Source of the DNA: a virus
Length of the DNA: 42,946 nucleotides
Direction: 5' to 3' (one strand)
Virus genome (UHGV): UHGV-1445076
The notes below the pieces were generated by a model. The model worked only from the letters and a program-made list of their open reading frames with translations. It did no database searches and was not told the DNA's origin. How positions within the stretch are numbered: the stretch's first letter is position 1; each line of letters starts with the position of its first letter. The position numbers were made by a program, and so were the translations under genes. This document shows, piece by piece, positions 1-42,946 of the stretch.

Positions 1-366
1 AAGAGCGACATAATAGACAGGATTGGCAATGAGGAACTGGACTTTCTCTCTTGTGCGGAGGAATGGGAAGGCGGCATCGTTACCAATCCGCCGTATAAAT
101 ACGCGCAGCGTTTCGTGGAGAAGGCTCTTGAGTGTGTCGGCGATGGCCGCAAGGTTGCCATGCTGCTGAAGCTGACGTTTTTAGAGGGTCAGGAGCGCAG
201 AAAGCTGTTTGAGAGGACGCCGCCGAGCAGGATATGGGTGTTCTCGAAGAGGGTGAGCTGCGCGAAGAACGGCGACTTTGAGAGGTACGGGAACGGAGCT
301 GTATGCTACGCTTGGTTTGTATTTGAAAAAGGATTTAATGGAACACCAACTATACATTGGATATAA
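1..366 (+). CDS. DNA N6-adenine (amino) methyltransferase, C-terminal fragment; 5' end lies outside the window
   Basis: Frame 1 is open from base 1 to TAA at 364-366. Translation contains GIVTNPPY (nt ~73-96), matching the (D/N/S)PP(Y/F) catalytic motif IV of amino-methyltransferases. Confidence 0.65.
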   Translation, partial: KSDIIDRIGNEELDFLSCAEEWEGGIVTNPPYKYAQRFVEKALECVGDGRKVAMLLKLTFLEGQERRKLFERTPPSRIWVFSKRVSCAKNGDFERYGNGAVCYAWFVFEKGFNGTPTIHWI

Positions 367-377
367 AACAAATAATT

Positions 378-785
378 ATGAAAAAGTACATCGGAACAAA
401 ACAGATTGAAGCCGAACCTATGACTATGGGCGAGGCTTACGAGAAAGGATTGCTGCAAGCAGGCCGAGTGCCTAACGAAAACGAGAAGTCAAACGCTGGT
501 TATCATGTCCGCTATCAAGACGGTTATGAAAGCTGGTCGCCTGCTGAACCGTTTGACAAAGCGTACAAGCGCGCTGACACGTTTCTTGACCGTCTTTATA
601 TCGAGCGTACGGAACTGCATGACAAGCTCACTAAGCTACGTTCGTTCATAGAGTCTCCGAAATTCTTGGAGACGGTTACTGATGAGTACCAAAGGAAGCT
701 GCTTTCTAAGCAGGAGGGTATTATGCAAGGCTACCTTGATGTACTTGACGAGCGTATGAGCCAGCTTTCTAACAAACCAGCCTGA
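378..785 (+). CDS. hypothetical protein (135 aa)
   Basis: Track ORF 357..785 begins at TTG; first in-frame ATG is at 378 (MKKYIG...). No recognisable motif. Confidence 0.4.
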   Translation: MKKYIGTKQIEAEPMTMGEAYEKGLLQAGRVPNENEKSNAGYHVRYQDGYESWSPAEPFDKAYKRADTFLDRLYIERTELHDKLTKLRSFIESPKFLETVTDEYQRKLLSKQEGIMQGYLDVLDERMSQLSNKPA

Positions 786-845
786 CGTGGAAGTAAAATT
801 AAGGCGGTGTGGGCTTTGAGCTTGCATCGTTCTTATTAAATCGGA

Positions 846-1058
846 ATGGCGATAAAGCTACATATATGCAAGCAGCCGTTTGAGCGGAAGCCGAGCCGCA
901 GGTGCCATTATAACAAGCGCGGCGTGGCGAAGCGCGGCTTTCGGAGCAAGGACGAGGCCGAGGCGTTTATAGAGGCCAAGGGGCTGCAAGGGTATGGGAT
1001 TTACCAATGCAAGGTATGTTCGATGTATCATATAGGGAAACAAACGACAAACAAATGA
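846..1058 (+). CDS. small Cys/His-rich protein, possible zinc-ribbon (70 aa)
   Basis: ATG-initiated ORF; Cys/His pairs (HICK...RRCH...YQCKVCSMYH) are spaced like a zinc ribbon. Basic residue-rich. Confidence 0.35.
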   Translation: MAIKLHICKQPFERKPSRRCHYNKRGVAKRGFRSKDEAEAFIEAKGLQGYGIYQCKVCSMYHIGKQTTNK

Positions 1059-1116
1059 TATTGCTTATGAAAGAAGGATTATGGAACAAATTTAAGTGGT
1101 GTGTAAAGGAAAAAGT

Positions 1117-1581
1117 ATGAAGAAAGGCTATTATGAATACGACCCGGTGATATATCCGAGAAAGCTGTGGGTGATGCCACAGGCCACAGGGGCGGAGATA
1201 CAGAGTTGCTTCACGGAGCATGACGGAGATGAGATTAAATGGGATGACAAGGACTGTTTTGCAACGACTTTTACAGAAGTATGTTCGAAAGCGGACGGCA
1301 AGTATGGCGAACTGGTGGTTTTCAAAGGCAAGACAAACATGACAATGGGTAATATCTGCCATGAGGCTTCACACGTACTTGACGCTTTTATGAACGTATT
1401 GCCATTGGCACGAGAATATAGAGGGCACAACGAACATTTGTCTTACCTGTTGCAATGGATTGGCGATTGCATAAACAGGGCGAGGCTCGGAAAAGGAGAG
1501 TTTGTTGAGATTAAGGTCGATAAAGGCAAGGCTGACGGGAATAATAAGAAAAATGAGGTCAATGAGCAGAATACACTGTAA
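1117..1581 (+). CDS. hypothetical protein with HExxH motif (154 aa)
   Basis: Track ORF starts at GTG 1096; first ATG at 1117 (MKKGYYEY). Contains CHEASHVLD (HExxH); metalloprotease identity unproven. Confidence 0.4.
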   Translation: MKKGYYEYDPVIYPRKLWVMPQATGAEIQSCFTEHDGDEIKWDDKDCFATTFTEVCSKADGKYGELVVFKGKTNMTMGNICHEASHVLDAFMNVLPLAREYRGHNEHLSYLLQWIGDCINRARLGKGEFVEIKVDKGKADGNNKKNEVNEQNTL

Positions 1582-1610
1582 AAACACTATACAACACAAA
1601 ATACTGACGA

Positions 1611-2135
1611 ATGGATAGCGGAAGAGTTTATATAGGGATAGACCCTGGAAGTGCAGGGTTCATAGCCGTAATGTATGCGAACGGGATGAAAGACTTCCTT
1701 TCGATAAAGGATGCCGGATATGCAAAGATTGTGGACTTTCTTAAAGGTATAATTTTTGCAAGCGACTGTAACGTCGTATGCTGTATGGAAGAAGTACATG
1801 CAATATTAGGCTCGTCTGCAAAATCTACATTCGCATTTGGAAAAATCAATGGAATACTTATAGGGATTCTTACAGCATTGGGTATTCCATACCATCTTGT
1901 TCAGCCTAAGATATGGCAGGGTGAGATATGGATTAATCAAGATAAGGAGTATAAGTCGAAATGTACAAACGGGAAGACCCTCAGGAGGATTGATACAAAA
2001 AAAACCTCGCTGAACGCGGGAAAGCGTCTTTTCCCCCGCATAGACTTCCGTAGGACAGAGAAATGCAAGGACGATGACGACAACAAGTGCGACGCCTTGC
2101 TGATATGTGAGTATGGGAGGAGAAAGGGATTGTAA
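1611..2135 (+). CDS. RuvC-like Holliday junction resolvase (phage type)
   Basis: N-terminal VYIGIDPGSAG resembles the catalytic Asp motif of RuvC/YqgF-fold resolvases; internal MEEVH and C-terminal acidic DDDDNKCDALLI fit the other carboxylate positions. Size 174 aa. Confidence 0.6.
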   Translation: MDSGRVYIGIDPGSAGFIAVMYANGMKDFLSIKDAGYAKIVDFLKGIIFASDCNVVCCMEEVHAILGSSAKSTFAFGKINGILIGILTALGIPYHLVQPKIWQGEIWINQDKEYKSKCTNGKTLRRIDTKKTSLNAGKRLFPRIDFRRTEKCKDDDDNKCDALLICEYGRRKGL

Positions 2136-2239
2136 TTTTAGGGAAATCCTCTTATTCCGTACCTAAGTTCCAATAGAGGACGAAGAGCAAGCGGCAGAAG
2201 TCGCAGTACTTCATGCCGTCCGCTTTTTCTATCAATATG

Positions 2240-2668
2240 TCAATATCTTTCTTCATAAAGTTTTCTCCTGCAATGCTCACAAAGGAACTTCCGGGCAACG
2301 GGAAACATCCTCTGCCCTATTTCCCCGCTTAAATACTGTTGCTCTTCACCATAAGGGTCAAGACCGAAGGCGACAGATATATGTTTGATGAGATGCCCTT
2401 TCTCATGGTCGAGTGAGTTCTGGAACTGCGCGGCTGATGATGTTAGACCGATAACCATGATGCTCTCATGCGTGATTCGGTTGGAATATGTAAGTCCGGT
2501 ATCAAGTTCTCCGCGTCTGAGACTCATATAAGCATCACGCAACTCACATCCCCCACAACCGACGCGCATGAGGTCATTCACTATGACATCAGTCCAATAA
2601 GTCGTCACAGCATAGTATACCCTAATCCTCCAGTCATAGTCTGGCAAACCGAAATCCTGTACAATCAT
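2240..2668 (-). CDS. hypothetical protein
   Basis: Track ORF 2240..2683; ATG at 2668-2666 overlaps the upstream gene stop (ATGA coupling). Contains HEKGH (HExxH-like) motif. Confidence 0.35.
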   Translation of the reverse strand: MIVQDFGLPDYDWRIRVYYAVTTYWTDVIVNDLMRVGCGGCELRDAYMSLRRGELDTGLTYSNRITHESIMVIGLTSSAAQFQNSLDHEKGHLIKHISVAFGLDPYGEEQQYLSGEIGQRMFPVARKFLCEHCRRKLYEERY

Positions 2669-3087
2669 AATACATCTTCCCATTCGACAGGAGTCCCGTT
2701 TCCGATACAGTCAGCAAGATAGCGTGTAAGAGCCACGCCGTCGTAACCATCGGTATCGTCCAGATAATCTTTCACGAACAACGCCAGATGAGCCTCGTCT
2801 ACAACAGAGCTTTTAAAATAATCAGCCTTTGCCATATGCCATACATAGACGGCATCATAACCCTTACAATTATCAATATTCAAGTTATATTTTTTCAACA
2901 GGTCTTCCACTGTTTCCTTGGAAGTCATCTCCAACGGCTCTTTCTTGCCTGTGGCCTTGTTGAGTGTGCGCATGCCCTTTATGGCGCATTCACAGAGCTT
3001 TCTTGAAAAATGCCAACCGTACTGAGAAAGATACCGCCTCATCCCTTCCGGCATCTTATCATATGTGTCAAGTCTTTGCATAATCAT
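2665..3087 (-). CDS. hypothetical protein (140 aa)
   Basis: ATG-initiated ORF, coupled to the downstream gene by a 4-nt overlap. Confidence 0.35.
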   Translation of the reverse strand: MIMQRLDTYDKMPEGMRRYLSQYGWHFSRKLCECAIKGMRTLNKATGKKEPLEMTSKETVEDLLKKYNLNIDNCKGYDAVYVWHMAKADYFKSSVVDEAHLALFVKDYLDDTDGYDGVALTRYLADCIGNGTPVEWEDVL

Positions 3088-3147
3088 TTATTTTAAGAAT
3101 GAAAAATGAAGAGTGAAGATTTCATTTCCTCACTCTTCGTCCTGTTT

Positions 3148-3435
3148 TTAATAGAACTGTCCGTTAGCCCTGCGGTGACGTCGTTCGCCCATGTCATCAG
3201 ACCACGTATCCTCAGGCTGGTAACCCGACATACGATTGCCGTATGACCCACCGCCATAAGAACGTCCGTTACGGAAGCCCATATCTTCATGAGCCTCCAT
3301 CATTGCCTTCTTGTAACCATGGCGGCAGCCATCCTCAAATCCTTGTCTGTATGCCTGCTCAGACTCACCGCCTCTCATTCCGAAGTCGCGACCGTATCCG
3401 TCACGTCCTTCCTCCATTATTGTCCACATTCCCAT
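3148..3435 (-). CDS. small Gly/Arg-rich protein (95 aa)
   Basis: ATG ORF, low-complexity Gly/Arg/Tyr-rich sequence; GC-rich relative to the flanking tail operon. Confidence 0.3.
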   Translation of the reverse strand: MGMWTIMEEGRDGYGRDFGMRGGESEQAYRQGFEDGCRHGYKKAMMEAHEDMGFRNGRSYGGGSYGNRMSGYQPEDTWSDDMGERRHRRANGQFY

Positions 3436-3442
3436 AGTTTAT

Positions 3443-3973
3443 TTATTTTTGCGGTGTATCGGAAACTCCGAGCTGTTCCATCAGCTGCCTGTTCTGCTCG
3501 GCAAGCATGTTCATACTTTTCACTATGGTATTCATCTGCTCCTTCATGCCTCTAATCTCTTCATCCTGCTTACGCTTGGCAGCTATTTCAGGATTAAGGT
3601 CATTCAGCATCTTGTCACAGCATGCCATGACATTCTTGTGATAATCTGTACTGCTAAGAATATCCATACTCTTTTGTCTCATCATGGACACCTCACTGTT
3701 AATCGCGTCTTTTGAGCATGATACCACTACCGTACCGTTGTCGTCTATGTCGGCGTTAGCTTTCAAGTCCTTAAGCGGGACTACCTGTCCGCCTATGTTC
3801 ACCATAATGTCCACCACCATCTCCATCTGCGGGAATGTCCCCATAGGAGCCGGAGACACCGGATATTTTGGCTTGGGAGCTGTAACGCTTGACACTGTAC
3901 CATATTCTAAATATGGATTGCCGTCCTTATGCAGTATGAACAACTGCGAATTTTCTCGTAGATTCTGAAACAT
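3443..3973 (-). CDS. hypothetical protein, possible virion component (176 aa)
   Basis: ATG ORF within the structural operon, C-terminal coiled-coil-like segment. Confidence 0.35.
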   Translation of the reverse strand: MFQNLRENSQLFILHKDGNPYLEYGTVSSVTAPKPKYPVSPAPMGTFPQMEMVVDIMVNIGGQVVPLKDLKANADIDDNGTVVVSCSKDAINSEVSMMRQKSMDILSSTDYHKNVMACCDKMLNDLNPEIAAKRKQDEEIRGMKEQMNTIVKSMNMLAEQNRQLMEQLGVSDTPQK

Positions 3974-3994
3974 CCTTGTGTTGCTTTAATATTG

Positions 3995-4420
3995 TTATTT
4001 TCTGAATTTGTCAAAGTCTGCCGCAGCCGCTTCCTGTGTAGCTGCCGCAGCAGCAGCCTGTCTGTAACCTGCGTTCACGAGATACAGCTCGTTGGTGTAG
4101 CGGTTGTAGTGGATTTCGTAGATGCCCGCCCCGGTGATGTTGGCCACCGTCACGGGCGTGCCCTCGGTTTCCATAAGGGGGAGCGACACTCCGTTGGAGC
4201 TGATGTTGACGGGCAGCGTTGTGGTCGTTCCCGTAGGGATGGCCGTGCGTAGGTTGAGGTAGAACGAGCCTACGTAGTTGCGCCTGTAGAGCGAGTGCGC
4301 GGGCAGTTCTATCGTAACCGCGTCGGTGCCGACGGTGACCCCTGCGCTCGGTATGGTGTTGTAGTTGTTTCGCCCGAGCGCGGGGAAGTTGAAAGGAAGT
4401 CCTAAGAAAAATTCCCACAT
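3995..4420 (-). CDS. hypothetical protein, possible distal tail component (141 aa)
   Basis: Track ORF starts at GTG 4501; internal ATG at 4420-4418 is preceded by AGGAGG (plus-strand CCTCCT 4426-4431) at 5-nt spacing. GC-rich. Confidence 0.4.
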   Translation of the reverse strand: MWEFFLGLPFNFPALGRNNYNTIPSAGVTVGTDAVTIELPAHSLYRRNYVGSFYLNLRTAIPTGTTTTLPVNISSNGVSLPLMETEGTPVTVANITGAGIYEIHYNRYTNELYLVNAGYRQAAAAAATQEAAAADFDKFRK

Positions 4421-4439
4421 GGTAGCCTCCTTTCCTTGC

Positions 4440-5393
4440 TTAGTTCCAAAACGTCGGCGTGTATCCGCATCCATAACCTGCGTACTGGCCTGCGGCGGCA
4501 CCCACTGCGGCAGCCTTGTATAAGTCTGTGTTTACACCGACTATATTAGGCCATTGTACAGGTACTGTGTTGGGCAACTTGCATTTGATACCGTCGACGT
4601 CGCTCTGGAGTGCCTGCAGTCCTGCTGCCAAGGGTGCGATTTGCTGACCTACGGCATTGAGGATTGTAGCGTTTTGGTTGCGCTGCGAGATTTCGCTTTG
4701 CAAGGTTGCCTTCTCCGCCGTGAGGGCTGCGATTTTGTCCTGCAACGCCTGGTTCTGCATTGCGTCGAGCTTCGCGAGTATGGCGTTGGTGTTGGCCGTT
4801 GCGCCGTCACGGAGCGAGAGGGCGTTGTTGTTCGCGGTGTCTACGAGCGTGTGCGTCTGCTCGCATGTTGCCAGGCGGCTTTCGTAGCCCTGACGCTCCA
4901 CTGCCTGAAGGATGTTGCAGCAGCAGGTTGACAGCTGGTTTACGATACCGTTGTCACCGCTCTGAATGGCGTTGATAATCTGTGTTCCGGTCAGTCCAAT
5001 GCTGTTCTGGATGTTGCACAGTGCACTCTCGATTTGCTGGCTCGAGCAGTTGAGCGTTGACGCGATTTGGTTGATTGCACTCGCGTTGCCTTGGATTGCT
5101 TGCATCAGCAGTTCGCGTCCCGCGTTGCCTGCGAGTTCCGCTGGCAGTCCGTTGCCGCCACGTGAGCCGAAACCTCCGAAGCCTCCGTTGTTCCACCCGA
5201 AGATACTTGCAACGATTGCAAGATAAATCACTCCCCAGATTCCGTTTTGCCCACCGAAGCCACCGTTGCCATTCATCAGTGCCAGCACACCAGGGTCAAT
5301 TCCCCTATTCAGCATTCCGGGAAGCATGGCATTGATGTCATAACGCGCGCCTCCGGAGTTGCCGTCACTGTTAAAAACATAAGTTCTTTCCAT
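4440..5393 (-). CDS. Gly-rich, coiled-coil protein with one hydrophobic helix; possible adsorption or tail-tip protein (317 aa)
   Basis: ATG ORF; N-terminal GGFGG repeats, hydrophobic segment GIWGVIYLAIVASIFGW, long Q/A/L-rich heptad-like region. About 55-63% GC in sampled 60-nt blocks. Confidence 0.4.
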   Translation of the reverse strand: MERTYVFNSDGNSGGARYDINAMLPGMLNRGIDPGVLALMNGNGGFGGQNGIWGVIYLAIVASIFGWNNGGFGGFGSRGGNGLPAELAGNAGRELLMQAIQGNASAINQIASTLNCSSQQIESALCNIQNSIGLTGTQIINAIQSGDNGIVNQLSTCCCNILQAVERQGYESRLATCEQTHTLVDTANNNALSLRDGATANTNAILAKLDAMQNQALQDKIAALTAEKATLQSEISQRNQNATILNAVGQQIAPLAAGLQALQSDVDGIKCKLPNTVPVQWPNIVGVNTDLYKAAAVGAAAGQYAGYGCGYTPTFWN

Positions 5394-5406
5394 AAAGTTC
5401 AGATTG

Positions 5407-5502
5407 TTTGTTGTGTTGTTGCGGTCAATGTTAACCGTGCAGCAAAGTTCGCAAAAACCTAAACCTAAATGAAAAGTTACTTACCGATAAAAACACAACA
5501 AA
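5407..5502. repeat. 11-bp inverted repeat pair separated by 74 bp in an intergenic region
   Basis: TTTGTTGTGTT at 5407-5417 is the exact reverse complement of AACACAACAAA at 5492-5502. Confidence 0.35.
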
Positions 5503-5529
5503 TACCTTAAAAACGGTAATTATTAAATA

Positions 5530-5877
5530 CTATTTTTTTGTTGGTTTTGTGTGGTTAAGGATAAATGCTATAGTTTGCCGTCCCAGTCCAATTTTTTCGC
5601 TTATCCGTTCATAAATATATTGCTTTGAGACAACTGTTGACACATTGCCAAGCTCTAAACATAAATCGTGATACAGCTTATGAACATTGTTATCACGAAT
5701 TATTGTACTTTCTCGTCTATTCTTCCCTGAAAATCTTGTCATATCAAAAAAATTTTTTAAATTTGCAGATGCCAAACAAATCTTATTTAAATAATAATGC
5801 CTATAGTAGGTCGGAGTCATACGCCTCGGCACTTCTACGGTAGGCATTATCGTATTATAAGGTTTGTTTGGCGACAA
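5530..5877 (-). CDS. small putative DNA-binding protein (115 aa)
   Basis: C-terminal YERISEKIGLGRQTIAFILN looks like a helix-turn-helix; AT-rich gene flanked by intergenic gaps on both sides. Confidence 0.35.
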   Translation of the reverse strand: MSPNKPYNTIMPTVEVPRRMTPTYYRHYYLNKICLASANLKNFFDMTRFSGKNRRESTIIRDNNVHKLYHDLCLELGNVSTVVSKQYIYERISEKIGLGRQTIAFILNHTKPTKK

Positions 5878-5931
5878 AACTTTCAGGTGCCGGGGCTTTT
5901 TATACTCTTGCCCGGCGTATGAATATAGAGT

Positions 5932-8900
5932 CTACATGAAAACCTTTAATCCTCTGCCGCCTTTTGGATGTCCCGCAGCAAAGGCTTGGTTCCACATATC
6001 AGTCATTATAGATAACATGCTTCTTAAATATCCTGCCTGTTCGCGCAGTATGGTAACCATCGGATTGTCAGTTGAGGACATGTCTATGGACTGACTGCCC
6101 GACATCAAGGCTCGAATGGCAGCTATGTCCTCAGTCTGTTTTGCGACAAAGAAGCGTATTGAGTTAAGCAAAGCTTCAAGGGCTTCAGCCGTTTGTTCCG
6201 TTATGCCTTGTATACCCTGCTGCAGGGCTGAAAGACTTGATTCAGAATCCGCACCGGCACCAAACTCAAACCCGAGAGTATCTGCAATTGATTTCATGGC
6301 TTCGTCAAACGCTTTAAGCGTTTCTGGAGATTCCTCACGTATTTTCTCCAATGATTGTCTCAGACTTTGCAATGAAGACGATGAACCGTCATAATTCACG
6401 AGTGCATCGTCAAGAGGCTTCAGCAAACTGTTAATAATATTGTCAGCCACACGATAGCTGACTTGTTTTTTTAACAAATTATCAAAGACCTCATCCAATT
6501 GGCTTTCAAGTGCAACGAGCGTATCAGAACCTTCATTGAATGCGTCCACCCATGCATCCGCAAAAGCTTGTGCCGCAGATTTATAATTTGCCTTTGAGCC
6601 GAATCCTCCAATTTCCTCCTGTAATGTGTCTTGTGCCTTTTTTATTGCCTTTTCATTTTCCTCTATCTGTTCCCGCCACTCCTTTATGCGGTCCTTATCC
6701 TTTTTCTTCTTGTCCTCCTCCGCCGCAATCATAGCACGTAGGTTGGCGTTTTGCATCTCGAGATTATCCTTCAGCTTCTCTGTGTATTTATCAAGTTCTG
6801 TAATGCTCCATGCATCAGACTGTTCTTGTTCAAGGTTTTCATAGGCATGTTGGAGGCTCTCGACCTGCTCTGTCAGTCTTTTTATCTGACGTTCTTTTTT
6901 CTTGTCTCCGATATTGAATAATGAGCCTATGGTCTTAGTAATACCGCCAATGGTACTTACCCATGCCGAGGGGTTGAGCAATCCACCTGGCGCGACAAGT
7001 TGCCCTATGCCGCTGGCAGTCTGTCCCAATCCTCCTGCAATATCAGAAATGCTCTCGATTGTGTCACGGATGCCGTCAGACATTGTGCCGAAAACGTTTT
7101 CAAGGTTGGCGGATATTTCGGTTACTCCTGATGAAATGGCACCGAACCATAAACCGATATACTCAAACTGCCCTCCAAGAGTTTTGAGTATTCTTTGCCA
7201 CTTATTGAGTTCTTTCGTGACATTGGCAACGTTTTTCTCCTGCTTATTAACCTTTTTATTTATTTCGTCGTATTGCCTTTTCGCGTCATTTATCTCATTA
7301 TTGAGTTTTGTCCCAGCATCACCTCGCTTGTCACTGTCGGAGAGTTTTGCATATGCCTCGTTTAACTTGTTGACGTGTTCAGCCGCTTCATCGAGTTTGT
7401 CTTCAAGTTCTTCAAGTTTTTGCTTCTCAACATCATATGTTTTTTCAAGTTCTTTTATACTTTTTGAAGCATTGGAAAATTGATTGAGATTTTTACCAAA
7501 ATCTTTCAACGGATTGCGTTCCAGTATCTCATCGTCGATTTTGTTTATCTGTTCCTGAATGGCTTTAAGCTGTTCAGGGGACAGACCTTTCAGAGAACTT
7601 TTAAGGGCTTCAAGCTTCTCTCTCATGCGCTCCAACATGTGCGAGGACACATTGTCGAGATTGTTGAACATCTCAATGTATGTTTCGGTATTCTTAAACT
7701 GCTCCCATTCAAGATTTGCTGCTTTTTCTGCTTTTTGCCTGTCAAGGGCTTGTATATATTCTTCACGTTGCTCTGGCGTAAACTTCAGCTCTTTATTCTC
7801 AATTTTTGCGCGCTCATTGATATACCACAGGTCAAGTTTCAGGCGTTCGTCAAGCTGTTTGCCGTAATCCTTTAGGATGTCCTGAGTCTGTGCAAGGTTG
7901 AAATCGTTGATTTTCTTCGTGAGCTTATCGAACTGCTCTTCTTTCTGCTTAGTCCAATCCCCGCCCTGCTTGTCGGCATACAGGGAATCAAGCTGTTTCC
8001 TCGCATCCTCAAAACTTATTGTCAGATTGCCGAACATACGCTGTATTGCACCGTCGTCAAGCCCTTGCTCCTTCAGCTTTCTAAAGAGGTCGAGATTGGA
8101 GAATATGCGGTCAGCTTCCTTCTCGGCACCATCAAGCTGCTTTTTCAATTCGTCAGAGTCGATTTCTATCTCATACTTGCTTATCAGCTTCATCACCTCA
8201 GCCTTTTTCTTGAAGTCCGTTATCGTTGGCAAAAGCTGATTCAAGGCTTTTATCATACCTTCTTTAGTCGGCACGAACGAGTCTATGATACTCTTGTCCA
8301 TCTTCACATACTGAAGGTCGTCACGGTATTCTTCCAGGACTCTCTTTGCCGCGTTTTCATCGCTAATCATAGGCGTCAGTTTCTCATACACCTCCATCAT
8401 CTCTTTCAGAAGAGAAATCTGCTCCTGAAGGATGTCACGCTGCTGCTTGGCGGCAGACTTGGCACTCTTGGCATTTTCTTTAGAAAAAGGGTCAACACCA
8501 AGACTTTCAGACGTTTCAGTCGCGGCTTTCTTGTATTCAGCGATTACGTCTTTTAATGTCGAAACATCTATTGTTTCTCCACTTAGCCTTATATCTCCAG
8601 CCTTAAACAATTTTCTTATAGAGTCATCAACCTTAATTTGCTTGACATTCTTACCAACAGCCGATATTCGTCTTTCAAGCTCTTGCCAGTTCTTAGCCGC
8701 TTTCGCTGCGTCGTCACCCTTCTTAAGAAATTCGCTAAGAGCCTTTCCATCCGTGACTTCCTTTACAACAAGGCTGACTCCGTACTTTTTCTTGGCAAAG
8801 AAATTCGAGAGGTAGTCATCAACCCACGATACCTCCTGCTCCATAGTGTCCTTGTTTATCTTGACATTGATTCCAAAATGTCTGTAAGCCAACTCCCGGT

Positions 8901-11679
8901 CATATTGGCTCCAATCCTCTTCAGCTGCGACCTTATCAATAGCGGCTTTTATCTTAATCGGGTCGTTTTTGTATTTATCACGCAAGTCCCCGAACACTTT
9001 CTCGTACTCTTTCTCCAACGCAGCCCCGGCTTTCTCTACAGAATTGTAGGTGTCCACAATGTCTACCATCCCCTCCACTCCGTCCAGCCATCCTGGAGTT
9101 GCATAAATATTTCCTCCTAAATGCACATTCATTTGCTGCAAGGCTGCTGCCATTCGCCGCATATAATCAAGGTTCGATTCGCCGGCTTTCTGCCCTGCCC
9201 TTATCTCGTCAAAATATTTCTTTGTGGCTGCCGTTGCCTTGTCATAATTGGCATTCACTATAGCAACGGCTGTTTCTATTTTGGACGATTGTGAAAGAAA
9301 GTCAAGAACAGCGTTTTTGTAATCTTCACGGTCATCGTCAATTCCATCAAAGACCAATTTGCTGTTACTCTCGGCATAGTTCCGCCTGATTATCTCCAGT
9401 TCATCAACGAAATCCTTATATTTCTTCTCTACACTGTCAAACGTCTTGTTTAAATCCTCATCTTTTACCTCCTCCACGTTTATCTTTAATACCAGACCGT
9501 CTTTCGCCGCGCTGTCAATGAGCCTTTGCAGGGCAATCCTACGTTTGTCAATGTTTTTCTGCAAATCCTTTGTGTCAGCGGTTGTTGCCGTATCCGCGAG
9601 GTCATTATAAGCACTTGATATTTTCCTTATTTCTTCTCTTGTCTTTATGGTATCTTCCTGCGCCTCCTTGACTTTTTTATTATAATCGCTCCATTTACCT
9701 ATTGCGGTTGTTATCAATTCGATGGCAGCAAAAATTCCGAGTCCGACAAGAGATGTTTTTGCGATTGTCCCAAAAGATTTTACAGCATTTCCCATGCTGG
9801 TGAAAGCGTTGACAAACAAGGCTTTGTAACGCGCGAGACCTTTTGTGTCTGCTTGTGTAAAAGCGATTCCCAACGTCGAGTTCAGGAACATTGAACGTGC
9901 TTTGATTGTAAGAAGTATGGCTGCAAGTGCCTTGCCGACGTCCACAAGTTCCTCCCAATGTTCAAGCAATGCCGTCGCTCCATCTATCGCACTCTTCAAG
10001 AGACCTTCGTTTGCCTTGCCTATGGAATTTAACATGACATCAAGAGAGTCCTGGAAATTGCTTATCTTGCCCTGCAAGGTTTCAGCCTGTATCTCCTGCA
10101 TGTTGAAGAAGATGCCTCCGTCACTTGTCATTCTCTCAAAGACAGCTTCCACGTCTTGGAACGTCACCATGCGCTTGCTTATCATGTCAACAATTTGCGC
10201 TGTGGTATATGCCTCACCTTTGACCTCCTGAAAATAACGTTGCAGTTCCCCGTACATATTCACACCTGCCTCCGTGAACTGGCGTACTTCCGAACCGCGC
10301 AGATATGCGGCAGCCTTTACCTGTCCGTAAGCAAGAATAAGTCTCTGCATATCCACGCCAAGACCTGCAGAGACATCAGCAAGGCGTTTGGTGGTATCAA
10401 ACAGTTTGTCTGATTCTATACGGTAGGCGGCAAGCTGCCGTGTATACTGAACCAAGTCCTTTATGCGAAAAGGCGATTTAACGGCAAGTTCAACCGTCTT
10501 GGCAAAAATTTCGTCAGCCTGTGTCTTGTTTTGCAGTATCGCTTCAAGTGAGCGTTGTGACATCTCGAACTCCCCACGTACCGTAGCGACATTTGCAATA
10601 TATCCACGTATCTGCGACACTGAGAACAGGAGCGCAAACGACCGTGACAGCTGCCCGGTTATATCGAACAGACGACGATGCTCGTTCACAAGGTTTTTGC
10701 TTCCCGCTATAGCCTCGTTGTTTGCGGCATTCAACTGCTTGATACGGTCATTAAGGGTACGAAGCTTGGATGCATACTCACTGTCTGTGGCAGACAGTGC
10801 TGCGCGAGCCTCCTGCAAGTATTTAATGGCTTGGGTACGTCGGTTTATCGTATTTGCGTCCTCAGCAAAACTTAACGCTCCCGCATATGTGGTATTACGG
10901 GCATAGTTCTGTTGCTGGTATATTTTAGATTGGGCTTTTGCCGCTTTTTCCTCCGACCTGGCTCTCTTCTCGGCTTCTTTTGCCGCAGCAGCAGACGACC
11001 GTTCCATATCGCGGTAATATTCTGACATTTTCCTCAAAATGTCAGACTGTCGCATGTCCGCGAGCGTCTGCCCTTTCATGTCATTTACGTTGGCTGAACT
11101 CCTCCGTAGCTGTTTATAGGCAGCGTCAAGAGCAGTGATTTGTCGCATAAGCGCATCAGCAGTCTTGGATGCTTCATTAAGTCCCTTTTGCCCAAATTCG
11201 ACATTGTCCTTTTTACCTGTAGATATATACTTCCAATACAGCTCCAGCTCTACGCGGGTATCTTTTAATTTTTTCCATAGAGCATCTAATGTAACACTGA
11301 TGTTCTTCAGTCCGGGATCGCCTTGTCTGTCTCTTGTAGCAGATGTGAGCCTCTCTATGTTTTCCGCTGCTCTCACTATACTTGTGTTCAGCTTCTCCGC
11401 CTGCGTTGCCGCATTTCCGAATTTCGCCCCGCTCATGGCATTAAATGCCGCAGAGGCGTTGACCGACGATTTCTCCACTTCCTTCAGCTTTTGTATGACA
11501 GCGTCAAGCACCGAGGAAAAACGGGTTGTCCCATTTACCATTTTACCAAAAGACCTTCCGGAAATATCACCGGTATCATAAATCCTCTTTTGTAATTTTG
11601 CCAACCTTTCATCAGCATCTTTAAATGAGTCAAGTACGCTTTCAGGTATTACAAGTGCGCTTCCAATTTCTCCGCTCAT
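5932..11679 (-). CDS. tail tape measure protein (1915 aa)
   Basis: Single 5.7-kb ATG ORF just downstream of the chaperone pair; very long, largely alpha-helical coiled-coil-like composition with Gly-rich hydrophobic segments. Confidence 0.75.
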   Translation of the reverse strand: MSGEIGSALVIPESVLDSFKDADERLAKLQKRIYDTGDISGRSFGKMVNGTTRFSSVLDAVIQKLKEVEKSSVNASAAFNAMSGAKFGNAATQAEKLNTSIVRAAENIERLTSATRDRQGDPGLKNISVTLDALWKKLKDTRVELELYWKYISTGKKDNVEFGQKGLNEASKTADALMRQITALDAAYKQLRRSSANVNDMKGQTLADMRQSDILRKMSEYYRDMERSSAAAAKEAEKRARSEEKAAKAQSKIYQQQNYARNTTYAGALSFAEDANTINRRTQAIKYLQEARAALSATDSEYASKLRTLNDRIKQLNAANNEAIAGSKNLVNEHRRLFDITGQLSRSFALLFSVSQIRGYIANVATVRGEFEMSQRSLEAILQNKTQADEIFAKTVELAVKSPFRIKDLVQYTRQLAAYRIESDKLFDTTKRLADVSAGLGVDMQRLILAYGQVKAAAYLRGSEVRQFTEAGVNMYGELQRYFQEVKGEAYTTAQIVDMISKRMVTFQDVEAVFERMTSDGGIFFNMQEIQAETLQGKISNFQDSLDVMLNSIGKANEGLLKSAIDGATALLEHWEELVDVGKALAAILLTIKARSMFLNSTLGIAFTQADTKGLARYKALFVNAFTSMGNAVKSFGTIAKTSLVGLGIFAAIELITTAIGKWSDYNKKVKEAQEDTIKTREEIRKISSAYNDLADTATTADTKDLQKNIDKRRIALQRLIDSAAKDGLVLKINVEEVKDEDLNKTFDSVEKKYKDFVDELEIIRRNYAESNSKLVFDGIDDDREDYKNAVLDFLSQSSKIETAVAIVNANYDKATAATKKYFDEIRAGQKAGESNLDYMRRMAAALQQMNVHLGGNIYATPGWLDGVEGMVDIVDTYNSVEKAGAALEKEYEKVFGDLRDKYKNDPIKIKAAIDKVAAEEDWSQYDRELAYRHFGINVKINKDTMEQEVSWVDDYLSNFFAKKKYGVSLVVKEVTDGKALSEFLKKGDDAAKAAKNWQELERRISAVGKNVKQIKVDDSIRKLFKAGDIRLSGETIDVSTLKDVIAEYKKAATETSESLGVDPFSKENAKSAKSAAKQQRDILQEQISLLKEMMEVYEKLTPMISDENAAKRVLEEYRDDLQYVKMDKSIIDSFVPTKEGMIKALNQLLPTITDFKKKAEVMKLISKYEIEIDSDELKKQLDGAEKEADRIFSNLDLFRKLKEQGLDDGAIQRMFGNLTISFEDARKQLDSLYADKQGGDWTKQKEEQFDKLTKKINDFNLAQTQDILKDYGKQLDERLKLDLWYINERAKIENKELKFTPEQREEYIQALDRQKAEKAANLEWEQFKNTETYIEMFNNLDNVSSHMLERMREKLEALKSSLKGLSPEQLKAIQEQINKIDDEILERNPLKDFGKNLNQFSNASKSIKELEKTYDVEKQKLEELEDKLDEAAEHVNKLNEAYAKLSDSDKRGDAGTKLNNEINDAKRQYDEINKKVNKQEKNVANVTKELNKWQRILKTLGGQFEYIGLWFGAISSGVTEISANLENVFGTMSDGIRDTIESISDIAGGLGQTASGIGQLVAPGGLLNPSAWVSTIGGITKTIGSLFNIGDKKKERQIKRLTEQVESLQHAYENLEQEQSDAWSITELDKYTEKLKDNLEMQNANLRAMIAAEEDKKKKDKDRIKEWREQIEENEKAIKKAQDTLQEEIGGFGSKANYKSAAQAFADAWVDAFNEGSDTLVALESQLDEVFDNLLKKQVSYRVADNIINSLLKPLDDALVNYDGSSSSLQSLRQSLEKIREESPETLKAFDEAMKSIADTLGFEFGAGADSESSLSALQQGIQGITEQTAEALEALLNSIRFFVAKQTEDIAAIRALMSGSQSIDMSSTDNPMVTILREQAGYLRSMLSIMTDMWNQAFAAGHPKGGRGLKVFM

Positions 11680-11703
11680 AAATATGTCTCTTTTTATTGA
11701 TTA

Positions 11704-11907
11704 TCAAATTATTGGGAAACCGAGGTCACTAAGGTTTTTCAGGTCATCAGCACTCTCGATGTTTATAGTATGCTGGCTGCTGTCGCCTTTGTCCATATAT
11801 TCCACATGAGAGAAATCAAGAGATGCAAGCCGTATCTGCGGTACAGTCATACTCCATAAATATTCTTCACGCGAACACCACGGGTTGGCACGTAGGAAAT
11901 CAATCAT
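11704..11907 (-). CDS. tail assembly chaperone, downstream (T-like) ORF
   Basis: 67-aa ORF between the chaperone and tape measure genes; its ATG overlaps the upstream stop (plus-strand TCAT 11904-11907) and sits in the -1 frame. Confidence 0.4.
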   Translation of the reverse strand: MIDFLRANPWCSREEYLWSMTVPQIRLASLDFSHVEYMDKGDSSQHTINIESADDLKNLSDLGFPII

Positions 11908-12419
11908 TTGCCCCCATTCCGTGCGTGACGGGATGATTCTTGTTCCTCCTCCGTCATCTTTCTTCCGAGCGTCGTCTCTCTCAACGTCTGAACCGCATTG
12001 GTATTCGCGAAGAAAAAATCCACTTCCATAAGCTTTATAATCTCGAAAAGCAATTCAGCCCAATCCCTTTGCCTGTAATCTCCCCAAAGAAGCGTGTCGT
12101 AGACCTTATTGTATTCGTCGCTGTTGATTCTATCCTTATCGTTGAGCAGTGCTATTGTGAGTATACGCGCGACCGACGGGATATTTCCTGCCATTTCCTT
12201 TATCACGTCACCCATTGACATCTTTTCTTTCTTAACAATCTTGCACGCTTCCTCTGCTATCAGCCACTGAGCACCGGGTTTCAGCGCATGTATCTCCCAT
12301 TCCGTACCATGGAGCTTTTTCACCGTAGGACTGTCGTTCATCAGCCGCACAAGAGCCTCCATGGCTTCATCTGAGAGCGGTGTCTGAGGCGTGACCTTAC
12401 CTTTTCTGTCGTTTTTCAT
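11904..12419 (-). CDS. tail assembly chaperone (G-like) ORF
   Basis: 171-aa acidic ORF between the major tail and tape measure genes; a G5 run lies 6 nt before its stop. Confidence 0.45.
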   Translation of the reverse strand: MKNDRKGKVTPQTPLSDEAMEALVRLMNDSPTVKKLHGTEWEIHALKPGAQWLIAEEACKIVKKEKMSMGDVIKEMAGNIPSVARILTIALLNDKDRINSDEYNKVYDTLLWGDYRQRDWAELLFEIIKLMEVDFFFANTNAVQTLRETTLGRKMTEEEQESSRHARNGGK

Positions 12420-12516
12420 ATAGTTGTGATTTTATCGAAAAGGGCGGCGGTAATGTCTGCCGCCGCCCCTGCCAAATAATAATTGTTATCCCTGAAAACC
12501 AATCAAACCGCTCCTG

Positions 12517-13119
12517 TTATCCACCGACACCTGCCGTCGGCAGAGTATAGTCCATATCAATGTACATCGGAGAGCTTACAGTCTTGCTCCCTGTGATTGT
12601 CATTTCTGTAGACTGTGCTGTTCCGGCAAGGGTGAATCCAGCCATGCTCGTACTAAGAGACTCAAGAATCAGTCTGGTATTGAGTTGCAGTTTCGGAACG
12701 ACATATGCGACATACTTCTGCTCTCCTTCAGCGTCCGTTCCTGCGTCAAGCACGACTGCGACTTCCGCAAACCTTTCCGTGTATGAAGCCGGTGCATAAG
12801 CTTTCTCCTCATCAACCGTGAAGCCACACATATCCTTTACGAGGTCTTTCTGAATATCCTCAATAGTGGATGTGAACTGCCATGCGCCAAGTGTCACATT
12901 CTGCATGATAGCCTCGTCAGAGACTTCGTTCTCAATGGCGTTGGTCGTGTTCTCGTCCTGCGTCAGCGATGTGCTGTCACGCAATACATGTTCGAACTGG
13001 TATGTAGTTTCACTTTTTTCATATGTTCCACTACTGCCTTTAGTCAACAGAGTAGCGAAAATGAATTTAGGCTTTGCCACCTTTACAGATGTAGCTCCTG
13101 TTTTCTTTACTGTTGCCAT
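12517..13119 (-). CDS. putative major tail (tube) protein (200 aa)
   Basis: Position immediately upstream of the chaperone pair and tape measure; Thr/Ser-rich beta-type composition. Confidence 0.5.
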   Translation of the reverse strand: MATVKKTGATSVKVAKPKFIFATLLTKGSSGTYEKSETTYQFEHVLRDSTSLTQDENTTNAIENEVSDEAIMQNVTLGAWQFTSTIEDIQKDLVKDMCGFTVDEEKAYAPASYTERFAEVAVVLDAGTDAEGEQKYVAYVVPKLQLNTRLILESLSTSMAGFTLAGTAQSTEMTITGSKTVSSPMYIDMDYTLPTAGVGG

Positions 13120-13158
13120 GATATTATTTCCTTTCTTTAATTTTGTGTTGTTATCCTG

Positions 13159-13554
13159 TTATCTTATTAATACGCTCACGTTCACAATGTTATAGTGGAA
13201 GTTGCGGTCGTTGTCATAGCCCGAGTCACGCCAGTTCTCGCTTATCACATAACTGTTGTCCTGTGCTTCTTTTATGGTCATGTTCAAGGCTTCCTCCATA
13301 CTGTCAAGCATGGCGACATTCTTCACCGGTCCCGTGCCTTTCGGGCGTGCGTAAAGGAATATGGATGCAGAACCGGAAGCATGCGAGTCGTAATCTGTAT
13401 GCCTGTTAACATCTACGAGAACCATATTCTGCCAGCTTCTTCCCGTAGTAGGCGGCAAGTCGCCAACAAATATGTGGTCAGATATTCCTTTGCCTGTAAG
13501 CAGCATGGAAAAGAAATTCTCTATGCGCGAAATTCTTTTTGCCTTTTCATCCAT
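13159..13554 (-). CDS. putative tail completion or terminator protein
   Basis: 131-aa ATG ORF between connector-sized genes and the major tail gene; call is by position only. Confidence 0.3.
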   Translation of the reverse strand: MDEKAKRISRIENFFSMLLTGKGISDHIFVGDLPPTTGRSWQNMVLVDVNRHTDYDSHASGSASIFLYARPKGTGPVKNVAMLDSMEEALNMTIKEAQDNSYVISENWRDSGYDNDRNFHYNIVNVSVLIR

Positions 13555-13996
13555 TTCCTGTTATCGTCTTTACAGTTCCGTTGTATTTTTGAGCTATGTC
13601 TCTCAATATGTCGTACGACATTGATATGACCTTATATTTATGCCTCAGTCCCTTGCCGCTTTCCAATACGGATGCGTAAGGCATCGCTGCCGCAATGACA
13701 AGCTCGATATTCTGTGACGGCATATAACCGGATGTCAGGAATTCAAGTATCTCTTCGCGCCCCCGGACATTTTCTCCATACCATTCGCGAGGGTCTGAAG
13801 CTTTTTGCGTACCGAGAAAGCCGTAGCGTTGCAGTTTGCCACTCATATAGACCCCGTAGCCATAGCTATCGTAGAGGTTATATGAGCGGTGTGTGTAGTC
13901 ACGCTGTTCCACACATTGTCGGAGTATACGGACACCTTCATTCGCCAACTGCGATATCAATTGTTCTGTAGCCTGTTGTTTCAGAGTCTTTGCCAT
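13547..13996 (-). CDS. putative head-tail adaptor protein
   Basis: Track ORF 13547..14065 starts at GTG and overlaps the upstream gene by 59 nt; first ATG without overlap is at 13996. Call is by position only. Confidence 0.3.
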   Translation of the reverse strand: MAKTLKQQATEQLISQLANEGVRILRQCVEQRDYTHRSYNLYDSYGYGVYMSGKLQRYGFLGTQKASDPREWYGENVRGREEILEFLTSGYMPSQNIELVIAAAMPYASVLESGKGLRHKYKVISMSYDILRDIAQKYNGTVKTITGNG

Positions 13997-14006
13997 ACCT
14001 CGCGTG

Positions 14007-14375
14007 TCATACGTCAGAGCCTGTGATATAAGCCGTGCATCCTCCCATCTGAGTCGGATATACACCTGTCACCATACCGTCGATAGCCATTCCGTACATT
14101 TCTGACCGGAAATAAATTCCAGGCTTTAATGCCGGAGGCAGTCCGTCATCTGCTTTAAAAGGGAAGTAAACCGTGTATTCTTTCTTGATTACATCAGTGG
14201 CAAACGCCTTGCGTGTTTCCTGTATGTCACACATTGTTTCAAGTATCACGGTCTCTTCCTCATTCTGGTTACCGTCTATGAGGTCACCGTCCGGACTCTT
14301 GTAGTCGTCTATGCGGTAGAATGTTCCTTTGTATTCGAATTCTATATGAGAATTACGGTCTGTGAACATCAGCAC
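14007..14375 (-). CDS. putative head-tail connector protein
   Basis: 122-aa ORF in a connector cluster downstream of the capsid genes; by position only. Confidence 0.3.
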   Translation of the reverse strand: MLMFTDRNSHIEFEYKGTFYRIDDYKSPDGDLIDGNQNEEETVILETMCDIQETRKAFATDVIKKEYTVYFPFKADDGLPPALKPGIYFRSEMYGMAIDGMVTGVYPTQMGGCTAYITGSDV

Positions 14376-14752
14376 TCCTCCTCATTTATCCATTCCATAT
14401 AACCGAGTTGTGACTCGACTTCTTCAAGGGTGTCGCTATCTCCATGTTTCTTGCACAAAAACCTGAGACGGGACAAAATACGGTCAATTGCATTTGAATC
14501 AAGCTGTTCCGCTCCTACGGTCTTTGTCCACGCACCGTGCTGATTTGTCGAGCTTGCTGTCATGTACGGTCCGAGAATGACAGACTTCAACAGAAGTATC
14601 TCACATGCCTCTTTTCTGTCTTTTGTGAAATCTATCGGGTTTGTTATATTCAAGACACCACACTCGCGCGCGATACGCACAAGCAGAGCCTTGTCAAAGA
14701 CAAATCTCGTAAGACCGCTGAGCTCCTCGATTATATTGAATTTGCAATCCAT
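14369..14752 (-). CDS. putative head-tail connector protein
   Basis: 127-aa ORF immediately downstream of the putative capsid gene; by position only. Confidence 0.3.
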   Translation of the reverse strand: MDCKFNIIEELSGLTRFVFDKALLVRIARECGVLNITNPIDFTKDRKEACEILLLKSVILGPYMTASSTNQHGAWTKTVGAEQLDSNAIDRILSRLRFLCKKHGDSDTLEEVESQLGYMEWINEEEC

Positions 14753-14778
14753 AAGCGTATTGTTGGCACGACACGGCG

Positions 14779-15957
14779 TTAATCCGTGTCGGCTGTTGAT
14801 GTGTCTACAATCAGATGGTCAGGGAACTCGATGAGAGCCGGACAAGCTGACATCATCAGGTCTGTATGCCATTCCTGATATTGTCCATTGTTAAGTGTCG
14901 TATTCACAAGGGTAGCCAACCCGTTGTTTGTCTGGGCAAACACCTTGGTTATAGCCTTGGAGCCATATTTCTCGAACATTATCTGGTCAAGATTTTCAGT
15001 GTACTCAAACTCGACAGCGTCTCCGGCTGGACGAAGCACCGCCACGTTCTCTTTCCATCCATGGATGAAAGTGTCTGATGTGTGAGTTTTGTTACGCTCT
15101 TTCTCAGTAACGACCTCAATAGGCGAAACACCCTGATAGTCAATCACAGCCTGCCGGAAAGCGACTTCTGTGAACGACTGCCCTTCTGTAGTAGCCTGAT
15201 AAGCCAGCGGATTCTTTTTGTAGTCTGCGATAAGTTCCTTAACCTGTGCATTTTCGAGAATAACCTCGAAGTACATCTTATGCGGTACCTGCCAAACGAG
15301 CGCACCGGTATAGTTGCGCTTCTCACGGTATGCGTCCTCTATGTTCTTCATTTGCTCAAGCAGCTTACAGTCAGCCGCAGTCCATATTTTCTCACCCGCC
15401 TTGACAAAATTCTCCGCAGGGATGTCTGCCTTATGTAACGGAGCTTTAATGCCACGTCCGATAGTACTGTAATCTATCTTTCCTGTGGTCATAAGTTGCG
15501 CGGTCATATAATTCATAGTGGCATCAGCAGAATCTTTCTGCATCTGTACTTCATGTACCCACTGTGCTACGATGTCTGCATCGTTACCGAACAGTTCAAA
15601 CTGACGGATGCGGTACTCACGTTCCATGGCAGTCTCCACAAAACCTGGGGCGATGAAATCGGGAATGGTCGCGCTGTAGAAACTCAGACCTTCCTTATCC
15701 ATCTGGTTGCTGTCACCAAGCGGAGCACGCATGTCCATAAGCGGAGCGGCTTCCGCCTTACGTGCTTTGACCGTGAACGTGGCTACACCACTGTTATCAG
15801 TAGGCGTCGGTGCATAGGCTCGTCGTCCCTGCGTCAGATACCAACCATAATTTGTATAAAGGATACCTTCCGTATCAATGAATGTCTGCAAGAAACGCCT
15901 GTTACTCTTGTCGGAAAAGAATTTGGCGTATCTTGAACTATTAAAGTCATATTTCAT
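14779..15957 (-). CDS. putative major capsid protein (392 aa)
   Basis: ATG ORF preceded by AGGAGG (plus CCTCCT 15966-15971); size and position after the scaffold-like gene. Fold not verified. Confidence 0.5.
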   Translation of the reverse strand: MKYDFNSSRYAKFFSDKSNRRFLQTFIDTEGILYTNYGWYLTQGRRAYAPTPTDNSGVATFTVKARKAEAAPLMDMRAPLGDSNQMDKEGLSFYSATIPDFIAPGFVETAMEREYRIRQFELFGNDADIVAQWVHEVQMQKDSADATMNYMTAQLMTTGKIDYSTIGRGIKAPLHKADIPAENFVKAGEKIWTAADCKLLEQMKNIEDAYREKRNYTGALVWQVPHKMYFEVILENAQVKELIADYKKNPLAYQATTEGQSFTEVAFRQAVIDYQGVSPIEVVTEKERNKTHTSDTFIHGWKENVAVLRPAGDAVEFEYTENLDQIMFEKYGSKAITKVFAQTNNGLATLVNTTLNNGQYQEWHTDLMMSACPALIEFPDHLIVDTSTADTD

Positions 15958-15978
15958 CGTATTGTCCTCCTCTTGTTT

Positions 15979-16731
15979 TTACAGGTTAAACCATCCTTCT
16001 ACCCGACTACGGTTAAGTGACTTGATTGTGTCGGGCAGAGGTGACATCTTGTTGATGTAAAGTTTGGTGTCCTCGTTTGCGATGCAGGGGGTCATCATGT
16101 AGCGCGCTCCCTCGAAATCATCATCGCCTGATGCCGGGTCAAATATGAAATCAAAATCACACGGTGCATATGCATTGGGATTGGTGACCATCGCCTTTTG
16201 CGATGCGCCCGCAGCAGCAGCCTCCACAAGCACCTGACCTTCTGTCAAAGTACCGACAGCAGCACTGACAGTAAGTTTCCATACATCAGCTCCACCTTCC
16301 GTCGTCTTTTCAACAGCAGTGACTGTCACACCGGTTCCCGTACCATCTATGGATGAAGGCGCAACCATGATGTTGTCACCAACGAATGGAATGTGATGAT
16401 ACCCGTCACGAACGAGATAAACGGTAGTTCCAGTGCCTGAAGAGTCTTCTTTTGCGACTTCATAAGTTTTCAAAACTTTCAATGTCGCTCCCTTATCATC
16501 GACTATGCCGGGATTATACTCAATCAGGTCACCGGCATATATCTTAGCGTTACCCTTGAACGGATTTTTCAATATTCCACCTACCGTGGGGAATATCAAG
16601 CCGTCCTTTCCGCTACCCTGCCATTTTACGAAAACATGACGATGCCCGCCTATGCTTCCATGCGCCTGAATCAATGTGCGTCCCAAAAACACGCCACTGT
16701 TCTGCAAAATCTGCGAATAGAAATTTTCCAT
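15979..16731 (-). CDS. capsid-associated protein, possible decoration or accessory head protein (250 aa)
   Basis: ATG ORF between scaffold-like and capsid genes; Gly/Thr-rich beta-type composition. Confidence 0.3.
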   Translation of the reverse strand: MENFYSQILQNSGVFLGRTLIQAHGSIGGHRHVFVKWQGSGKDGLIFPTVGGILKNPFKGNAKIYAGDLIEYNPGIVDDKGATLKVLKTYEVAKEDSSGTGTTVYLVRDGYHHIPFVGDNIMVAPSSIDGTGTGVTVTAVEKTTEGGADVWKLTVSAAVGTLTEGQVLVEAAAAGASQKAMVTNPNAYAPCDFDFIFDPASGDDDFEGARYMMTPCIANEDTKLYINKMSPLPDTIKSLNRSRVEGWFNL

Positions 16732-16760
16732 TGTTTCCTTGTAGTTTTTTTTGTTAAATA

Positions 16761-17408
16761 TTACATCCGTCTTTCACTTTTGAGAATGTCAACCACATCG
16801 GCAAACTCATCTTTCGGATCTGTCGCGCCGCCTCCGGCTCGTCGCGGTGTTCCACTGGTGTCAACGTGCGATTTCGACTTATTGTAAAGCGTGAGAGCAT
16901 CGTTTGTCTCAGCTTCGGTGTCTGTATCAGCGTTGACGTTGAGTTTCTTTAGATATGAGGCTGCCCAATCCTCATCCTCAATGCCCTTTTCCTTGAACAT
17001 GGACAACAATTCCGCACGTTTCTCCTTGGCGACCTTCTCAGCCTTGTCTTTCTCACGCTCAGCCTTCAGTTCCTTAATTTCTTGCAGAAGCGTGTCGAGC
17101 CGGTCGTCTTGCTTGTCATCGCGTTTGTCATCGCGTTTGTCATCTTGTTTTGTGTCGGGATGTTCCTTTTTCCAAGTGTTCACGAAATCGGAATTATCCT
17201 TGCGGACGTTGCCGTCAATCTCTTCGAAATCAGGAAGATACTCTTTGACAACATCATCAAGTTCGGTTTCGTCATCACTTTTCTCCAGCCTTTTGTAGAG
17301 CCTTTCCACATTGGCTTTCAGTGTCCTCTCGCTCATCGCAAGTTTTTTGCCGTTGGGCGTGAGTTTAGCTTTCAGTGCTTCTGTTAGCTGTTCGCTCGTA
17401 AACTTCAT
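16761..17408 (-). CDS. putative scaffolding protein (215 aa)
   Basis: Highly charged, helical, coiled-coil-like protein with a KRDDKRDDKQDD repeat; first gene of the leftward structural operon, next to the capsid genes. Confidence 0.5.
   Translation of the reverse strand: MKFTSEQLTEALKAKLTPNGKKLAMSERTLKANVERLYKRLEKSDDETELDDVVKEYLPDFEEIDGNVRKDNSDFVNTWKKEHPDTKQDDKRDDKRDDKQDDRLDTLLQEIKELKAEREKDKAEKVAKEKRAELLSMFKEKGIEDEDWAASYLKKLNVNADTDTEAETNDALTLYNKSKSHVDTSGTPRRAGGGATDPKDEFADVVDILKSERRM
17114..17144. repeat. 12-bp tandem repeat (2.5 copies) inside the scaffold gene
   Basis: TGTCATCGCGTT at 17114-17125 and 17126-17137, with a partial third copy; encodes the KRDDKRDD repeat on the minus strand. 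Confidence 0.5.
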
Positions 17409-17486
17409 ATATATAGTGTTTTAATGTTAACTCATGATGCAAATTTATGATTGTTAGTCGTTTAGATGAAATCATTAAAGCTTATA

Positions 17487-17504
17487 ATTGGACATATGTC
17501 CAAT
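17487..17504. promoter_or_regulatory. perfect 18-bp palindrome in the divergent scaffold/terminase intergenic region; candidate operator
   Basis: ATTGGACATATGTCCAAT equals its own reverse complement; located in the 147-bp AT-rich gap between the two divergent operons. Confidence 0.4.
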
Positions 17505-17555
17505 ATTGTTGAAAATCAAAGCATTATCTAAATAGACATAAAGTATATTTGCAAT

Positions 17556-19178
17556 ATGTCAGACAGTCAAAGTAACATAAAGGACATTACTTGGAAACCG
17601 AATTCTCCATTCCAGCATATGTTCGCCAGCACCAATGTAGACGTGGTGTTCGGCGGCGGTGCAGCGGGTGGCGGCAAGTCGCTGGGCTTGCTTCTTGCCT
17701 TTGCCGAGCCACTGATGACCGACCCTGATTTCCGATGCCTGATAAGCCGCCGAAGCCTTGGCAACCAAAAGGCGGGCGGCGGTTTCGTGGAGAAATTCAA
17801 GCAAGTGTTCGGTACTGACTATATAAAGGTACGCGAGTCGGACAGCCCGCGCATCAGCTTCCCCATCGGCACGTTCTGCGATTTGACGTACATCGACGAC
17901 TCCAATATGGATAAGTTGCGAGAGCGTGCAAAAGGATGGGAGTATGACGCGATAGCCATAGACGAGTTGACCGAGATGTCATGGGAGGCGTTCACATACG
18001 TGATGACCCGTAACCGTGGGCAGAGCAAGACGTTTACCGGGAAATTCTTTGCCACGTTCAACCCGAAGCGCAGCCATTGGTCAAGAACATTCCTTGACTG
18101 GTATGTAGGATTAGATGGCTATGTAAATCCCGAACGTGACGGTGTTGTAAGATATTTTTACATAAACGGGGCTACGGTTAAGGATGTCGTCTGGGGTGAC
18201 ACGAAAGAGGAAGTCTATCGGAAATGCCGCATAGACATAGAAAACAAATTAAAAAGGTTAGACGGCAATTTTTCTTATGAACACCTGATAAAATCGTTCG
18301 TGTTCTATCAGGGCATGGTGTCACAAAATAAAGACTTGATGGAACGCAACCCCGGCTATATAGGCAGCGTTGCCGCTTCAGGTGGCAATATGGCACTGTC
18401 AATGCTTGGGAACTTCAACGCTGACCCCGACGAGGACGTAGACATACCGATACCAAGCGACAAGGCAAGAGACTGTTTTATGGCAGACCCTGCCGTTAAC
18501 GGAGACCGGTGGGTAACTGTGGACTTGGCTGATTATGGTACAGACAACATGGTGGCATTGGCATGGAACGGTTTCCATGTCACCGACATACTAATAGTAA
18601 GCCACACAACTCCTAAAGAGAACGCGCAAAGAGTAAAAATTTTCGCGGATAAAAACGAGACTCCGGATAGCCACATAATATTTGACGGCACCGCAGGACG
18701 GTATTTCAATGACTACATACCGGACGCAATAGCTTACCTCTCATCAACAAAGCCAATGGGGTTATACTACCTGACGGCAGCGACGATGAAAGACCTGTGT
18801 TATCTCCGCCTTGTAAACATGATAAACAGAGGGCAAATCACTTTTGCAGATAACGTAGCGCAATCCACATACACACATCAGAACCTGAAGTTCAGAGTTA
18901 CAGTAGAGAATGAGTTTCAGGATGAGTGCGCTGTCGTAAGATTTATCGACATGACTTCAGGAAAGAAAAGACTTATGAACAAGAAACAGATGAACTTACG
19001 GCTTGGGTACGGACGTTCAATGGACTTGTTGGACCCCTGTGCTATAAGGATGTATCCATGTGTAAATCTCGAATACGGGACAGAGATAGAAGAAGGTTTC
19101 TCGAGAGGGAGGGATGAAGAAGTTGAGAGTAAAACATACGTCAGACGTAGCATATATGACTCCACATTGTGGAGTTAA
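17556..19178 (+). CDS. terL: terminase large subunit
   Basis: Walker A VVFGGGAAGGGKS near the N-terminus, Walker B-like AIAIDELTE, size 540 aa, first gene of the rightward operon. Confidence 0.85.
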   Translation: MSDSQSNIKDITWKPNSPFQHMFASTNVDVVFGGGAAGGGKSLGLLLAFAEPLMTDPDFRCLISRRSLGNQKAGGGFVEKFKQVFGTDYIKVRESDSPRISFPIGTFCDLTYIDDSNMDKLRERAKGWEYDAIAIDELTEMSWEAFTYVMTRNRGQSKTFTGKFFATFNPKRSHWSRTFLDWYVGLDGYVNPERDGVVRYFYINGATVKDVVWGDTKEEVYRKCRIDIENKLKRLDGNFSYEHLIKSFVFYQGMVSQNKDLMERNPGYIGSVAASGGNMALSMLGNFNADPDEDVDIPIPSDKARDCFMADPAVNGDRWVTVDLADYGTDNMVALAWNGFHVTDILIVSHTTPKENAQRVKIFADKNETPDSHIIFDGTAGRYFNDYIPDAIAYLSSTKPMGLYYLTAATMKDLCYLRLVNMINRGQITFADNVAQSTYTHQNLKFRVTVENEFQDECAVVRFIDMTSGKKRLMNKKQMNLRLGYGRSMDLLDPCAIRMYPCVNLEYGTEIEEGFSRGRDEEVESKTYVRRSIYDSTLWS

Positions 19179-19193
19179 AATATACAAAACTTC

Positions 19194-19718
19194 ATGATAA
19201 AGAAAGACGACATAAAGGTTATACTCAAAAGCGCACGGCAGGAGTGGGCTACAGTGAGTGATAAAGACATAGCCTTTGCTGTGCTGTGCGATACGTTCGC
19301 CGATAAATCTGTGGCGTACAAAATGGCGTACGGCAGGACTGCAACGGATGCTGAAGCACACTATCGTGCTCCGAGGATGATAAAATTACGGGATTTGCTT
19401 GAACCTTTCGGCATAGGCTCGGTAAACGAAGAACTTATAACACGTGAGCAGAACAAGACGGAACTTATACGTTTGCTGAAAGAGATAAAGGCTCTTGCGG
19501 AGAGTAAGAAGATTGACGCAAAGGACGCTGTGAAAATGGAGGCAGACATCCGCGTTAAACTAAACGATAAGTTTGAGATGGAAGCCAGCCAGACGCAAAA
19601 ACGCATAATAATCGTGCCCCAAAAGCACGACATGATATGTCCACACACAAACAAAGAGTGTACCTACATGCCGACAAAAGAAGCATGCTTGAAGTATTAC
19701 GGACTTAAAGACGAATGA
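19194..19718 (+). CDS. hypothetical protein (174 aa); weak resemblance to small-terminase-like DNA-binding proteins
   Basis: ATG ORF between terminase and the putative portal; no diagnostic motif. Confidence 0.3.
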   Translation: MIKKDDIKVILKSARQEWATVSDKDIAFAVLCDTFADKSVAYKMAYGRTATDAEAHYRAPRMIKLRDLLEPFGIGSVNEELITREQNKTELIRLLKEIKALAESKKIDAKDAVKMEADIRVKLNDKFEMEASQTQKRIIIVPQKHDMICPHTNKECTYMPTKEACLKYYGLKDE

Positions 19719-21211
19719 AACGCAGTATGAACAGAACACGTGAGGAGATTGTAGAATGGCTGTTGTCCCATCCGGAAGAAATGCTGATGAAGAAGCCGTT
19801 TACAAGAGGTAGCAGTACATATTCTGTGTACGACAACAACTGTGGGGCGGAAGAGAATGTGTCCGCCTTACGTCGGGCTGTGCTTCCAAACGTAATGAAG
19901 ACCATTGTCACACAGGACAAGTTCATGAAAGAACTTGACCCGGACAGCCATGAGGTACTTTTTGACGAAAATATGCCGTCAATTTGTGTCAAAGCCAATG
20001 ACGGAGCATTCTATGAAATAAAGTTCAAGCGTACCGCTCTTGCCTTTCAAGAAAGAATAAGACAAAAAAAGACACTTGCATTATGCGGCAATCCCAGAGT
20101 ATTTACATTGCATGACAGCAATCCTTCCGAAACATTGAAAAAAAACTTTGCTGACCTGAAATGGCATTGGACAGAGCGCAATCAGGACGGATTGGGGACA
20201 AAGGCTGTATACGGGCAGATGGGACTTGGCGACATCGGACTTCTGATGTATTTCAACTATAAAGGTGAAATCAGGGGGCGGATAATATCATACGAGGACG
20301 GATATATCATCATATCACACAACGACGACAACGGTGACCGGGTGATGGAATGTGTATATTATGCCGACGGTGACAACGTGCAGCACATAGACGCATACGA
20401 CGACACGAACCTGTACCGTCTGACGAACGTTGACGGTTGGCATATAGAGAGCCAAGAGGCTCACGGCTTCAGTGAGATACCGCTTATAACAAAGCGCGGT
20501 GATGTCGCATGGAACAACGTACAGAATCTGATAGAAACATTTGAGATTATTTACAACATCTTTACTGTAATAGAAAAGCGTCATGGATGGGGGATTTTAT
20601 ATCTCAAAGGGCGTTTTAAGGAAGACGCCCGTCAGATAGCAGGTTCAATTATGCTTCAAGACGCATCGATTGACGGCAAGGGAGACGCAAAGTTCCTCTC
20701 TCCACCTACAAATGAAGGAATGCTTAATGCGATGCAAGACCTTCTTGACAAGATTCAGATAGGAGCATCCGTAACATTCATCCTTCCCAAGGATGTTAAG
20801 TCAAGCGGGGACATCTCCGGTCTGGCAATGCAAATAACACGTTCTTTCGATATAGAAGGTGCGGCTCAAAACGTAATAGAATGGCAGAATTTTGCGGATA
20901 AACATGCGAGACTTTTCAAGGAAGGATTGGCTAAAGAACTTGTAAATAAAGGTGAGAATCCGAATGCGGTAACAGAATTTGCCAGAATGAAAATATCCTG
21001 CAAGTTTAAAATGTGGCAGCCGTTCGATGAGAATACTTATAACCAGATGCTTTGCACTCTGAAAAGAGCCGGTATCATTTCCACTAAGACGGGAATTGAG
21101 AAAAATACCGTTTCCACTCCTGATGAGGAAATGAGATTGGCTGAAGAGTCAAAACGGAACAAGACTACGGATGGCACAAACAAAAATGCACCTATAAACA
21201 ATGTAGCCTGA
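19715..21211 (+). CDS. putative portal protein (498 aa)
   Basis: Size and position directly downstream of the terminase region, coupled by a 4-nt overlap; no motif-level confirmation. Confidence 0.4.
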   Translation: MKRSMNRTREEIVEWLLSHPEEMLMKKPFTRGSSTYSVYDNNCGAEENVSALRRAVLPNVMKTIVTQDKFMKELDPDSHEVLFDENMPSICVKANDGAFYEIKFKRTALAFQERIRQKKTLALCGNPRVFTLHDSNPSETLKKNFADLKWHWTERNQDGLGTKAVYGQMGLGDIGLLMYFNYKGEIRGRIISYEDGYIIISHNDDNGDRVMECVYYADGDNVQHIDAYDDTNLYRLTNVDGWHIESQEAHGFSEIPLITKRGDVAWNNVQNLIETFEIIYNIFTVIEKRHGWGILYLKGRFKEDARQIAGSIMLQDASIDGKGDAKFLSPPTNEGMLNAMQDLLDKIQIGASVTFILPKDVKSSGDISGLAMQITRSFDIEGAAQNVIEWQNFADKHARLFKEGLAKELVNKGENPNAVTEFARMKISCKFKMWQPFDENTYNQMLCTLKRAGIISTKTGIEKNTVSTPDEEMRLAEESKRNKTTDGTNKNAPINNVA

Positions 21212-23733
21212 TGGAGAAGAAGAGCTTATACATAATGCGTGACACAAACGGAGTGAAAGAATATTTTCCTTCGTCTACAGAAAAAGCGGTCATAGGTACA
21301 TACACCTATGACGCACAACGCATGGACGGCGCACCGACCTTCACGGCTACATTGAAATTCCCAAGATGTCTTGACAATGAATGGACATTAAACGAGTATA
21401 TAGAATTTGGCGGAGAGAAGTATTATATAAGGCAAAAGCCGTCATCATCCAAAGACAATTCTGAGATAACATACAAACATGAGGTCACATTTGTAAGTGA
21501 AAGGGAGATACTTGAAAACGTGTATTTCCTTGATGTGGTGACAGAAGATACTGAAGCCCAATATAAAGACCGATACAGAAGCAACACATCTAAAGTACAT
21601 TTCTTCGGTGATGTACACGAGTTTATTGCCCGGCTCAACGATTCATTGATTTACAGCGGTCTATATAATAAAGACACACAAGAAGGTTTCCATATTGTCA
21701 TTGACGAAGGCATAACTTCTGAGGGCAAAGATGTCAGTATAGAAGACAAGTTCATTGCAGAGGCTCTACAGGATATATATAATGTATATGGACTCGCCTA
21801 TTATTGGACAGGGAAGACCTGCCACGTAGGATATACAGAGAATGTAATAACAACTCCGATAGAATATGGTAATGACAATGCTCTGTTGTCTATTCAGAAA
21901 ACAAATGCCAATTACAGGATTATCACGAGGATAACCGGTACTGGAGGCACAAAAAATTTGCCATGGTACTATCCAAACATGAGTGCGGAGGGCAACGCGA
22001 GTTTCGACACAGAGAACATTGACAAATCTGAAGTAGCAGATATCTCCTTAAATGAGATACTAAAATACAACAGTTCCCCATATACCGCATATAGACTTAA
22101 AAAGGTGTCAAACACGGATGCCAGCGCAGACATCGGGCAGACTGCTCCTTTTTATAATGCATATAGCCCCACAGTAATAAGCAACAGGGAGGCTACAGAC
22201 ATATTCTATTTTGGAACAGGTATAGGCAACACCTATATCACGATATCTTTCAGACTGAAAATAAATGCACAAGAGGGAGACAAACTTCGGTTTGTTTTCA
22301 ATGAATCCTTTTTGACTTTCAGAAAAATCAGCGGTGACGCAGATTTATCACTTTCATGGCAGAAAGTATCGTCAAATAGCTACGGAGGGGACAGAAACCT
22401 TAAAAATACAATAAGTATTGGAATATGGAGAGACGACTATAATCCGAATGAGGATGATTCTATAAGTGATAAAATAGAAATATTGTCAGGTTGGAAGGAC
22501 TATGAATATACCTTCCATGCCAGCGGATGGTTTCAAGTTGTGATTAAAGGGACTGCTTACGCCATTTTCTCAGGAAGCGGAGCGACCAACAGCCAGGCGA
22601 CTATAGGAATGACGTTAAATGCAAAATCATCCATAACATATCAGAAAAGTGGCGGAGAACTGTATTATTTCTCATATGGAGATGGGAATAACATCGCATA
22701 CAGTAAAAGCGGAATAACGCTGTCTGATGTAAACAATGTTCCGTATGCGCCTTCGCATTTGGATTTCTCAGGCGGTGAATGGAATGTTGTGGAGGACAGC
22801 GGTGACCACACACCAGCCATAATTAATATTACAGGAAGAGAGTGGATAACTCCCTCTCAGAGCCTGATGCCCTCTATATACAGAGAAAGTGGAGGAGCGG
22901 AACGCTACTATAATGCAGTCAATAATACATATGAAGATGAATCAGGAAATAAATATATATTTAATAATGTATACAATGAATTGAACCCTCACGAAGGGAC
23001 GACTTCATTTGAAGATATAGTCCCGACAATAAAAGGGATAAAAAACATTCAAGGTCAGTTGATAGGTGAAATAGCTGACATACGGTTTGATACGGATGAT
23101 AGCGATGTCCTTAAAGACAATAGTGACGAATACCTTCATTCATATTTCTATATAAAACTACATGTATATAACGGAAGTGGAGGCTTCAATATTTTTGAGC
23201 ATGCATTAGAAAGCGAAGAGGCTGCAATAGAGATGACAAGCGGCAACTGCGCCGCATGCCGTTTCGTTATCGGGGTGGACAAGTATGCCGATGGTGACAG
23301 ATACAAATTCTATAACCCTGTCATGACAGACGCACAAGGCAATCTTCGCAAGGTCAACAGTTCTAATGCGGACAAATATGAAGGAGACTATATCCTGCCT
23401 TCACGTGATACAAACAGTTACGTTTCACGCCAGCAGGACACCAGCGAATATGAAGTATGGATAGCCGTAAAAAAAGAAACAGATACCTTTGGTGTCATTA
23501 TGCCGAACGCGGCACAAGGATATCGTCCGTCAATAGGCGATACATTTGTCATAACTGGCATTTCTCTTCCTGAATCCTACATACGGGAAGCGGAAAAAAG
23601 ACTGGATGCGGCTCTTATTGCTTACATGAAAGGGAATAATGATGAGAAATTCACATATTCAATAAAATTTTCCCGTGTATATCTGGCATTAAATGAGGAC
23701 TTCACCTCATTGCTGAATGAAAATAAAATATAA
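21211..23733 (+). CDS. large virion protein of uncertain role (840 aa)
   Basis: 2.5-kb ATG ORF, beta-rich Thr/Ser/Asn/Tyr composition, between the putative portal and the fibre genes. Confidence 0.35.
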   Translation: MEKKSLYIMRDTNGVKEYFPSSTEKAVIGTYTYDAQRMDGAPTFTATLKFPRCLDNEWTLNEYIEFGGEKYYIRQKPSSSKDNSEITYKHEVTFVSEREILENVYFLDVVTEDTEAQYKDRYRSNTSKVHFFGDVHEFIARLNDSLIYSGLYNKDTQEGFHIVIDEGITSEGKDVSIEDKFIAEALQDIYNVYGLAYYWTGKTCHVGYTENVITTPIEYGNDNALLSIQKTNANYRIITRITGTGGTKNLPWYYPNMSAEGNASFDTENIDKSEVADISLNEILKYNSSPYTAYRLKKVSNTDASADIGQTAPFYNAYSPTVISNREATDIFYFGTGIGNTYITISFRLKINAQEGDKLRFVFNESFLTFRKISGDADLSLSWQKVSSNSYGGDRNLKNTISIGIWRDDYNPNEDDSISDKIEILSGWKDYEYTFHASGWFQVVIKGTAYAIFSGSGATNSQATIGMTLNAKSSITYQKSGGELYYFSYGDGNNIAYSKSGITLSDVNNVPYAPSHLDFSGGEWNVVEDSGDHTPAIINITGREWITPSQSLMPSIYRESGGAERYYNAVNNTYEDESGNKYIFNNVYNELNPHEGTTSFEDIVPTIKGIKNIQGQLIGEIADIRFDTDDSDVLKDNSDEYLHSYFYIKLHVYNGSGGFNIFEHALESEEAAIEMTSGNCAACRFVIGVDKYADGDRYKFYNPVMTDAQGNLRKVNSSNADKYEGDYILPSRDTNSYVSRQQDTSEYEVWIAVKKETDTFGVIMPNAAQGYRPSIGDTFVITGISLPESYIREAEKRLDAALIAYMKGNNDEKFTYSIKFSRVYLALNEDFTSLLNENKI

Positions 23734-26700
23734 TCAAGAAGAGCATCTTCTGTATGTCAGCAACTATACTTGTAAAGCCGATGATAGCATACTTTATGAA
23801 ATAAGTGTGGATTTAACAGACACCCTGACCGTGTCTCAATCCTCATTCAGAGCACAGCTCGATTCCATAAAAACAGAGATACTTACATCCCTGACTTATG
23901 GCATGCGTGGTGACATTTTAGCACAATGCGCGAAGTATTTTCTGCGGAAAGACAGTCCGGACACAGCCTTGGATATTATAACATTCCTCAAAGGGCTGCT
24001 TGTGGGAGACGGAGACTACGGCATAGATGCGGACGGTACCGCACGGCTGAAGAAACTTCTTGCCGACGAAGCCACAATGAAAACGCTGACCGTGACAGGA
24101 AGGGCACATTTCTTCGAGCTTGTCATAGATGAGCTGAACAGCGTCGGAGGTCAACTGATACTGTCCGCTGCTAACTGCACGGTACGCTCTGTCGAAAGAA
24201 TAAGCGGAGCATGGCGTCTGTGGTGGCTGGCGGAGGACAGCGACGGCAGAGCCGTGCAGAACATGTGGAAGGTCGGAGACCAGGCTCTGGCAATGACATC
24301 CAATCTTGCCGAGGGGACATCATATGATGCAGGAAACAGACTATGGTGGAGACTTGTCACGGCAACAGGGAGCGGAACACGGAACATTGACGGTGAGGAC
24401 AGAAAGTGCCATTGGATTGAAGTGTCTGAAGCCACGTGCGCGGCTGACAGCCTTGAGCCTGCAGAGGGTGACAGCGTTTGTCTGTGCGGACACCGTGGTG
24501 ACGACACAGCGCGCAGCCATGCGATAATAATAGCCGCCCACTCCACTCCGGATACCGAGCTGGAGAGTCCGTCATTCGCGCAATACAACGGAATCACAAG
24601 TTTTTCTCTAAGCCAGTACCGCACGACATGGTTCGCGGCTAACGGCAATAAGATAAGAGGCGAGCTGGATGTGGACACTTCCGGTCTTGTCAGCTACACG
24701 CACCTTGCATGGGGAAACGGTCCGGACGACTGGACAAAGGACAAATCCCAGAGCACGGCAAAAGACTGGCTCATGCTCGGCATATGCACAGACCGCACGG
24801 AGAGCGACGTGGCTCTCGTCTACAGCGACTATGCATGGTCAAGGATTAAAGGTACTGACGGAAAGACCACATACTTCCATGTGAAATATTCTTCAAACGA
24901 GAACGGAAATCCCATGACAGAGACGCCCAACCTCTACATCGGCACATACGTTGACTTCACTGAGGCAGACAGCAACGACCCCTCGGACTACACGTGGTCA
25001 CGCTTCCAAGGATATGACGGGGAGCAGGGGATACCGGGGAAAAACGGTACGGACGGAAAGACAAGCTACCTTCACATCAAATATTCCGACGACGGGGGAA
25101 AGACGTTCACCGCCAGCAACGGTGAGACACCGGGTGCGTGGCTCGGGCAATGCGTAGACTTCAACTCATATGACCCGACAAGCGTTACCTCATATAAGTG
25201 GACACGGATACGCGGTGAGGACGGAGCGGACGGAAGTGACGGTGAACCCGGCACGGACGGGCAGGACGGATTCTCGTGGGCACTTGACCCTGCCGCCATA
25301 ACATTGGAGGCTGACAGTGACGGTGTGGTGAGCATGCAGGATGCGACATCACGTCTGCGCGCATGGCTCGGCACGCGCGAGATGACTGTCACCATTACCG
25401 CCATAGAGCCAGTGCACTGTCTTGCGTCACGCAACGGGGCGCAGGTTACAATAACCGCAATAGGGACATATACGGCAGACTGGGGAGGTTCGGTGCCGTA
25501 CGGAGCGGGATGGGTGCAGATTACGGCACAGGCAACACTGGGAGGAGAGACCCGCAGTGTGAGCTGCCGCCTGTCCTTCACTGTATCGTCCATGGCACTC
25601 TCATCGCAGATTAAGGCTGAGACGGACAGCATAAGCCTTAAAGTCGGCTATCTTGGGGCAAAGGACGGAAACATGGTGACCACTCCTGACATATTCCTGA
25701 CAGGGAACGGGAACAAGACATACACAATCGGGGACATGTCAAGCCTGCGCGGAAAGACAATAACGGTATCATGCCTTGTCAAGACCGTATCCGCGGTTCC
25801 GGCGGCATCTGGCAACAGACGTATCGGCATGGAGCCCATGGTACGGTATGCCGACGGCAGCACGCAGTATCTCGGAACATGGAGGCAGATAACATCCACG
25901 GACACGTTCGAGGGACGCATAAGCTCCACACACAGGATACAGGATAAGGCTGTGGCGTCGGTAGAACAGTGTAACCTGTATATACAGGGCATATCATCAG
26001 GATACTCGTCCGTATCGCGTCCAAAGATAGAGACAGGTGCGGACGCGACAGACTGGGGACTCAGCGCGGAGGACAGGCTTAAAAGACCGAATCTTCTTCC
26101 AGGAACATCGGACTTCAGCCAATGCACCGTACAGGATACCGTAGAGGCAGGAGCATACACGACACCTTACGGAGAAAAAATAAGCGTGGCACACGGTGTG
26201 AACGAAGCCGGGACATCATACAAGGACGTCATCACATGGCGCAACGTGGTGCCCGAGCCGGGCGTACAGTATACGCTCTCATTCTGGGCGCGCGGCACAG
26301 GCAGCATCGGCTCGTACTTCTATCCGAACTGCACCGACTGGGTCACAAGTCCGGGGACGAAGAACCAGACAGGTGTGACAGACGGATTCGTACAGTTCAC
26401 GCTTGAAAGCGGATGGAACCGCTACCAGGTGACATGGAGCACACGCAACGATGTAAGCGGAGCGAAAAGTCTCATAGCGGCACGGCTCATGCCGGACAGT
26501 TCTGCACAGGGAGAGATCTGGATATGCGGAGTGAAGCTGGAGAAAGGCAGCGAGGCGACAGACTGGCGTTCGGAGACAATCACGCACGACGAGCTGCAGG
26601 CGACAGGAATAGACATTGAGCACAAGCGCATAAAGGTCACTGCCGACAACTTCGAGATACAGAACAACTCAGGCGAGACTGTCACCACTGTCGACGAGGC

Positions 26701-27499
26701 GGGCACCCTTACAGGTGTGATGCTCCGCACTATGGACGAAGGACAGGGGCATGTGGAGATAAAGGGAGGACTGATTGAGGTAAAGAACCCTAACGGTGTG
26801 ACCAACATCAAAATGGGATATAACGGCTCATACATGGTACTGTCATATTATGACAATGACGGTACGTTCCTTTATGACCTCGGACCGTGGGGACTGTCCG
26901 GCAAGGATGTCTCGGAAGAACGGTGGGAGACCAGCAGCAAATACGGACGCCTGCAGCTGACAGGGACCACATTCTCCACCGTAGGCGACATCGTTGGCAA
27001 CAAACAGATAATGAACACCATATTCCAATATGGTCATGTGTACACGAAAACACCTTTGTACATGTATCTTGCAGGGCGCGTAAACGACACATATCTCAGC
27101 GGTGACTACGCCTCCACTCCGGAGATTGCAAGAGCCGCGAACGGCAGATGGTTCATGGAGCAGGGTAATGTGACCACGGCACAGGCTGTCACAGGAATGT
27201 GGGCGCAGGACAATCCGGAATCGTTCATGATAGGCTCGCCTATGGACACACCGCCAATGGACTATACGCGATATGAAGATGACTATGCGGAAAAGGTGGA
27301 TTTCTCCAGACAATGGTGCTCGCGCAATGTGTACAGATTCTCGAACATCGGAATCGTACAACCGGGAAGCGGCACCGTATACTACGGCAGCATGATAACG
27401 ACAACAGCCGTATACATGAATTATGACAGGGTGCAGATGATACAGATTAATCGCATTGACGATGATGACACGGACACGAACGGAAACATATATTTATGA
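23717..27499 (+). CDS. putative tail fibre / receptor-binding protein with collagen-like repeats (1260 aa)
   Basis: Three ~57-aa tandem repeats each ending in Gly-X-Y triplets (GTDGKTTY, GKNGTDGKTSY, GEDGADGSDGEPGTDGQDG); markedly GC-rich compared with neighbours. Confidence 0.5.
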   Translation: MKIKYNQEEHLLYVSNYTCKADDSILYEISVDLTDTLTVSQSSFRAQLDSIKTEILTSLTYGMRGDILAQCAKYFLRKDSPDTALDIITFLKGLLVGDGDYGIDADGTARLKKLLADEATMKTLTVTGRAHFFELVIDELNSVGGQLILSAANCTVRSVERISGAWRLWWLAEDSDGRAVQNMWKVGDQALAMTSNLAEGTSYDAGNRLWWRLVTATGSGTRNIDGEDRKCHWIEVSEATCAADSLEPAEGDSVCLCGHRGDDTARSHAIIIAAHSTPDTELESPSFAQYNGITSFSLSQYRTTWFAANGNKIRGELDVDTSGLVSYTHLAWGNGPDDWTKDKSQSTAKDWLMLGICTDRTESDVALVYSDYAWSRIKGTDGKTTYFHVKYSSNENGNPMTETPNLYIGTYVDFTEADSNDPSDYTWSRFQGYDGEQGIPGKNGTDGKTSYLHIKYSDDGGKTFTASNGETPGAWLGQCVDFNSYDPTSVTSYKWTRIRGEDGADGSDGEPGTDGQDGFSWALDPAAITLEADSDGVVSMQDATSRLRAWLGTREMTVTITAIEPVHCLASRNGAQVTITAIGTYTADWGGSVPYGAGWVQITAQATLGGETRSVSCRLSFTVSSMALSSQIKAETDSISLKVGYLGAKDGNMVTTPDIFLTGNGNKTYTIGDMSSLRGKTITVSCLVKTVSAVPAASGNRRIGMEPMVRYADGSTQYLGTWRQITSTDTFEGRISSTHRIQDKAVASVEQCNLYIQGISSGYSSVSRPKIETGADATDWGLSAEDRLKRPNLLPGTSDFSQCTVQDTVEAGAYTTPYGEKISVAHGVNEAGTSYKDVITWRNVVPEPGVQYTLSFWARGTGSIGSYFYPNCTDWVTSPGTKNQTGVTDGFVQFTLESGWNRYQVTWSTRNDVSGAKSLIAARLMPDSSAQGEIWICGVKLEKGSEATDWRSETITHDELQATGIDIEHKRIKVTADNFEIQNNSGETVTTVDEAGTLTGVMLRTMDEGQGHVEIKGGLIEVKNPNGVTNIKMGYNGSYMVLSYYDNDGTFLYDLGPWGLSGKDVSEERWETSSKYGRLQLTGTTFSTVGDIVGNKQIMNTIFQYGHVYTKTPLYMYLAGRVNDTYLSGDYASTPEIARAANGRWFMEQGNVTTAQAVTGMWAQDNPESFMIGSPMDTPPMDYTRYEDDYAEKVDFSRQWCSRNVYRFSNIGIVQPGSGTVYYGSMITTTAVYMNYDRVQMIQINRIDDDDTDTNGNIYL
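24692..25280 (+). repeat. three ~57-aa tandem protein repeats with collagen-like Gly-X-Y runs
   Basis: Repeats begin SYTHLAWGNG.., TYFHVKYSSNENG.., SYLHIKYSDDGGK.. and each ends ..Y(T/K)W(S/T)R(F/I)(K/Q/R)G + (G-X-Y)n. Confidence 0.55.
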
Positions 27500-27521
27500 T
27501 AAAAAAACAGGAGGACAGTAT

Positions 27522-27629
27522 ATGACATTGACAACATTGAACTTTTCCAAGACCGGAGGCTTGTGGCATGCGGAATGGACACATGGCGGTGAGGGAATAT
27601 TACAGATAGACGGTGAGCCGGAACAGTAA
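27522..27629 (+). CDS. small ORF (35 aa)
   Basis: ATG at 27522 preceded by AGGAGG (27509-27514) at 7-nt spacing; below the size cut-off of the ORF track. Confidence 0.2.
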   Translation: MTLTTLNFSKTGGLWHAEWTHGGEGILQIDGEPEQ

Positions 27630-27645
27630 AGAAAGGAGACAGACC

Positions 27646-28299
27646 ATGAGACGTATAAGAATAGGAAACGACATCATTCTGCGCATAAGGCTTACACGCC
27701 GTGGCGGTGCAGAGAACCTCGAGGGAAAGAAAATAGGTCTTATGCTGCGCAACATTCTCGGCAGTGTGAGCCTTCTTGTAGTACAGTCAGGAGGGGAGCT
27801 GATAGCAGGATGGCAGGGCACACAGCAGCAGTGGACAGGTGCGTATACAGTGACACTCACAGAGGATTGGGGCGAGAACAACCGCAACACCGTGGATGAG
27901 GCATGCGCCTTCGAGCTTGTGTCAATAAGCAGCGACGAGGGTGTGGAGACCGGCACCGTGAACATCGAGCTTGACATGGACATCAGCGTGCCGGGCAACG
28001 GTCTGTCCGCCTATGAGATAGCCGTGCTGCACGGCTTTGAGGGCACAGAAGAAGAATGGCTGGAGAGTTTAAAGCCCGACACGAGTAATTTTGTGACAAC
28101 CGAACAAGTAGCGGAAGACTATCAGCCAAAGGGAGATTATGTTACAGAAGCACCTAAGGATGGGAAAAACTATGTACGGAAAGATGGAAGCTGGACTGAG
28201 TTTGCAGGAAGTGGAAAAGCTAATGCCTTTTTTTCGAATAATATCCTTAAATTTGAGAGCGGAGGAGCACAATTTAACAACAACATATTAATAATTTGA
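27646..28299 (+). CDS. tail fibre protein (217 aa)
   Basis: Track ORF starts at GTG 27613; ATG at 27646 preceded by AGGAG. Contains GLSAYEIAVLHGFEGTEEEWLESLK and QPKGDYVT...DGKNYVRKDGSWTE motifs typical of phage fibre proteins. Confidence 0.5.
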   Translation: MRRIRIGNDIILRIRLTRRGGAENLEGKKIGLMLRNILGSVSLLVVQSGGELIAGWQGTQQQWTGAYTVTLTEDWGENNRNTVDEACAFELVSISSDEGVETGTVNIELDMDISVPGNGLSAYEIAVLHGFEGTEEEWLESLKPDTSNFVTTEQVAEDYQPKGDYVTEAPKDGKNYVRKDGSWTEFAGSGKANAFFSNNILKFESGGAQFNNNILII

Positions 28300-29036
28300 T
28301 TATGTCAGAAAAAATTAGCCAAATTCAGATTAACGCCGACGTCAGAGATATAGAAGACGCGCAGGCATTACACAAAGGTGATAGTTTAGGCACAATAAAT
28401 GGACAGTCTTTTAATGAAGGTAATGACTTAAACATTGAAGTTGGTACCAATGATTACAATGCCCTTAAAAACAAGCCACAAATAAACGGACATGAGTTGT
28501 CTGGGAATAAATCAGCAAAAGATTTAGGCTTACAAGAAGCAGGTGACTATGTAACTCCCGAAGATATACCCGATGTGAGCGAACTGGCAACAAAGACAGA
28601 ATTGGCAGAAGGACTGGAAGGCAAGCAGCCAAAGGGTGATTATGCCACAAAGGCAGAAATACCAGATGTGAGTGGATTTATTACCTCTTCACAAGCGGAA
28701 GAAAAATATCAGCCGAAAGGAACTTATGTCACCACGACTGAACTATCTAAAAAGGCAGATAAAATCGCAACCGAAAATGTAGCCGAAACTACAAAGGAAT
28801 TGCAACCGAACAAGTATTACATATTTGGCGAAGTTGCCACACTTACCATAACTCTTGCAGCAGGAGAAGAAAATGTCCTTGCTGAATACATGTTTGAGTT
28901 TACAAGCGGCACAACTCCAACAATATTGTCACTGCCCGAGGACGTTAAATGGATAGGTGAAAGCACGATTGAGGCAAGCAAGACATATCAAGTGAGCATC
29001 GTCAATAATATAGCAGTCATGGGAGGTGCAGCATGA
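28296..29036 (+). CDS. tail fibre protein with QPKGDY repeats (246 aa)
   Basis: NDYNALKNKPQINGHELSGNKSAKDLGL motif and three (A/K)GDY(V/A)T...IPDVS repeats; 4-nt overlap with the upstream gene. Confidence 0.5.
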   Translation: MIMSEKISQIQINADVRDIEDAQALHKGDSLGTINGQSFNEGNDLNIEVGTNDYNALKNKPQINGHELSGNKSAKDLGLQEAGDYVTPEDIPDVSELATKTELAEGLEGKQPKGDYATKAEIPDVSGFITSSQAEEKYQPKGTYVTTTELSKKADKIATENVAETTKELQPNKYYIFGEVATLTITLAAGEENVLAEYMFEFTSGTTPTILSLPEDVKWIGESTIEASKTYQVSIVNNIAVMGGAA

Positions 29037-29722
29037 GCATATACAGACGCAGGCTTATGATAGCCAACACACTTAAAAAGAGTGACAGCAACATAAATTA
29101 TCCTGGACTTATTGCAGCATGGTCGGCAGCAGGAAAGAGCAATGACGATGCTGATAGAAACGTGTTGCACGATTTGACGGGTAATGGGCTTGACATTACG
29201 CTGAACGGCTTTGCGTTCAATACAGAAGGAAGTGGCTATGGACATCCCGAATACCCCGATGCTCTTGTCTTTGACGGAGTGGATGATTACGGTATTAATG
29301 AGGAAATGCCGATATTGACTGATTATACGGTTATTGTTAAGAGAGAAATATTTAGTGGCGGATTATATTCTCATGTAATCGGAAAACGTACAGGCTCTAT
29401 ACCGGGAGCTTTTTGGTTTGAAAGAGGTAAAGGAGATACTCATAGCTTTGGAATGGCTAATTCAATCAATATATTAAATGAAAGTATATCTTGGCAGTCC
29501 ACGACAAGCTATAACGGGACACCTATAGAAAAAGGTGAAGCTGAGGATATTCATGAATTAACGATAGGTGTAGCAAGCAAAACATATCCAGATTTTAGGG
29601 GTATGGCTTTCTACTCCGCCTACCTCTTTGACCGCTCATTGGGTGAGCAGGAGATAAAGTCATTTATTAGAAAGTATATAGACGCAGACTATCTGTTACC
29701 GAGTGAACAAACAACAGAATAA
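29033..29722 (+). CDS. fibre-associated protein, possible LamG/ConA-like jelly-roll domain (229 aa)
   Basis: Segment DLTGNGLDITLNGFAFNTEG...ALVFDGVDDYG resembles lectin-like beta-sandwich domains; coupled to the fibre gene. Confidence 0.4.
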   Translation: MSIYRRRLMIANTLKKSDSNINYPGLIAAWSAAGKSNDDADRNVLHDLTGNGLDITLNGFAFNTEGSGYGHPEYPDALVFDGVDDYGINEEMPILTDYTVIVKREIFSGGLYSHVIGKRTGSIPGAFWFERGKGDTHSFGMANSINILNESISWQSTTSYNGTPIEKGEAEDIHELTIGVASKTYPDFRGMAFYSAYLFDRSLGEQEIKSFIRKYIDADYLLPSEQTTE

Positions 29723-29727
29723 AGAAT

Positions 29728-30384
29728 ATGAGATTTATTATAGCAACAATAGCACAAGCAAAGGCGCACGGAATTGAGATTATATCGACAATGCGCCAAT
29801 CAGTGGATAAGACACAAGTAGTGTTCCACGAAGAATATGTAAAGAACATTGACGAATTTAATGCCTTAAAGAGGTATGAATTTGATGATGCTGAATTTAC
29901 AGACCTTATGGCAAGTGAAGCATGGACACACGGAGAAGATTATGTGCAGCCAAATGAGGACTTTGCAAAGGTATTAGCCATGCAGATATTGACAGCAGAC
30001 ACAAAGGCGCAGATAAACACCATGTCGCTGTCTAACAACGAGGCTCTGAAAGTTAAGGAGTTTTATCCCGAATGGAAAGAAGGAATTGACGTCAACAAAG
30101 GCGAAAAGTACAACTGTGACGATGACCTTTGGGAAGCACTTACAACGCATAAGACGCAGGCGAATTGGCGTCCGTCTTTGGAAACCGCATCTATATGGAA
30201 ACATATTGACGAGGAACATGAGGGCACAGAGGACGACCCGATACCATACGCACCGCCTATGGAGTTGTTCAACGGTAAATATTACACGCAAGACGAGGTA
30301 AAATACAGGTGTACCCGTGACAGCGGAATACCTTTGTCACAGAACCTGAGTGAACTTGTGGGATTATATGTGGAACTTGTTTAA
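29728..30384 (+). CDS. hypothetical protein (218 aa)
   Basis: ATG ORF between the fibre genes and the lysis cassette; acidic. Confidence 0.35.
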   Translation: MRFIIATIAQAKAHGIEIISTMRQSVDKTQVVFHEEYVKNIDEFNALKRYEFDDAEFTDLMASEAWTHGEDYVQPNEDFAKVLAMQILTADTKAQINTMSLSNNEALKVKEFYPEWKEGIDVNKGEKYNCDDDLWEALTTHKTQANWRPSLETASIWKHIDEEHEGTEDDPIPYAPPMELFNGKYYTQDEVKYRCTRDSGIPLSQNLSELVGLYVELV

Positions 30385-30401
30385 TTTAAAAACCAAAGAC
30401 T

Positions 30402-30665
30402 ATGAAGGAAAAAGTTATCAGATTCGTGACAAACAGATGGTTCGGCTTCGTGGCAGGACTGGTAATCGCAATGCTGTACATGTGGCAGGAACAGAGCCTC
30501 GGCAGCGTCAACGCGTGGATAATGGGAATCATCACACCTATGCTCTTCGGAGCGTTCGCCGAGGTGGTGAGACATGTCACCACGGAGGACACGTACAAGT
30601 GGAAGAACCTGCTGTGGTGGCTCGCGGGAGCTGTCATTGGAGTAGTGGCGATGCTTGTGGTTTGA
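30402..30665 (+). CDS. putative holin (87 aa, three hydrophobic helices)
   Basis: Hydrophobic segments FGFVAGLVIAMLYMW, AWIMGIITPMLFGAFAEVV and LLWWLAGAVIGVVAMLVV; first gene of a cassette ending in the endolysin. Confidence 0.45.
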   Translation: MKEKVIRFVTNRWFGFVAGLVIAMLYMWQEQSLGSVNAWIMGIITPMLFGAFAEVVRHVTTEDTYKWKNLLWWLAGAVIGVVAMLVV

Positions 30666-30747
30666 TTCCCGGCATCCAGGGCAGGGACTCATATGCCCTG
30701 CCCTATCATTTGACTTGATGTATGTACGAATAAAAAAACAAGGGAGA

Positions 30748-30981
30748 ATGAACAAGATTATAATGTGGTTTAAGACAAGCAACCGATGGAAGCATCTGCT
30801 TGGCGGTCTGATTATCGGTATGGGAGCGGATGATATATACTGTGCGGCATACGCAGGCATAGGCGTTGCGGCAGCCCTTGAACTGAAAGACAGGCAATGG
30901 GGCGGCAAATGGGACTGGACAGACTTCGGGCTGACAACAGCCGGAACAGTTGTGGGACAATGCATAAGGATGATGATATGA
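30748..30981 (+). CDS. small membrane protein, second holin or antiholin candidate (77 aa)
   Basis: Track ORF starts at TTG 30655; first ATG at 30748; hydrophobic LLGGLIIGMGADDIYCAAYAGIGVAAAL. Confidence 0.3.
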   Translation: MNKIIMWFKTSNRWKHLLGGLIIGMGADDIYCAAYAGIGVAAALELKDRQWGGKWDWTDFGLTTAGTVVGQCIRMMI

Positions 30982-31586
30982 ACGAGGTACAAAGCACATT
31001 GGAGGTCGCAAAAGGCATAAGCGACTATGGGATAATGATAGTCATCTGCGCGGTGTTCCTGCTGCTCGCCTCAGGTCTGATGATTGCGTGTTTCCGCTGG
31101 TTCAAATCAGCGATAAGCAACATAATATCCTACACTGACGAGCTGCGCGAGCTTAACGGAAAGCTGGAAAACAACAACCACGTCATGGTGACGATAGCGG
31201 AGGGACTGATGCCTGAGACACAACTGCGGATAAAGAACATATCCGGAGCGTTCTTTGACCTTGCGGTGGAGAAAGTATGCAGACTCCTGAAGAAAATAAG
31301 GGAGGAGAACCATATAGCCGACAAGGAAAGGACAAAGGCTAAGATACGCACCCTGCTGAGCAACATGTATGAGGACAGGAACAGCAAGTTCGACAATTTC
31401 CATTACCGTGGGAAAAAGCTCTCGGAGTACTGCAATCCGGAATGGACAGAATGGGTGGCGAAAGTAATAGAGGGAGAGCTGTACAATGAGAACGGTGCGA
31501 ACAACGGAAGAGCCTACACCAACGTCAGCGCAGTATATGACAATATAAAATTGGACTTTTATCACAGAATGACAGACCAGATATGA
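30978..31586 (+). CDS. membrane-anchored protein of the lysis cassette (203 aa)
   Basis: ATG at 30978 overlaps the upstream stop (ATGA); N-terminal hydrophobic anchor GIMIVICAVFLLLASGLMIACF followed by a soluble helical domain. Confidence 0.3.
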   Translation: MNEVQSTLEVAKGISDYGIMIVICAVFLLLASGLMIACFRWFKSAISNIISYTDELRELNGKLENNNHVMVTIAEGLMPETQLRIKNISGAFFDLAVEKVCRLLKKIREENHIADKERTKAKIRTLLSNMYEDRNSKFDNFHYRGKKLSEYCNPEWTEWVAKVIEGELYNENGANNGRAYTNVSAVYDNIKLDFYHRMTDQI

Positions 31587-31616
31587 CGATAAACGCATTT
31601 TACAACATTATAAATC

Positions 31617-32210
31617 ATGGAAAAGTTTAAAGTTATACTTGATGCGGGACACGGAAGGGACACCGCAGGGAAACGTTCGCCTGACGGACGCCTGCTCGAA
31701 TACGCATACGCCCGTGAGATTGCAGTGCGTCTTGAAAGGGAACTCAAGGCACGTGGATATGACGCGCAGCGCATTGTGCCCGAGGAAAACGACATCTGCC
31801 TGAAAGAGCGGTGCGAAAGGGCAAACAGAATTTATGCCGCGACAGGAAAGAAAGCGATACTTGTCTCAATACACTGTAACGCGGCTGGTGCCGACGGCAA
31901 ATGGCATGACGCCAGAGGATGGTCGGCTTATGTCTCGCGCAACGCTTCAAAGAAGAGCAAAGAGCTCGCCTGCCGTCTGATTGACGCGGCAGAGACACAA
32001 GGACTGAAAGTCCGAAGATACTCACAGGATGAGCCATATTGGACACAGAATCTCGCAATATGCCGTGACACAAATTGTCCCGCAGTCCTGACTGAAAACC
32101 TTTTTCAGGACAACCGGGAGGACGTGGACTATCTGCTGAGCGAGAAAGGCAAGCGAACCATTGTGGAGCTGCACGTGGAAGGCATCATGGCGTACTTGGG
32201 GAAAGTGTGA
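31617..32210 (+). CDS. N-acetylmuramoyl-L-alanine amidase (endolysin, Amidase_3-like)
   Basis: KVILDAGHGRDTAGKRS and VSIHCNAAG motifs match the zinc-binding regions of MurNAc-LAA amidases; 197 aa with no separate cell-wall-binding domain. Confidence 0.8.
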   Translation: MEKFKVILDAGHGRDTAGKRSPDGRLLEYAYAREIAVRLERELKARGYDAQRIVPEENDICLKERCERANRIYAATGKKAILVSIHCNAAGADGKWHDARGWSAYVSRNASKKSKELACRLIDAAETQGLKVRRYSQDEPYWTQNLAICRDTNCPAVLTENLFQDNREDVDYLLSEKGKRTIVELHVEGIMAYLGKV

Positions 32211-32235
32211 GCTCGTTTCCAAAATGGAAATAACT

Positions 32236-32264
32236 GACGACAGTTGCAAATTCCGCAACCGTCG
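32236..32264 (+). terminator. candidate stem-loop after the endolysin gene
   Basis: ACGACAGTTGC (32236-32246) pairs with GCAACCGTCGT (32254-32264) with one mismatch, 7-nt loop; only a weak T-run follows. Confidence 0.3.
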
Positions 32265-32348
32265 TAAAGGCGTTCTTTGACATTGTGGGTTGCCGTTAAA
32301 AATACAATATTTTCGAAAAATTATATACAATTATTTTGGGAAATTATA

Positions 32349-32356
32349 TATCTTTG
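32349..32356 (+). promoter_or_regulatory. TATCTTTG -7-like promoter element (fits TAnnTTTG)
   Basis: Motif lies 38 nt upstream of ATG 32394 in an AT-rich stretch; no well-spaced -33 TTTG seen. Confidence 0.2.
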
Positions 32357-32368
32357 CACAATATAAGA

Positions 32369-32390
32369 AGCCCTTACGGCAATAAGGGCT
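32369..32390 (+). other. 8-bp stem / 6-nt loop hairpin immediately upstream of a start codon
   Basis: AGCCCTTA cggcaa TAAGGGCT ends 4 nt before ATG 32394; no T-tract, so more likely a leader structure than a terminator. Confidence 0.3.
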
Positions 32391-32393
32391 GAA

Positions 32394-33023
32394 ATGACAG
32401 ACGGTGTGCCCGTCTTAAATTTAAATTATATGGCAAAGATAAATAATAATTTTGAGAAACGAAAACGCATCACGAAAAATGAAGCGTTGGAACTGCTAAA
32501 AGATTGTTATGAGGACATCTTCAAGGCGTATTACGCAGGTCTGGAAAATTACAATGAAGAAATAAATATGACCATACCTGAAGCAAGGACAAGGCTTGTA
32601 GGTCCTTTGCTTAACGCAAAAATAACAGAGAGTTTCATTCTCACATTTCCCGAGAACTGGAACAAAGGCAAATACGGAAGGATAATATTCAGATGGAACG
32701 GTGTGCTCATGCTCATCAAGAAATTGAACAAGAATGACAAGCCGTCTTACATTCCGACAATACTTTCAGATTCGATTGTCAACCAATACCAATTACCGCT
32801 TTTCCAAGGCGATGAAGGCAAGGAAGAGCCGATATTGATTTTCGGATATACAAAGGACGGTTTCGGGCAGCTCGTAAACCCGAGAATTGTCTTGTATGAC
32901 GATGGGGTTCAATGGACTGCCTATATGGAAGACGGTGTAAATATGCCGACTGCCAATACAGACACGCAGGAGATTATTGTCCGCCTGAAAAAGAAAGAGA
33001 CAGGAGAAAAGAAGGCAGAATAA
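32394..33023 (+). CDS. hypothetical protein (209 aa), first gene of the accessory cassette
   Basis: ATG ORF; alternative ATG at 32430. No recognisable motif. Confidence 0.4.
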   Translation: MTDGVPVLNLNYMAKINNNFEKRKRITKNEALELLKDCYEDIFKAYYAGLENYNEEINMTIPEARTRLVGPLLNAKITESFILTFPENWNKGKYGRIIFRWNGVLMLIKKLNKNDKPSYIPTILSDSIVNQYQLPLFQGDEGKEEPILIFGYTKDGFGQLVNPRIVLYDDGVQWTAYMEDGVNMPTANTDTQEIIVRLKKKETGEKKAE

Positions 33024-33075
33024 CAGCAGGGCACACCGTCTGTTTTCAACAAACGACCTATAAAAGCAACGTCTT

Positions 33076-34131
33076 ATGAAATGTGAGCAGCTAACATTCG
33101 CAAGGGAATACAGGGGATTTACGCAAACCGCACTCGCGGCAAAAGTCAAAGGGCTATCGCAATCCAACCTGTCAAAATATGAAAAGGGGTTTGGCGGGCT
33201 GTCAGACAACATGCTTAGTTTGATTATGTCCACGCTTGATTTTCCGATGAAATTCCTTGACATGAATATTGTGAACAAGGTTGACAGCAAGCATTACAGG
33301 AAAAAGGCAACCATAACCGTAAAGACACGCAACGAGATAGACAGGACAATATCCCTGATTGCGTATTGTTTTGATTGGCTTAGTGAATTTGTCGAGATAC
33401 CTGACTATTCATTTGGATACTACGACATGGACAACGGCATAAGCCCGGAGGAACTTGCCGGGCACATAAGGAACAAATACAGGCTCGGCATGTCGCCTAT
33501 ATCCGATATTTGCAATTTCCTTGAGCGCAATGGGGTATTCATTTACATGTGGGACAGTCCTAACGACGAGTTTGACGGGGTATCCCTGATAACTGACGCA
33601 GGCAATCATCTTATCATTGTGAACAGGAACAGAAGCAACGACAGGGTAAGGTTTACGCTTGCACATGAGCTGGGACACATACTGATGCACGAGTGCCCAA
33701 GTTTCCCGGTATTCAGCATTAGAGACAAGGAGAAAGAGGCGAACGCTTTTGCATCAGAGTTCCTTCTCCCCTCCCAGGCTGTCAGAAACGCCTTGCACAA
33801 TGTCAGGCTCGGACAGTTCCCTGAGCTGAAACGGTATTGGCTTGTTTCCATGGCATCACTTTTGGAAAAGGCAAAAAACATAAACGCCATTGCAAGTGAG
33901 AAGTACAAGTCTATGAGAATGGAGTTCAGCAGACGCCATTGGAATAAGAAAGAACCTTACGAAGTGCCTATTGACAGCCCTACCGTCTTTGAGCAGGCAT
34001 ATAGGCTGGTATCGGACACATTGGGGTATTCAATCAGCATGATTTCGGAAAGCACAGGCTTGCCCGAGGATGTCTTGATAAAGATATTCGGCAAATCTGC
34101 GAGGATAATATCATTAAAGCCACTAATATAA
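33076..34131 (+). CDS. fused XRE-type HTH / ImmA-IrrE family (M78-like) zinc metallopeptidase
   Basis: N-terminal HTH (FTQTALAAKVKGLSQSNLSKYEKG) and C-terminal HExxH in FTLAHELGHILMHE with a downstream Glu, the arrangement seen in ImmA/IrrE peptidases. Confidence 0.7.
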   Translation: MKCEQLTFAREYRGFTQTALAAKVKGLSQSNLSKYEKGFGGLSDNMLSLIMSTLDFPMKFLDMNIVNKVDSKHYRKKATITVKTRNEIDRTISLIAYCFDWLSEFVEIPDYSFGYYDMDNGISPEELAGHIRNKYRLGMSPISDICNFLERNGVFIYMWDSPNDEFDGVSLITDAGNHLIIVNRNRSNDRVRFTLAHELGHILMHECPSFPVFSIRDKEKEANAFASEFLLPSQAVRNALHNVRLGQFPELKRYWLVSMASLLEKAKNINAIASEKYKSMRMEFSRRHWNKKEPYEVPIDSPTVFEQAYRLVSDTLGYSISMISESTGLPEDVLIKIFGKSARIISLKPLI

Positions 34132-34157
34132 CAATTATCTATTTTGATACAACACAG

Positions 34158-34195
34158 GCGGTGACCCACATATCAAGGGTTGCCGCTTTTTGTTT
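34158..34195 (+). terminator. Rho-independent terminator
   Basis: GCGGTGACCC (34158-34167) pairs with GGGTTGCCGC (34177-34186), two G-U wobbles, 9-nt loop, followed by TTTTTGTTT. Confidence 0.5.
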
Positions 34196-34213
34196 AATAA
34201 AAAATGAAAGAAC

Positions 34214-34723
34214 ATGGGAAGATTTAAAGGATTGCTTGTGGTAGTATCGGTGTTGTTGACCGCATCATTATGCGTCAACATACTCCAGTGCAGTAATGCC
34301 GGAAAGAAAACAACGAATCAGGACACAGTACGGACTACATATATAGACACCATTCCGTTCTTGAATCCTGTACCCAAAGACAGTACGGTGATACGGTATG
34401 TTACGGAGACGTTGCCCGTGACTTGCCGCAAAGACACGATATACGAAGAGAAGGGCGGGAATACAGGCGACAGCGTCAAGGTGACACTGCCTATAACTTC
34501 CAAAGTCTATAAGGACAGTACCTATACCGCATACGTGAGCGGATTCCGCGCGAATCTTGACAGTATATTTGTATATCCGAGACACGAGACTGTAACTGTC
34601 ACAAGGTACAAGGAAAGTCCGCGCCTTGGCGTCGGTATTGCCGCAGGTTACGGTATAGGGAAAGACATGAAACCGACACCTTTCATAGGAATATCCGTAT
34701 ATTATAGGCTTTGGCAGTGGTAG
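34214..34723 (+). CDS. secreted or membrane-associated protein with N-terminal signal sequence (169 aa)
   Basis: N-terminus MGRFKGLLVVVSVLLTASLCVNILQCSNA has a basic n-region, hydrophobic core and Cys/Ala cleavage-like region; Thr/Val/Tyr-rich mature part. Confidence 0.4.
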   Translation: MGRFKGLLVVVSVLLTASLCVNILQCSNAGKKTTNQDTVRTTYIDTIPFLNPVPKDSTVIRYVTETLPVTCRKDTIYEEKGGNTGDSVKVTLPITSKVYKDSTYTAYVSGFRANLDSIFVYPRHETVTVTRYKESPRLGVGIAAGYGIGKDMKPTPFIGISVYYRLWQW

Positions 34724-34725
34724 TA

Positions 34726-34929
34726 TCAGCCATCTGGGAACAGTCTTTCGTAGAACTCTCCCTGCCGTCGCACCAAAGCTTCCCCATAGTCCAACCCGTA
34801 AACATCGGCATCGTGCCTTGCTATGCGTCGCACACGAGCCTGTGCCGAGCGCGGACAATGTATGGCAATCAGATGCTCTGCCTCGGCAAACAGACGGGCG
34901 GAGTATTCATCATTTGGCATCTGTGTCAT
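34726..34929 (-). CDS. hypothetical small protein (67 aa); doubtful
   Basis: ATG ORF whose stop lies 2 nt from the stop of the convergent + strand gene. Confidence 0.2.
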   Translation of the reverse strand: MTQMPNDEYSARLFAEAEHLIAIHCPRSAQARVRRIARHDADVYGLDYGEALVRRQGEFYERLFPDG

Positions 34930-35320
34930 CAGATTCCTCCTTTTCTGAGTTTATAGATACGAACAATCTCTCGTAGTCATCACAACTGATTTCAAAGCAG
35001 TTCTGACTTATTACTCCGTCAGAATCCCCGAAAACGTAAAACGGGGTATACGGACTGTATGTCTTCAGGACACCCACATCCTTTTTGTTGTCCTGCCTGT
35101 GTCTGATATAGAACCAGTAATGAGGTCTTTTGTAACCGACACACCATAGCAGCATAAGGACAAACAACAAGAAGAAAAAACAGAAAAACCATTTCGGCAG
35201 GAAAACGTCAATCAGAAAGAATGTAACCCATGCCGTTACCATTACGGCGAAAGCCTCAAAAGATGTCTTGTAATCAAAATTTTTCATTTTCATAATATGT
35301 TTAATATTTCTTATTCCCAT
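34910..35320 (-). CDS. small membrane protein
   Basis: Hydrophobic segments AVMVTAWVTFFLIDVF and WFFCFFFLLFVLMLLWCV; alternative ATGs at 35293 and 35287 avoid overlap with the upstream gene. Confidence 0.3.
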   Translation of the reverse strand: MGIRNIKHIMKMKNFDYKTSFEAFAVMVTAWVTFFLIDVFLPKWFFCFFFLLFVLMLLWCVGYKRPHYWFYIRHRQDNKKDVGVLKTYSPYTPFYVFGDSDGVISQNCFEISCDDYERLFVSINSEKEESDDTDAK

Positions 35321-35855
35321 GCTTAAATGGGCGGAGTCTGTTATAGCGCATCTTCTGCTCGACGTAGAAGTCGATGTCGATATCGTTTTGGTGGCAGAAT
35401 AAGATAATGAGGGCTACAGTGAGATTGATTTTTTCGCAAAGGGCTTCCTTATATAAACAAAGTCCCTCACAAAGATGGTACATGACGACGGGGAATGGCT
35501 CATTAATGAATTTTGCGTCTGAAGCAAGAAACTCGTCAACGTAATGCAGGGATATTCCGCGCAGTGCAGCCAAGTCCAAACAGCGTATGATGATGTCGCT
35601 AAGTTCATCCTCAACCGAGTTTTTGACGTGTGTCTCAAATTCATACTTAAATACAACGTCGTCATCGGCGTATGTTCCAAGTAATGCTTTGAAAAGGTCA
35701 ATGTCCGTGTGCCTGTCCTTGCGGTCTGCCTGTACAGCTTCAGATATCTCAGTAATGATAAGCATCAAATAAGTTTCGTCAGGCAGTTCTTCATCGTGCC
35801 ATCCGTGCGTCTTTGCGGTCTCAAAAACTGCTTTTGATAATTTAGTCAAATCCAT
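35301..35855 (-). CDS. MazG-like nucleotide pyrophosphohydrolase (all-alpha NTP-PPase) candidate
   Basis: HGWHDEELPDETYLMLIITEISEAVQA and VEDELSDIIIRCLDLAALRGISL fit the paired acidic-helix pattern of MazG/dimeric dUTPase-like enzymes. Confidence 0.45.
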   Translation of the reverse strand: MDLTKLSKAVFETAKTHGWHDEELPDETYLMLIITEISEAVQADRKDRHTDIDLFKALLGTYADDDVVFKYEFETHVKNSVEDELSDIIIRCLDLAALRGISLHYVDEFLASDAKFINEPFPVVMYHLCEGLCLYKEALCEKINLTVALIILFCHQNDIDIDFYVEQKMRYNRLRPFKHGNKKY

Positions 35856-35908
35856 ACTACTTATATTTTATTTTTAGGCATTTAATGCTTAGTGTTAATA
35901 TCTGTATA

Positions 35909-36655
35909 TCACTGCGACGCGCACTCGCTTTCAAGCTCGTTCCAATCCTCGTCGGTAATGTATTTGCGGCATTCAGGATTAAGCTTCAACGCCTCATAGC
36001 CGACACGGTTGAGGAAACGCTCGCTCGTCAGCTTCTTCTCTATGATACGGAAGGCGAGCATGGCGTTGGCGTCCTTGTTCAGGTCTATGGTTATCCCGTC
36101 CTCGGTCTTGCATATCATGTCCGCAGCCTGCTCAAAATGGTAGAGGGTGCGTGACAGCCGCGCAGGATTCATGTATTTGTCAAAATGAATGCCGGGCGCG
36201 GCTTCGTCAGCCGTCTTTATCTGCACATCGTAAAGATGTACCGCGTATGCCAGAAGATTGCGGGCGGTCTCGACATAGGACTTAAGCTCCGTTTCGGTCT
36301 GCCTGTACTTGTCGAGCAGCGACTTTATGGAGAAGCGCAGGATGTCGACATGCGGCTGTATGTCCTCCTCCACTGTGTCAAGATAGTCATAGAAGAGCTG
36401 CGTGCGGTCTCCGAAGTTCTGGATGTGAAGCTTCTCGTAGGCGTAGTACGCCCTCTCCGCTTCCCTGATGTGACGCTTCAGAGTGAAACGGTAGTACGGT
36501 GTCTTCCGTACTCTCTCTATGGCGTCGAACATTGTCTTGCCCGCCACTGTGTTGGCGGCTCCTATAACAAGGTTGACGAGTGAGTTGAGACGCTCGAACA
36601 CCTCCATCGCGCGCTGGCTGCTCACTGCCGTAGCCTGTCGTACGTATGCTGTCAT
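35909..36655 (-). CDS. hypothetical protein (248 aa)
   Basis: ATG ORF, helical; 4-nt overlap with the upstream gene. Confidence 0.4.
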   Translation of the reverse strand: MTAYVRQATAVSSQRAMEVFERLNSLVNLVIGAANTVAGKTMFDAIERVRKTPYYRFTLKRHIREAERAYYAYEKLHIQNFGDRTQLFYDYLDTVEEDIQPHVDILRFSIKSLLDKYRQTETELKSYVETARNLLAYAVHLYDVQIKTADEAAPGIHFDKYMNPARLSRTLYHFEQAADMICKTEDGITIDLNKDANAMLAFRIIEKKLTSERFLNRVGYEALKLNPECRKYITDEDWNELESECASQ

Positions 36656-36912
36656 TGCTGACCTCCTTTCTTCAAATCATTCAAAGCCTTGTCATTGCAG
36701 CTTTTACAAAACAATTTATTGAGAGTTCCTTTTAGCATGACTAAATAGACATCATCGTCATCCTTGAACTTGCGGTTGCAATTAAAACAAAGCCTTTGAA
36801 CATAAAGCCCTATACTTTCTCTCGACTTGCGGAACTGCCAGAATTTCAAGAATGGCTTATCAACAGCGTTTAGTACCTCGTATTCACGTTTGGTGATTTT
36901 CACTACTTTCAT
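36652..36912 (-). CDS. small zinc-ribbon protein (86 aa)
   Basis: CFNC...CKSC pairs; ATGA overlaps on both sides. Confidence 0.35.
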   Translation of the reverse strand: MKVVKITKREYEVLNAVDKPFLKFWQFRKSRESIGLYVQRLCFNCNRKFKDDDDVYLVMLKGTLNKLFCKSCNDKALNDLKKGGQQ

Positions 36913-37283
36913 TTTATACCTCCTTTCAGTAGCTCTGGGTTGTCGTGGATGTTGCCGATTATCGTTGCTTTATCGGTAGGAAGGAAGCCTAATCTTTCAA
37001 TACCTCCGATAAAAGAGCATTCAGAATCACTATATTCCACATCCACAATATCTCCGTCTGGAAATTGAATAATATCCCCTTCGTAAATCTCCTTCCCCTT
37101 TTTATCATACAAGCCTGTGAACTGGCTTACGGTGGAGGGGGCGATTTCTCGTTTCCACACGGCATTAGAGCTGTCGCTCTTTTCGAGAATGTTGCAGTCT
37201 CCGTCCGCCCATATTAAAAGCGAACCATAGCACCACTCATCGTTTGCAAGGCGTTTGCCTCTGAACTTGATTGCTCGTTTCAT
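36909..37283 (-). CDS. YopX family protein
   Basis: C-terminal IIGNIHDNPELL matches the characteristic YopX signature (GNI..NPELL); 124 aa, typical for the family. Confidence 0.6.
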   Translation of the reverse strand: MKRAIKFRGKRLANDEWCYGSLLIWADGDCNILEKSDSSNAVWKREIAPSTVSQFTGLYDKKGKEIYEGDIIQFPDGDIVDVEYSDSECSFIGGIERLGFLPTDKATIIGNIHDNPELLKGGIK

Positions 37284-37591
37284 GACCGCACCTCCTTTCC
37301 GTCGGACAGAAGGTCGTCAAGATAGGCGAACTTGTCAACCTCTCCCCATAATCGTTCAAACGACAGGTCGCGCAGGTCTTTGTAGACAGCGGCATTCCCG
37401 TTCTTGAATAAGACGAGTGTCTTGCGCTTAGGTTGGCAAGATACAGTGCCGTTGTGCCACACGGCGTTGATGCGCCAGTTGGCACCATCTATAAACCCAT
37501 GTTCATAATACGGCACGTATTTTGGATTGAAGATGCTGTTGTCAATAACACAACTTTCTGTTGCCGCCTTTTCAATCTGTTCTCTTGTCAT
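37280..37591 (-). CDS. hypothetical protein (103 aa)
   Basis: ATG ORF, coupled to yopX by a 4-nt overlap. Confidence 0.4.
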   Translation of the reverse strand: MTREQIEKAATESCVIDNSIFNPKYVPYYEHGFIDGANWRINAVWHNGTVSCQPKRKTLVLFKNGNAAVYKDLRDLSFERLWGEVDKFAYLDDLLSDGKEVRS

Positions 37592-37624
37592 ATCTTATTT
37601 GTATTAATATTCTTTCCCTCCATT

Positions 37625-37789
37625 TTATCTTGTGATTTTAGAGGAAATTTTCCTTGTATTTCCTTTGTTTTCCTTTGCCAAACACTCATTGCCACATCTT
37701 CTGCCCACGTCGTACTTATCGCACCATCCGTCTCCGTAGAAGCCTTCGTTAATGAAGTGGATACATGAGCCGCAGTGTCTTGCTTTCAT
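37625..37789 (-). CDS. small Cys-rich ORF (54 aa), coupled to the PP-loop gene
   Basis: ATG at 37789-37787 overlaps the stop of the upstream gene (ATGA); translation MKARHCGSCIHF...GWCDKYDVGRRCGNECL, TAA at 37627-37625. Below the ORF-track size cut-off. Confidence 0.25.
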   Translation of the reverse strand: MKARHCGSCIHFINEGFYGDGWCDKYDVGRRCGNECLAKENKGNTRKISSKITR

Positions 37790-38703
37790 TTTTCGTCGTC
37801 TTTAAATTCAAATTTCTGTTGCAGGAACTCGTCAGCGTAGAACTGCTTGTAGCTCTTGTCGCTTATCCACCACCTAAAGCCTGTTTCAGCGTCGTTGAAA
37901 TTGTGGTCGATATATCCGTTGTCTATCAGCCATTGGATTGTCTTTATCCAATTGCGTTTGACGTGCGGCCAGCGTTTAGCATCTTCCTTCTTTATCCGTG
38001 CGTTCGACATAGGGCAACAGATGCAGCCAATGCGTGTATAACCCTCGTCGTAGAGTTCGCAGTGTGGTATGCCGTTCATGTTAAGGAACTCCCACACGTC
38101 GCGCTCCGTCCAATAGATTATGGGCGATACAAGGATTTTGTCCTTACCGCCGACACACGCAACCATGCTCTCCTCATGTTCGCTCCATTGGTCAAAGGTT
38201 TCCTCATTGCGCTTGCCCTTTATCTCTGTGGATATTTCCTCACGTTTTGCACGCCGTGCGCTTTCTTCTTTTCTCACACCGATAAGTGTCACCTTGCCAA
38301 CGCCTGACGTTTCCTTGAACTCGGCACAACACCAACGCAAAGTCCTTGTCGGCAAGATGTGCTTTTTCTTCGCCATTTCGTAAATGCTCATCCGTGGTTT
38401 GATTAGCTCCACATCGGGGTATTGCGTCTTGACGAAGCGGATGACTTCGGGCGGGTCTATGCTCGTAAGGTTCATGTGAGCCTTGAAGCGGACACCGGCC
38501 AGCTTTGCGACATGGTAGAGGCATTGGCTGTCCTTGCCGCCACTGAACGCAAGGTAAAAGCCGTTTTCGGGGTCGAGGCGCAACGCCATTTTCTCCGACT
38601 TCCGCAAAAGTTCGACGGAGTGTTCCAGCTTCCTTGCAAGCGGACGGCTTACCTTTGACATTACGGTGTCGTGGTCAAGCAGTATTATTTCACACGCTTT
38701 CAT
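37786..38703 (-). CDS. PP-loop ATP pyrophosphatase, PAPS-reductase-like (CysH/DndC-like) protein
   Basis: YLAFSGGKDSQCL carries the SGGxDS PP-loop motif; C-terminal Cys cluster RIGCICCPMS; 305 aa. Confidence 0.65.
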   Translation of the reverse strand: MKACEIILLDHDTVMSKVSRPLARKLEHSVELLRKSEKMALRLDPENGFYLAFSGGKDSQCLYHVAKLAGVRFKAHMNLTSIDPPEVIRFVKTQYPDVELIKPRMSIYEMAKKKHILPTRTLRWCCAEFKETSGVGKVTLIGVRKEESARRAKREEISTEIKGKRNEETFDQWSEHEESMVACVGGKDKILVSPIIYWTERDVWEFLNMNGIPHCELYDEGYTRIGCICCPMSNARIKKEDAKRWPHVKRNWIKTIQWLIDNGYIDHNFNDAETGFRWWISDKSYKQFYADEFLQQKFEFKDDEK

Positions 38704-38828
38704 TTTGCCTTGTCTTTAAGTTTGAATATAAATTCCATCAGTTGTTTGTTCTGCTGGCGGTACCTGTCAACCTCGGCTTGCAGGAAGTCAATCTCGTTGT
38801 GGTACGCCTCACGCTCAAAGTCAGTCAT
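38700..38828 (-). CDS. small helical ORF (42 aa), coupled to the PP-loop gene
   Basis: Hand translation MTDFEREAYHNEIDFLQAEVDRYRQQNKQLMEFIFKLKDKAK; its TGA overlaps the ATG of the downstream gene. Confidence 0.25.
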   Translation of the reverse strand: MTDFEREAYHNEIDFLQAEVDRYRQQNKQLMEFIFKLKDKAK

Positions 38829-38834
38829 CGTTCA

Positions 38835-38981
38835 CTAATCGTCTACAATGGCTTTTGCTAAACCGAAGAGAAGGATATATATTCCTAACATGAGCAGTAC
38901 CCATGGGAAACTTGTCAACATCCATATAGAGGCTGCCACGCAAAGTGCACCGGCATGGATGATTAGTTCAGTTCTGTTCAT
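38835..38981 (-). CDS. small two-helix membrane ORF (48 aa), coupled to the radical SAM gene
   Basis: Hand translation MNRTELIIHAGALCVAASIWMLTSFPWVLLMLGIYILLFGLAKAIVDD; ATG overlaps the radical SAM stop (ATGA). Confidence 0.25.
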   Translation of the reverse strand: MNRTELIIHAGALCVAASIWMLTSFPWVLLMLGIYILLFGLAKAIVDD

Positions 38982-39883
38982 TGCTTCATATTTTTAAGTT
39001 TGTAACTATTCTCATTAAGCCACTTTTGGAAATACCATAACTGACCGCATCCGCCACCTATATCGTCTTGCCCTGCCGGGTTAAATACTCTCGTATTAAA
39101 ACCTACGTCATTCATCTTTGAATTAAAGTCACGGATTAAGTCAAGTTGTCGCTGTATTGATGAATGTACACTTTCATCCTTTTCGCAAATAACAGACAAA
39201 GTGACCTCCCATATATCAGGGTTAAATAATTCAGAGAGCCTCATAGCATCTTCCATATCATTATTCCCGACATGTACGCAATAATTAAAGAAAGGCTTTC
39301 TTCCGACATAAGAAGCCCAAAACTCACCCGTAGAAGCTATTTGCCGAAGTGTTGACGTATTCGTTGCTATAAGTTTCTTCCTTTTTTCATCTGTACTTTC
39401 ATGTACTGAAAATTGAAGACCTACTTTATCTATTTCTTTCGATAGTGCAATAAAATCAGACATGTATAAATACATCATGTGAGGGGCAGAAGTGCTTACA
39501 AGAAGTTGTGCGTTTGGATATTTCACATGTAGACTTTCTATTGCAGGCTGCAATGCCGAGTAGTTGTAAAAAGGCTCTCCCATGCTCATAAACATAATTT
39601 GGAACTTTTTAATGTCATCAGTGCGGCAATCAATAGTAGATAATGCCCCATCAATCTGTTGTATTATTTCGTCAGTAGAAAGATTTCTGACAAAAAATTT
39701 GCCTGTTCCGCAGAAAGAACATCCAACTGGACAACCGCTTTGAACCGAACAACATATAACTGTCCTTTTTTTGTATTCTCCATATCTATAAAGAACAGTT
39801 TCAGCAATAGCATTTGGCTTGTCCCACTCAAACACGAATTTCTTTACATTCGTATCACTTGATTCAAATACTTTTGTTTTCAT
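38978..39883 (-). CDS. radical SAM enzyme, RlmN/Cfr-like minimal form (301 aa)
   Basis: CCSVQSGCPVGCSFCGTG carries Cys51-X3-Cys55-X2-Cys58 in the S-Q-x-G-C-xxx-C-x-F-C-x-T pattern of RlmN/Cfr; MSMGEP motif; C-terminal GGGCGQL resembles the second mechanistic cysteine motif of RlmN. Confidence 0.65.
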   Translation of the reverse strand: MKTKVFESSDTNVKKFVFEWDKPNAIAETVLYRYGEYKKRTVICCSVQSGCPVGCSFCGTGKFFVRNLSTDEIIQQIDGALSTIDCRTDDIKKFQIMFMSMGEPFYNYSALQPAIESLHVKYPNAQLLVSTSAPHMMYLYMSDFIALSKEIDKVGLQFSVHESTDEKRKKLIATNTSTLRQIASTGEFWASYVGRKPFFNYCVHVGNNDMEDAMRLSELFNPDIWEVTLSVICEKDESVHSSIQRQLDLIRDFNSKMNDVGFNTRVFNPAGQDDIGGGCGQLWYFQKWLNENSYKLKNMKQ

Positions 39884-40089
39884 TTGCCGTATGTTTTTGT
39901 TTTCTTGGGTTTGTAACTATCGGTTTCTTCGTCCCACTCCACGCAGTCGGGGCAGTAGAGTTTGCCGTCGATTTCTTCCCAATCGCACATCTTCGCCATA
40001 TACCTTGCCATACCTTCACTAAATTCATAGCCATGCTTACTTCCGCACCCGTCGCACACGGCTTGGTACATCGTCACTTTCTGTTTCAT
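39880..40089 (-). CDS. small zinc-ribbon protein (69 aa)
   Basis: CDGCGS...CPDC paired CxxC motifs; its stop overlaps the radical SAM start by 4 nt. Confidence 0.4.
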   Translation of the reverse strand: MKQKVTMYQAVCDGCGSKHGYEFSEGMARYMAKMCDWEEIDGKLYCPDCVEWDEETDSYKPKKTKTYGK

Positions 40090-40091
40090 AA

Positions 40092-40373
40092 TCAGTAATA
40101 TCTTATTACATCTTGATTCATTAAAGCTTTCATAAAAGACTCCTTTTCTTCATCTGTGGCTTTCCTTACATTCGCACCCCAACAGAAGTTTCCCCATCCC
40201 GTACTTTTCTTGATTATACCGTCATTCCATCCAATCAAAATGCCGTATCCGTCACCATCTACATATCCGTTATGGATGAATACCCTTTGATTTTCGGGGT
40301 GGTATTTCGCAGATTCTTCATTTGTTGGAATTCCATATAGGAACTCACCCACGTTATATTCACTTCTTTTCAT
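40092..40373 (-). CDS. hypothetical protein (93 aa)
   Basis: ATG ORF, 4-nt overlap with the upstream gene. Confidence 0.4.
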   Translation of the reverse strand: MKRSEYNVGEFLYGIPTNEESAKYHPENQRVFIHNGYVDGDGYGILIGWNDGIIKKSTGWGNFCWGANVRKATDEEKESFMKALMNQDVIRYY

Positions 40374-40576
40374 ATCTTTACATATTGGCTACACGCCTGT
40401 TGGTTGCACTTAACTTTCTGTAAACAATTGAACGTGCGGTTACTCTTGCGCACACGGCAGTAGGATATTACTTTGCTTCCACATTCCCACCGCTGGCGGT
40501 GAATACAAGTGCGGCACGTTTCTAAGGTTGATTCTTGCGGCTGAATGGTGTCAGCATTGCTAAATAAATCACTCAT
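40370..40576 (-). CDS. small Cys-rich protein (68 aa)
   Basis: CRTC...C...C...C pattern, ATGA overlaps on both sides. Confidence 0.35.
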   Translation of the reverse strand: MSDLFSNADTIQPQESTLETCRTCIHRQRWECGSKVISYCRVRKSNRTFNCLQKVKCNQQACSQYVKI

Positions 40577-41394
40577 AGCAGATCCTTTGCTTCTTCAATC
40601 AGGTCACCAAATGTGTCTAAGAACTGGTCGCGGACTTCGGGGGTGGGGAAAGCCAATATCCGGCTCACCGTCCAATAAGAGTTCTTTTCTTTCTTATTTG
40701 CTTTGTAACTAATGCAATATTTCATTTTATCATCCGTCCAATACGGCTTCCACCCCAATTGCTTCCACCAGGCGTTGCGGCAGACGAGAAGCTGGCAGAG
40801 GGCGAGCATGGGCTTGCCGAGACCTTGCGGCAACATGTTTCTGTCGCTATCACCAAACAGACGTCCGTCATCGGACAATTCGCTTATACTGCATTTATAA
40901 ACTTCGCTATCTTCTTCTATCAATTCCACGTCATTGATGCTACACAGGCATTTCAGCCACGTCTTGGGCAACCCTTTCTTCTTCTCTTTCAGCACGATGT
41001 TGCCTCGTTCGTCCAGGTGGTCGAACTCCCAGCCGTCGGGGACTGTAATTGTCTTTTCGTTTGTTTCCATATCTTCTTTGTTTTGTTGTTTAACTTCGAT
41101 GTCTACGGTGTTGTTGACTGCGTTGTAGTATGCGAACGGTTCTTTGGACAGGACAACAGGGAATTTCACTCCTGCATACCGCTGCACAATGTGGTCGTAA
41201 AGAGGGTAAGGGTCGCCGACGGGTTCGAGCTTCTTGCATTTCGCTTTCACCCAACAATCTCTATTTCCATAGAAACTTGCACAATTTAAATCTTTAAATG
41301 ATGCACAATCTTTGCAATAATCATACATATCATCTTTCACGCACTGGTACCACTCTCCGTTGTGCTCAAATATCTCTCCTATCTTCCGTTCCAT
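40573..41394 (-). CDS. hypothetical protein with Cys-rich N-terminus (273 aa)
   Basis: ATG ORF; N-terminal CKDC...C...C cluster. Confidence 0.4.
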   Translation of the reverse strand: MERKIGEIFEHNGEWYQCVKDDMYDYCKDCASFKDLNCASFYGNRDCWVKAKCKKLEPVGDPYPLYDHIVQRYAGVKFPVVLSKEPFAYYNAVNNTVDIEVKQQNKEDMETNEKTITVPDGWEFDHLDERGNIVLKEKKKGLPKTWLKCLCSINDVELIEEDSEVYKCSISELSDDGRLFGDSDRNMLPQGLGKPMLALCQLLVCRNAWWKQLGWKPYWTDDKMKYCISYKANKKEKNSYWTVSRILAFPTPEVRDQFLDTFGDLIEEAKDLL

Positions 41395-41396
41395 AG

Positions 41397-41951
41397 CTAT
41401 TCTTGTTCTTGTTCGTTGTTTTCTTGCTTGTCATCTTCCTCTTCCTCATTGTCGGACATGAAGTAGGCCACGTCGTCAAAGGGGATGTTCTTGCGCTCCT
41501 TTTCGATTTTCACCGCCAAAACATTTTTGAGGATGAAGTCTTTGAGGTCGGTGTAGTCGGAGGGGATGTAGCCGTTTTCCAAAATACGGATGTAAGCGTC
41601 GTCAATGTACTTGTCGATGTCGATGCGCGGGTGTTCCTCGGCAAGCTCTTTCTTGGCTCGGATAAGGCCGAGCAGGAGGGCATTCTTCTTTGCGCGGTAA
41701 GCCTTGTTCTTGGATATGTAGCGTATGTCTGCTATCTCGCGGTGCGACTCGATGGCGCACTCTATCCTCGCCTCGGATATGGCGCATTTGACACCGCTCT
41801 TCTTTTGGAGGTAATAGTGCCAAATTCCCCTGTCCTTATGCAGGCTTCGGGTGAGCAGCCTCGCACAGGCTATCCGTCCGTTGTGGAAGCGGACGAACAG
41901 GTGGTGAGGAAAGTCGCTGTCCGTGAAGACTTGTGCCTTTAATTGTTTCAT
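41397..41951 (-). CDS. hypothetical protein with acidic C-terminal tail (184 aa)
   Basis: ATG ORF; C-terminus DNEEEEDDKQENNEQEQE. Confidence 0.4.
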   Translation of the reverse strand: MKQLKAQVFTDSDFPHHLFVRFHNGRIACARLLTRSLHKDRGIWHYYLQKKSGVKCAISEARIECAIESHREIADIRYISKNKAYRAKKNALLLGLIRAKKELAEEHPRIDIDKYIDDAYIRILENGYIPSDYTDLKDFILKNVLAVKIEKERKNIPFDDVAYFMSDNEEEEDDKQENNEQEQE

Positions 41952-41953
41952 AG

Positions 41954-42385
41954 CTATTCTGCCTTTGAGTTTTTGAAAATGTCACGTATCTGCCCGGCTA
42001 CCTTTTCGGCTGCCTCACGGGTGCGGAAGTAGTTGCCTACGTCATGCAACACCATGTCAGACCGTTCTCCATAGTCCTTATATTGGAGGGTTGTAAAGTC
42101 ATTGTTCACAATGTAATACAGACCACCTTTCTCCGCCCTCCACCTCGGCAAGTCCTCGATGCACTTCTTCTCGGCGTTCCACCGCTTGCCCTGTTTGGCG
42201 AGAGCGTCGAAGAGGCGTCGCTTCTCTGCTTCGGTGGCGGGGTGGTAATAGTCGGTATACCCCCAACCTTCCTCACTGAAAACCGTTTGAAGACGTTGCC
42301 CGTGAAGTGCTGCGTAAGTCATAATGCCTCCAATCTTATTAGTCCCGGCATAGATGGCGATTGTATCCATACCGTTAAATTTCAC
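41954..42385 (-). CDS. hypothetical protein
   Basis: Track ORF starts at GTG 42385; first ATG at 42370 (MDTIAIY). Confidence 0.35.
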   Translation of the reverse strand: MKFNGMDTIAIYAGTNKIGGIMTYAALHGQRLQTVFSEEGWGYTDYYHPATEAEKRRLFDALAKQGKRWNAEKKCIEDLPRWRAEKGGLYYIVNNDFTTLQYKDYGERSDMVLHDVGNYFRTREAAEKVAGQIRDIFKNSKAE

Positions 42386-42509
42386 CGTCTTTCGGCATGT
42401 AGCTCTTTACCAATCCAACGGTGACATTGAGTGTACCGTTGTCAACTTTAGCGTCAATTGTTCCCACTCTCGCGCCTTTCGGCAGCGTAATCCTGTATGT
42501 CTTTTTCAT
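42375..42509 (-). CDS. small ORF (44 aa); doubtful
   Basis: Hand translation MKKTYRITLPKGARVGTIDAKVDNGTLNVTVGLVKSYMPKDGEI; no clear ribosome-binding site. Confidence 0.2.
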   Translation of the reverse strand: MKKTYRITLPKGARVGTIDAKVDNGTLNVTVGLVKSYMPKDGEI

Positions 42510-42536
42510 TTTCACTATTCTTTTAATTTACATTAA

Positions 42537-42674
42537 CTAACTATCCCTACCCCACTTCCACGCGGATATAAGGGCTCGGTAGACCATCTGCTTCTCATCC
42601 CTGTCGCAGAAGTCGAACGATGCCGCCAGCTTAACGAGCCACAAGGAAGACGATGGGTGTGCTGTCTGTGTCAT
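42537..42674 (-). CDS. small ORF (45 aa)
   Basis: ATG at 42674-42672 preceded by GGAGG at ~9-nt spacing; translation MTQTAHPSSSLWLVKLAASFDFCDRDEKQMVYRALISAWKWGRDS. Confidence 0.25.
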   Translation of the reverse strand: MTQTAHPSSSLWLVKLAASFDFCDRDEKQMVYRALISAWKWGRDS

Positions 42675-42679
42675 GTCAA

Positions 42680-42946
42680 TCAGTCCTCCCTCACTTCTAT
42701 AGGCTCACCGTCAACTAACTTATACCAAGTGTCGGACTTTATTGTCTCTCCGTCTACCTTGAATGCCTTGACATCCTTTATAGGATACGTTTCTCCGTTC
42801 CAACTGTCACGTTCCGTAAGGACTATCCAGCAGCCGAGAGCACCTTTCGCCTTGCTGCCCTTGCCTGTCACTATGGCAACAGAATCCTTACCATCAACAC
42901 TTGCGGCGGAGCAGTCGCCCGTGTTGGTGGCGGCTGACCTGTAGCC
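42680..42946 (-). CDS. hypothetical protein, C-terminal fragment (start lies beyond the window end)
   Basis: Minus-strand frame is open from the window edge (42946) to the stop at 42680; the GTG start given in the track is internal. Confidence 0.3.
   Translation of the reverse strand, partial: GYRSAATNTGDCSAASVDGKDSVAIVTGKGSKAKGALGCWIVLTERDSWNGETYPIKDVKAFKVDGETIKSDTWYKLVDGEPIEVRED

Follow-up and report, generated by a model that had tools for sequence, protein, structure and literature searches.

Several phage late-gene activators are known to bind upstream of late or terminase promoters: the C protein of Mu, protein p4 of phi29, which acts in a divergent promoter region, and RinA of staphylococcal phages. 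At class I CRP-dependent promoters, the activator dimer is centred near -61.5. The system that would come closest in function to the locus described here is that of P2 and 186, with Ogr, B and delta; it is an analogue and not a homologue. In both cases a short dyad is found upstream of what are, or would be, late promoters for the host polymerase, the late operons diverge, terminase and portal going one way and scaffold and capsid the other, and a single dyad can be shared by the two directions. In the P2-like phage Smp131, the divergent promoters PP' and PO' have both been assigned the same 18-bp dyad (PMC3931495). The activator of the P2/186 system is a small phage-encoded protein made earlier, a role for which the phage studied here offers a candidate only. 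Bacteroidales dominate the human gut, and in a limited literature search we found no description of late-gene control, or of an element of this type, in their tailed phages.

We analysed such an element in a window of 42,946 nucleotides, the whole stretch of DNA at hand from the virus genome UHGV-1445076. The feature is real and non-random, and a large family of uncultured prophages from the gut has kept its architecture. Yet it departs from P2 in many ways. The P2 dyad reads TGT-N12-ACA, whereas the window has ACA (17492-17494)-N2-TGT (17497-17499) set inside ATTGG...CCAAT. P2 has four sites per genome against one here, and the promoters here are of the Bacteroidetes -7 type. Ogr carries a Cys4 zinc finger (CX2CX22CX4C), while our candidate reader has a predicted helix-turn-helix (HTH) of the DnaA-domain-IV kind. 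Furthermore, unlike what is seen in the P2 system, the specificity of the site diversifies strongly between relatives. From Mu C, phi29 p4 and RinA, our case differs in folds and in the positions and numbers of the sites; none of these activators belongs to Bacteroidetes, and no homology links them to what we describe. With class I CRP promoters, the locus shares a twofold-symmetric site about 60 bp upstream of the (predicted) start, beyond the core promoter, and a weak upstream element. The protein family and the sigma type are different, the regulator would be phage-specific, and contact with the alpha C-terminal domain is an assumption.

Organization of the divergent late region

The gap that holds the element is the point where two strings of genes diverge (Table 1). 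Leftward come the 215-aa protein, a 250-aa protein, the major head protein and then head and tail genes down to the tape measure. Rightward come TerL, a 174-aa protein, the portal, large fibre-like proteins and the endolysin. An earlier note on this DNA had the gap dividing a leftward scaffold/capsid/tail operon from a rightward terminase/portal/fibre/lysis operon, and gene order bears this out. To call it the only sizeable non-coding gap, as the note did, was an overstatement: 32211-32393 (183 bp), 27500-27612 and 12420-12516 are also non-coding, and the other non-coding gaps of the late region range from about 98 to 183 bp. It is, nevertheless, the sole divergent one. No small ORF is conserved in it across relatives. 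As for the 174-aa ORF, its place might suggest a small terminase. Its AF2 model is helical (pLDDT 72) and has no fold match, and searches of Pfam, PHROG and PDB sequences gave no match either, so that this assignment is at best tentative.

Table 1. Features of the divergent late region, its flanking genes and the candidate reader (window coordinates unless stated otherwise).
Feature	Coordinates	Strand	Remarks
Tape measure, 1915 aa	5932-11679		last of the leftward head/tail genes
Major head protein	14779-15957		leftward operon; phrog_29
215-aa charged, coiled-coil-like protein	16761..17408	-	first leftward late gene; no family match; scaffold-like by position only
Divergent gap	17409-17555		147 bp
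Leftward -7 box TAAATTTG	17440..17447	-	perfect TAnnTTTG; predicted start ~17435-17436
Left spacer	17448..17486	.	39 nt, AT-rich; sequence unconserved, no -33 TTTG
18-bp dyad, inverted 9-bp half-sites ATTGGACAT / ATGTCCAAT	17487..17504	.	putative dimeric regulator site
Right spacer	17505..17543	.	39 nt, AT-rich; sequence unconserved, no -33 TTTG
Rightward -7 box TATATTTG	17544..17551	+	perfect TAnnTTTG; predicted start ~17555-17556
Large terminase (TerL)	17556..19178	+	first rightward late gene; phrog_979, E = 3.9e-50
Conserved 174-aa protein	19194..19718	+	between TerL and portal; by position may be a small terminase (see text)
Candidate reader, 117 aa (P0241)	L134:6404-6757		stand-alone; ~1.7-2.0 kb before window position 1, outside the window

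The palindrome itself, ATTGGACATATGTCCAAT, is perfect over 18 bp and centred on CATATG, exactly as the note had reported. It stops there: the flanking positions, 17486 and 17505, are A and A. It is the longest perfect spacer-less palindrome of the window, the runner-up being 14 bp long (25975-25988), and simple arithmetic expects about 0.16 perfect 18-bp palindromes in a random 43 kb. Even when three mismatches are allowed, the window has this single match (0.01 expected). A search for additional copies or half-sites, which the note had advised, found none above chance in the window and the upstream DNA; apart from the dyad itself, the 43-kb window and the 8.4 kb upstream of it, together the 51 kb available for this phage, contain no exact half-site.

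Two predicted promoters at a fixed distance from the dyad

Bacteroidetes promoters consist of TAnnTTTG centred at -7, together with TTTG near -33 (PMC7366714). Our criterion for sigma-A (sigma-ABfr) placed the TTTG -33 element some 19-21 nt upstream of the -7 box. The gap holds one perfect -7 box of the sigma-ABfr type on each strand. The -33 TTTG is missing at both promoters of the window, and 4 of 32 related promoters have it, at spacings of 17-23 nt; this scarcity fits dependence on an activator. We must add that TAnnTTTG is not enriched window-wide (31 matches against 28 expected), so that a single box proves nothing and the case for promoters rests on the relatives. The ATG of TerL lies 4 nt past the G of the -7 box in the window, and 4-6 nt past it in almost all relatives. 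This conserved gap supports the view that the boxes are functional promoters with fixed starts, the start sites themselves being predicted from the box consensus.

The geometry is strict. Exactly 39 nt separate the edge of the palindrome from the -7 box on both sides, and the distance from the centre of the dyad to the centre of each box is 52.0 bp. With the starts placed as above, the centre of the dyad would sit at about -60 from both.

Relatives were collected via TerL (43 loci in IMG/VR, 7 in genomes and 80 in metagenomes) and via the tape measure (80 IMG/VR loci with 10-kb flanks, and 10 loci of exact tape-measure proteins). They are seen in assemblies of Muribaculaceae, Dysgonomonas, Bacteroides and Segatella copri, often within contigs of 100-360 kb, which identifies them as Bacteroidales prophages. 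There is no DNA similarity to cultured phages, and the closest TerL of an isolated phage is only 25-28% identical. Indels set the window apart from its nearest IMG/VR contig.

In the clade defined by TerL identities of about 48% or more, one layout is found throughout: a -7 box on the minus strand, 39 nt, a 9-bp half-site, 0-3 bp, a second 9-bp half-site, 39 nt and a -7 box on the plus strand. More than 100 related prophage loci, in Segatella/Prevotella-type hosts, depart from these distances by 1-2 bp at most. Their dyads, of about 18 classes, have centres 51.5-54 bp away from the box. When the dyad has a central insert of 2-3 bp, the boxes are farther apart and the 39-nt distance from half-site to box is kept; it is thus the half-site-to-box distance, not the box-to-box distance, that is conserved. 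An alignment of 36 promoter halves leaves only two conserved blocks, the half-site (..GTCCAAT-A) and TAnnTTTGC, with AT-rich spacers that cannot be aligned among relatives. Farther away, the arrangement changes. At 42-48% TerL identity, the boxes are still 105-107 bp apart, and the dyad halfway between them is short or imperfect (L011, L013, L045); L061 and L064 belong with these three in having imperfect (6/9) or very short dyads. In still more distant relatives, back-to-back boxes stand about 32 bp apart, without a central dyad.

A symmetric site that diversifies

About 18 sequence classes of the dyad are found among relatives, nearly all of them symmetric. The window has GGACATATGTCC. Relatives have GGATAGCTATCC, GGATATATATCC, GGTCAGCTGACC, TGTTACGTAACC, GGACACGTGTCC, GGTCA-TG-TGACC, TCGCCA-CA-TGGCGA, TTGCA-TAG-TGCAA or TTATCA-TAG-TGATAA, for example. 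In a set of 17 distinct 18-mers, the two arms pair in 91.2% of cells, against 76.8 +/- 2.0 after shuffling (0/500), there are 25 double-change cells where 9.7 are expected (0/500 shuffles), and changes are seen on both arms at 5 of 10 positions. Pairing drops to 31-41% when the partner is slid by one to three columns. Quasi-palindrome correction is a known mutational process, and the symmetry of the arms could partly reflect template switching of this sort rather than selection.

Within a class, the site hardly varies. The 21-bp dyad of the TATTTATCA-TAG-TGATAAATA class is invariant in 20 unique sequences, and a single dyad position is variable among the 28 unique sequences of the ATTTGTTACGTAACCAAT class. 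Outside the dyad, each of the two classes is polymorphic in its spacers and even at certain positions of the boxes. As far as sequence comparison can tell, the dyad is under purifying selection within a class. Between classes, change may be drastic: in L003 as compared with L112/L113, TerL is 91% identical and the spacers are visibly homologous, yet the inner dyads are completely different. Over the family as a whole, the dyad is best conserved in its outer bases, TATTKG...CMAATA.

What the dyad may be for

We are rather confident that the dyad is a site for a transcriptional regulator. It is also probable, with somewhat less assurance, that this is the shared site of a dimeric phage regulator for two divergent sigma-A promoters, which would command all the virion, packaging and lysis genes. 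The earlier note had proposed an operator for a dimeric regulator between divergent late promoters. The regulator site is well supported by its constant position, by the symmetric covariation of its arms and by its invariance within classes. These do not make it an operator of the classical occluding kind, as the site is about 43 bp away from each -7 box, on the upstream side, and does not overlap the promoters. A site centred at about -60 without such overlap looks like that of an activator, and we lean, by a small measure, towards activation; what tips the choice against a repressor is only the position of the site and the missing -33 element.

The scenario that we propose, with its start sites, its protein binding, its direction of regulation and its binder, is what we infer from the sequences. 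An early phage protein, most likely a DnaA-domain-IV-like protein to which we return below, would bind the dyad as a dimer at about -60. The bound dimer would recruit or stabilise RNA polymerase on both sides, in a class-I-type activation of promoters without -33 elements, and both late operons would be switched on together, head and tail genes on one side, terminase, portal, fibre and lysis genes on the other. Each monomer would take one 9-bp half-site, mirroring the 9-bp DnaA box.

Repression is the alternative that fares best, and we hold it to be improbable. A dimeric repressor sitting on the dyad, for instance one that silences the late genes of the prophage, would shut off both promoters, and might do so by trapping RNA polymerase through contact, by oligomerising outward or by blocking an activator. 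These phages are temperate, several relatives having been found in host contigs of the size given above; both -7 boxes are perfect matches to the consensus and might be constitutive if unrepressed; and a palindromic site that diversifies fast, as here, is a usual trait of immunity repressors. However, the dyad overlaps no core element, ending as it does 39 nt upstream of each box, it stands as a single site without auxiliary operators in 51 kb, and the promoters that it would silence have no -33 elements. Moreover, the gene of the candidate reader belongs to an array of the early lytic type and not to a lysogeny module.

Could the site serve packaging rather than transcription? In lambda, HK97 and SPP1 the packaging site adjoins the terminase genes, and here terminase would recognise a symmetric sequence directly upstream of its own gene, as a pac or cos site. 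The dyad is 52 bp upstream of the TerL start codon, its twofold symmetry would suit a nuclease dimer, and its conserved outer bases could be read by a conserved protein, the 174-aa ORF for example. The proposal, already made in the earlier note as part of a packaging signal, is not favoured, and we regard it as very improbable. It gives no rationale for a 39-nt distance kept to both boxes across some 18 classes. The 174-aa protein has no detectable small-terminase signature, and its N-terminal region does not covary with the site, being nearly identical across different dyads; likewise, TerL may be 89-91% identical alongside dyads that are completely different. Finally, none of the assembled contigs checked ends at the site, all running through it, which is weak evidence.

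Equally improbable in our view is a site that some host factor would recognise, or else a cruciform or hairpin, the phage having no reader of its own and the symmetry being kept up by template-switch mutation. The outer bases of the half-sites are common to many classes and the neighbouring proteins do not covary, as this would have it. Against it, the inner 8-10 bp differ between close relatives and are nevertheless invariant within a class. The hairpin of the single-stranded DNA is weak (-6 kcal/mol, 7-bp stem, z = -2.3), which makes a cruciform unlikely, and the site fits neither an SOS box nor an Rfam family, nor does it look like a terminator. In Bacteroidetes, the non-canonical SOS box of LexA is GGA-N5-TCC or CTAA-N5-TTAG, with a critical spacer length (PMC8565304). 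The window has GGA-N6-TCC and other classes lack GGA/TCC, and this box was discarded. A role at the level of RNA can be dismissed, the site being upstream of both predicted starts, with no Rfam match at E <= 1, no terminator-like combination of a GC-rich stem and a T-run, and no conserved small ORF; a sigma-70 scan gave nothing relevant either.

Proteins that might read the site

Several proteins were considered as the reader. The neighbours of the gap are poor choices where the changing inner bases are concerned: both the scaffold-like protein and the 174-aa ORF have N-termini that are almost the same across dyads with the centres TTACGTAA, GTCAGCTGAC, GAATGCACTC and GACTGCTATC, and do not covary with the dyad. 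Two HTH proteins encoded in the window had been put forward as binders, and comparison supports neither. ORF 5530-5877 is absent from most relatives, with homologues in only two other contigs, and at its position, after the tape measure, phages of one and the same dyad class differ in gene content. The HTH-peptidase (HTH-M78) at 33076-34131 is a mobile gene, found at 87-100% identity in unrelated contigs. The zinc-ribbon ORF 39880-40089 (CX2C-X30-CX2C), which is the only small Cys4 ORF and matches PHROGs of unknown function only, was considered as an analogue of Ogr and rejected, as it is not found in relatives.

A family of proteins of 113-123 aa, which came out of comparisons of the DNA past the tape measure, is present in every dyad class checked. 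Its gene sits in a long co-directional array of the early type, 14-19 kb from the dyad. The AF2 model of the protein (pLDDT 83.8, pTM 0.78) was compared with the PDB using Foldseek: the top 8 matches, and 10 of the top 11, are DNA-binding domains of DnaA. With 3pvp_B the TM-score is 0.63/0.75 and the rmsd 2.4 A; 1j1v_A was also matched. Over the DnaA matches, TM-scores are 0.59-0.63 by query length and 0.70-0.75 by target length, with a probability of 1.00 for the best six, an rmsd of 2.4-2.9 A for the top three, and weak E-values (0.03-0.8). Sequence comparison is much less explicit. Pfam HTH matches at residues 50-91 (Sigma70_r4_2, Bac_DnaA_C) are below threshold, the strongest match to Bac_DnaA_C (PF08299) scoring 16 bits (E = 0.009-0.01) where the cut-off is 31.5, and a profile search of PDB sequences with the candidate did not find DnaA. 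The model predicts for this protein a DnaA-domain-IV fold with its HTH.

DnaA domain IV recognizes a 9-bp DnaA box (PDB 1j1v, 3pvp), so that the predicted fold and the length of the half-site match. It does so as a monomer, and two inverted half-sites would then fit two copies of the protein. The likeness goes no further. The candidate has neither the AAA+ domain nor any of the other domains of DnaA, and no significant sequence similarity to it. The half-site ATTGGACAT is no DnaA box (TTATNCACA), and half-sites here are inverted and abutting, not set in origin arrays. DnaA acts in replication, while the role proposed for the candidate is in transcription.

The predicted recognition helix of the candidate, residues 81-92, tracks the dyad class, a correlation over four classes only, partly confounded by shared descent in genomes that are mosaic. 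Phages with the window-type dyad (L224, L304, L307, L310) have the helix GMN(V/A)(S/T/A)SVIKKVRKV. The TATTTATCA-TAG-TGATAAATA dyad goes with ..RNIIRSV.. in at least 21 cross-referenced contigs, and the proteins of this class split into three subfamilies by their sequence outside the helix. TCNNIMKSA accompanies ATTCGCCA-CA-TGGCGAAT (L227, L228) and NEKSAMRCV accompanies ATTGGTTACGTAACAAAT (L311, L313). When proteins of equal background divergence are compared, with some 60% identity in the rest of the sequence, those from phages sharing a dyad keep 9 of 13 helix residues (7 of 7 in the core), and those from phages with different dyads 4-5 of 13. Between two close phages, several structural proteins match the candidate in divergence, the genomes being mosaic. 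A prediction set beforehand held: contig 152029, which has the NNIMKSA helix, carries the ATTCGCCA dyad. Among IMG/VR contigs, the exact ATTCGCCA-type dyad is restricted to 152029 and 107012, the two that have the NNIMKSA helix; these phages are about 95% identical in the candidate protein, which makes this a weak test of the pairing between helix and dyad.

That the reader is this DnaA-domain-IV-like protein is a tentative proposal, to which we give somewhat less than an even chance. The broader idea, according to which a stand-alone DnaA-domain-IV protein has been recruited as a late activator throughout this family of gut prophages, two copies of it on a dyad of 18-21 bp setting off both promoters, with helix and dyad diversifying together into mutually exclusive specificity classes, is more doubtful still.

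Possible consequences for phage biology and engineering

The module is compact and defined by its sequence: the putative switch is made up of a single 18-bp site, a pair of promoters and a few candidate proteins. Many assembled prophages carry it, among them one with a dyad of the ATTGGTTACGTAACAAAT class in the sequenced genome of a Segatella copri strain (GCA_021347565.1). If the DnaA-domain-IV protein were the reader, this would add a new fold to those of phage late activators, and the fast diversification of the site would be explained. It would also provide orthogonal pairs of regulators and operators, as well as a bidirectional inducible promoter, for the engineering of Bacteroidales. 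Specificity classes that exclude one another, if true, might amount to a 'late-gene immunity', shielding prophages or satellites that share a host from each other.

A last observation concerns the leaders of the two transcripts. On the leftward side, the predicted leader has about 27 nt up to the ATG at 17408, close to the 23 nt reported as typical of B. thetaiotaomicron. On the rightward side, a box centred at -7 and followed by a 4-nt gap places the predicted start at, or beside, the ATG of TerL, which would make the terminase mRNA leaderless. In B. thetaiotaomicron, 5' UTRs shorter than 10 nt represent only 3.7% (PMC7366714). Leaderless mRNAs being rare in the phylum, a terminase mRNA that is leaderless in relatives too, as predicted, would be unusual.

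Terminase start and its upstream region

Because the TerL start codon lies only 4 nt past the -7 box (window 17544-17558), the terminase mRNA is predicted to be leaderless. The gap between box and start is 4-6 nt in nearly all relatives as well; in two of them, L061 and L064, TerL would begin with GTG. In Bacteroides few mRNAs are leaderless, UTRs shorter than 10 nt making up 3.7% (PMC7366714).

In many relatives (L086-L130, L010, L012 and L313:1242-3902) TerL is interrupted by an intein after approximately residue 41, in the Walker A region; the match to TerL begins with residue 42, and one finds the promoter module about 1.1-1.3 kb farther upstream. The L313 protein, for example, comprises 886 aa, with the Pfam domains Hom_end and LAGLIDADG_3. 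TerL of the window carries no intein.

Variants of the proposed divergent control region

Upstream of the scaffold-like gene of four more distant relatives (L180, L184, L202 and L210), divergent -7 boxes stand 31-33 bp apart, with no central dyad between the two. As far as sequence tells, this is the same gene layout under a different control architecture. The inter-box DNA of L180 is flanked by AGGACA...TGTCCT. The dyads of L061 and L064 are imperfect: each is a hybrid that joins two types of half-site, one hybrid being the mirror image of the other (GACTG|CTATC and GATAG|CAGTC), a pattern that might come from inversion of the centre or recombination of half-sites.

Small candidate DNA-binding proteins and their surroundings

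The stand-alone protein with a predicted DnaA-domain-IV fold, encoded upstream of the window in L134, a locus of the same phage type, belongs to a family that was found in every dyad class that could be checked, and the recognition helix of this family differs from dyad class to dyad class. Elsewhere in L134, outside the window, 2.2 kb of ORF-poor DNA (L134:2070-4305) separates leftward genes from the point where the rightward early operon begins; this stretch might have a regulatory role or encode non-coding RNA.

Features in the window and in locus L134 (positions are those of the window unless a locus is named)
Feature	Position	Strand	Remarks
117-aa stand-alone protein, predicted DnaA-domain-IV fold	L134:6404-6757		early operon; ~1.7-2.0 kb before window position 1
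ORF with HTH-looking C-terminus (ISEKIGLGRQTIAFILNH)	5530-5877	-	directly after tape measure
69-aa Cys4 zinc-ribbon ORF	39880-40089	-	CX2C-X30-CX2C plus basic tail; early region
HTH_3 + Peptidase_M78 gene, ImmA/IrrE-like	33076-34131	+	
183-bp gap	32211-32393		3' of endolysin

The ORF that follows the tape measure opens with TTG, its true start being likely an ATG that gives a shorter protein, and its homologues were found in the loci L137 and L138 only. Relative L161 has in its place a different small HTH gene, with a weak Bac_DnaA_C match, preceding a conserved six-gene module, the first gene of which encodes a Gly-rich 317-aa protein. The zinc-ribbon ORF, for which no counterpart was found in relatives, is like Ogr, the zinc-finger late activator of P2, in format only.

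The HTH_3 + Peptidase_M78 gene recurs at 87-100% identity in IMG/VR contigs unrelated to this phage by TerL or tape measure and, judged from these matches, looks like a mobile module spread by horizontal transfer. The endolysin may be the last gene of the rightward late operon, with 32394-34723 under a promoter of its own; the intervening gap contains TATCTTTG at 32349-32356, the next ATG being about 38 nt onward.

Nearest contig and remaining sequence features

IMG/VR contig 3300045988_148138 is about 99% identical to the window, yet the two sequences are distinct: the contig has about 3.8 kb extra between TerL and the HTH_3 + Peptidase_M78 gene (window region 19200-33076), and a search of it did not find the window gene 41397-41951.

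GC-rich islands (0.55-0.57, vs about 0.45 elsewhere) occupy window 24001-27000 and 4001-5000, within the 1260-aa fibre-like gene and the Gly-rich 317-aa ORF. The tape-measure gene contains a perfect inverted repeat (11021-11046), with arms of 11 nt and a loop of 4 nt.

Follow-up and report, generated by a model that had tools for sequence, protein, structure and literature searches.

What accounts for the abrupt change in base composition around a fibre-like gene of UHGV virus genome UHGV-1445076, and does it record the arrival of a host-recognition gene from elsewhere? The stretch of 42,946 nt analysed here is referred to as the window. An earlier note had described a GC-rich island covering a 1260-aa ORF and had proposed that the whole gene was acquired by recombination from a donor of different base composition.

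The rise in GC content is real although smaller than the 58-60% claimed: positions 23900-27499 are 54.2% GC, compared with 45.3% in the rest of the window, and values of 58.5-63% are attained solely in 200-nt windows around 25100-25600. With its limits refined to 23953-28065 (plus strand), the island is 54.1% GC and lies beyond the distribution of same-sized windows from the same sequence (other 4113-nt windows: mean 45.5%, SD 1.4, maximum 48.6%; z ~6). Its dinucleotide signature distance, a delta* of 0.109, was reached by none of 123 control windows. The contrast is two-sided, as the flanks lie below the window mean (40.2% GC at 21211-23952, 38.5-41% at 28066-29722). The neighbouring genes are nevertheless less GC-poor than the 27-40% first estimated: the tape measure gene measures 44.8%, and the downstream genes at 28296-29036 and 29033-29722 measure 40.9% and 40.7%. 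The island is also not the sole GC-rich patch, since 3893-5422 is 54.2% GC as well.

Maximum-likelihood GC change points fall at 23993 (40.2 to 55.6%) and 28086 (52.8 to 41.0%), within ~40 nt of the positions at which multiple alignments with relatives lose homology. These breakpoints, at 23953-23960 on the left (the same edge across all lineages) and 28059-28072 on the right, are sharp and recur among lineages; an internal breakpoint lies at 24865/24866. Contrary to the initial impression, neither edge coincides with a gene boundary. On the left, the homology edge is ~240 nt and the GC change point ~276 nt inside the 1260-aa ORF, which starts at 23717; on the right, they are ~570 and ~587 nt past its stop at 27499, within the next gene. 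The exchanged unit is thus not the gene but a block running from about codon 80 of the 1260-aa ORF (about codon 920 of the fused gene described below) to the inside of its neighbour.

Proteins encoded within and around the island

The 1260-aa ORF (23717-27499, plus strand) is predicted to encode the distal part of a giant tail-fibre or host-specificity protein. Its PHROG matches form a mosaic of tail fibre, tail protein, and host range and adsorption families, and tblastn matched annotated tail-fibre and antireceptor genes; together with the structural models discussed below, these matches indirectly suggest a location in the tail and a role in receptor binding. The ORF overlaps the end of an 840-aa ORF (21211-23733, plus strand; 40% GC), which lies outside the island and would form the virion-proximal N-terminal part. 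The two ORFs are one gene in relatives: P0009 and P0010 are single fused proteins whose residues 1-838 match the 840-aa ORF at 98% identity, and the N-terminus of that ORF matches phrog_19846 and phrog_15074, families in which later parts correspond to the 1260-aa ORF. The split, seen as a start/stop overlap at 23717-23733 on the plus strand (ATG 23717, TAA 23731-23733), is caused by a 14-bp deletion after 23724, at a site where L001, L005, L009 and L010 all have TACACGTCTGACAG and read through. Contig L023, which is 99.993% identical to window positions 23724-37496, ends exactly at the split site; it starts with the undeleted version, AGTAAGAT, its sole mismatch to the window being at 23727. 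The deletion may be an assembly artefact.

The island begins with what we call segment A (residues 80-383; 23953-24865, plus strand; 55% GC), a conserved, beta-rich, putative adaptor or shaft domain. Its AF2 model has a pLDDT of 84.6 and no significant solved structural homologue, and PDB sequence searches with both the 840-aa and the 1260-aa ORF found nothing. Word-indexed protein searches with segment A and the C-terminal region returned few matches, and an exhaustive search was needed to reveal the spread of the segment A family, which includes 2331 representative clusters.

Overlapping its end are three diverged repeats of 59-72 aa (24695-25282, plus strand; starting at residues 327, 386 and 451) with the motif Y-x-H-[LIV]-K-Y ... 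W-[ST]-[RK]-[IF]-x-G, accompanied by collagen-like linkers with Gly-X-Y runs at residues ~434-449 and ~500-521 (Pfam Collagen: E=0.0011, 19.1 bits, under the gathering cut-off of 27.2). The repeats match phrog_10693, 'host range and adsorption protein' (9e-31). As they are too diverged for Tandem Repeats Finder to detect a DNA-level array, a motif in the protein was used to locate them. Relatives have two, four or eight copies, and the repeat region is both an internal recombination site and the local GC maximum.

The rest of the ORF (25283-27499, plus strand) is the presumed receptor-binding part. Its AF2 model has a mean pLDDT of 59, and confidence is confined to the beta-sandwich domains: a predicted Ig-like beta-sandwich (~540-624) and two predicted CBM-like jelly-rolls (~664-779 and ~834-944), followed by a C-terminal part of ~300 aa. 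Foldseek searches with this model returned matches to tandem CBM22, CBM4 and CBM16 (E 1e-9 to 1e-3, probability 1.0), and further matches to B. thetaiotaomicron SGBP-B and the central fibre of mycobacteriophage Douge. The window protein has no CBM match in Pfam, while a distant relative, P0130, has PF02018. Residues 662-956 of the window protein match PHROG tail fibre and tail protein families.

Two further ORFs lie wholly or partly within the island. The first, read from the sequence, is a conserved ORF of 35 aa between the two fibre genes (27523-27630, plus strand); L001, L003 and L014 each have a called gene of 35 aa in the equivalent place. The second is a short fibre-like gene (27646-28299, plus strand; likely start ATG 27646, mechanical ORF start GTG 27613) with PHROG tail-fibre matches and a Pfam Fibritin_C match under the cut-off (E=0.0039). 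The island includes the first ~140 codons of this gene (27646-28065, 55% GC); past the motif GLSAYEIAVLHGFEGTEEEWL, the gene is window-specific, 38.5% GC, and carries a T4-foldon-like motif. We found no evidence of fibre identity for the genes at 28296-29722, which had been taken for fibre genes. No tRNA genes were found. With a diversity-generating retroelement in mind, we saw no reverse transcriptase match for any of 29 ORFs searched against PHROGs (nine of them also against Pfam).

Sharing of the island across phage backbones

We compared the window with 20 fetched loci, not all of them independent, as some relatives come from the same studies. In all 21 sequences the island DNA is 52.4-55.6% GC and the DNA outside it 40.0-49.1%. 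The island is 96-99% identical in L002, L007 and L008/L019/L021, none of which matches the window in its flanking DNA: L002 matches solely at 23960-28059 (96-97.5%), and L007, L008, L019 and L021 (96.7-99.3%) have no match left of 23960. L003, a relative of L002, matches solely at 23953-28072 (88-90%, ~89% overall), a level similar to the identity of the L002 and L003 backbones (87-93%). In the Y lineage (L004, L006 and L016; 40-42% GC), segment A and the repeats alone are shared, at 88-90% identity to the window and 98% to L003; segment A is 98% identical between L003 and L004/L006 despite their differing backbones. Segment A is the most widely shared piece of the island, with 88-99% nucleotide identity in the W, X and Y lineages, L007, L008 and L024. 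The sibling L010/L022 is 99% identical up to 24865 and 96.9% over 24866-27623, a drop that points to allele replacement within the island.

The virion-proximal part behaves differently. N-termini comprise 840 aa in lineage W (98% identical within the lineage), 551 aa in X and 760 aa in Y, and the W version has no BLASTP match to the others (E<=1e-5, >=60 aa, searched against the N-termini of P0001-P0008), whereas the proteins of all three lineages have residues 75 onward of the 1260-aa protein in common. A lineage-specific virion-proximal N-terminus is joined to an exchangeable distal part, as expected of fibre-module exchange. The position of the gene varies too: it is found after the tape measure gene in Y and after an unannotated gene of ~1,500 aa plus one small gene in X, placements that favour a role in the tail, but beside the portal gene in the window's lineage, which counts against such a role.

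Acquisition by recombination is strongly supported by the 96-99% identity, the non-aligning flanks and the shared breakpoints, with the reservation that the unit acquired is not the gene. An assembly chimera is an unlikely origin for the island and was rejected, because W backbone and island are contiguous in at least four independent contigs (L001, L005, L010/L022 and L023). The carriers are uncultured siphophages of gut type, whose hosts are probably Bacteroidales. When the packaging-to-fibre region was compared with GenBank phages by megablast, nothing matched; among cultured phages, those of Parabacteroides and Bacteroides come nearest, with 25-28% TerL identity.

We regard it as quite probable that the island (~23,953-28,065) is a portable host-recognition cassette that is swapped between phages and keeps its own base composition from a GC-richer past. 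Such a cassette would consist of the distal ~1,180 residues of the giant fibre or host-specificity protein (adaptor domain, collagen-linked repeats and CBM-like, putative receptor-binding domains), together with the 35-aa ORF and ~140 codons at the start of the short fibre gene that follows. It would pass between phages whose backbones and virion-proximal fibre parts are unrelated, later swaps recombining in the stretches they share (segment A, the repeats, and the second gene from its 5' end to the SAYEIAV...EEWL motif), while the lineage-specific N-terminal part presumably stays behind because it must fit its own tail. Co-transfer of the first domain of the adjacent fibre suggests that the two proteins interact.

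Source of the GC excess

About half of the GC excess is due to amino acid composition and half to codon choice: background coding DNA is 45.6% GC, 49.8% is expected from the amino acids of the island, and 54.3% is observed. The island protein is rich in Thr, Gly, Ser and Trp, and poor in Lys, Glu, Leu and Phe. This partition raises the possibility that the excess is intrinsic to a beta-rich, Gly/Thr/Ser-rich fibre with collagen-like linkers and is completed by codon selection, with no foreign origin. The amino acid half is in keeping with such an explanation, as are the GC2 of 0.47 (~0.36 elsewhere) and the local maximum of 58.5-63%, which spans the collagen-like linker region and runs into the Ig-like domain. 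The other half is synonymous, however, with a GC3 of ~0.6 (0.61-0.63), and homologues of the same domains largely refute the explanation: at ~47% amino acid identity, C-region homologues have 40.6-43.3% GC and GC3 values of 0.37-0.43, near those of their backbones, and distant segment A homologues are 43% GC, so the fold does not force high GC. Furthermore, the change points match recombination breakpoints rather than domain or gene limits. Expression-linked codon bias was likewise rejected, as the major capsid and tape measure genes lack such a shift (GC3 0.51 and 0.47). Amino acid composition as the sole cause is thus rejected, and we consider a wholly intrinsic origin highly improbable.

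Alternatively, the jump might derive mainly from imported GC-poor flanks, the island being closer to native. The flanks do deviate at the codon level (by -0.03 to -0.05), genes of L014, a phage of 38% GC, match segments 28656-29352 (89% identity) and 29602-30490 (81%), and the window departs from all relatives, its siblings included, right at 28059-28072. The visual GC jump is inflated accordingly by GC-poor flanks, one of them shared with that phage. Yet the island remains 8.6 points over the window mean and above every other 4.1-kb window, its GC is the same in backbones of 40-49%, and the 840-aa N-terminal part is conserved at 98% within the W lineage along with the backbone. Imported flanks are unlikely to be the main cause, and they add to the explanation by cassette exchange without replacing it. 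A cassette holding ~54% GC and a GC3 of ~0.6 in whatever backbone it enters would stand out against the window's 45% GC, and especially against flanks of ~40%.

The GC-ending codons would most readily be accounted for by earlier residence in a GC-richer gene pool. None of the carriers or relatives recovered has a backbone of ~54% GC (the outside DNA stays within the range given above in 21 of 21 sequences), so the GC-richer donor is something we infer. The sole high-GC relative, P0136 on the 58% GC contig L018, has 48% amino acid identity to segment A. In a scan of named bacterial genomes the only match was a 34%-identical CBM-like stretch in a Bacteroidaceae MAG, too distant to point to a prophage source or a host. 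A GC jump alone can therefore mislead, since half of it here is protein composition, the flanks exaggerate it, and the searches produced no donor.

The codon deviation itself is genuine but not peculiar to the island. Its synonymous GC excess of +0.04 is equalled or surpassed by genes at 3995-4501, 4440-5393, 35909-36655 and 41397-41951 (+0.05 to +0.085), which makes the window a compositional patchwork. One could imagine that GC-biased gene conversion or repair in a recombination hotspot has raised the GC3 of the cassette, a process that, to our knowledge, is not established for phages. Both traceable GC-rich modules, the island and 3893-5422, are indeed cross-lineage and ~54% GC in every backbone, and the synonymous codons of the island are nearer to those of other GC3-rich window genes (r=0.77) than to those of core genes (r=0.53). 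Other cross-lineage segments, however, are not GC-rich (29718-35057, shared with L008, and 28656-29352, shared with L014), so that a general tie between cross-lineage sharing and high GC is rejected, and this process seems a very unlikely source of the excess. More speculatively, a common GC-richer gene pool (for example, phages of a higher-GC Bacteroidales genus) may feed host-range and accessory modules into lower-GC lineages across host genera, or biased repair may drive hotspots GC-up. We find this doubtful; if true, either version would allow base composition to be used to follow modules that move between hosts in gut phages.

Relation to known fibre modules

As an instance of tail-fibre module swapping, the island is clear-cut but unexceptional: events of this kind are known, and this one occurs in a group of uncultured phages. 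Mosaicism of tail fibres has been recognised for a long time, so the result, though useful, comes as no surprise. It provides a base-pair-resolved natural example of the re-tooling of host recognition in uncultured gut-type siphophages, revealing the portable part and the joints of a fibre of 2,100-2,700 aa, and these joints could help in designing chimeric receptor-binding proteins and in inferring host range from metagenomic data. In coliphages (T-even gp37/gp38, lambda stf, P2 H, Mu S), the N-terminal virion-binding part of the fibre is conserved and the distal receptor-binding part swapped, with intragenic breakpoints at conserved sequence motifs. The same arrangement is seen here, although the protein families are others and the block crosses a gene boundary with uniformly atypical GC. 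Morons in the sense of Hendrix are autonomous extra genes with their own promoter and terminator; the island resembles them in that its GC content and codon usage differ from neighbouring DNA, a mark of lateral acquisition, but it replaces, in frame, part of an essential structural gene.

Distantly related Alteromonas phages share host-recognition modules with a conserved N-terminal 'shoulder' and distal receptor-binding domains, a sharing that is ascribed to recombination and horizontal transfer (Gonzalez-Serrano et al. 2023, PMC10579305). As in those modules, a tail fibre and adjacent gene(s) are shared as a block between unrelated backbones. Here, however, nucleotide identity is 96-99%, far above the Alteromonas case, which implies that exchange was recent and allows breakpoints to be resolved to about 10 nt. 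The block also begins inside the fibre gene and ends inside the next one, its composition sets it apart from all of its carriers, we identified no chaperone, and it is known from sequence alone.

In the antireceptor of Streptococcus thermophilus phages, as summarised in PMC5601072, collagen-like repeats lie between variable regions (Duplessis and Moineau 2001). Relative to that summary, the hosts here are probably Bacteroidales rather than Firmicutes and the protein is about twice as long. Whole-protein homology to antireceptors of this type, including the VR2-type host-range region, is absent: homology is limited to the repeat region, and phages such as TP-J34, Lc-Nu and Lactococcus 4268 resemble the window protein over residues ~320-590 only (35-43% identity). 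Within that stretch, the likeness to the antireceptor as summarised there lies in apparent collagen-like Gly-X-Y sequences between domains (below the Pfam cut-off here), in repeats that match phrog_10693 as well as host-specificity genes of S. thermophilus and Lactococcus phages, and in a repeat array that acts as a site of recombination and copy-number variation.

A cassette shared across unrelated backbones

Recombinational acquisition of the GC-rich DNA, as proposed in an earlier note that placed an island at 23,900-27,499, is strongly supported by a cassette (23,953-28,065) that is shared across unrelated phage backbones and whose breakpoints can be mapped. The window belongs to backbone lineage W, together with the relatives L001, L005, L009/L010/L022 and L023; L002 and L003 represent lineage X, and L004, L006 and L016 lineage Y, with 40-42% GC. 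Further phages came from IMG/VR and metagenomes (L007/L012/L020, L008/L011/L019/L021 and L024). L002 matches the window only at 23,960-24,865 (97.5% identity) and 24,866-28,059 (96.3%), and the match to L003 is confined to 23,953-28,072 (88-90%). The Y lineage matches at 23,953-24,865 and in part of the repeats (88-90%), and also in a separate module at 3,893-5,422. In L007, L008, L019 and L021 the island is 96.7-99.3% identical to that of the window; some of these four have downstream genes in common with the window, and none showed similarity to it left of 23,960.

Comparison with related phages, as the note had proposed, places the left breakpoint at 23,953-23,960, about codon 80 of the 1260-aa ORF (23,717-27,499; peptide SPDTALDIITFLKGLLVGDG), and the right one at 28,059-28,072, where the gene that follows has the motif GLSAYEIAVLHGFEGTEEEWL. 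Fibre-gene DNA has indeed been exchanged, but the exchanged unit is a cassette that starts within one gene and crosses into the next rather than the gene. Exchange also appears to be nested within the cassette. In its first piece, segment A (23,953-24,865), L003 and L004/L006 have 98% identity despite their different C-terminal regions and backbones. For the sibling L010, identity to the window is 99% as far as 24,865 and 96.9% over 24,866-27,623, and in the distal part of the ORF, the C-region (25,283-27,499), L001 is closer to L002 (98.1%) than to the window (96.3%). The ancestor common to the W members already carried the cassette, and the C-terminal allele has been replaced since.

The GC profile has nearly the same limits. 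Maximum-likelihood change points fall at 23,993 on the left (from 40.2 to 55.6%) and 28,086 on the right (from 52.8 to 41.0%), and on both sides the homology breakpoints lie no more than ~40 nt away. In 200-nt windows, GC rises from 34-37% at 23,600-23,900 to 52-57% by 23,900-24,300, peaks at 58.5-63% around 25,100-25,600, dips to 42-45% at 27,300-27,700, returns to 55-58% at 27,700-28,100 and, beyond the right edge of the island, reaches 35-39% by 28,100-28,500. The jump had been thought to coincide with gene boundaries; instead, the island is displaced, starting ~240-280 nt inside the 1260-aa ORF and ending ~570-590 nt beyond its stop.

The island itself is real. The window as a whole has 46.0% GC, with 54.2% in the interval 23,900-27,499 and 45.3% in the remainder, and in the sliding-window comparison the block 23,953-28,065 (54.1%) lies outside the distribution of the other 4,113-nt windows (mean 45.5%, SD 1.4, maximum 48.6%). 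Its dinucleotide signature also stands apart, with a distance to the remaining DNA of the window (delta* 0.109) above that of 123 of 123 control windows. The amplitude, however, is below the 58-60% against 27-40% described earlier, as the tape measure gene has 44.8% GC and the genes at 28,296-29,722 ~41%. Inside the island, the minus strand (24151-27361) contains six antisense ORFs of 114-186 aa; because stop codons are scarce in GC-rich DNA, they are expected by chance and are no evidence of genes.

Sources of the GC excess

Roughly half of the GC excess is protein composition and the other half is synonymous, since coding GC is 45.6% in the background and 54.3% in the island, against 49.8% expected if the island's amino acids were encoded with the codon preferences of the background. 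Relative to the background, the island protein is rich in Thr (10.6 vs 6.0%) and Gly (10.3 vs 6.5%), with Ser and Trp also raised and Lys, Glu, Leu and Phe lowered. That the protein dictates the synonymous part is largely refuted by low-GC homologues: those of the C-region (~47% identity; L004, L006, L014, L015 and L016) have 40.6-43.3% GC and GC3 of 0.37-0.43, near the values of their backbones, and distant segment-A homologues have 43% GC. Expression-linked codon bias is unlikely because GC3 is 0.51 in the capsid gene and 0.47 in the tape measure gene. The codon-usage analysis suggested in the earlier note does reveal a synonymous excess in the island, but the excess is equal or larger in several other genes of the window, and island codon usage correlates better with these other GC3-rich genes (r=0.77) than with core genes (r=0.53).

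The GC-rich allele has 52.4-55.6% GC in all 21 of the 21 sequences compared, and the DNA outside it 40.0-49.1%. On the simplest reading of the synonymous excess, the cassette has evolved in a gene pool richer in GC, and its circulation now outpaces its amelioration. The proposed donor of different base composition is a donor we infer; the search for a carrier of matching composition did not find it, and the only high-GC relative recovered was a segment-A homologue of 48% identity (contig 58% GC, gene 61% GC, GC3 0.85).

The visible jump combines a GC-rich insert with neighbours poor in GC, as both the upstream and the downstream flanks are unusually GC-poor; the downstream flank is shared with L014, a phage of 38% GC. 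The genes there had been called fibre genes, a label that finds no support: no fibre-family matches were found for the window genes at 28296-30490, which are partly 81-89% identical to genes of L014. In L014 the matching genes (3021-4885) are flanked by the portal gene on one side and a 1,320-aa protein on the other.

A second GC-rich module (54.2% GC) lies on the minus strand at 3893-5422, with genes at 4440-5393 and 3995-4501 that match phrog_16490 and phrog_31654, families without assigned function. L004 and L016 of lineage Y carry DNA 73-82% identical to it, also of ~54% GC in backbones of 41-42%, so that GC stays constant here as it does in the fibre island. Next to these copies is an IS605 OrfB/Cas12f-like TnpB gene (L004 22326-23519; L016 24867-26000). 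Both mobile modules hold to ~54% GC, in backbones that range from 40 to 49%.

Parts of the cassette

Segment A (residues 80-383) is a well-predicted beta-rich domain (pLDDT 84.6) for which no convincing solved homologue was found; its family comprises 2,331 representative clusters, in which the domain takes variable positions in proteins of ~200-2,350 aa. Residues 327-522 (24695-25282) form three diverged repeat units of 59-72 aa with Gly-X-Y linkers, present in 2, 4 or 8 copies in relatives. Database matches of these units are to 'host range and adsorption' families, to tail-fibre families and to antireceptors annotated in Streptococcus, Lactococcus, Lactobacillus, Ruminococcus and crAss-like phages. 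Among near-identical phages there are three copies in the window and L023 and eight in L010 and L012, a difference that could reflect a true loss of units or a collapse of the repeats when short reads were assembled. The C-terminal region is predicted as an Ig-like sandwich followed by two jelly-roll domains (pLDDT 59 overall), and the model resembles, with moderate confidence, CBM22, CBM4 and CBM16 modules, B. thetaiotaomicron SGBP-B and a mycobacteriophage central fibre; its last ~300 residues have no resolved fold in the model.

A conserved 35-aa ORF (27,523-27,630) lies between the two fibre genes. Only the first ~140 codons of the next gene, which is short and fibre-like (likely 27,646-28,299), belong to the cassette. 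As the second fibre's N-terminus is exchanged together with the distal part of the first fibre, we infer that the two fibre proteins interact. The window-specific tail of the second gene (38.5% GC) contains a motif, YVTEAPKDGKNYVRKDGSWTEF (residues ~175-196 of the ORF from 27613), that closely resembles the T4 fibritin foldon, with a Pfam Fibritin_C match below the cut-off (E=0.0039). Siblings and other carriers (L007-L012, L019-L022) have ~1.2 kb extra separating the fibre gene from the one that follows (L009 12230-13453 vs window 27610-27623), coinciding with an extra 474-codon open frame; the window and L023 lack this insert.

It is classical for unrelated phages to swap the distal parts of their tail fibres, and in the respects tested the locus is a horizontally exchanged fibre module and, save for a known donor, a compositional island. 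The cassette parallels a recent, well-documented case, the host-recognition module common to Alteromonas phages of different families (PMC10579305). For the repeat region only, the nearest sequence-level analogue is the S. thermophilus phage antireceptor, which has collagen-like repeats between variable regions (PMC5601072); full-length membership in that family was rejected, as the likeness is limited to the repeats. The mapped joints are of practical value for chimeric fibres.

The giant fibre gene and its phage

The fibre gene appears to be longer than the ORF calls suggest. In the relatives' proteins P0009 and P0010, residues 1-838 of the upstream 840-aa ORF (21,211-23,733) are matched at 98% and the 1260-aa ORF follows directly from position 841, and the 99%-identical sibling L010 has a single open frame of ~2,720 codons (L010 7172-15397); by this comparison the two ORFs are one gene in relatives. 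Compared with four relatives, the window has a 14-bp deletion (TACACGTCTGACAG) after 23,724, which produces the overlapping TAA and ATG at 23717-23733 and with them the 840/1260 split; the site reads GAAAATAAAATATAATC with the deletion and ...AATACACGTCTGACAGTAAGAT... without it. The split may be an assembly artefact, because the independent contig L023, 99.993% identical to window 23,724-37,496 with a sole mismatch at 23,727, terminates exactly at the deletion site and starts with the undeleted AGTAAGAT; alternatively, it may be a genuine population variant. Relatives have further ORF breaks of their own, at differing sites in or near the repeat array of this gene (L001 15301-15330; L005 7334-7359; L011 14548-14552), which suggests either frequent frameshifts and pseudogenisation or assembly errors in repeats.

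The phage to which the window belongs is uncultured and siphovirus-like. Its minus-strand arm carries the genes for the tape measure (1,915 aa; 5,932-11,679) and major capsid protein (14,779-15,957), and its plus-strand arm those for the large terminase (17,556-19,178) and portal (19,715-21,211), followed by the 840-aa and 1260-aa ORFs, short genes and the endolysin gene (31,617-32,210). In lineage W the giant fibre gene thus comes after the portal gene, on an arm transcribed divergently from the capsid-to-tape-measure arm, as seen at 17408-17556 and in the layout as a whole; in lineage Y its homologue comes after the tape measure gene plus two small genes, and in lineage X after a ~1,500-aa gene without annotation plus one small gene.

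No close relative was found in GenBank. The nearest cultured terminases are those of Parabacteroides and Bacteroides phages (25-28% identity), and related contigs carry the Pfam domains of unknown function DUF5053, DUF6722 and DUF6808, which we take to be mostly Bacteroidota-associated; on these grounds the host is probably in the Bacteroidales. Two cassette carriers, L019 (a 276-kb contig) and L021 (121.5 kb), far exceed the 62-75 kb genome of this phage type, and the DNA 10 kb either side of the cassette looks phage-like in both. They may be integrated prophages, in which case they could identify the host.

Follow-up and report, generated by a model that had tools for sequence, protein, structure and literature searches.

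A mobile two-gene cassette within the lysis module of a Bacteroidales gut phage is probably a RosmerTA-type module with a new putative toxin family

We found that the virus genome UHGV-1445076, analyzed here as one stretch of 42,946 nt (the window), carries a two-gene unit, T and A, which as judged from its sequence is an accessory cassette: mobile, moron-like, and equipped with its own predicted promoter and terminator. The carrier is a gut siphophage of the Bacteroidales (Prevotella/Segatella type), and no integrase is present in the window. We consider it probable that the cassette is a RosmerTA-type toxin-antitoxin/anti-phage module with a new toxin family, borne on a mobile, self-transcribed moron. 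T and A lie on the same strand, with 52 nt between the end of T and the start of A and, according to the ORF list and folding, no intervening terminator. The elements that a first-pass annotation had described across 32340-34195 were all found in the sequence. The features of the locus are as follows.

32237-32265, no strand assigned: palindromic stem-loop, 13-bp stem, just 3' of the endolysin gene
32274-32296, + strand: conserved junction element, CTTTGACAT-TGTGGGTTGCCG, 5' of the cassette promoter
32299-32356, + strand: predicted promoter/operator region with three repeats about 22 bp apart
32299-32308, + strand: putative operator repeat 1, AAAAATACAA
32318-32330, + strand: putative operator repeat 2, AAATTATATACAA
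32341-32356, + strand: putative operator repeat 3, AAATTATATATCTTTG, including the Bacteroidota -7 box TAtcTTTG (32349-32356)
32369-32390, + strand: leader hairpin 1, 8-bp stem AGCCCTTA/TAAGGGCT, loop CGGCAA
32399-32415, + strand: leader hairpin 2, stem AGACGG/CCGTCT, loop TGTGC
32430-33023, + strand: gene T (197 aa, corrected start), unannotated partner, putative toxin/effector
33076-34131, + strand: gene A (351 aa, RmrA-type), with an Xre HTH (about aa 4-60), a Peptidase_M78/ImmA-IrrE domain (about aa 165-265) and a C-terminal extension
33664-33678, + strand: HELGH (HExxH) motif of gene A, aa 197-201
34156-34195, + strand: predicted intrinsic terminator of the cassette, 12-bp stem (34156-34188) followed by a T-run

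On the basis of its sequence, gene A encodes RmrA, the antitoxin-type protein of RosmerTA systems. It matched 14 PADLOC RmrA models (best E 5e-59, aa 3-343 of 351) and phrog_2439 (5e-75), and the Pfam domains HTH_3 and Peptidase_M78 were found in the 351-aa ORF, bearing out the first-pass description of a fused HTH/ImmA-like peptidase. Residues H197, E198 and H201 were invariant across 17 diverse homologues, and the HTH segment was near-invariant among homologues; the closest solved relatives, CapP and IrrE, were both weak matches. In RosmerTA systems, the antitoxin is a Zn-peptidase and the toxin has no known function; an rmrA deletion was not transformable (bioRxiv 10.1101/2022.05.11.491447). 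The RmrT toxins are diverse, 58% of the systems are toxin-first, and an RmrTA carried by Gordonia phage Kita gives protection from other phages (PMC10440598). On the A side, our locus shows the marks of this group: a match to the RmrA profile, an intact HExxH motif, and an adjacent, co-oriented gene. As a positive control, we used Clostridioides phage phiCD418, in which PADLOC called both RmrT (1e-78) and RmrA (2e-164) in toxin-first order. The cassette also has the general features of a type II toxin-antitoxin system, namely a small bicistronic operon, a patchy, mobile spread, a DNA-binding antitoxin and, presumably, autoregulation.

The partner side differed. The window T and five distant family members gave no match to the PADLOC RmrT models at E <= 1 or E <= 10; RosmerTA membership thus holds for one gene of the two, and PADLOC, finding no RmrT partner, would presumably not call the pair as a complete system. 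Searches of T against Pfam, PHROGs, NCBIfam, PADLOC and PDB sequences were empty; the first-pass annotation had likewise remarked that this protein has no recognizable motif. Neither INPHARED phages nor PLSDB plasmids yielded a T homologue by tblastn, and the literature and the NetFlax supplements make no mention of the T accessions WP_217744757 and WP_308764945. At least 155 distinct proteins belong to the T family, for which we counted 124 clusters at 90% identity and 118 representatives at 50%.

Structure prediction and remote-homology searches, both suggested in the first-pass annotation, yielded an AF2 model of T (pLDDT 82.6, core > 90) and a marginal homology to Gordonia phage gp34, considered below. 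T is a soluble, basic alpha/beta protein in which no transmembrane segment was found, and its modelled fold may weakly resemble the alpha-beta-beta-beta-alpha-beta core of restriction endonucleases; Foldseek comparison of the model with PDB and BFVD returned nothing significant. We rejected the possibility that T is a canonical PD-(D/E)xK nuclease, as the D...(D/E)xK catalytic residues are missing in the 155 distinct members. Among these proteins, the only conserved positions are K109 (100%), K110 and R96; no acidic position exceeds 82% D+E, and no His is conserved. This lack of recognizable toxin chemistry (no invariant acid or His, no transmembrane segment) speaks against the RosmerTA assignment.

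The first-pass annotation described T as a 209-aa unknown protein with a leader hairpin ending 4 nt before its start codon. The 209-aa ORF (32394-33023) indeed exists and lacks a family match, but the protein is probably shorter: T homologues are 195-199 aa long and start at the equivalent of M13, position 32394 is ATT in the closest relatives, and hairpin 2 falls where the long form would have its codons 2-8. From these observations, T likely starts at ATG 32430 (197 aa), preceded by some 65 nt of structured leader. Hairpin 1 itself is upheld by covariation, although 32394 is probably not the start that it was said to precede. In 33 distinct homologous leaders, changes occurred on both sides in all 8 of its pairs, 92% of cells were paired (31-47% in slid-partner controls), and there were at least 8 different stem sequences. 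For hairpin 2, both-side changes were seen in 5 of 6 pairs, with only 66% of cells paired and with stems that differ between clades. RNAalifold missed this structure when the leaders were simply aligned by MAFFT, as loops of unequal length put the stem arms out of register; realignment with a covariance model recovered it. An Rfam search of the cassette gave no match. The two covarying hairpins are present in most cassettes; both are absent at a locus that carries A alone and in some distant clades. Because of these absences, and because hairpin 1 is free to change in sequence whereas the HTH is invariant, this hairpin is unlikely to serve as an operator for the HTH.

The candidate operator lies further upstream. 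The TAnnTTTG motif by itself occurs at chance rate in the window (31 found, 28 expected). The copy at 32349-32356, TATCTTTG, was nonetheless at the same place in 30 of 30 distinct upstream regions of T-derived loci, as well as in the distant clades that we inspected, which sustains the promoter element proposed in the first-pass annotation; an E. coli-type sigma-70 scan found nothing relevant. The surrounding promoter/operator repeats were likewise near-invariant in all 30 regions and in distant clades, including Flavobacteriia, while the proteins drop to 28-45% identity. Even at the locus with an orphan RmrA (L139), the promoter box is retained, as is the TTATATACAA repeat next to it. We infer that the repeats at 32299-32356 constitute an autoregulatory operator for the HTH of the A protein. 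At the other end of the cassette, the Rho-independent terminator reported earlier was confirmed at 34156-34195 (-22.5 kcal/mol, z -4.9, with none of 200 shuffles as good), and most other cassettes with downstream sequence have a GC-rich hairpin and T-run after gene A, the sequences of which differ. Both promoter and terminator are predictions backed by conservation.

The stem-loop noted after the endolysin gene is also present; with a z of -1.27 against shuffles, it is not significant alone, and it could be where the late/lysis transcript terminates. We assign it to the phage backbone or junction, outside the cassette proper. Its loop is flipped in two relatives (L026/L027), and in L019 the same hairpin and junction element lie 5' of a different, unrelated cassette. 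The junction element accompanies a subset of cassettes (window clade, L020, L016/22, L043/48, L032 and L051) and is kept in L054, which has no cassette.

We retrieved loci in two ways, through T (n=51) and, among viruses, through the RmrA subfamily (n=80). Gene A was directly downstream of T in 51 of 51 T-fetched loci, at a spacing of 46-226 nt, and T was directly upstream of A in 79 of 80 A-fetched loci, the exception being the orphan RmrA. Altogether, both genes were present at 132 loci, A alone at one and T alone at none, and the identities of T and A correlated with r = 0.95. Such a distribution, with a lone antitoxin but no lone toxin, is what a toxin-antitoxin pair should show. The same fidelity to a single partner family, set against the partner swapping described for RosmerTA, counts against membership in that group.

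In the model that we infer, which extends to T toxicity, its neutralization by A, HTH-operator binding, the trigger and defense, the host-type promoter (-7 box 32349-32356) would drive a single bicistronic mRNA of about 1.8 kb, with a predicted start at 32362-32366, comprising the leader, T and A and stopping near 34156-34195. The HTH of A would repress the operon by binding the promoter-overlapping ATACAA / TTATATA repeats, and A, as the RmrA antitoxin, would also hold T harmless. Phage infection or a related stress would disturb A; by analogy with ImmA, IrrE and CapP, its intact zinc-protease domain may be the part that responds to the signal. T, once freed, would halt the cell or the invading phage. 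The carrier phage could benefit through protection of the lysogen or infected cell from competitors, or through stabilization of the element.

Several of these observations would also fit a stress-responsive regulatory pair, in which A is a fused repressor-protease (the equivalent of ImmR plus ImmA or DdrO plus IrrE) that controls only the expression of T, and T is a non-toxic accessory that comes on once A has been inactivated, for instance a DNA/RNA-binding exclusion or host-modifying factor. The characterized M78 proteases ImmA and IrrE act on HTH repressors, no part of the unit is better conserved than the operator-like repeats and the HTH, T lacks a toxin signature, and deposited phage records label such fused proteins 'cI-like repressor'. 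We nevertheless regard this alternative as unlikely. The 'cI-like repressor' of phiCD418 is in fact called RmrA, with RmrT adjacent; RmrA-type proteins behave as antitoxins in experiments; zero orphan T genes against one orphan A gene fits a toxic T; and the T-A pair also stands alone at a chromosomal site that does not look mobile.

A second alternative concerns T itself, and arises from gp34-gp33 of Gordonia phages Howe and Shlim410, an uncharacterized pair with the same gene order as ours: a 206-aa hypothetical protein and an RmrA-like protein, adjoining the integrase. Here too, A is called RmrA (2e-59) while the partner is missed by PADLOC. The Gordonia partner family aligned with the T family nearly end to end (hhalign 78.6%, E 1.7e-5, 156 columns); an invariant R, K-K/R, P-T, G-Y and W coincide, and the predicted secondary structures follow the same order. 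The homology is marginal, since the 155-sequence alignment gave only a moderate signal and a smaller T alignment gave just 0.08% probability; with the small alignment, hhalign lent no support to a relationship with the partner proteins of either phiCD418 or the Gordonia phage. Further differences are the host phylum (Actinomycetota), a C-terminal tail that is acidic where that of T is basic, and an invariant D, E and H that are absent from T. On this evidence, the T family may have relatives in actinobacterial phages. It is a rather improbable step further that the two families found a class of RmrA-dependent effectors which spans phyla and has a new activity, in which a restriction-endonuclease-like scaffold devoid of metal-binding acids would act on nucleic acids or nucleotides through a conserved Arg/Lys/Thr/Gln surface. 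If so, the disordered, basic C-terminal tail of T could be a substrate of the A protease, the two-hairpin leader could be a cis-regulatory RNA recognized by T or A, and the unit would be a distinct system of its own and not another RosmerTA.

We also considered, as a highly improbable alternative, that A is the immunity repressor or lysis-lysogeny switch of the phage itself, or else a regulator of lysis timing, with T as its partner, so that the cassette would be core regulation. In phages, the cassette does lie beside lysis genes or, as in one temperate phage, beside the integrase. Against such a role, the close relative L054 does without it: T and A are absent, with the amidase 94% and p229 98% identical, and DUF6808 comes next after the amidase, nothing but a promoter stub or remnant and a terminator lying between them. 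In addition, the cassette (window 32266-34189) occurs at 83-90% DNA identity in the unrelated backbones L019, L029 and L030, with the terminator marking the right end of DNA homology with L029 and L030, and its family occupies a non-phage chromosomal locus of Segatella copri, seen on 242 contigs. The temperate phage L017 has, moreover, a separate divergent HTH pair that resembles its own switch. It is similarly hard to credit that the cassette serves counter-defense, with the phage A neutralizing RosmerTA-type toxins of the host and T incidental: the host species S. copri has chromosomal copies of the T-A family that a phage-borne A could cross-neutralize, but T is intact alongside A in 79 of 80 viral loci, T and A co-diverge, and identity between the A protein of the phage and that of S. 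copri is just 53%.

Its presence in unrelated backbones and at the non-phage S. copri locus, together with its absence from L054, indicates that the cassette is a moron-like mobile module. The first-pass proposal of an independently transcribed, moron-like two-gene unit, which might act in superinfection exclusion, abortive infection or as a toxin-antitoxin, is supported in its structural parts by the conserved promoter, the terminators in most copies, this distribution and the RmrA identity of the peptidase gene; what identifies a phage moron, an own promoter and terminator (here predicted) and presence or absence between related phages, is found at this locus. The position had to be revised: the cassette was placed between the lysis genes and the early operon, but the DUF6808 gene downstream of it (34214-34723) directly adjoins the amidase in other phages, which puts the cassette inside the lysis module. 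The family is found in two classes of Bacteroidota; a search of deposited phages turned up no near-identical DNA.

Self-contained cassettes are gained and lost at this site, a moron hot spot within the lysis module of Bacteroidales phages that bears on phage-phage competition in the gut; the T-A family is common both in S. copri, a dominant bacterium of the human gut, and in the phages of this species. RosmerTA is widespread, its mechanism is not understood and its toxin slot is open-ended, and the locus adds an effector family that current defense catalogues miss. Handles on RmrA-type regulation and toxin release are offered by the fidelity of T to A, by an operator and an HTH that are both near-invariant, and by the covarying leader.

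Among known systems, the cassette resembles RosmerTA (Millman et al. 2022; Ernits et al. 2023, including Gordonia phage Kita) in its full-length RmrA match, which spans the HTH, the M78 zinc peptidase and the C-terminal region, in its two-gene, toxin-first operon with a partner of no known function, and in its carriage by both phages and chromosomes. It differs in that T matches no catalogued RmrT profile and, unlike Kita RmrT, has no membrane segment, in that this RmrA subfamily keeps one partner family without swapping, and in its three-repeat operator and covarying two-hairpin leader, which the cited papers do not describe for RosmerTA. With ImmR/ImmA of ICEBs1, DdrO/IrrE of Deinococcus and CapH/CapP of CBASS, it shares the coupling of an Xre HTH to a protease of the M78/COG2856 fold with HExxH. 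There, however, repressor and protease are separate and regulate element excision, DNA repair and CBASS, respectively, whereas here they are fused and T is the sole linked gene; no CBASS or ICE genes adjoin the cassette. The fusion, the occurrence of the cassette away from mobile elements as well, and the fact that L054 can do without it set it apart from an element regulator of the ImmR/ImmA type.

The phage in which the cassette resides is a tailed phage of Bacteroidales type, a portion of which makes up the window; it encodes a tape-measure protein, a large terminase and an SPP1-type portal. A close relative was not found in the deposited phage collection searched, and the same phage is present on metagenomic and IMG/VR contigs of 57-85 kb. 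The features considered here are:

30402-30981, plus strand: two small hydrophobic ORFs that overlap each other (87 aa and 108 aa), likely holin-type genes
31617-32210: Amidase_3 endolysin
32299-32308, 32318-32330 and 32341-32356: three repeats about 22 bp apart (window clade)
32369-32390: leader hairpin 1
32399-32415: leader hairpin 2
32430-33023: gene T, 197 aa from the corrected start
33076-34131: gene A, Pfam HTH_3 and Peptidase_M78
34214-34723, plus strand: DUF6808 protein, 169 aa, hydrophobic N-terminus, phrog_26448
36909-37283, minus strand: YopX
37786-38703, minus strand: PAPS-reductase-like protein
38978-39883, minus strand: radical-SAM protein

The last three belong to a minus-strand block right of the cassette (36909-39883), which may encode a DNA or nucleotide modification pathway; relatives carry DNA methylase, DUF4406 or HIRAN genes instead at this position. 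The two small ORFs stand before a phrog_19698 protein (30897-31586) and the amidase, and are 97-100% conserved in relatives.

The two Pfam domains of A agree with the fused HTH/ImmA-like peptidase of the first-pass annotation. The protein belongs to phrog_2439 and is matched over its full length by 14 PADLOC models (best E 5e-59) of RmrA, the antitoxin of the anti-phage system RosmerTA. The NCBIfam 'spr1629 family repressor/antitoxin' model also matches, below cut-off, and among solved structures the closest, CapP and IrrE, are both only distantly related. The HExxH residues do not vary among 17 diverse homologues, in which the N-terminal HTH, QLTFAREYRGLTQ..L...V.GLSQSNLSKYEKG, is almost unchanged as well. 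Phage-encoded fused COG2856-Xre proteins adjoining toxins were noted already in 2009. RosmerTA has been described as a zinc-peptidase antitoxin with a toxin of unknown function, RmrT, and an rmrA deletion was unobtainable (bioRxiv 10.1101/2022.05.11.491447). RmrT toxins are diverse, the toxin gene often comes first, and the phage-borne RosmerTA of Gordonia phage Kita protects against other phages (PMC10440598). By the PADLOC models, the Clostridioides phage phiCD418 (L141, MW512573.1 49186-51123) carries a RosmerTA system and not an immunity repressor: they call the deposited 'putative cI-like repressor protein' gene RmrA (2e-164) and the hypothetical gene upstream RmrT (1e-78).

The first gene of the cassette, T, is closely linked to A. 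In all 51 loci fetched through T, which span 97% down to 41% identity and include two Flavobacteriia, an A homologue lies 46-226 nt downstream. Likewise, with scan patterns specific to the window's A subfamily, a T-family ORF was found directly upstream in 79 of the 80 viral loci fetched through A (47 distinct T proteins). Together, these partly overlapping sets yield 132 loci with both genes, one with A only and none with T only. Identities to the window pair correlate between T and A (r = 0.95), and T diverges faster. The sole A without T among the 80 viral loci is an orphan RmrA-type gene (L139, 2950-3010; IMGVR_UViG_2537561632_000002). A promoter and TTATATACAA repeat of the cassette type lie directly upstream of it, and its leader is short and unstructured.

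Conservation within the cassette is highest in the 5' region. As proposed, a TAnnTTTG-like promoter element precedes T: TATCTTTG at 32349-32356 matches the Bacteroidota -7 consensus, a motif that alone occurs in the window at chance frequency (31 found, 28 expected). The -7 box TATAT(C)TTTG and the ATACAA / TTATATA repeats are kept in 30 of 30 distinct upstream regions and in the distant clades inspected. Because the HTH is as invariant as the repeats, we infer that the repeats are the operator to which A would bind. The promoter is followed in each clade by two hairpins, the stem sequences of which differ between clades. A covariance model built from the promoter box and both hairpins finds the leader element in 31 of 38 sources, non-seed clades included; the hairpins have no match in Rfam. 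In an alignment fitted to the model's own structure, hairpin 1 shows compensatory changes in 8 of 8 pairs and 92% of its cells are paired (slid controls: 31-47%), and hairpin 2 is weaker (both-side changes in 5 of 6 pairs; 66% paired). Since the hairpins are missing from the orphan-A locus and a few distant clades, they would modulate the system rather than define it. On the minus strand a T-run follows hairpin 1, which may be a terminator of antisense transcription. At the right end, the predicted terminator folds well (34156-34195, z -4.9), and most cassettes close with a GC-rich hairpin and T-run of differing sequence.

The earlier description of T required correction at its 5' end. The leader hairpin 32369-32390 folds well and the 209-aa ORF is present, but the ATG that opens this ORF, 4 nt beyond the hairpin, very probably does not serve as the start codon. 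Because nearly all of 124 homologous clusters (90% identity) are 195-199 aa long and start at the equivalent of Met13, the nearest relatives have ATT at position 32394, and hairpin 2 overlaps supposed codons 2-8, the start of T is most likely at 32430, and the two hairpins fall in a leader of about 65 nt that precedes it.

The absence of a recognisable motif in T held up: neither the window protein nor five distant family members matched Pfam, PHROGs, NCBIfam, PADLOC or PDB sequences, and the PADLOC negative is meaningful because the same library calls both RmrT and RmrA in phiCD418. The T family is small, with 118 representatives in a set of 1.84 billion. Its members come only from metagenomes, MAGs and a handful of genomes (Segatella copri, uncultured Bacteroides/Prevotella, and the Flavobacteriia Rasiella and Maribacter), and INPHARED and PLSDB contain none. 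The G+C content of the gene, 37-41%, is below that of the lysis genes (~50%). In a confident AlphaFold model (pLDDT 82.6, core >90), four helices precede a sheet of six strands with a single helix set between them, and the basic tail is disordered; Foldseek returned nothing significant for this model, and fold comparison is only suggestive. Among 155 distinct members, R96, K109 (100%), K110, P117, T122, Q131, G151, Y152 and W174 are near-invariant, and the conserved basic surface may bind nucleic acid or a ligand that carries phosphate. No acid or histidine is invariant in these members, which excludes a canonical PD-(D/E)xK nuclease. The C-terminus (32980-33023; aa 186-209 of the long form) is a disordered tail with a conserved basic cluster and then A-E at the end; the end reads KKAE in most main-clade members, and 95% of members have K or R at K199. 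This tail could be a degron or protease recognition site.

The distribution of the cassette fits the moron-like unit originally proposed. In a cassette-less close relative (L054; holin 97%, p229 98% and amidase 94% identical), the DUF6808 gene comes after the amidase, T and A are absent, and the gap holds only the operator region up to ATTATATAT, approximately the last 15 nt of A, and the terminator. By itself, the cassette (window 32266-34189; 83-90% DNA identity) is present in three loci with flanks unrelated to those of the window; two are IMG/VR phages, and the third is a 134-kb contig from a Prevotella MAG. More distant copies follow a GH108 lysin in another phage, adjoin the integrase of a temperate phage, stand beside KilA-N/HicB genes, and occur in S. 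copri amid glycosyltransferase, sulfatase and ATPase genes, a locus found on 242 contigs. The cassette had been placed between the lysis and early genes; because the amidase and DUF6808 genes are directly adjacent in six other phage loci and in L054, it instead interrupts the lysis module. The DUF6808 gene probably has an accessory, spanin-like role in lysis in Bacteroidales phages; its equivalent place in another comparison locus, L019, is taken by a 149-aa lipoprotein-like gene.

A stem-loop after the endolysin, also noted previously, is present as a 13-bp palindrome (32237-32265), unremarkable by shuffling. It opens a conserved junction element that continues with GCGTTCTTTGACAT-TGTGGGTTGCCG (window 32274-32296; L019 2745-2840; L054 4790-4830). 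The junction has the look of an exchange hot spot for self-contained cassettes, bounded by repeated sequences. Between near-identical phages the palindrome centre is inverted (GCAAATTCCGC in the window, GCGGAATTTGC at 4844-4872 of L026/L027); the hairpin is flipped as a unit. In L019 the junction element occurs upstream of a different cassette as well, one of three genes (184 aa, a 146-aa Xre HTH protein and 140 aa). That cassette has its own TAtcTTTG box, and after it the right-end sequence of the window (34158-34236) is repeated.

Together, these sequence comparisons support a moron-like accessory cassette with a TA-type function. We lean towards a toxin-antitoxin or defence mechanism, in which T would be toxic and the cassette protective. 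That T and A form a purely regulatory pair seems unlikely, and we give little weight to a phage switch or to counter-defence.

A TA-type pair may have counterparts in Gordonia phages. The RmrA-like genes of deposited phages reach at most 24-32% identity to A; in Howe-type Gordonia phages, a 206-aa hypothetical protein is encoded ahead of such a gene and likewise goes undetected by PADLOC. By hhalign, the 155-sequence T alignment matches this family nearly end to end (probability 78.6%, E 1.7e-5), a signal that vanishes with a small T alignment. The two families share the invariant positions R, K-K/R, P-T, G-Y and W, and their AlphaFold models predict secondary-structure elements in the same order. 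We regard this relationship as a lead, not a result. With respect to RosmerTA itself, the cassette shares RmrA identity and operon architecture, whereas T matches none of the catalogued RmrT profiles. The description that suits the cassette best is a RosmerTA-type module whose putative toxin partner belongs to a new, unannotated family and whose regulatory signals are unusually well defined.

Follow-up and report, generated by a model that had tools for sequence, protein, structure and literature searches.

The window, a 42,946-nucleotide stretch of the virus genome UHGV-1445076, carries a block of six adjacent minus-strand open reading frames (ORFs) within an operon of 18 genes. All six ORFs (6/6) are present in the sequence. 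They are listed here together with a mosaic cassette that overlaps the block and one further gene of the operon.

zn69: 39880-40089, minus strand; 69-aa CxxC...CxxC zinc-ribbon ORF with weak matches to DUF7569 and phrog_17873
rSAM: 38978-39883, minus strand; 301-aa class-A RlmN/Cfr-type radical SAM protein without the N-terminal accessory domain
tm48: 38835-38981, minus strand; encodes 48 aa with two hydrophobic stretches, part of the exchanged rSAM cassette
cc42: 38700-38828, minus strand; 42-aa predicted coiled-coil ORF, kept in the rSAM-less sister phage L050
PAPS-like: 37786-38703, minus strand; 305-aa orphan PP-loop protein with a PAPS-reductase fold, of the same kind as BrxP, DndC and SspD
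cys54: 37625-37789, minus strand; 54-aa Cys-rich ORF downstream of the PAPS-like gene
rSAM + tm48 mosaic cassette: 38829-39901, strand not assigned; missing and replaced in the sister phage L050
MazG-like nucleotide pyrophosphatase: 35301-35855, minus strand; matches phrog_9236 at 2.5e-47 and PF12643 weakly

ATGA overlaps join four of the five junctions within the six-ORF block, the exception being a 6-nt gap between tm48 and cc42. The initial annotation read these overlaps as the mark of a co-translated module. They are real, but the same overlaps recur at five further junctions of the surrounding 18-gene operon, and because they occur operon-wide they do not delimit a module. The rSAM and PAPS-like genes lie 275 bp apart and have GC contents of 0.366 and 0.498, respectively, in an operon of about 0.45. 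Among the small ORFs, cys54 returned no family match in Pfam and PHROG profile searches, and cc42 is called as a gene in one of six public annotations of the phage. Homologues of the MazG-like pyrophosphatase are found in rSAM-only and PAPS-only loci alike; this gene is operon context, not part of a module. A fuller contig of the same phage carries a C5 methylase 5 kb upstream, which counts among the associations of the PAPS-like gene. The window contains no tRNA gene, and the likely host group of the phage is gut Bacteroidota.

Profiles, a PDB match, the predicted fold and invariant cysteines all bear out the first identification of rSAM as a radical SAM protein with the RlmN/Cfr signature. 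The protein matches the RlmN model TIGR00048 at 5.9e-28 (97.8 bits, cut-off 290) over model positions 73-342 of 355, Cfr models at 1e-19 to 2e-21 (70-77 bits, cut-offs 468-550) and the PDB RlmN entry 6fz6 at 2e-18; its match to PF04055 (3.3e-6) falls slightly below the gathering score. It stays under the curated equivalog cut-offs of both RlmN and Cfr, with an RlmN score about one third of the required value. In Foldseek, the AlphaFold model (pLDDT 85, pTM 0.85) has RlmN structures as its top five PDB matches (TM 0.67-0.71, E 6e-16 to 7e-13), and the next match after these is SuiB at 2e-5. The C-terminal cysteine loop of the model is flexible, with pLDDT <50 at residues 275-281.

Alignment with E. 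coli RlmN accounts for every catalytic cysteine. The CxxxCxxC cluster motif appears as GCPVGCSFC at residues 50-58 and shows no variation among 33 close or 25 diverse homologues. C44, the first cysteine of ICCS, aligns on E. coli C118, seven residues before the cluster motif, and C279 (GGGCGQL) aligns on the methyl carrier C355. Neither varies across 38 phage sequences, and in the most diverse set each is conserved to at least 90%. Equivalents of E. coli C118, C125, C129, C132 and C355 are thus all kept, and invariant. E. coli RlmN residues 1-80 have no counterpart, and positions 1-72 of TIGR00048 are unmatched. rSAM is an RlmN/Cfr-type radical SAM protein without the ~80-residue N-terminal domain. 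Given the kept catalytic residues, a first SAM would methylate the C-terminal cysteine (GGGCGQL), and a second would be cleaved at the CxxxCxxC [4Fe-4S] cluster, generating a 5'-deoxyadenosyl radical. The Cys-CH2 radical would then attack an adenine ring at C2 or C8, leaving a covalent adduct for the upstream cysteine (ICCS) to resolve.

This protein belongs to a broad group with 5605 homologue clusters. The 74 clusters nearest to it (50% identity, E<1e-30) are mostly 280-320 aa long, and their match begins at residue 1-25. They represent a short (~295-aa), phage-borne family that forms a clade apart from the canonical 345-400-aa RlmN, and our literature search found no paper describing it. 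One conceivable role is that of a Cfr-like resistance determinant, producing m8A2503 and carried as a lysogenic-conversion gene. The Cfr matches, the best at 2e-21, and prophage relatives such as L001, on a 568-kb bacterial contig adjoining CI-like and RecT genes, agree with such a role. However, the Cfr scores lie far under their cut-offs and below the RlmN score, members of the family turn up commonly in large, strictly lytic phages that infect Salmonella, Vibrio, Stenotrophomonas and Aeromonas, and rSAM sits within co-directional, putatively early or accessory operons instead of forming an autonomous moron. A resistance function is therefore highly improbable.

The PAPS-like protein is, as first proposed, an SGGKDS PP-loop ATPase of the PAPS-reductase superfamily. 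PF01507 (PAPS_reduct) matches residues 51-231 at 3.3e-22 (79.8 bits, above the cut-off of 22.5), and phrog_424 matches at 4e-39. Among PADLOC profiles the best match is BrxP at 2.3e-16, covering model positions 134-352 of 779, and SspD follows at 0.008; the DndC model TIGR03183 scores 15 bits (cut-off 290). Within the phage family, the SGGKDS motif (S54-S59) and the cysteines C125-C126 (RWCC) and C227/C230 (GCxxCP) either do not vary or are conserved to at least 90%. By comparison with APS reductase and DndC, these four cysteines presumably bind a cluster. The predicted structure is of low confidence (pLDDT 48).

These features weigh on whether the gene could increase sulfate assimilation in the host as a true auxiliary metabolic gene of the CysH type. 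Its PF01507 match would allow this, relatives are named 'phosphoadenosine phosphosulfate reductase' or cysH in JGI and GenBank records, and its PHROG category is 'auxiliary metabolic gene'. Yet alignment with E. coli CysH reveals no counterpart of the ECGLH catalytic cysteine, and the C-terminus of the phage family is an unrelated helical tail. Canonical SGGKDS stands where E. coli CysH has SSSFGIQ, and the conserved CC...CxxC cysteines are of Fe-S type. None of the CysH, APS-reductase and PAPS-reductase models comes near its cut-off: TIGR00434, TIGR02057 and NF002537 give 49.7, 41.4 and 49.4 bits where 165, 254 and 154 are required, and these matches cover only the C-terminal half. Moreover, BrxP is the best defence-library match, and linkage is seen with DNA methyltransferases instead of sulfur genes. 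Judged by its motifs and profile scores, the protein is a PAPS-reductase-fold PP-loop protein and no ordinary CysH, in keeping with the initial annotation, and a part in sulfate assimilation is scarcely credible.

A further proposal joined the two enzymes in a module, in which they would act sequentially, co-translated with the small ORFs, to yield a single hypermodified base, either in the DNA of the phage or in the RNA of its host. The adjacency of the genes on one strand with ATGA overlaps fits this idea, and both are Fe-S enzymes from nucleobase- or nucleic-acid-modifying superfamilies. The genes also lie no more than 3 kb apart in three lineages (the window, L006/L076 and L023/L112), where the PAPS-like proteins are divergent (31% and 25% identical). 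Co-occurrence in related phages, whose absence the initial annotation had itself named among the findings that would speak against a module, is however not conserved in either direction. Across metagenomic viral contigs, scanned over +/-10 kb so that partners encoded farther away fall outside, a PAPS-like gene occurs near rSAM in 5/66 lineages (within 3 kb in only 3), and rSAM occurs near the PAPS-like gene in 3/59 PAPS-like lineages. A weak attraction between the two genes, for example through shared anti-defence islands, may exist.

Mosaic exchange separates the genes directly. The sister phage L050, with flanks 95-98% nucleotide-identical to the window, lacks rSAM and retains everything else. 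It keeps the PAPS-like gene (protein 92% identical), both Cys-rich ORFs (zn69 98% and cys54 87% identical) and both micro-ORFs: cc42 with 90% amino-acid and 96.6% nucleotide identity, and tm48 as a 54-aa analogue at the same position (41% identical). In blastn, the window matches L050 at 95.7% identity down to 39902, not at all across 39901..38829, and at 96.6% from 38828. The sister phage has ORFs of 49, 61, 62, 101 and 54 aa in place of the cassette. In another lineage (L002-L004), zn69 (75% identical) adjoins rSAM (82% identical) without a PAPS-like gene, and the zn69 and rSAM block of the window is 75% identical to L002 at the nucleotide level, with unrelated flanks. zn69 goes with rSAM in this one other phage lineage, yet it also exists without rSAM. 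With co-occurrence not conserved and a sister phage that keeps the rest of the block without rSAM, the module reading fails. The GC contents, mosaic histories and preferred neighbours of the two genes differ as well. The co-occurrence data have already largely refuted a joint hypermodification pathway, which is now very unlikely.

The block is instead very probably explained by two unrelated, independently exchanged accessory genes, with the identities given above, in a long and tightly packed phage operon, and not by a pathway. This explanation draws on direct observations of family, fold, catalytic residues, non-linkage, mosaic boundaries and the separate gene associations of each enzyme. 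From these we infer the chemistry, substrates and counter-defence roles.

The neighbours of rSAM relatives form a distinctive set. A Nampt-like gene is the top neighbour, present in 13/66 lineages and within 2.5 kb in 11, with a median gap of -185 bp. Among the gene orders are Prs-rSAM-Nampt, Nampt-rSAM and Prs-Nampt-rSAM; the loci concerned have GC contents of 0.30-0.59, and their rSAM proteins show identities of 48-75%. The closest large clade (74% identical) has a PncA/PncB/NadE set adjoining rSAM, in the order Metallophos-rSAM-...-Metallophos-isochorismatase-NAPRTase-NAD synthase. Overall, 19/64 rSAM lineages carry an NAD-salvage gene versus 0/57 controls (p=1.4e-6), a p-value confounded by phage type because the controls are smaller gut phages. 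Family members fused to NUDIX (MutT/NudI-like) or dGTPase (dGTP triphosphohydrolase) domains also exist. tRNA genes lie within 10 kb in 20/66 lineages; some of these have an array of 31-38 tRNAs whose end lies ~600 bp upstream. The tRNA most often present is tRNA-Gln(UUG). tRNA-Gln is modified by E. coli RlmN.

This setting suggests an accessory role for rSAM in NAD+ reconstitution or nucleotide-pool counter-defence, in which the adenine that it methylates would belong not to RNA but to a free nucleotide (ADPR, NAD+, ATP/dATP or an immune signal). In about 11 divergent lineages, rSAM relatives have Prs-like and Nampt-like genes on one or both sides, and the protein lacks the N-terminal domain with which RlmN docks onto RNA. 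NARP1 operons with inserted extra enzymes are also known, namely RyDEP (10.64898/2026.05.28.727677) and a phosphatase (10.64898/2026.01.28.702374). On the other side, the slow two-SAM covalent-adduct mechanism would fit stoichiometric RNA sites better than metabolite pools, and a benefit of methylating NAD+ or ADPR is not evident. Class-A radical SAM methylases are not known to use small molecules as substrates. Neither the NAD-salvage nor the tRNA genes found near rSAM relatives occur in the window phage, so that the NAD/tRNA context is an extrapolation for its copy. Because the NAD-salvage islands also carry tRNA arrays, the NAD linkage may merely reflect anti-defence or auxiliary islands. 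Taken as a whole, this accessory role is possible but rather doubtful.

As for the substrate itself, homology to RlmN and Cfr makes an RNA adenine (tRNA A37 or 23S A2503) a reasonable if tentative candidate. Gene context and fusions make a free adenine nucleotide or NAD+-derived molecule conceivable, though on the unlikely side, and DNA is improbable. It is also unlikely, if far-reaching, that the short phage RlmN/Cfr-like enzymes in general serve counter-defence by C-methylating free-nucleotide adenine, working with NAD+ reconstitution or nucleotide-pool pathways. If true, candidate targets would include ADPR, NAD+, (d)ATP or an adenine-based immune signal. The family would then add a new layer to the NAD+-centred arms race between phages and hosts and would include the first methyl synthase of the class-A radical SAM kind with a small-molecule substrate.

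The PAPS-like gene has associations of its own. An N6/N4 DNA methyltransferase is found in the locus in 16/59 PAPS-like lineages versus 1/108 rSAM-only loci; none was found in the window itself. A DndD/SspC/BrxC-type NTPase or a cysteine desulfurase is absent both from the called genes of six contigs of the phage and from the recurrent neighbours in the 59 PAPS-like lineages. A vibriophage PAPS domain, in a PAPS-domain::Dam fusion, has anti-Dnd activity (Piel et al., bioRxiv 10.1101/2021.05.05.442762), and Aca-regulated anti-defence operons include PAPS reductases (10.64898/2026.07.27.740549). In Bacteroides, phosphorothioate DNA is made by BrxP and BrxC, its synthesis requires the NTPase partner, and phosphorothioation systems are frequent in gut Bacteroidota (PMC12914056). 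The protein is best described as an orphan ATP pyrophosphatase of the [4Fe-4S]/PP-loop type, similar in kind to BrxP, DndC and SspD. Its most probable target is DNA self-marking of the phosphorothioation type, which it would act upon or disrupt as a form of counter-defence. Such a role would need host partner proteins, since the phage supplies none. The part in DNA modification or anti-restriction that was first assigned to both enzymes is plausible for the PAPS-like gene alone, given its BrxP match, its methyltransferase link and the vibriophage precedent, and does not hold for a two-gene module.

These findings redirect attention from a would-be new pathway to two separate leads, as the evidence speaks for a chance juxtaposition and spares an experimental detour. 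The first lead is a widespread, N-terminally truncated RlmN/Cfr family with thousands of clusters and a complete methyl-synthase machinery, whose carriers extend from phages of gut Bacteroidales to lytic phages of Salmonella, Vibrio, Stenotrophomonas and Aeromonas and which recurs in NAD+ salvage/NARP-type operons and beside tRNA arrays. Identifying its substrate would either extend the counter-defence repertoire by a phage-encoded modification of tRNA or rRNA or bring to light new nucleotide chemistry by radical SAM enzymes. The second is the orphan PAPS-domain gene, a further example from gut Bacteroidales phages of suspected subverters of the kind of immunity that relies on phosphorothioates (Dnd, Ssp, BREX type 4) and is enriched in the gut microbiome.

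The 7-deazaguanine (Q/preQ0/dADG) cassette was considered and rejected, as in the initial annotation: the radical SAM protein is RlmN-like and not QueE, the PP-loop protein is PAPS-like and not QueC, and FolE, QueD, QueE, QueC and DpdA/TGT were not seen among 28 window ORFs scanned with Pfam. Like RlmN and Cfr, rSAM has the radical SAM core fold, CxxxCxxC, the MGEP SAM-binding motif and both extra cysteines. Unlike RlmN (23S m2A2503 / tRNA m2A37) and Cfr (m8A2503), it lacks the N-terminal HhH2-like domain of ~60-80 residues. It is only 20-26% identical to RlmN and differs from it further in its separate phage-borne clade and in the NAD-salvage or tRNA-array neighbours and NUDIX/dGTPase fusions of its relatives.

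The PAPS-like protein shares the PAPS-reductase fold, canonical SGGKDS and conserved cysteines with BrxP (BREX type 4), SspD and DndC. Unlike these, it consists of the PAPS domain only, with no DUF4007/SspB-like part and no extra BrxP domains, and no partner NTPase or cysteine desulfurase gene was seen in its vicinity. By domain and context it also resembles the vibriophage PAPS-domain::Dam protein, as an orphan phage PAPS domain in a variable accessory region with a methyltransferase association, although the window protein is stand-alone and no methyltransferase was found in the window. The NARP operon literature that we examined makes no mention of a radical SAM gene, and the window phage, unlike NARP1 and NARP2, has no Prs-like or Nampt-like genes, so the connection is one we infer from linkage in relatives. 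In those relatives, Prs-like and Nampt-like pairs flank rSAM as in NARP1/NARP2 and 'extended' operons, and enzymes added to NARP operons synergise (10.64898/2026.05.28.727677; 10.64898/2026.01.28.702374).

The window carries the identifier IMGVR_UViG_3300045988_136180. The six minus-strand open reading frames described in the initial annotation are all present, at these coordinates:

39880-40089, minus strand, zn69, small ORF
38978-39883, minus strand, 301-aa RlmN/Cfr-type radical SAM protein
38835-38981, minus strand, tm48, small ORF
38700-38828, minus strand, cc42, small ORF
37786-38703, minus strand, 305-aa PP-loop protein with a PAPS-reductase fold (PAPS-like protein)
37625-37789, minus strand, cys54, small ORF

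The proposal that the two enzymes form a module fails a neighborhood comparison. Loci around relatives of each protein were gathered from viral contigs and public assemblies, scored with family HMMs made from alignments, and collapsed into lineages at 90% anchor-protein identity. A PAPS-like gene lies within 10 kb of the radical SAM gene in 5 of 66 radical SAM lineages (124 loci) and within 3 kb in only three: the window's own, L006/L076 (31% identical), and L023/L112 (25% identical). Conversely, the radical SAM gene is found in 3/59 PAPS-like lineages (108 loci). Conserved co-occurrence is thus absent, which argues against the module on the annotation's own terms. The ATGA overlaps said to join the block do exist at four of its five junctions, but five further junctions in the 18-gene co-directional operon show them too, so they are a sign of operon packing, not of a module. 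GC content is 0.366 in the radical SAM gene versus 0.498 in the PAPS-like gene, and loci L002-L004 carry a zn69-radical SAM block at 75% nucleotide identity between unrelated flanks but lack a PAPS-like gene. The two-enzyme module as proposed is no real functional unit.

A sister phage, L050, lacks the radical SAM gene. From window position 41236 down to 39902, L050 and the window are 95.7% identical in nucleotides; the similarity disappears exactly across 39901-38829 (the radical SAM gene and tm48) and resumes at 38828 with cc42 (96.6% nucleotide and 90% amino-acid identity). Past a 915-bp insertion in L050, the alignment runs on at 94.8% across the PAPS-like gene and cys54. At the radical SAM position, L050 holds ORFs of 49, 61, 62, and 101 aa plus a membrane peptide of 54 aa. 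Besides cc42, it retains zn69 (98% identical), the PAPS-like gene (92%), and cys54 (87%). Nor are the small ORFs dedicated to the radical SAM gene as partners. The radical SAM gene is a stand-alone phage gene, exchanged horizontally.

The insertion in L050 (L050:9091-9901) lies between cc42 and the PAPS-like gene, making this junction a second exchange point, and contains Cys-containing ORFs of 190 and 96 aa, neither with a Pfam match. The putative coding ORF cc42 is called as a gene in one of six public annotations of the window phage.

The assignment of the radical SAM protein to the RlmN/Cfr type is borne out. Its best curated models are RlmN TIGR00048 (5.9e-28) and then Cfr (about 1e-19 to 2e-21), its closest solved structures by sequence are RlmN and Cfr, and its AlphaFold model (pLDDT 85) gives RlmN structures as the top five Foldseek matches (TM 0.67-0.71). 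Scores reach 98 bits against an equivalog cut-off of 290 for RlmN, and 70-77 bits against 468-550 for the Cfr models. Because the match spans only positions 73-342 of TIGR00048, the RlmN N-terminal domain is absent. When the protein is aligned with RlmN of E. coli and 37 distinct homologues from phages, the GCxxxCxFC cluster motif, the upstream Cys (equivalent to C118), and the Cys of the C-terminal GGGCGQL (C355) are invariant; it thus retains the full class-A methyl synthase catalytic apparatus. As proxies for nucleic-acid binding, pI and net charge are uninformative (family median pI 5.9 versus 6.6 for E. coli RlmN).

RlmN/Cfr enzymology follows a ping-pong mechanism that uses a methylated C-terminal cysteine. 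By analogy, SAM would methylate the C-terminal cysteine of the phage enzyme, and a 5'-deoxyadenosyl radical would take hydrogen from the methylated residue. The resulting protein radical would then attack C2 or C8 of adenine, forming an adduct for the upstream cysteine to resolve.

Homologues form 5605 clusters at E<=1e-3, the best 120 of which all share 69% identity or more and have lengths of about 295 aa. In a 50%-identity library, 74 clusters fall below 1e-30, most of them 280-320 aa and aligned from the first residues; canonical RlmN of 345-400 aa reaches only ~1e-20, at 30-35% identity. PHROGs labels the nearest family "unknown function". Cultured lytic carriers at about 50% identity include Salmonella phage Arash, Stenotrophomonas phages ANB28 and BUCTxx99, and Xanthomonas phage JGB6, together with eight Vibrio phages, Aeromonas phage Ahp1, and a 462-kb megaphage at similar identity; prophages also carry family members. 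A literature search for phage RlmN-like or Cfr-like enzymes gave nothing relevant. Searched at the nucleotide level against 50,697 GenBank phages, the block has no relative, the sole match being 123 bp at 71%. Three library relatives (P0243, P0245, P0246; 51-53% identical) bear N-terminal extensions of 85-110 residues that match no Pfam family and do not resemble the N-terminal domain of RlmN; they may represent substrate-docking domains of another kind or wrongly called starts.

The radical SAM gene has no universal neighbor, but two associations are prominent: tRNA genes and a Nampt-type gene. tRNA genes occur within 10 kb in 20/66 lineages, tRNA-Gln(UUG) most frequently, against a rough control of one clean tRNA in 19 PAPS-like loci. 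In two megaphage-size contigs of 135 and 355 kb, the radical SAM gene lies ~600 bp downstream of the end of an array of 31-38 tRNA genes (L018:2717-9415 and L041:2464-9414), and in Stenotrophomonas phage ANB28 (L069) the gene sits inside the tRNA cluster. This linkage, the homology to RlmN/Cfr, and the slow, stoichiometric chemistry would favor RNA as a possible substrate, tRNA A37 or 23S A2503, with modification perhaps protecting or optimizing translation during infection.

The top neighboring ORF family is a Nampt-type phosphoribosyltransferase (PF18127+PF04095), found in 13 lineages and within 2.5 kb in 11 (median gap -185 bp), often with a Prs-type gene alongside. In about 11 divergent phage lineages, the radical SAM gene directly adjoins, or is enclosed by, Prs-like and Nampt-like genes of the NARP1/NARP2 type.

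Gene orders at Nampt-linked radical SAM (rSAM) loci
Prs-rSAM-Nampt: L021:7534-12430; L126:8624-12498
Prs-Nampt-rSAM: L071 (Vibrio phage 496E54-1, OX241444.1 88790-92483)
Nampt-x-rSAM-...-Prs: L118:8271-12661; L120
Nampt-rSAM: L122, L132, L146

With GC of 0.30-0.59 and radical SAM identities of 48-75%, these loci are not one conserved syntenic block. The clade nearest the window protein (74% identical, 22 loci) has the order ThyX...Metallophos-rSAM-133aa-Metallophos-isochorismatase-NAPRTase-NAD synthase. A one-strand set of ThyX, Metallophos, radical SAM, PncA-like, PncB-like, and NadE genes occurs at L009:6788-15811 (IMGVR_UViG_3300045988_127419) and in ~34 related loci on large gut-phage contigs. 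The isochorismatase, NAPRTase, and NAD synthase genes make up a phage NAD+ salvage set of the Preiss-Handler type, distinct from NARP1 and NARP2. At least one NAD-salvage gene is present in 19/64 radical SAM lineages versus 0/57 control lineages (Fisher p=1.4e-6), although the controls, of similar locus length, come from smaller gut phages, so that phage type confounds this p-value. Pairs of Prs-like and Nampt-like genes constitute the NARP1/NARP2 counter-defence pathways, which 5.4% of phages carry (10.1101/2024.02.11.579819), and additional enzymes inserted in NARP-type operons have been shown to feed them (10.64898/2026.05.28.727677; 10.64898/2026.01.28.702374). That published NARP-operon work mentions no radical SAM gene, and no published report of one beside Prs/Nampt genes was found.

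The substrate may instead be an adenine nucleotide, a reading favored by the NAD-salvage linkage, the loss of the RNA-docking domain, and domain fusions in distant relatives. MutT/NudI-like NUDIX domains are fused to N-terminally truncated relatives P0250 and P0339 (468 and 464 aa), and a dGTP triphosphohydrolase is fused to a truncated RlmN-like domain in P0324 (759 aa). An ADP-ribose pyrophosphatase identity for these NUDIX domains received no assignment. DNA adenine is a possible substrate too, but specific support for it is absent. The window phage itself lacks any tRNA, Nampt, Prs, isochorismatase, or NUDIX gene; therefore, the enzyme needs no such partners in cis. What remains of interest is this uncharacterized family, whose association with phage NAD+ salvage operons is unreported.

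Two other candidate neighbors were rejected: the MazG-like pyrophosphatase (35301-35855, minus strand, same operon), equally present in PAPS-only loci, and a Band-7/SPFH "prohibitin" annotation underlying a match in two phage records, which does not recur.

The PAPS-like protein belongs to the PP-loop ATPase family, as first annotated: PF01507 matches above threshold and the SGGKDS loop is canonical. It also matches phrog_424, and its best defence-library match is BrxP (2.3e-16). Aligned with E. coli CysH, in which the SGGKDS loop is degenerate, it conserves the RWCC...GCxxCP cysteine set and lacks the ECGLH catalytic motif. With scores well under the cut-offs of the CysH and APS-reductase models as well, an ordinary CysH identity is rejected. 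The predicted structure reaches a pLDDT of only 48, from a 30-sequence alignment of 77-96% identity.

The commonest neighbor of the PAPS-like gene is a ~250-aa N6/N4 DNA methyltransferase (PF01555; for example L055:9246-9998), present in 16/59 PAPS-like lineages versus 1/108 radical SAM-only loci and directly adjacent in four lineages; downstream, it is a DUF551 protein. In Methanosarcina virus MetMV, the homologue is followed ~1 kb downstream by a DNA modification methylase, and in a fuller contig of the window phage the same operon encodes a C5 DNA methylase ~5 kb upstream. Neither an NTPase of the DndD/SspC/BrxC type nor a cysteine desulfurase is recurrent across the 59 lineages. In the window, tblastn finds no N6/N4 methyltransferase, and g248 (35909-36655) was rejected (E=3) as the one commonly encoded upstream of PAPS-like genes.

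This neighborhood fits published anti-defence work on PAPS domains. A vibriophage PAPS domain is fused to Dam within a two-gene insert that enables escape from the Dnd system of the host (10.1101/2021.05.05.442762), a fusion that the neighboring PF01555 methyltransferase recalls, and Aca-regulated anti-defence operons and variable regions contain PAPS reductases (10.64898/2026.07.27.740549). In Bacteroides, phosphorothioate DNA is made by BrxP and the NTPase BrxC, and gut genomes are enriched in BREX type 4 (PMC12914056). The protein is most likely an orphan Fe-S PP-loop enzyme resembling BrxP/DndC/SspD, which would borrow host partners to mark phage DNA or, alternatively, interfere with a host phosphorothioation-based self/non-self system.

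The window stops short of the operon's upstream part. An ENA contig of the same phage (L043:1-4979) supplies genes for an FtsK/PD-(D/E)XK protein, DUF3127, DUF4494, VRR-NUC, DUF7833, and the C5 DNA methylase. A promoter/terminator scan of the operon performed no better than shuffles. Other features of the window are:

5932-11679, minus strand, ORF of 1915 aa, presumably encoding a tail or tape-measure protein; structural genes adjoin
17556-19178, TerL
19715-21211, SPP1-type portal
33076-34131, plus strand, HTH_3 and Peptidase_M78 (ImmA/IrrE-like) protein
34214-34723, plus strand, DUF6808 protein

The last two adjoin the operon's low-coordinate (3') end on the opposite, convergent strand and may be the regulatory switch of a temperate phage. 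GC rises to 0.53-0.56 at 24001-28000, compared with about 0.45 elsewhere, inside a 1260-aa ORF (23717-27499, plus strand) overlapped by several long antisense ORFs.

Compared with known systems, the PAPS-like protein shares the PAPS-reductase fold with CysH but neither its catalytic motif nor its curated score. Its resemblance to BrxP, SspD, and DndC is a partial match limited to the domain, with the partner genes missing; it belongs with the known, mechanistically unresolved phage "PAPS reductase-like" group. The radical SAM protein shares the RlmN/Cfr fold and retains all of the catalytic residues, yet is set apart from both because the N-terminal domain is missing and its curated score falls short. 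It is a phage-specific variant of the class-A radical SAM methylases, filed as neither RlmN nor Cfr.

Follow-up and report, generated by a model that had tools for sequence, protein, structure and literature searches.

An RlmN/Cfr-family radical SAM methyl synthase without the N-terminal domain, encoded by a large and strongly conserved phage clade

The window considered here, a 42,946-nucleotide stretch of viral DNA (UHGV virus genome UHGV-1445076), carries on its minus strand a 301-residue open reading frame (38978..39883) encoding an RlmN/Cfr-like radical SAM methyl synthase devoid of the N-terminal domain, an assignment drawn from the ORF itself, its match to TIGR00048, an AF2 model and fold matches in the PDB. 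The same coordinates on the plus strand are riddled with stops. Since ATGA overlaps join the gene to both flanking ORFs, it is embedded in an operon. Upstream, and translationally coupled through its ATGA overlap, lies an ORF for a 69-residue CxxC...CxxC zinc-ribbon protein (39880..40089, minus strand), while a gene for a 305-residue PAPS-reductase-like (BrxP-like) protein (37786..38703, minus strand; PF01507, E 3.3e-22; phrog_424; BrxP, E 2.3e-16) follows downstream by 275 nt in the same operon direction. Each was considered as a partner and rejected. Two CxxC motifs are present in merely 3 of 52 upstream ORFs of related loci, such that the zinc ribbon is kept in close relatives only and represents operon context, and the PAPS-reductase/BrxP-like gene is found near homologs in only 3 of 59 groups. 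The window contains neither a tRNA gene nor a co-located NAD-pathway gene (NAMPT/Namat, Prs/Adps or NMNAT). Comparison of the window with known phages at the nucleotide level returned zero matches, as did comparison of the protein with the PADLOC defence-system models at E <= 0.001. A diversity-generating retroelement was also considered for the GC-rich tail-gene region of the window and was rejected, as this region bears short protein-level repeats only.

The sequence-only reading had assigned the protein to the RlmN/Cfr family, and this placement is upheld by the match to the TIGR00048 RlmN model (E 5.9e-28; model positions 73-342 of 355), the predicted fold and the catalytic residues. Sequence matches in the PDB, an RlmN (6fz6; E 2e-18) among them along with Cfr (9p0p; E 1e-11), likewise place the resemblance well outside chance. 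The AF2 model (pLDDT 94.2, pTM 0.92) predicts an RlmN-type fold comprised of a partial TIM barrel, the β′1-3 extension and a C-terminal tail bearing a Cys residue. The top eight PDB fold matches to this model are all RlmN (E 7e-19 to 1e-14), the best of them (6fz6, 3rfa and 5hr7) with a TM of about 0.73, and the first radical SAM fold outside RlmN is RimO (E 3e-6). By sequence and predicted structure, the phage protein thus belongs to the RlmN/Cfr class-A radical SAM methyl synthases. It is nonetheless a distant member, and every curated family cut-off exceeds its score: 97.8 bits against 290 for TIGR00048, and 76.6, 69.8 and 70.9 bits against 530, 550 and 468 for the Cfr models NF000424, TIGR04432 and NF011024, respectively.

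The CX3CX2C, MSMGEP and GGGCGQL motifs picked out from the sequence alone all lie where they had been placed, and alignment to RlmN and Cfr references shows that the MGEP motif and the C-terminal Cys fall on catalytic positions of these enzymes. The ligands of the radical SAM [4Fe-4S] cluster are presented by SVQSGCPVGCSFCGTG (residues 46-61), with C51-X3-C55-X2-C58 at 39710..39733 on the minus strand; these three Cys residues are invariant in all 54 aligned short forms as well as in RlmN and Cfr. Seven residues ahead of C51 is a further Cys that the sequence-only reading had not spotted, Cys44 (39752..39754, minus strand), the equivalent of RlmN C118 and Cfr C105, which resolve the enzyme-substrate cross-link. 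Its pairing with C118/C105 is given by HMMER alignments to 3rf9 and 9p0p and by an invariant MAFFT column, and a Cys occupies position 44 in 47 of the 54 short forms. The MSMGEP segment (residues 99-104; 39572..39589, minus strand) aligns with MG(M/I)GEP of RlmN and Cfr and presumably serves in SAM binding, as is general for radical SAM enzymes. Its G102 and E103, along with N107, are invariant with RlmN/Cfr, and P104 occurs in at least 90% of sequences (Ala in Cfr). Finally, Cys279 of GGGCGQL (residues 276-282; 39038..39058, minus strand), proposed earlier to occupy the site of the second mechanistic Cys of RlmN, does pair with RlmN C355 in both HMMER and MAFFT alignments and is equivalent to Cfr C338, the methyl-carrying residue; the C279-G-Q-L stretch is invariant across the phage protein, RlmN and Cfr. 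All of the RlmN/Cfr catalytic positions are kept (E28, C44, C51/55/58, G102-E103, N107, S130, S159, H161, R168, Y201 and C279-G-Q-L), and the protein, which by alignment retains the complete catalytic apparatus of the family, is predicted to be active.

What the protein lacks is the HhH2 N-terminal domain. Its first 33 residues (39785..39883, minus strand) form three β-strands, assigned by DSSP to residues 2-7, 13-21 and 24-33, that correspond to the β′1-3 extension of RlmN and Cfr as delineated in the published domain description (PMC13001441). Pairing with Escherichia coli RlmN runs from about residue 80 of the latter onward. Because the phage protein begins at the β′ extension, the HhH2 domain alone is missing, and alignment and AF2 model agree with the earlier proposal that the RNA-recognition domain is absent. 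The figures offered with that proposal also stand: at 301 residues against 384 for the E. coli enzyme, the protein is 83 residues shorter (about 80 had been estimated), and its first cluster Cys is displaced toward the N-terminus by 74 positions (residue 51 versus 125). This architecture is not unusual, as many deep clades consist of short forms, a cellular one included. Two leads bearing on the missing domain were tried and rejected. Longer relatives (P0123, P0125 and P0126) carry N-terminal extensions that are heterogeneous and give zero Pfam matches, arguing against cryptic RlmN N-domains, and a conserved partner gene is not apparent, as the top neighbour family is found in at most 10 of 59 dereplicated loci.

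Among characterized enzymes, E. coli RlmN (b2517; 3RFA, 5HR7), the dual-specificity methyl synthase for 23S rRNA m2A2503 and tRNA m2A37, shares with the phage protein its fold (Foldseek E 5e-17, TM 0.75), cluster motif, both mechanistic Cys residues, MGEP motif and β′ extension, as well as R114 (R40 in the phage protein). The two differ in overall sequence (22-24% identity), in the absence of residues 1 to about 80 (HhH2) from the phage protein, in the replacement of R206, N307 and R344 by A125, T228 and F267, and in the phage-clade motifs PAGQDDIGGGCGQLW, SV(I/V)C and NYC, in addition to the phage-borne nature of the gene. The closest solved structure is a radical SAM methyltransferase from Sphaerobacter thermophilus deposited as a probable RlmN (6FZ6; sequence E 2e-18; fold E 7e-19, 27% identity). 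This protein is cellular and longer (366 residues deposited, 341 in the modelled chain), and it keeps its N-terminal region, since the match begins only at its residue 109.

The second reference enzyme, Cfr (Staphylococcus aureus pSA737; 9P0P, with a cryo-EM complex described in PMC13001441), is the 23S rRNA m8A2503 methyl synthase responsible for PhLOPSA resistance, and the sequence-only reading had raised the concern that a mobile phage-borne homolog might confer the same phenotype by C8-methylation of A2503. The concern has some basis in the common enzyme family and the identical catalytic residues (C44 and C279 for C105 and C338), in the equivalence of Y34 to Cfr Y97, and in the aromatic F198 kept in place of Y252, which stacks on U2504; R195/K196 also correspond to Cfr R249/K250. 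The concern is not sustained by the remaining comparisons. Identity to Cfr is 25-27%, the Cfr model scores of 70-77 bits fall far below cut-offs of 468-550, and the phage protein is without the N-terminal domain by which Cfr is anchored to the H90/H91/H92 junction. Of the seven conserved residues specific to Cfr (Y97, W101, S103, S151, S153, Q329 and F330; PMC12887959), Y97 alone is matched, by Y34; the other six are replaced by R40, V42, Q95, M97, P269 and A270, respectively. Five of these six are needed for full resistance, as single substitution at W101, S103, S151, Q329 or F330 of Cfr cuts or abolishes it (S153 lay outside the tested set). A search of 72,556 plasmids returned only RlmN and Cfr themselves, at less than 31% identity, and no close relative of the phage gene. 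Moreover, it is on naked 23S rRNA, while the ribosome is being assembled, that Cfr and RlmN act, and modification at this stage would presumably be of little use to an early lytic gene. An enzyme of the Cfr type is therefore very improbable, and by every criterion applied to its sequence the phage gene is not a Cfr-type resistance gene.

On comparison with its relatives, the gene instead belongs to a large clade of phage genes that is subject to strong purifying selection and has its own substrate-site signature. Its database relatives number 5605, and among 58 dereplicated clade members, 68 of the 301 positions are at least 95% identical. Measured against relatives, dN is 0.11-0.26 and dS is saturated, with dN/dS of about 0.12 where computable. 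The truncated N-terminus and the sub-threshold family scores might be taken as signs that a host rlmN gene was captured and is now a decaying or inactive remnant. Such a remnant would not be expected among thousands of relatives of equal length, with every catalytic residue included in the 68 near-invariant positions, a low dN/dS, a truncation falling exactly at a domain boundary and a confidently predicted fold; decay is scarcely credible, and the conservation data effectively refute it.

Short homologs of this architecture include Salmonella phage Arash gp133, the ‘RlmN’ of Stenotrophomonas phage ANB28 and P0168 of Vibrio phage 496E54-1 (47-51% identity to the query for the named phage homologs), with other uncharacterized homologs represented by PHROG 24834 (E 5.4e-16; query 39-276 on profile positions 62-313 of 336) and by the BFVD entries A0A6J5RTK8 (COG0820) and B3FJU2 (Pseudomonas phage 201phi2-1). 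The phage homologs are drawn from different hosts and from lytic or jumbo genomes of 106-462 kb, compared to the window of ~43 kb with its temperate features, and several of them are located within tRNA arrays or in operons for NAD salvage, unlike the gene studied here. A literature search found no paper on a phage-encoded short RlmN/Cfr. Cellular short forms constitute a separate clade of about 28% identity. One of these, the RlmN-like P0241 (281 residues), lacks HhH2 and the R206/N307/R344 triad and has the same catalytic Cys residues, and its gene is located between SerRS and SpoU-RimM-TrmD-L19, a housekeeping translation context.

The phage-clade signature, confirmed by direct inspection of the Arash and Vibrio proteins and of the 58 dereplicated members, comprises Q95, M97, G155, Q157, C233, P269 and GGG, none of which marks the cellular short forms. 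Cys233 (39185..39187, minus strand) belongs to an SV[I/V]C motif that stands in place of LIP(W/Y)NP in RlmN and Cfr, and Cys202 (39278..39280, minus strand) is Val or Ile in the aligned RlmN and Cfr sequences; each is found in at least 95% of the phage clade, Cys202 among 58 sequences. The RNA-contact residues R206, N307 and R344, invariant in canonical RlmN and Cfr, are substituted by A125, T228 and F267, with the same residues in 17-21 of 22 clade members. In contrast to these losses, equivalents of the residues that contact the U-turn around the target base are kept, namely R40 (RlmN R114), Y34 (Cfr Y97), R195-K196 (Cfr R249-K250) and F198 (Cfr Y252), and ten basic positions are conserved in the phage clade, a number similar to that of canonical enzymes. 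With the domain that reads the L-shape of RNA gone and clade-specific residues at many substrate-contact positions, the altered substrate recognition suggested earlier is plausible. Two features considered in this connection were set aside: loss of the triad was dropped as proof of a non-RNA substrate, given the cellular short form near rimM-trmD without the same triad, and net charge or pI was rejected as a discriminator, as the phage clade (-13 to +3) overlaps canonical cores (-6 to +6).

Across 59 dereplicated loci, NAD salvage rather than tRNA is the strongest context signal. NAD-pathway genes (NAMPT/Namat-like, Prs/Adps-like, PncA-like, NadE and NMNAT) are found no more than 10 kb away in 14 of 59 groups, six of which directly adjoin or sit within co-oriented NAD operons of varying gene order, and the homologs from these six share just 42-68% identity. 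Base rates in phages are about 1.1% for NARP2 and 5.4% for NARP1 and NARP2 together; the NARP papers mention no radical SAM gene. C-terminal NUDIX fusions arose twice, in clades distant from each other, once within a NAMPT-NMNAT operon (P0130) and once in a cellular context (P0219), and one relative is fused to an HD phosphohydrolase domain that, by our reading, resembles a dNTP triphosphohydrolase. These associations, together with the loss of the helix-binding arginines of canonical RlmN/Cfr, could point to an adenine (di)nucleotide substrate (NAD+, ADP-ribose, ATP or a derived defence signal) and to counter-defence alongside phage NAD+ reconstitution or salvage. This explanation is considered rather unlikely. 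The U-turn contact residues are kept, most loci, the window included, are without NAD genes, and adjacency to such genes may be indirect, because accessory and anti-defence genes cluster in islands. We know of no class-A radical SAM methylase that acts on a small molecule. RlmN and Cfr are slow enzymes that spend two SAM per turnover, a chemistry poorly suited to a millimolar pool. A broader and quite speculative extension would have the clade as a counter-defence enzyme tied to NAD+ reconstitution that C-methylates an ADP-ribose-type adenine (NAD+, ADPR or a TIR/SIR2-derived signal), or that immunises tRNAs against abortive-infection nucleases. If this were so, it would be the first class-A radical SAM methyl synthase beyond housekeeping rRNA/tRNA modification and antibiotic resistance, and a shared pathway would underlie both the repeated embedding in NAD operons and the pair of independent Nudix fusions.

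A different setting is found in small temperate phages, where the gene sits in an early replication/recombination block among DNA-metabolism genes (SSB, RecT, VRR-NUC, ParB_N-DUF4417, ParB_N-N6/N4 methylase and PAPS-reductase/BrxP-like genes); about 9 of 59 groups have a DNA polymerase A gene within 10 kb. This block, that polymerase and the Met that the clade bears at the position of Cfr Ser153, reported to touch the 2'-OH of A2503, would accord with methylation of adenine carbons in DNA, of the phage genome or its replication intermediates, as a new protective modification. The Met is uninformative, since RlmN itself has Val there, and the temperate-phage group appears to have inherited its synteny. 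The protein bears no DNA-recognition module, a literature search turned up no paper describing 2- or 8-methyladenine in phage DNA, and the cost of two SAM per methyl speaks against bulk modification, leaving a DNA substrate improbable.

No fixed partner emerges from the neighbourhoods, in which the most recurrent family reaches at most 10 of 59 groups. tRNA genes are found within 10 kb in 14 of the 59 loci and within 1 kb in seven, and a CCA-adding enzyme is close by in four. tRNA-Gln, a good RlmN substrate, is the sole or nearest tRNA in four groups, but the adjacent phage tRNAs that were scanned do not consistently bear A37: G37 is found in both tRNA-Gln genes of locus L027, and T37 in the Asp and Glu tRNAs from L114 and L158.

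Taken together, the phage protein is tentatively viewed, at somewhat short of even odds, as a stand-alone class-A radical SAM methyl synthase, most likely methylating an adenosine in an exposed RNA loop by means of its catalytic core alone. Weighing in favour are the U-turn contacts, the ten basic positions and the tRNA genes and CCA-adding enzymes near relatives. Weighing against are the lack of a tRNA gene in the window, the inconsistent A37 of homolog-adjacent tRNAs, the six NAD-operon groups and distant Nudix fusions, the replaced R206/N307/R344 equivalents, and the DNA-metabolism neighbours in small temperate phages. An exposed loop is the likeliest target because the HhH2 domain, which measures the L-shape of 23S rRNA and tRNA, would have been lost while the residues gripping the U-turn around the target base were kept. 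That the N-domain may be dispensable for a role on RNA is suggested by P0241, which sits in a translation operon without this domain or the triad.

The comparisons show the homology, the catalytic residues and the fold; which RNA is targeted, which carbon is attacked and how the phage benefits are inferred. In the chemistry of RlmN and Cfr, which the phage protein would use, a first SAM would methylate Cys279, and cleavage of a second at the [4Fe-4S] cluster of C51/C55/C58 would yield a 5'-deoxyadenosyl radical. This radical would take a hydrogen from the methyl-Cys to generate a methylene radical, which would attack an amidine carbon of the adenine (C2 or C8), and the resulting covalent enzyme-substrate adduct would be resolved by Cys44. 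A tRNA anticodon-type loop made during infection would be a likelier target than A2503 of the host 23S rRNA, and the enzyme would serve as an early-expressed phage accessory function that needs no dedicated partner protein.

For resistance surveillance, these comparisons are reassuring, as no test supports a Cfr-type label, and for this reason phage genes of this kind are unfit to be labelled cfr or rlmN from similarity alone. To our knowledge, RlmN and Cfr are the only characterized class-A radical SAM methylases, and each is regarded as dependent on an N-terminal domain for reading the L-shape of its RNA substrate. The phage clade delineated here, very large, strongly conserved and unstudied, does without this domain and has a rebuilt substrate site. 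The identity of its target would reveal how far the chemistry of RlmN and Cfr reaches, be it to other RNAs, to DNA or to nucleotides, and, given the recurring link to tRNA arrays, Nudix domains and operons for NAD+ salvage, could add a new accessory or counter-defence function in phages.

The 301-aa RlmN/Cfr-like radical SAM protein that the sequence-only reading had proposed is encoded at 38978..39883, but on the minus strand; the same coordinates read on the plus strand are rich in stop codons. ATGA overlaps with the ORFs on either side place the gene inside a leftward operon of a tailed-phage genome that encodes a large terminase, an SPP1-type portal, a major head protein and a 1915-aa tape measure, along with an Amidase_3 endolysin and an HTH plus ImmA/IrrE-type regulator. 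The window has no match to known phages at the nucleotide level, and searches of it for tRNA genes and Rfam families returned no hits. The gene start is translationally coupled by ATGA to a 69-aa zinc-ribbon protein (CxxC...CxxC) whose tail is basic (39880-40089, minus strand; weak DUF7569/phrog_17873 match) and whose conservation upstream of homologs is limited to the closest relatives. The gene 275 nt downstream encodes a PAPS-reductase-domain protein (37786-38703, minus strand; SGGKDS PP-loop; PF01507, E 3e-22; phrog_424) that is similar to BREX BrxP in its PAPS-reductase part (E 2e-16). A 184-aa protein at 35301-35855 (minus strand) gives a weak, below-threshold MazG-like match (E 8e-4) and has counterparts no more than a few kb from the homolog in about five groups of Bacteroidales-type temperate phages (loci L005-L008 and L115). 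Elsewhere in the window, the stretch 24001-28000 (plus strand), within a 1260-aa ORF at 23717-27499 for a large tail or host-range protein, has a GC content of 0.53-0.56 against approximately 0.44 elsewhere; short direct repeats at the protein level were all that was found there, with nothing to indicate a diversity-generating retroelement.

The protein matches TIGR00048, the RlmN equivalog model, with E 5.9e-28, aligning to positions 73-342 of its 355 and scoring 97.8 bits against a cut-off of 290; the Cfr models match at E ~1e-20. The sole Pfam match is the generic Radical_SAM family, slightly below threshold, and the best PDB sequence matches are to RlmN (6fz6, 2e-18), Cfr (9p0p, 1e-11) and E. 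coli RlmN (3rf9, 2e-10). The three motifs first quoted are all present, namely SVQSGCPVGCSFCGTG at residues 46-61, enclosing C51-X3-C55-X2-C58, MSMGEP at residues 99-104, and GGGCGQL at residues 276-282. In these PDB alignments and a MAFFT alignment with the E. coli, Listeria and Paenibacillus RlmN sequences, Cfr and Cfr(D), the invariant positions are E28, C44, C51/C55/C58, G102-E103, N107, S130, S159, H161, R168, Y201, N207 and C279-G-Q-L, so that the G102-E103 of MSMGEP and the cysteine of GGGCGQL both fall at invariant RlmN/Cfr positions. The latter, C279, had been recognized as the second mechanistic cysteine of RlmN and aligns with the methyl-carrying RlmN C355/Cfr C338; its partner had been overlooked, and is C44, aligned with the cross-link-resolving RlmN C118/Cfr C105.

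An AlphaFold2 model built from 54 sequences (pLDDT 94.2, pTM 0.92) opens with three β-strands at residues 2-7, 13-21 and 24-33, equivalent to the β′1-3 extension that connects the HhH2 N-terminal RNA-recognition domain to the radical SAM barrel in Cfr and RlmN (PMC13001441). The first eight Foldseek matches in the PDB are all RlmN chains (E 7e-19 to 1e-14, TM approximately 0.73), and the next enzyme is RimO at 3e-6. Because the model starts at the β′ extension and RlmN chains lead the fold matches, the protein is, as judged from sequence and prediction, an RlmN/Cfr-type methyl synthase in which only the HhH2 module is missing. The proposal of an enzyme devoid of its N-terminal domain is likewise borne out by a family-model match that begins only at position 73. 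Given the completely conserved catalytic set and the predicted fold, the protein very probably carries out the RlmN/Cfr reaction, in which methyl-Cys279 would be activated by a 5′-deoxyadenosyl radical and add to an adenine amidine carbon (C2 or C8), with the adduct resolved by Cys44. That the gene is an inactive remnant is scarcely credible; across 58 clade members (dereplicated at 90%), identity is at least 95% at 68 of the 301 positions, and dN is 0.11-0.26 against relatives with saturated dS (dN/dS approximately 0.12 where computable).

The consequences of the missing domain can be considered against the cryo-EM complex of Cfr with rRNA, in which HhH2 anchors the enzyme at the H90/H91/H92 junction through non-sequence-specific backbone contacts, while the U-turn (2502-2505) and target adenosine are held by the β′ extension, the barrel and the C-terminal tail (PMC13001441). 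H91 and H92 of this complex superimpose on the tRNA acceptor stem and D-arm of the RlmN complex. When Cfr contacts were mapped across 22 clade members, 12 canonical RlmN sequences and Cfr, several were found retained: R40 (RlmN R114, at the position of Cfr W101, which inserts into the U-turn), Y34 (Cfr Y97), R195-K196 (Cfr R249-K250) and F198 (Cfr Y252, which stacks on U2504). Others are replaced by residues conserved in the clade, with E. coli R206, R207, N307, R344, N172 and V174 becoming A125, Q126, T228, F267, Q95 and M97, and the Cfr Q329 position becoming P269. Near-invariant residues of the clade's own include G155, Q157, R265, a PAGQDDIGGGCGQLW tail and two extra cysteines, C202 (NYC; 39278-39280, minus strand) and C233 (SV[I/V]C; 39185-39187, minus strand). 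Conservation of both in the phage clade is at least 95%, where aligned RlmN/Cfr sequences have V or I and N, respectively. Each lies at, or just past, the C-terminal end of a predicted strand (198-202 and 226-230), which suggests that they may line the active site. Ten basic positions are conserved in the clade, four of them new (R33, K93, K235 and R265), making a phosphate-rich substrate still likely.

Loss of the R206/N307/R344 triad was considered as a sign of a non-RNA substrate and withdrawn, since a cellular short form in a translation context does not have the same triad. This 281-aa protein, P0241 (L162:6001-6846; NCBI GCA_964396655.1), is encoded on a 202-kb genomic contig in a housekeeping operon that includes AspRS, SerRS, P0241, a SpoU methylase, RimM, TrmD, L19 and RsgA. 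In some cellular lineages a short form thus appears to serve as the RlmN, and the triad co-varies with the N-terminal domain rather than with RNA versus non-RNA substrates.

The short form is widespread among phages. A word-indexed search gave 5605 relatives, the best 120 clusters all being 292-319 aa and at least 69% identical, and an exhaustive search of 50%-identity representatives gave 5616 matches at E <= 1e-3, 1387 at <= 1e-10 and 74 at <= 1e-30. Cultured phages contribute members at 47-51% identity, among them Salmonella phage Arash (gp133), Stenotrophomonas phages ANB28 and BUCTxx99, Xanthomonas phage JGB6, Aeromonas phage Ahp1 and several Vibrio phages. Further relatives in BFVD are a COG0820-annotated protein from an uncultured member of the Caudovirales and one of 302 aa from Pseudomonas phage 201phi2-1. 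In the genome collection searched, homologs occur in Muribaculaceae, Bacteroidales, Runella and Christensenella assemblies, the closest found being in Muribaculaceae and Bacteroidales MAGs. In a distance-based neighbour-joining tree with a midpoint root, canonical RlmN and Cfr, with 60-85 extra N-terminal residues, form one clade and the short forms many deep clades, that of the query being well defined. A literature search found no paper on these phage proteins. The BUCTxx99 (OR529408.1) and JGB6 (OQ436456.1) homologs are labelled 'prohibitin family / SPFH Band 7 protein', which looks like a mis-annotation, although in L004 the homolog does have a genuine Band_7 gene 1.7 kb upstream.

Approximately 150 loci around relatives, up to 10 kb per side, were dereplicated to 59 groups, among which no conserved partner gene was found, the commonest neighbour family occurring in 10. 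Small temperate phages like the window have SSB, RecT, VRR-NUC, ParB_N-DUF4417, ParB_N-methylase and YopX as neighbours, and a PAPS-reductase/BrxP-like gene is nearby in three groups, the window's included. Fourteen groups have tRNA genes no more than 10 kb away, and in seven the distance is at most 1 kb; in ANB28 and two contigs with large tRNA arrays the homolog sits within the array; a CCA-adding enzyme is nearby in four groups. Adjacent phage tRNAs were considered as candidate substrates: in four groups the sole or closest tRNA is tRNA-Gln, but both L027 tRNA-Gln genes have G37. The scanned tRNA-Asp and tRNA-Glu genes of the L114 and L158 arrays have an unusual T at indexed position 37, which may be a script-indexing artefact or a real oddity. 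On the large phage contig L069, ARAGORN reports a tRNA-Pyl of amber-suppressor type (anticodon CTA) approximately 7.9 kb from the homolog, which may point to stop-codon reassignment.

The substrate is tentatively placed, at somewhat below even confidence, as an adenosine in an exposed RNA loop that the core recognizes unaided: every characterized relative acts on RNA, the U-turn contacts are kept, an N-domain-less form occurs in a cellular translation operon, and tRNA arrays and CCA-adding enzymes are frequent neighbours. C-methylation of adenine in DNA is considered improbable. Since RlmN and Cfr act on 23S rRNA only while it is naked, during assembly, an early lytic gene would seem to gain more from a tRNA-type target synthesized in the course of infection than from host 23S rRNA.

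A different substrate, an adenine nucleotide or NAD-related compound coupled to NAD+ reconstitution, is suggested by other neighbours and by Nudix fusions. Fourteen of the 59 groups have NAD-pathway genes (NAMPT/Namat-like, Prs/Adps-like, PncA-like isochorismatase, NadE, NMNAT) within 10 kb, and in six the homolog (X) adjoins or is embedded in them, always co-oriented and in differing orders: PncA-x-Prs-X-NAMPT-x-x-NadE (L126), Prs-NAMPT-X (L003, a Vibrio phage), NAMPT-X (L076), NAMPT-x-X...Prs (L069), X-PncA (L004), and X fused to NUDIX, then NAMPT and NMNAT (L060). These six homologs share only 42-68% mutual identity. The L060 fusion, P0130 (L060:2043-3449), belongs to the query clade and carries its NUDIX domain C-terminally; an independent C-terminal NUDIX fusion, P0219 (L166:8001-9395), belongs to a distant clade (26% core identity) in a cellular context (POR, NifU/IscS, DinB). 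The middle cluster cysteine of P0219 is apparently Tyr (GCAMGYSFC). In a third fusion, the 759-aa P0204 (L061:724-3003), the short RlmN-like core is followed by a C-terminal phosphohydrolase domain (HD plus HD_assoc) that we take to resemble a dNTP triphosphohydrolase; this protein is probably cellular, as its gene adjoins those for histidinol dehydrogenase and aconitase. Against an NAD-related substrate, which is considered unlikely, the RlmN/Cfr class turns over slowly and costs two SAM per reaction. As a comparison for the 14 groups, of the phage NAD+ reconstitution pathways NARP2 is reported in ~1.1% of phages and NARP1 plus NARP2 in 5.4%; the papers giving these figures mention no radical SAM gene. 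The probability left by the readings discussed here falls to some other explanation.

The suggestion that a phage-borne homolog might confer Cfr-type resistance fares poorly and is held to be very improbable. Seven residues are conserved in Cfr and diversified in RlmN (Y97, W101, S103, S151, S153, Q329 and F330), and most single substitutions there reduce or abolish resistance (PMC12887959). Of these seven the query matches Y97 only; it is 25-27% identical to Cfr and scores 70-77 bits with Cfr models whose cut-offs are 468-550. Among 72,556 plasmids searched, every match is RlmN or Cfr itself, at less than 31% identity, and the phage clade is therefore not on known plasmids.

The resistance concern about this gene is thus not supported, while the observation itself is confirmed and its structural reading supported. 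The protein is a member of a widespread, uncharacterized phage variant of the RlmN/Cfr family in which the substrate site has been rebuilt, and the links of this variant to NAD-salvage operons, tRNA arrays and Nudix domains are suggestive.
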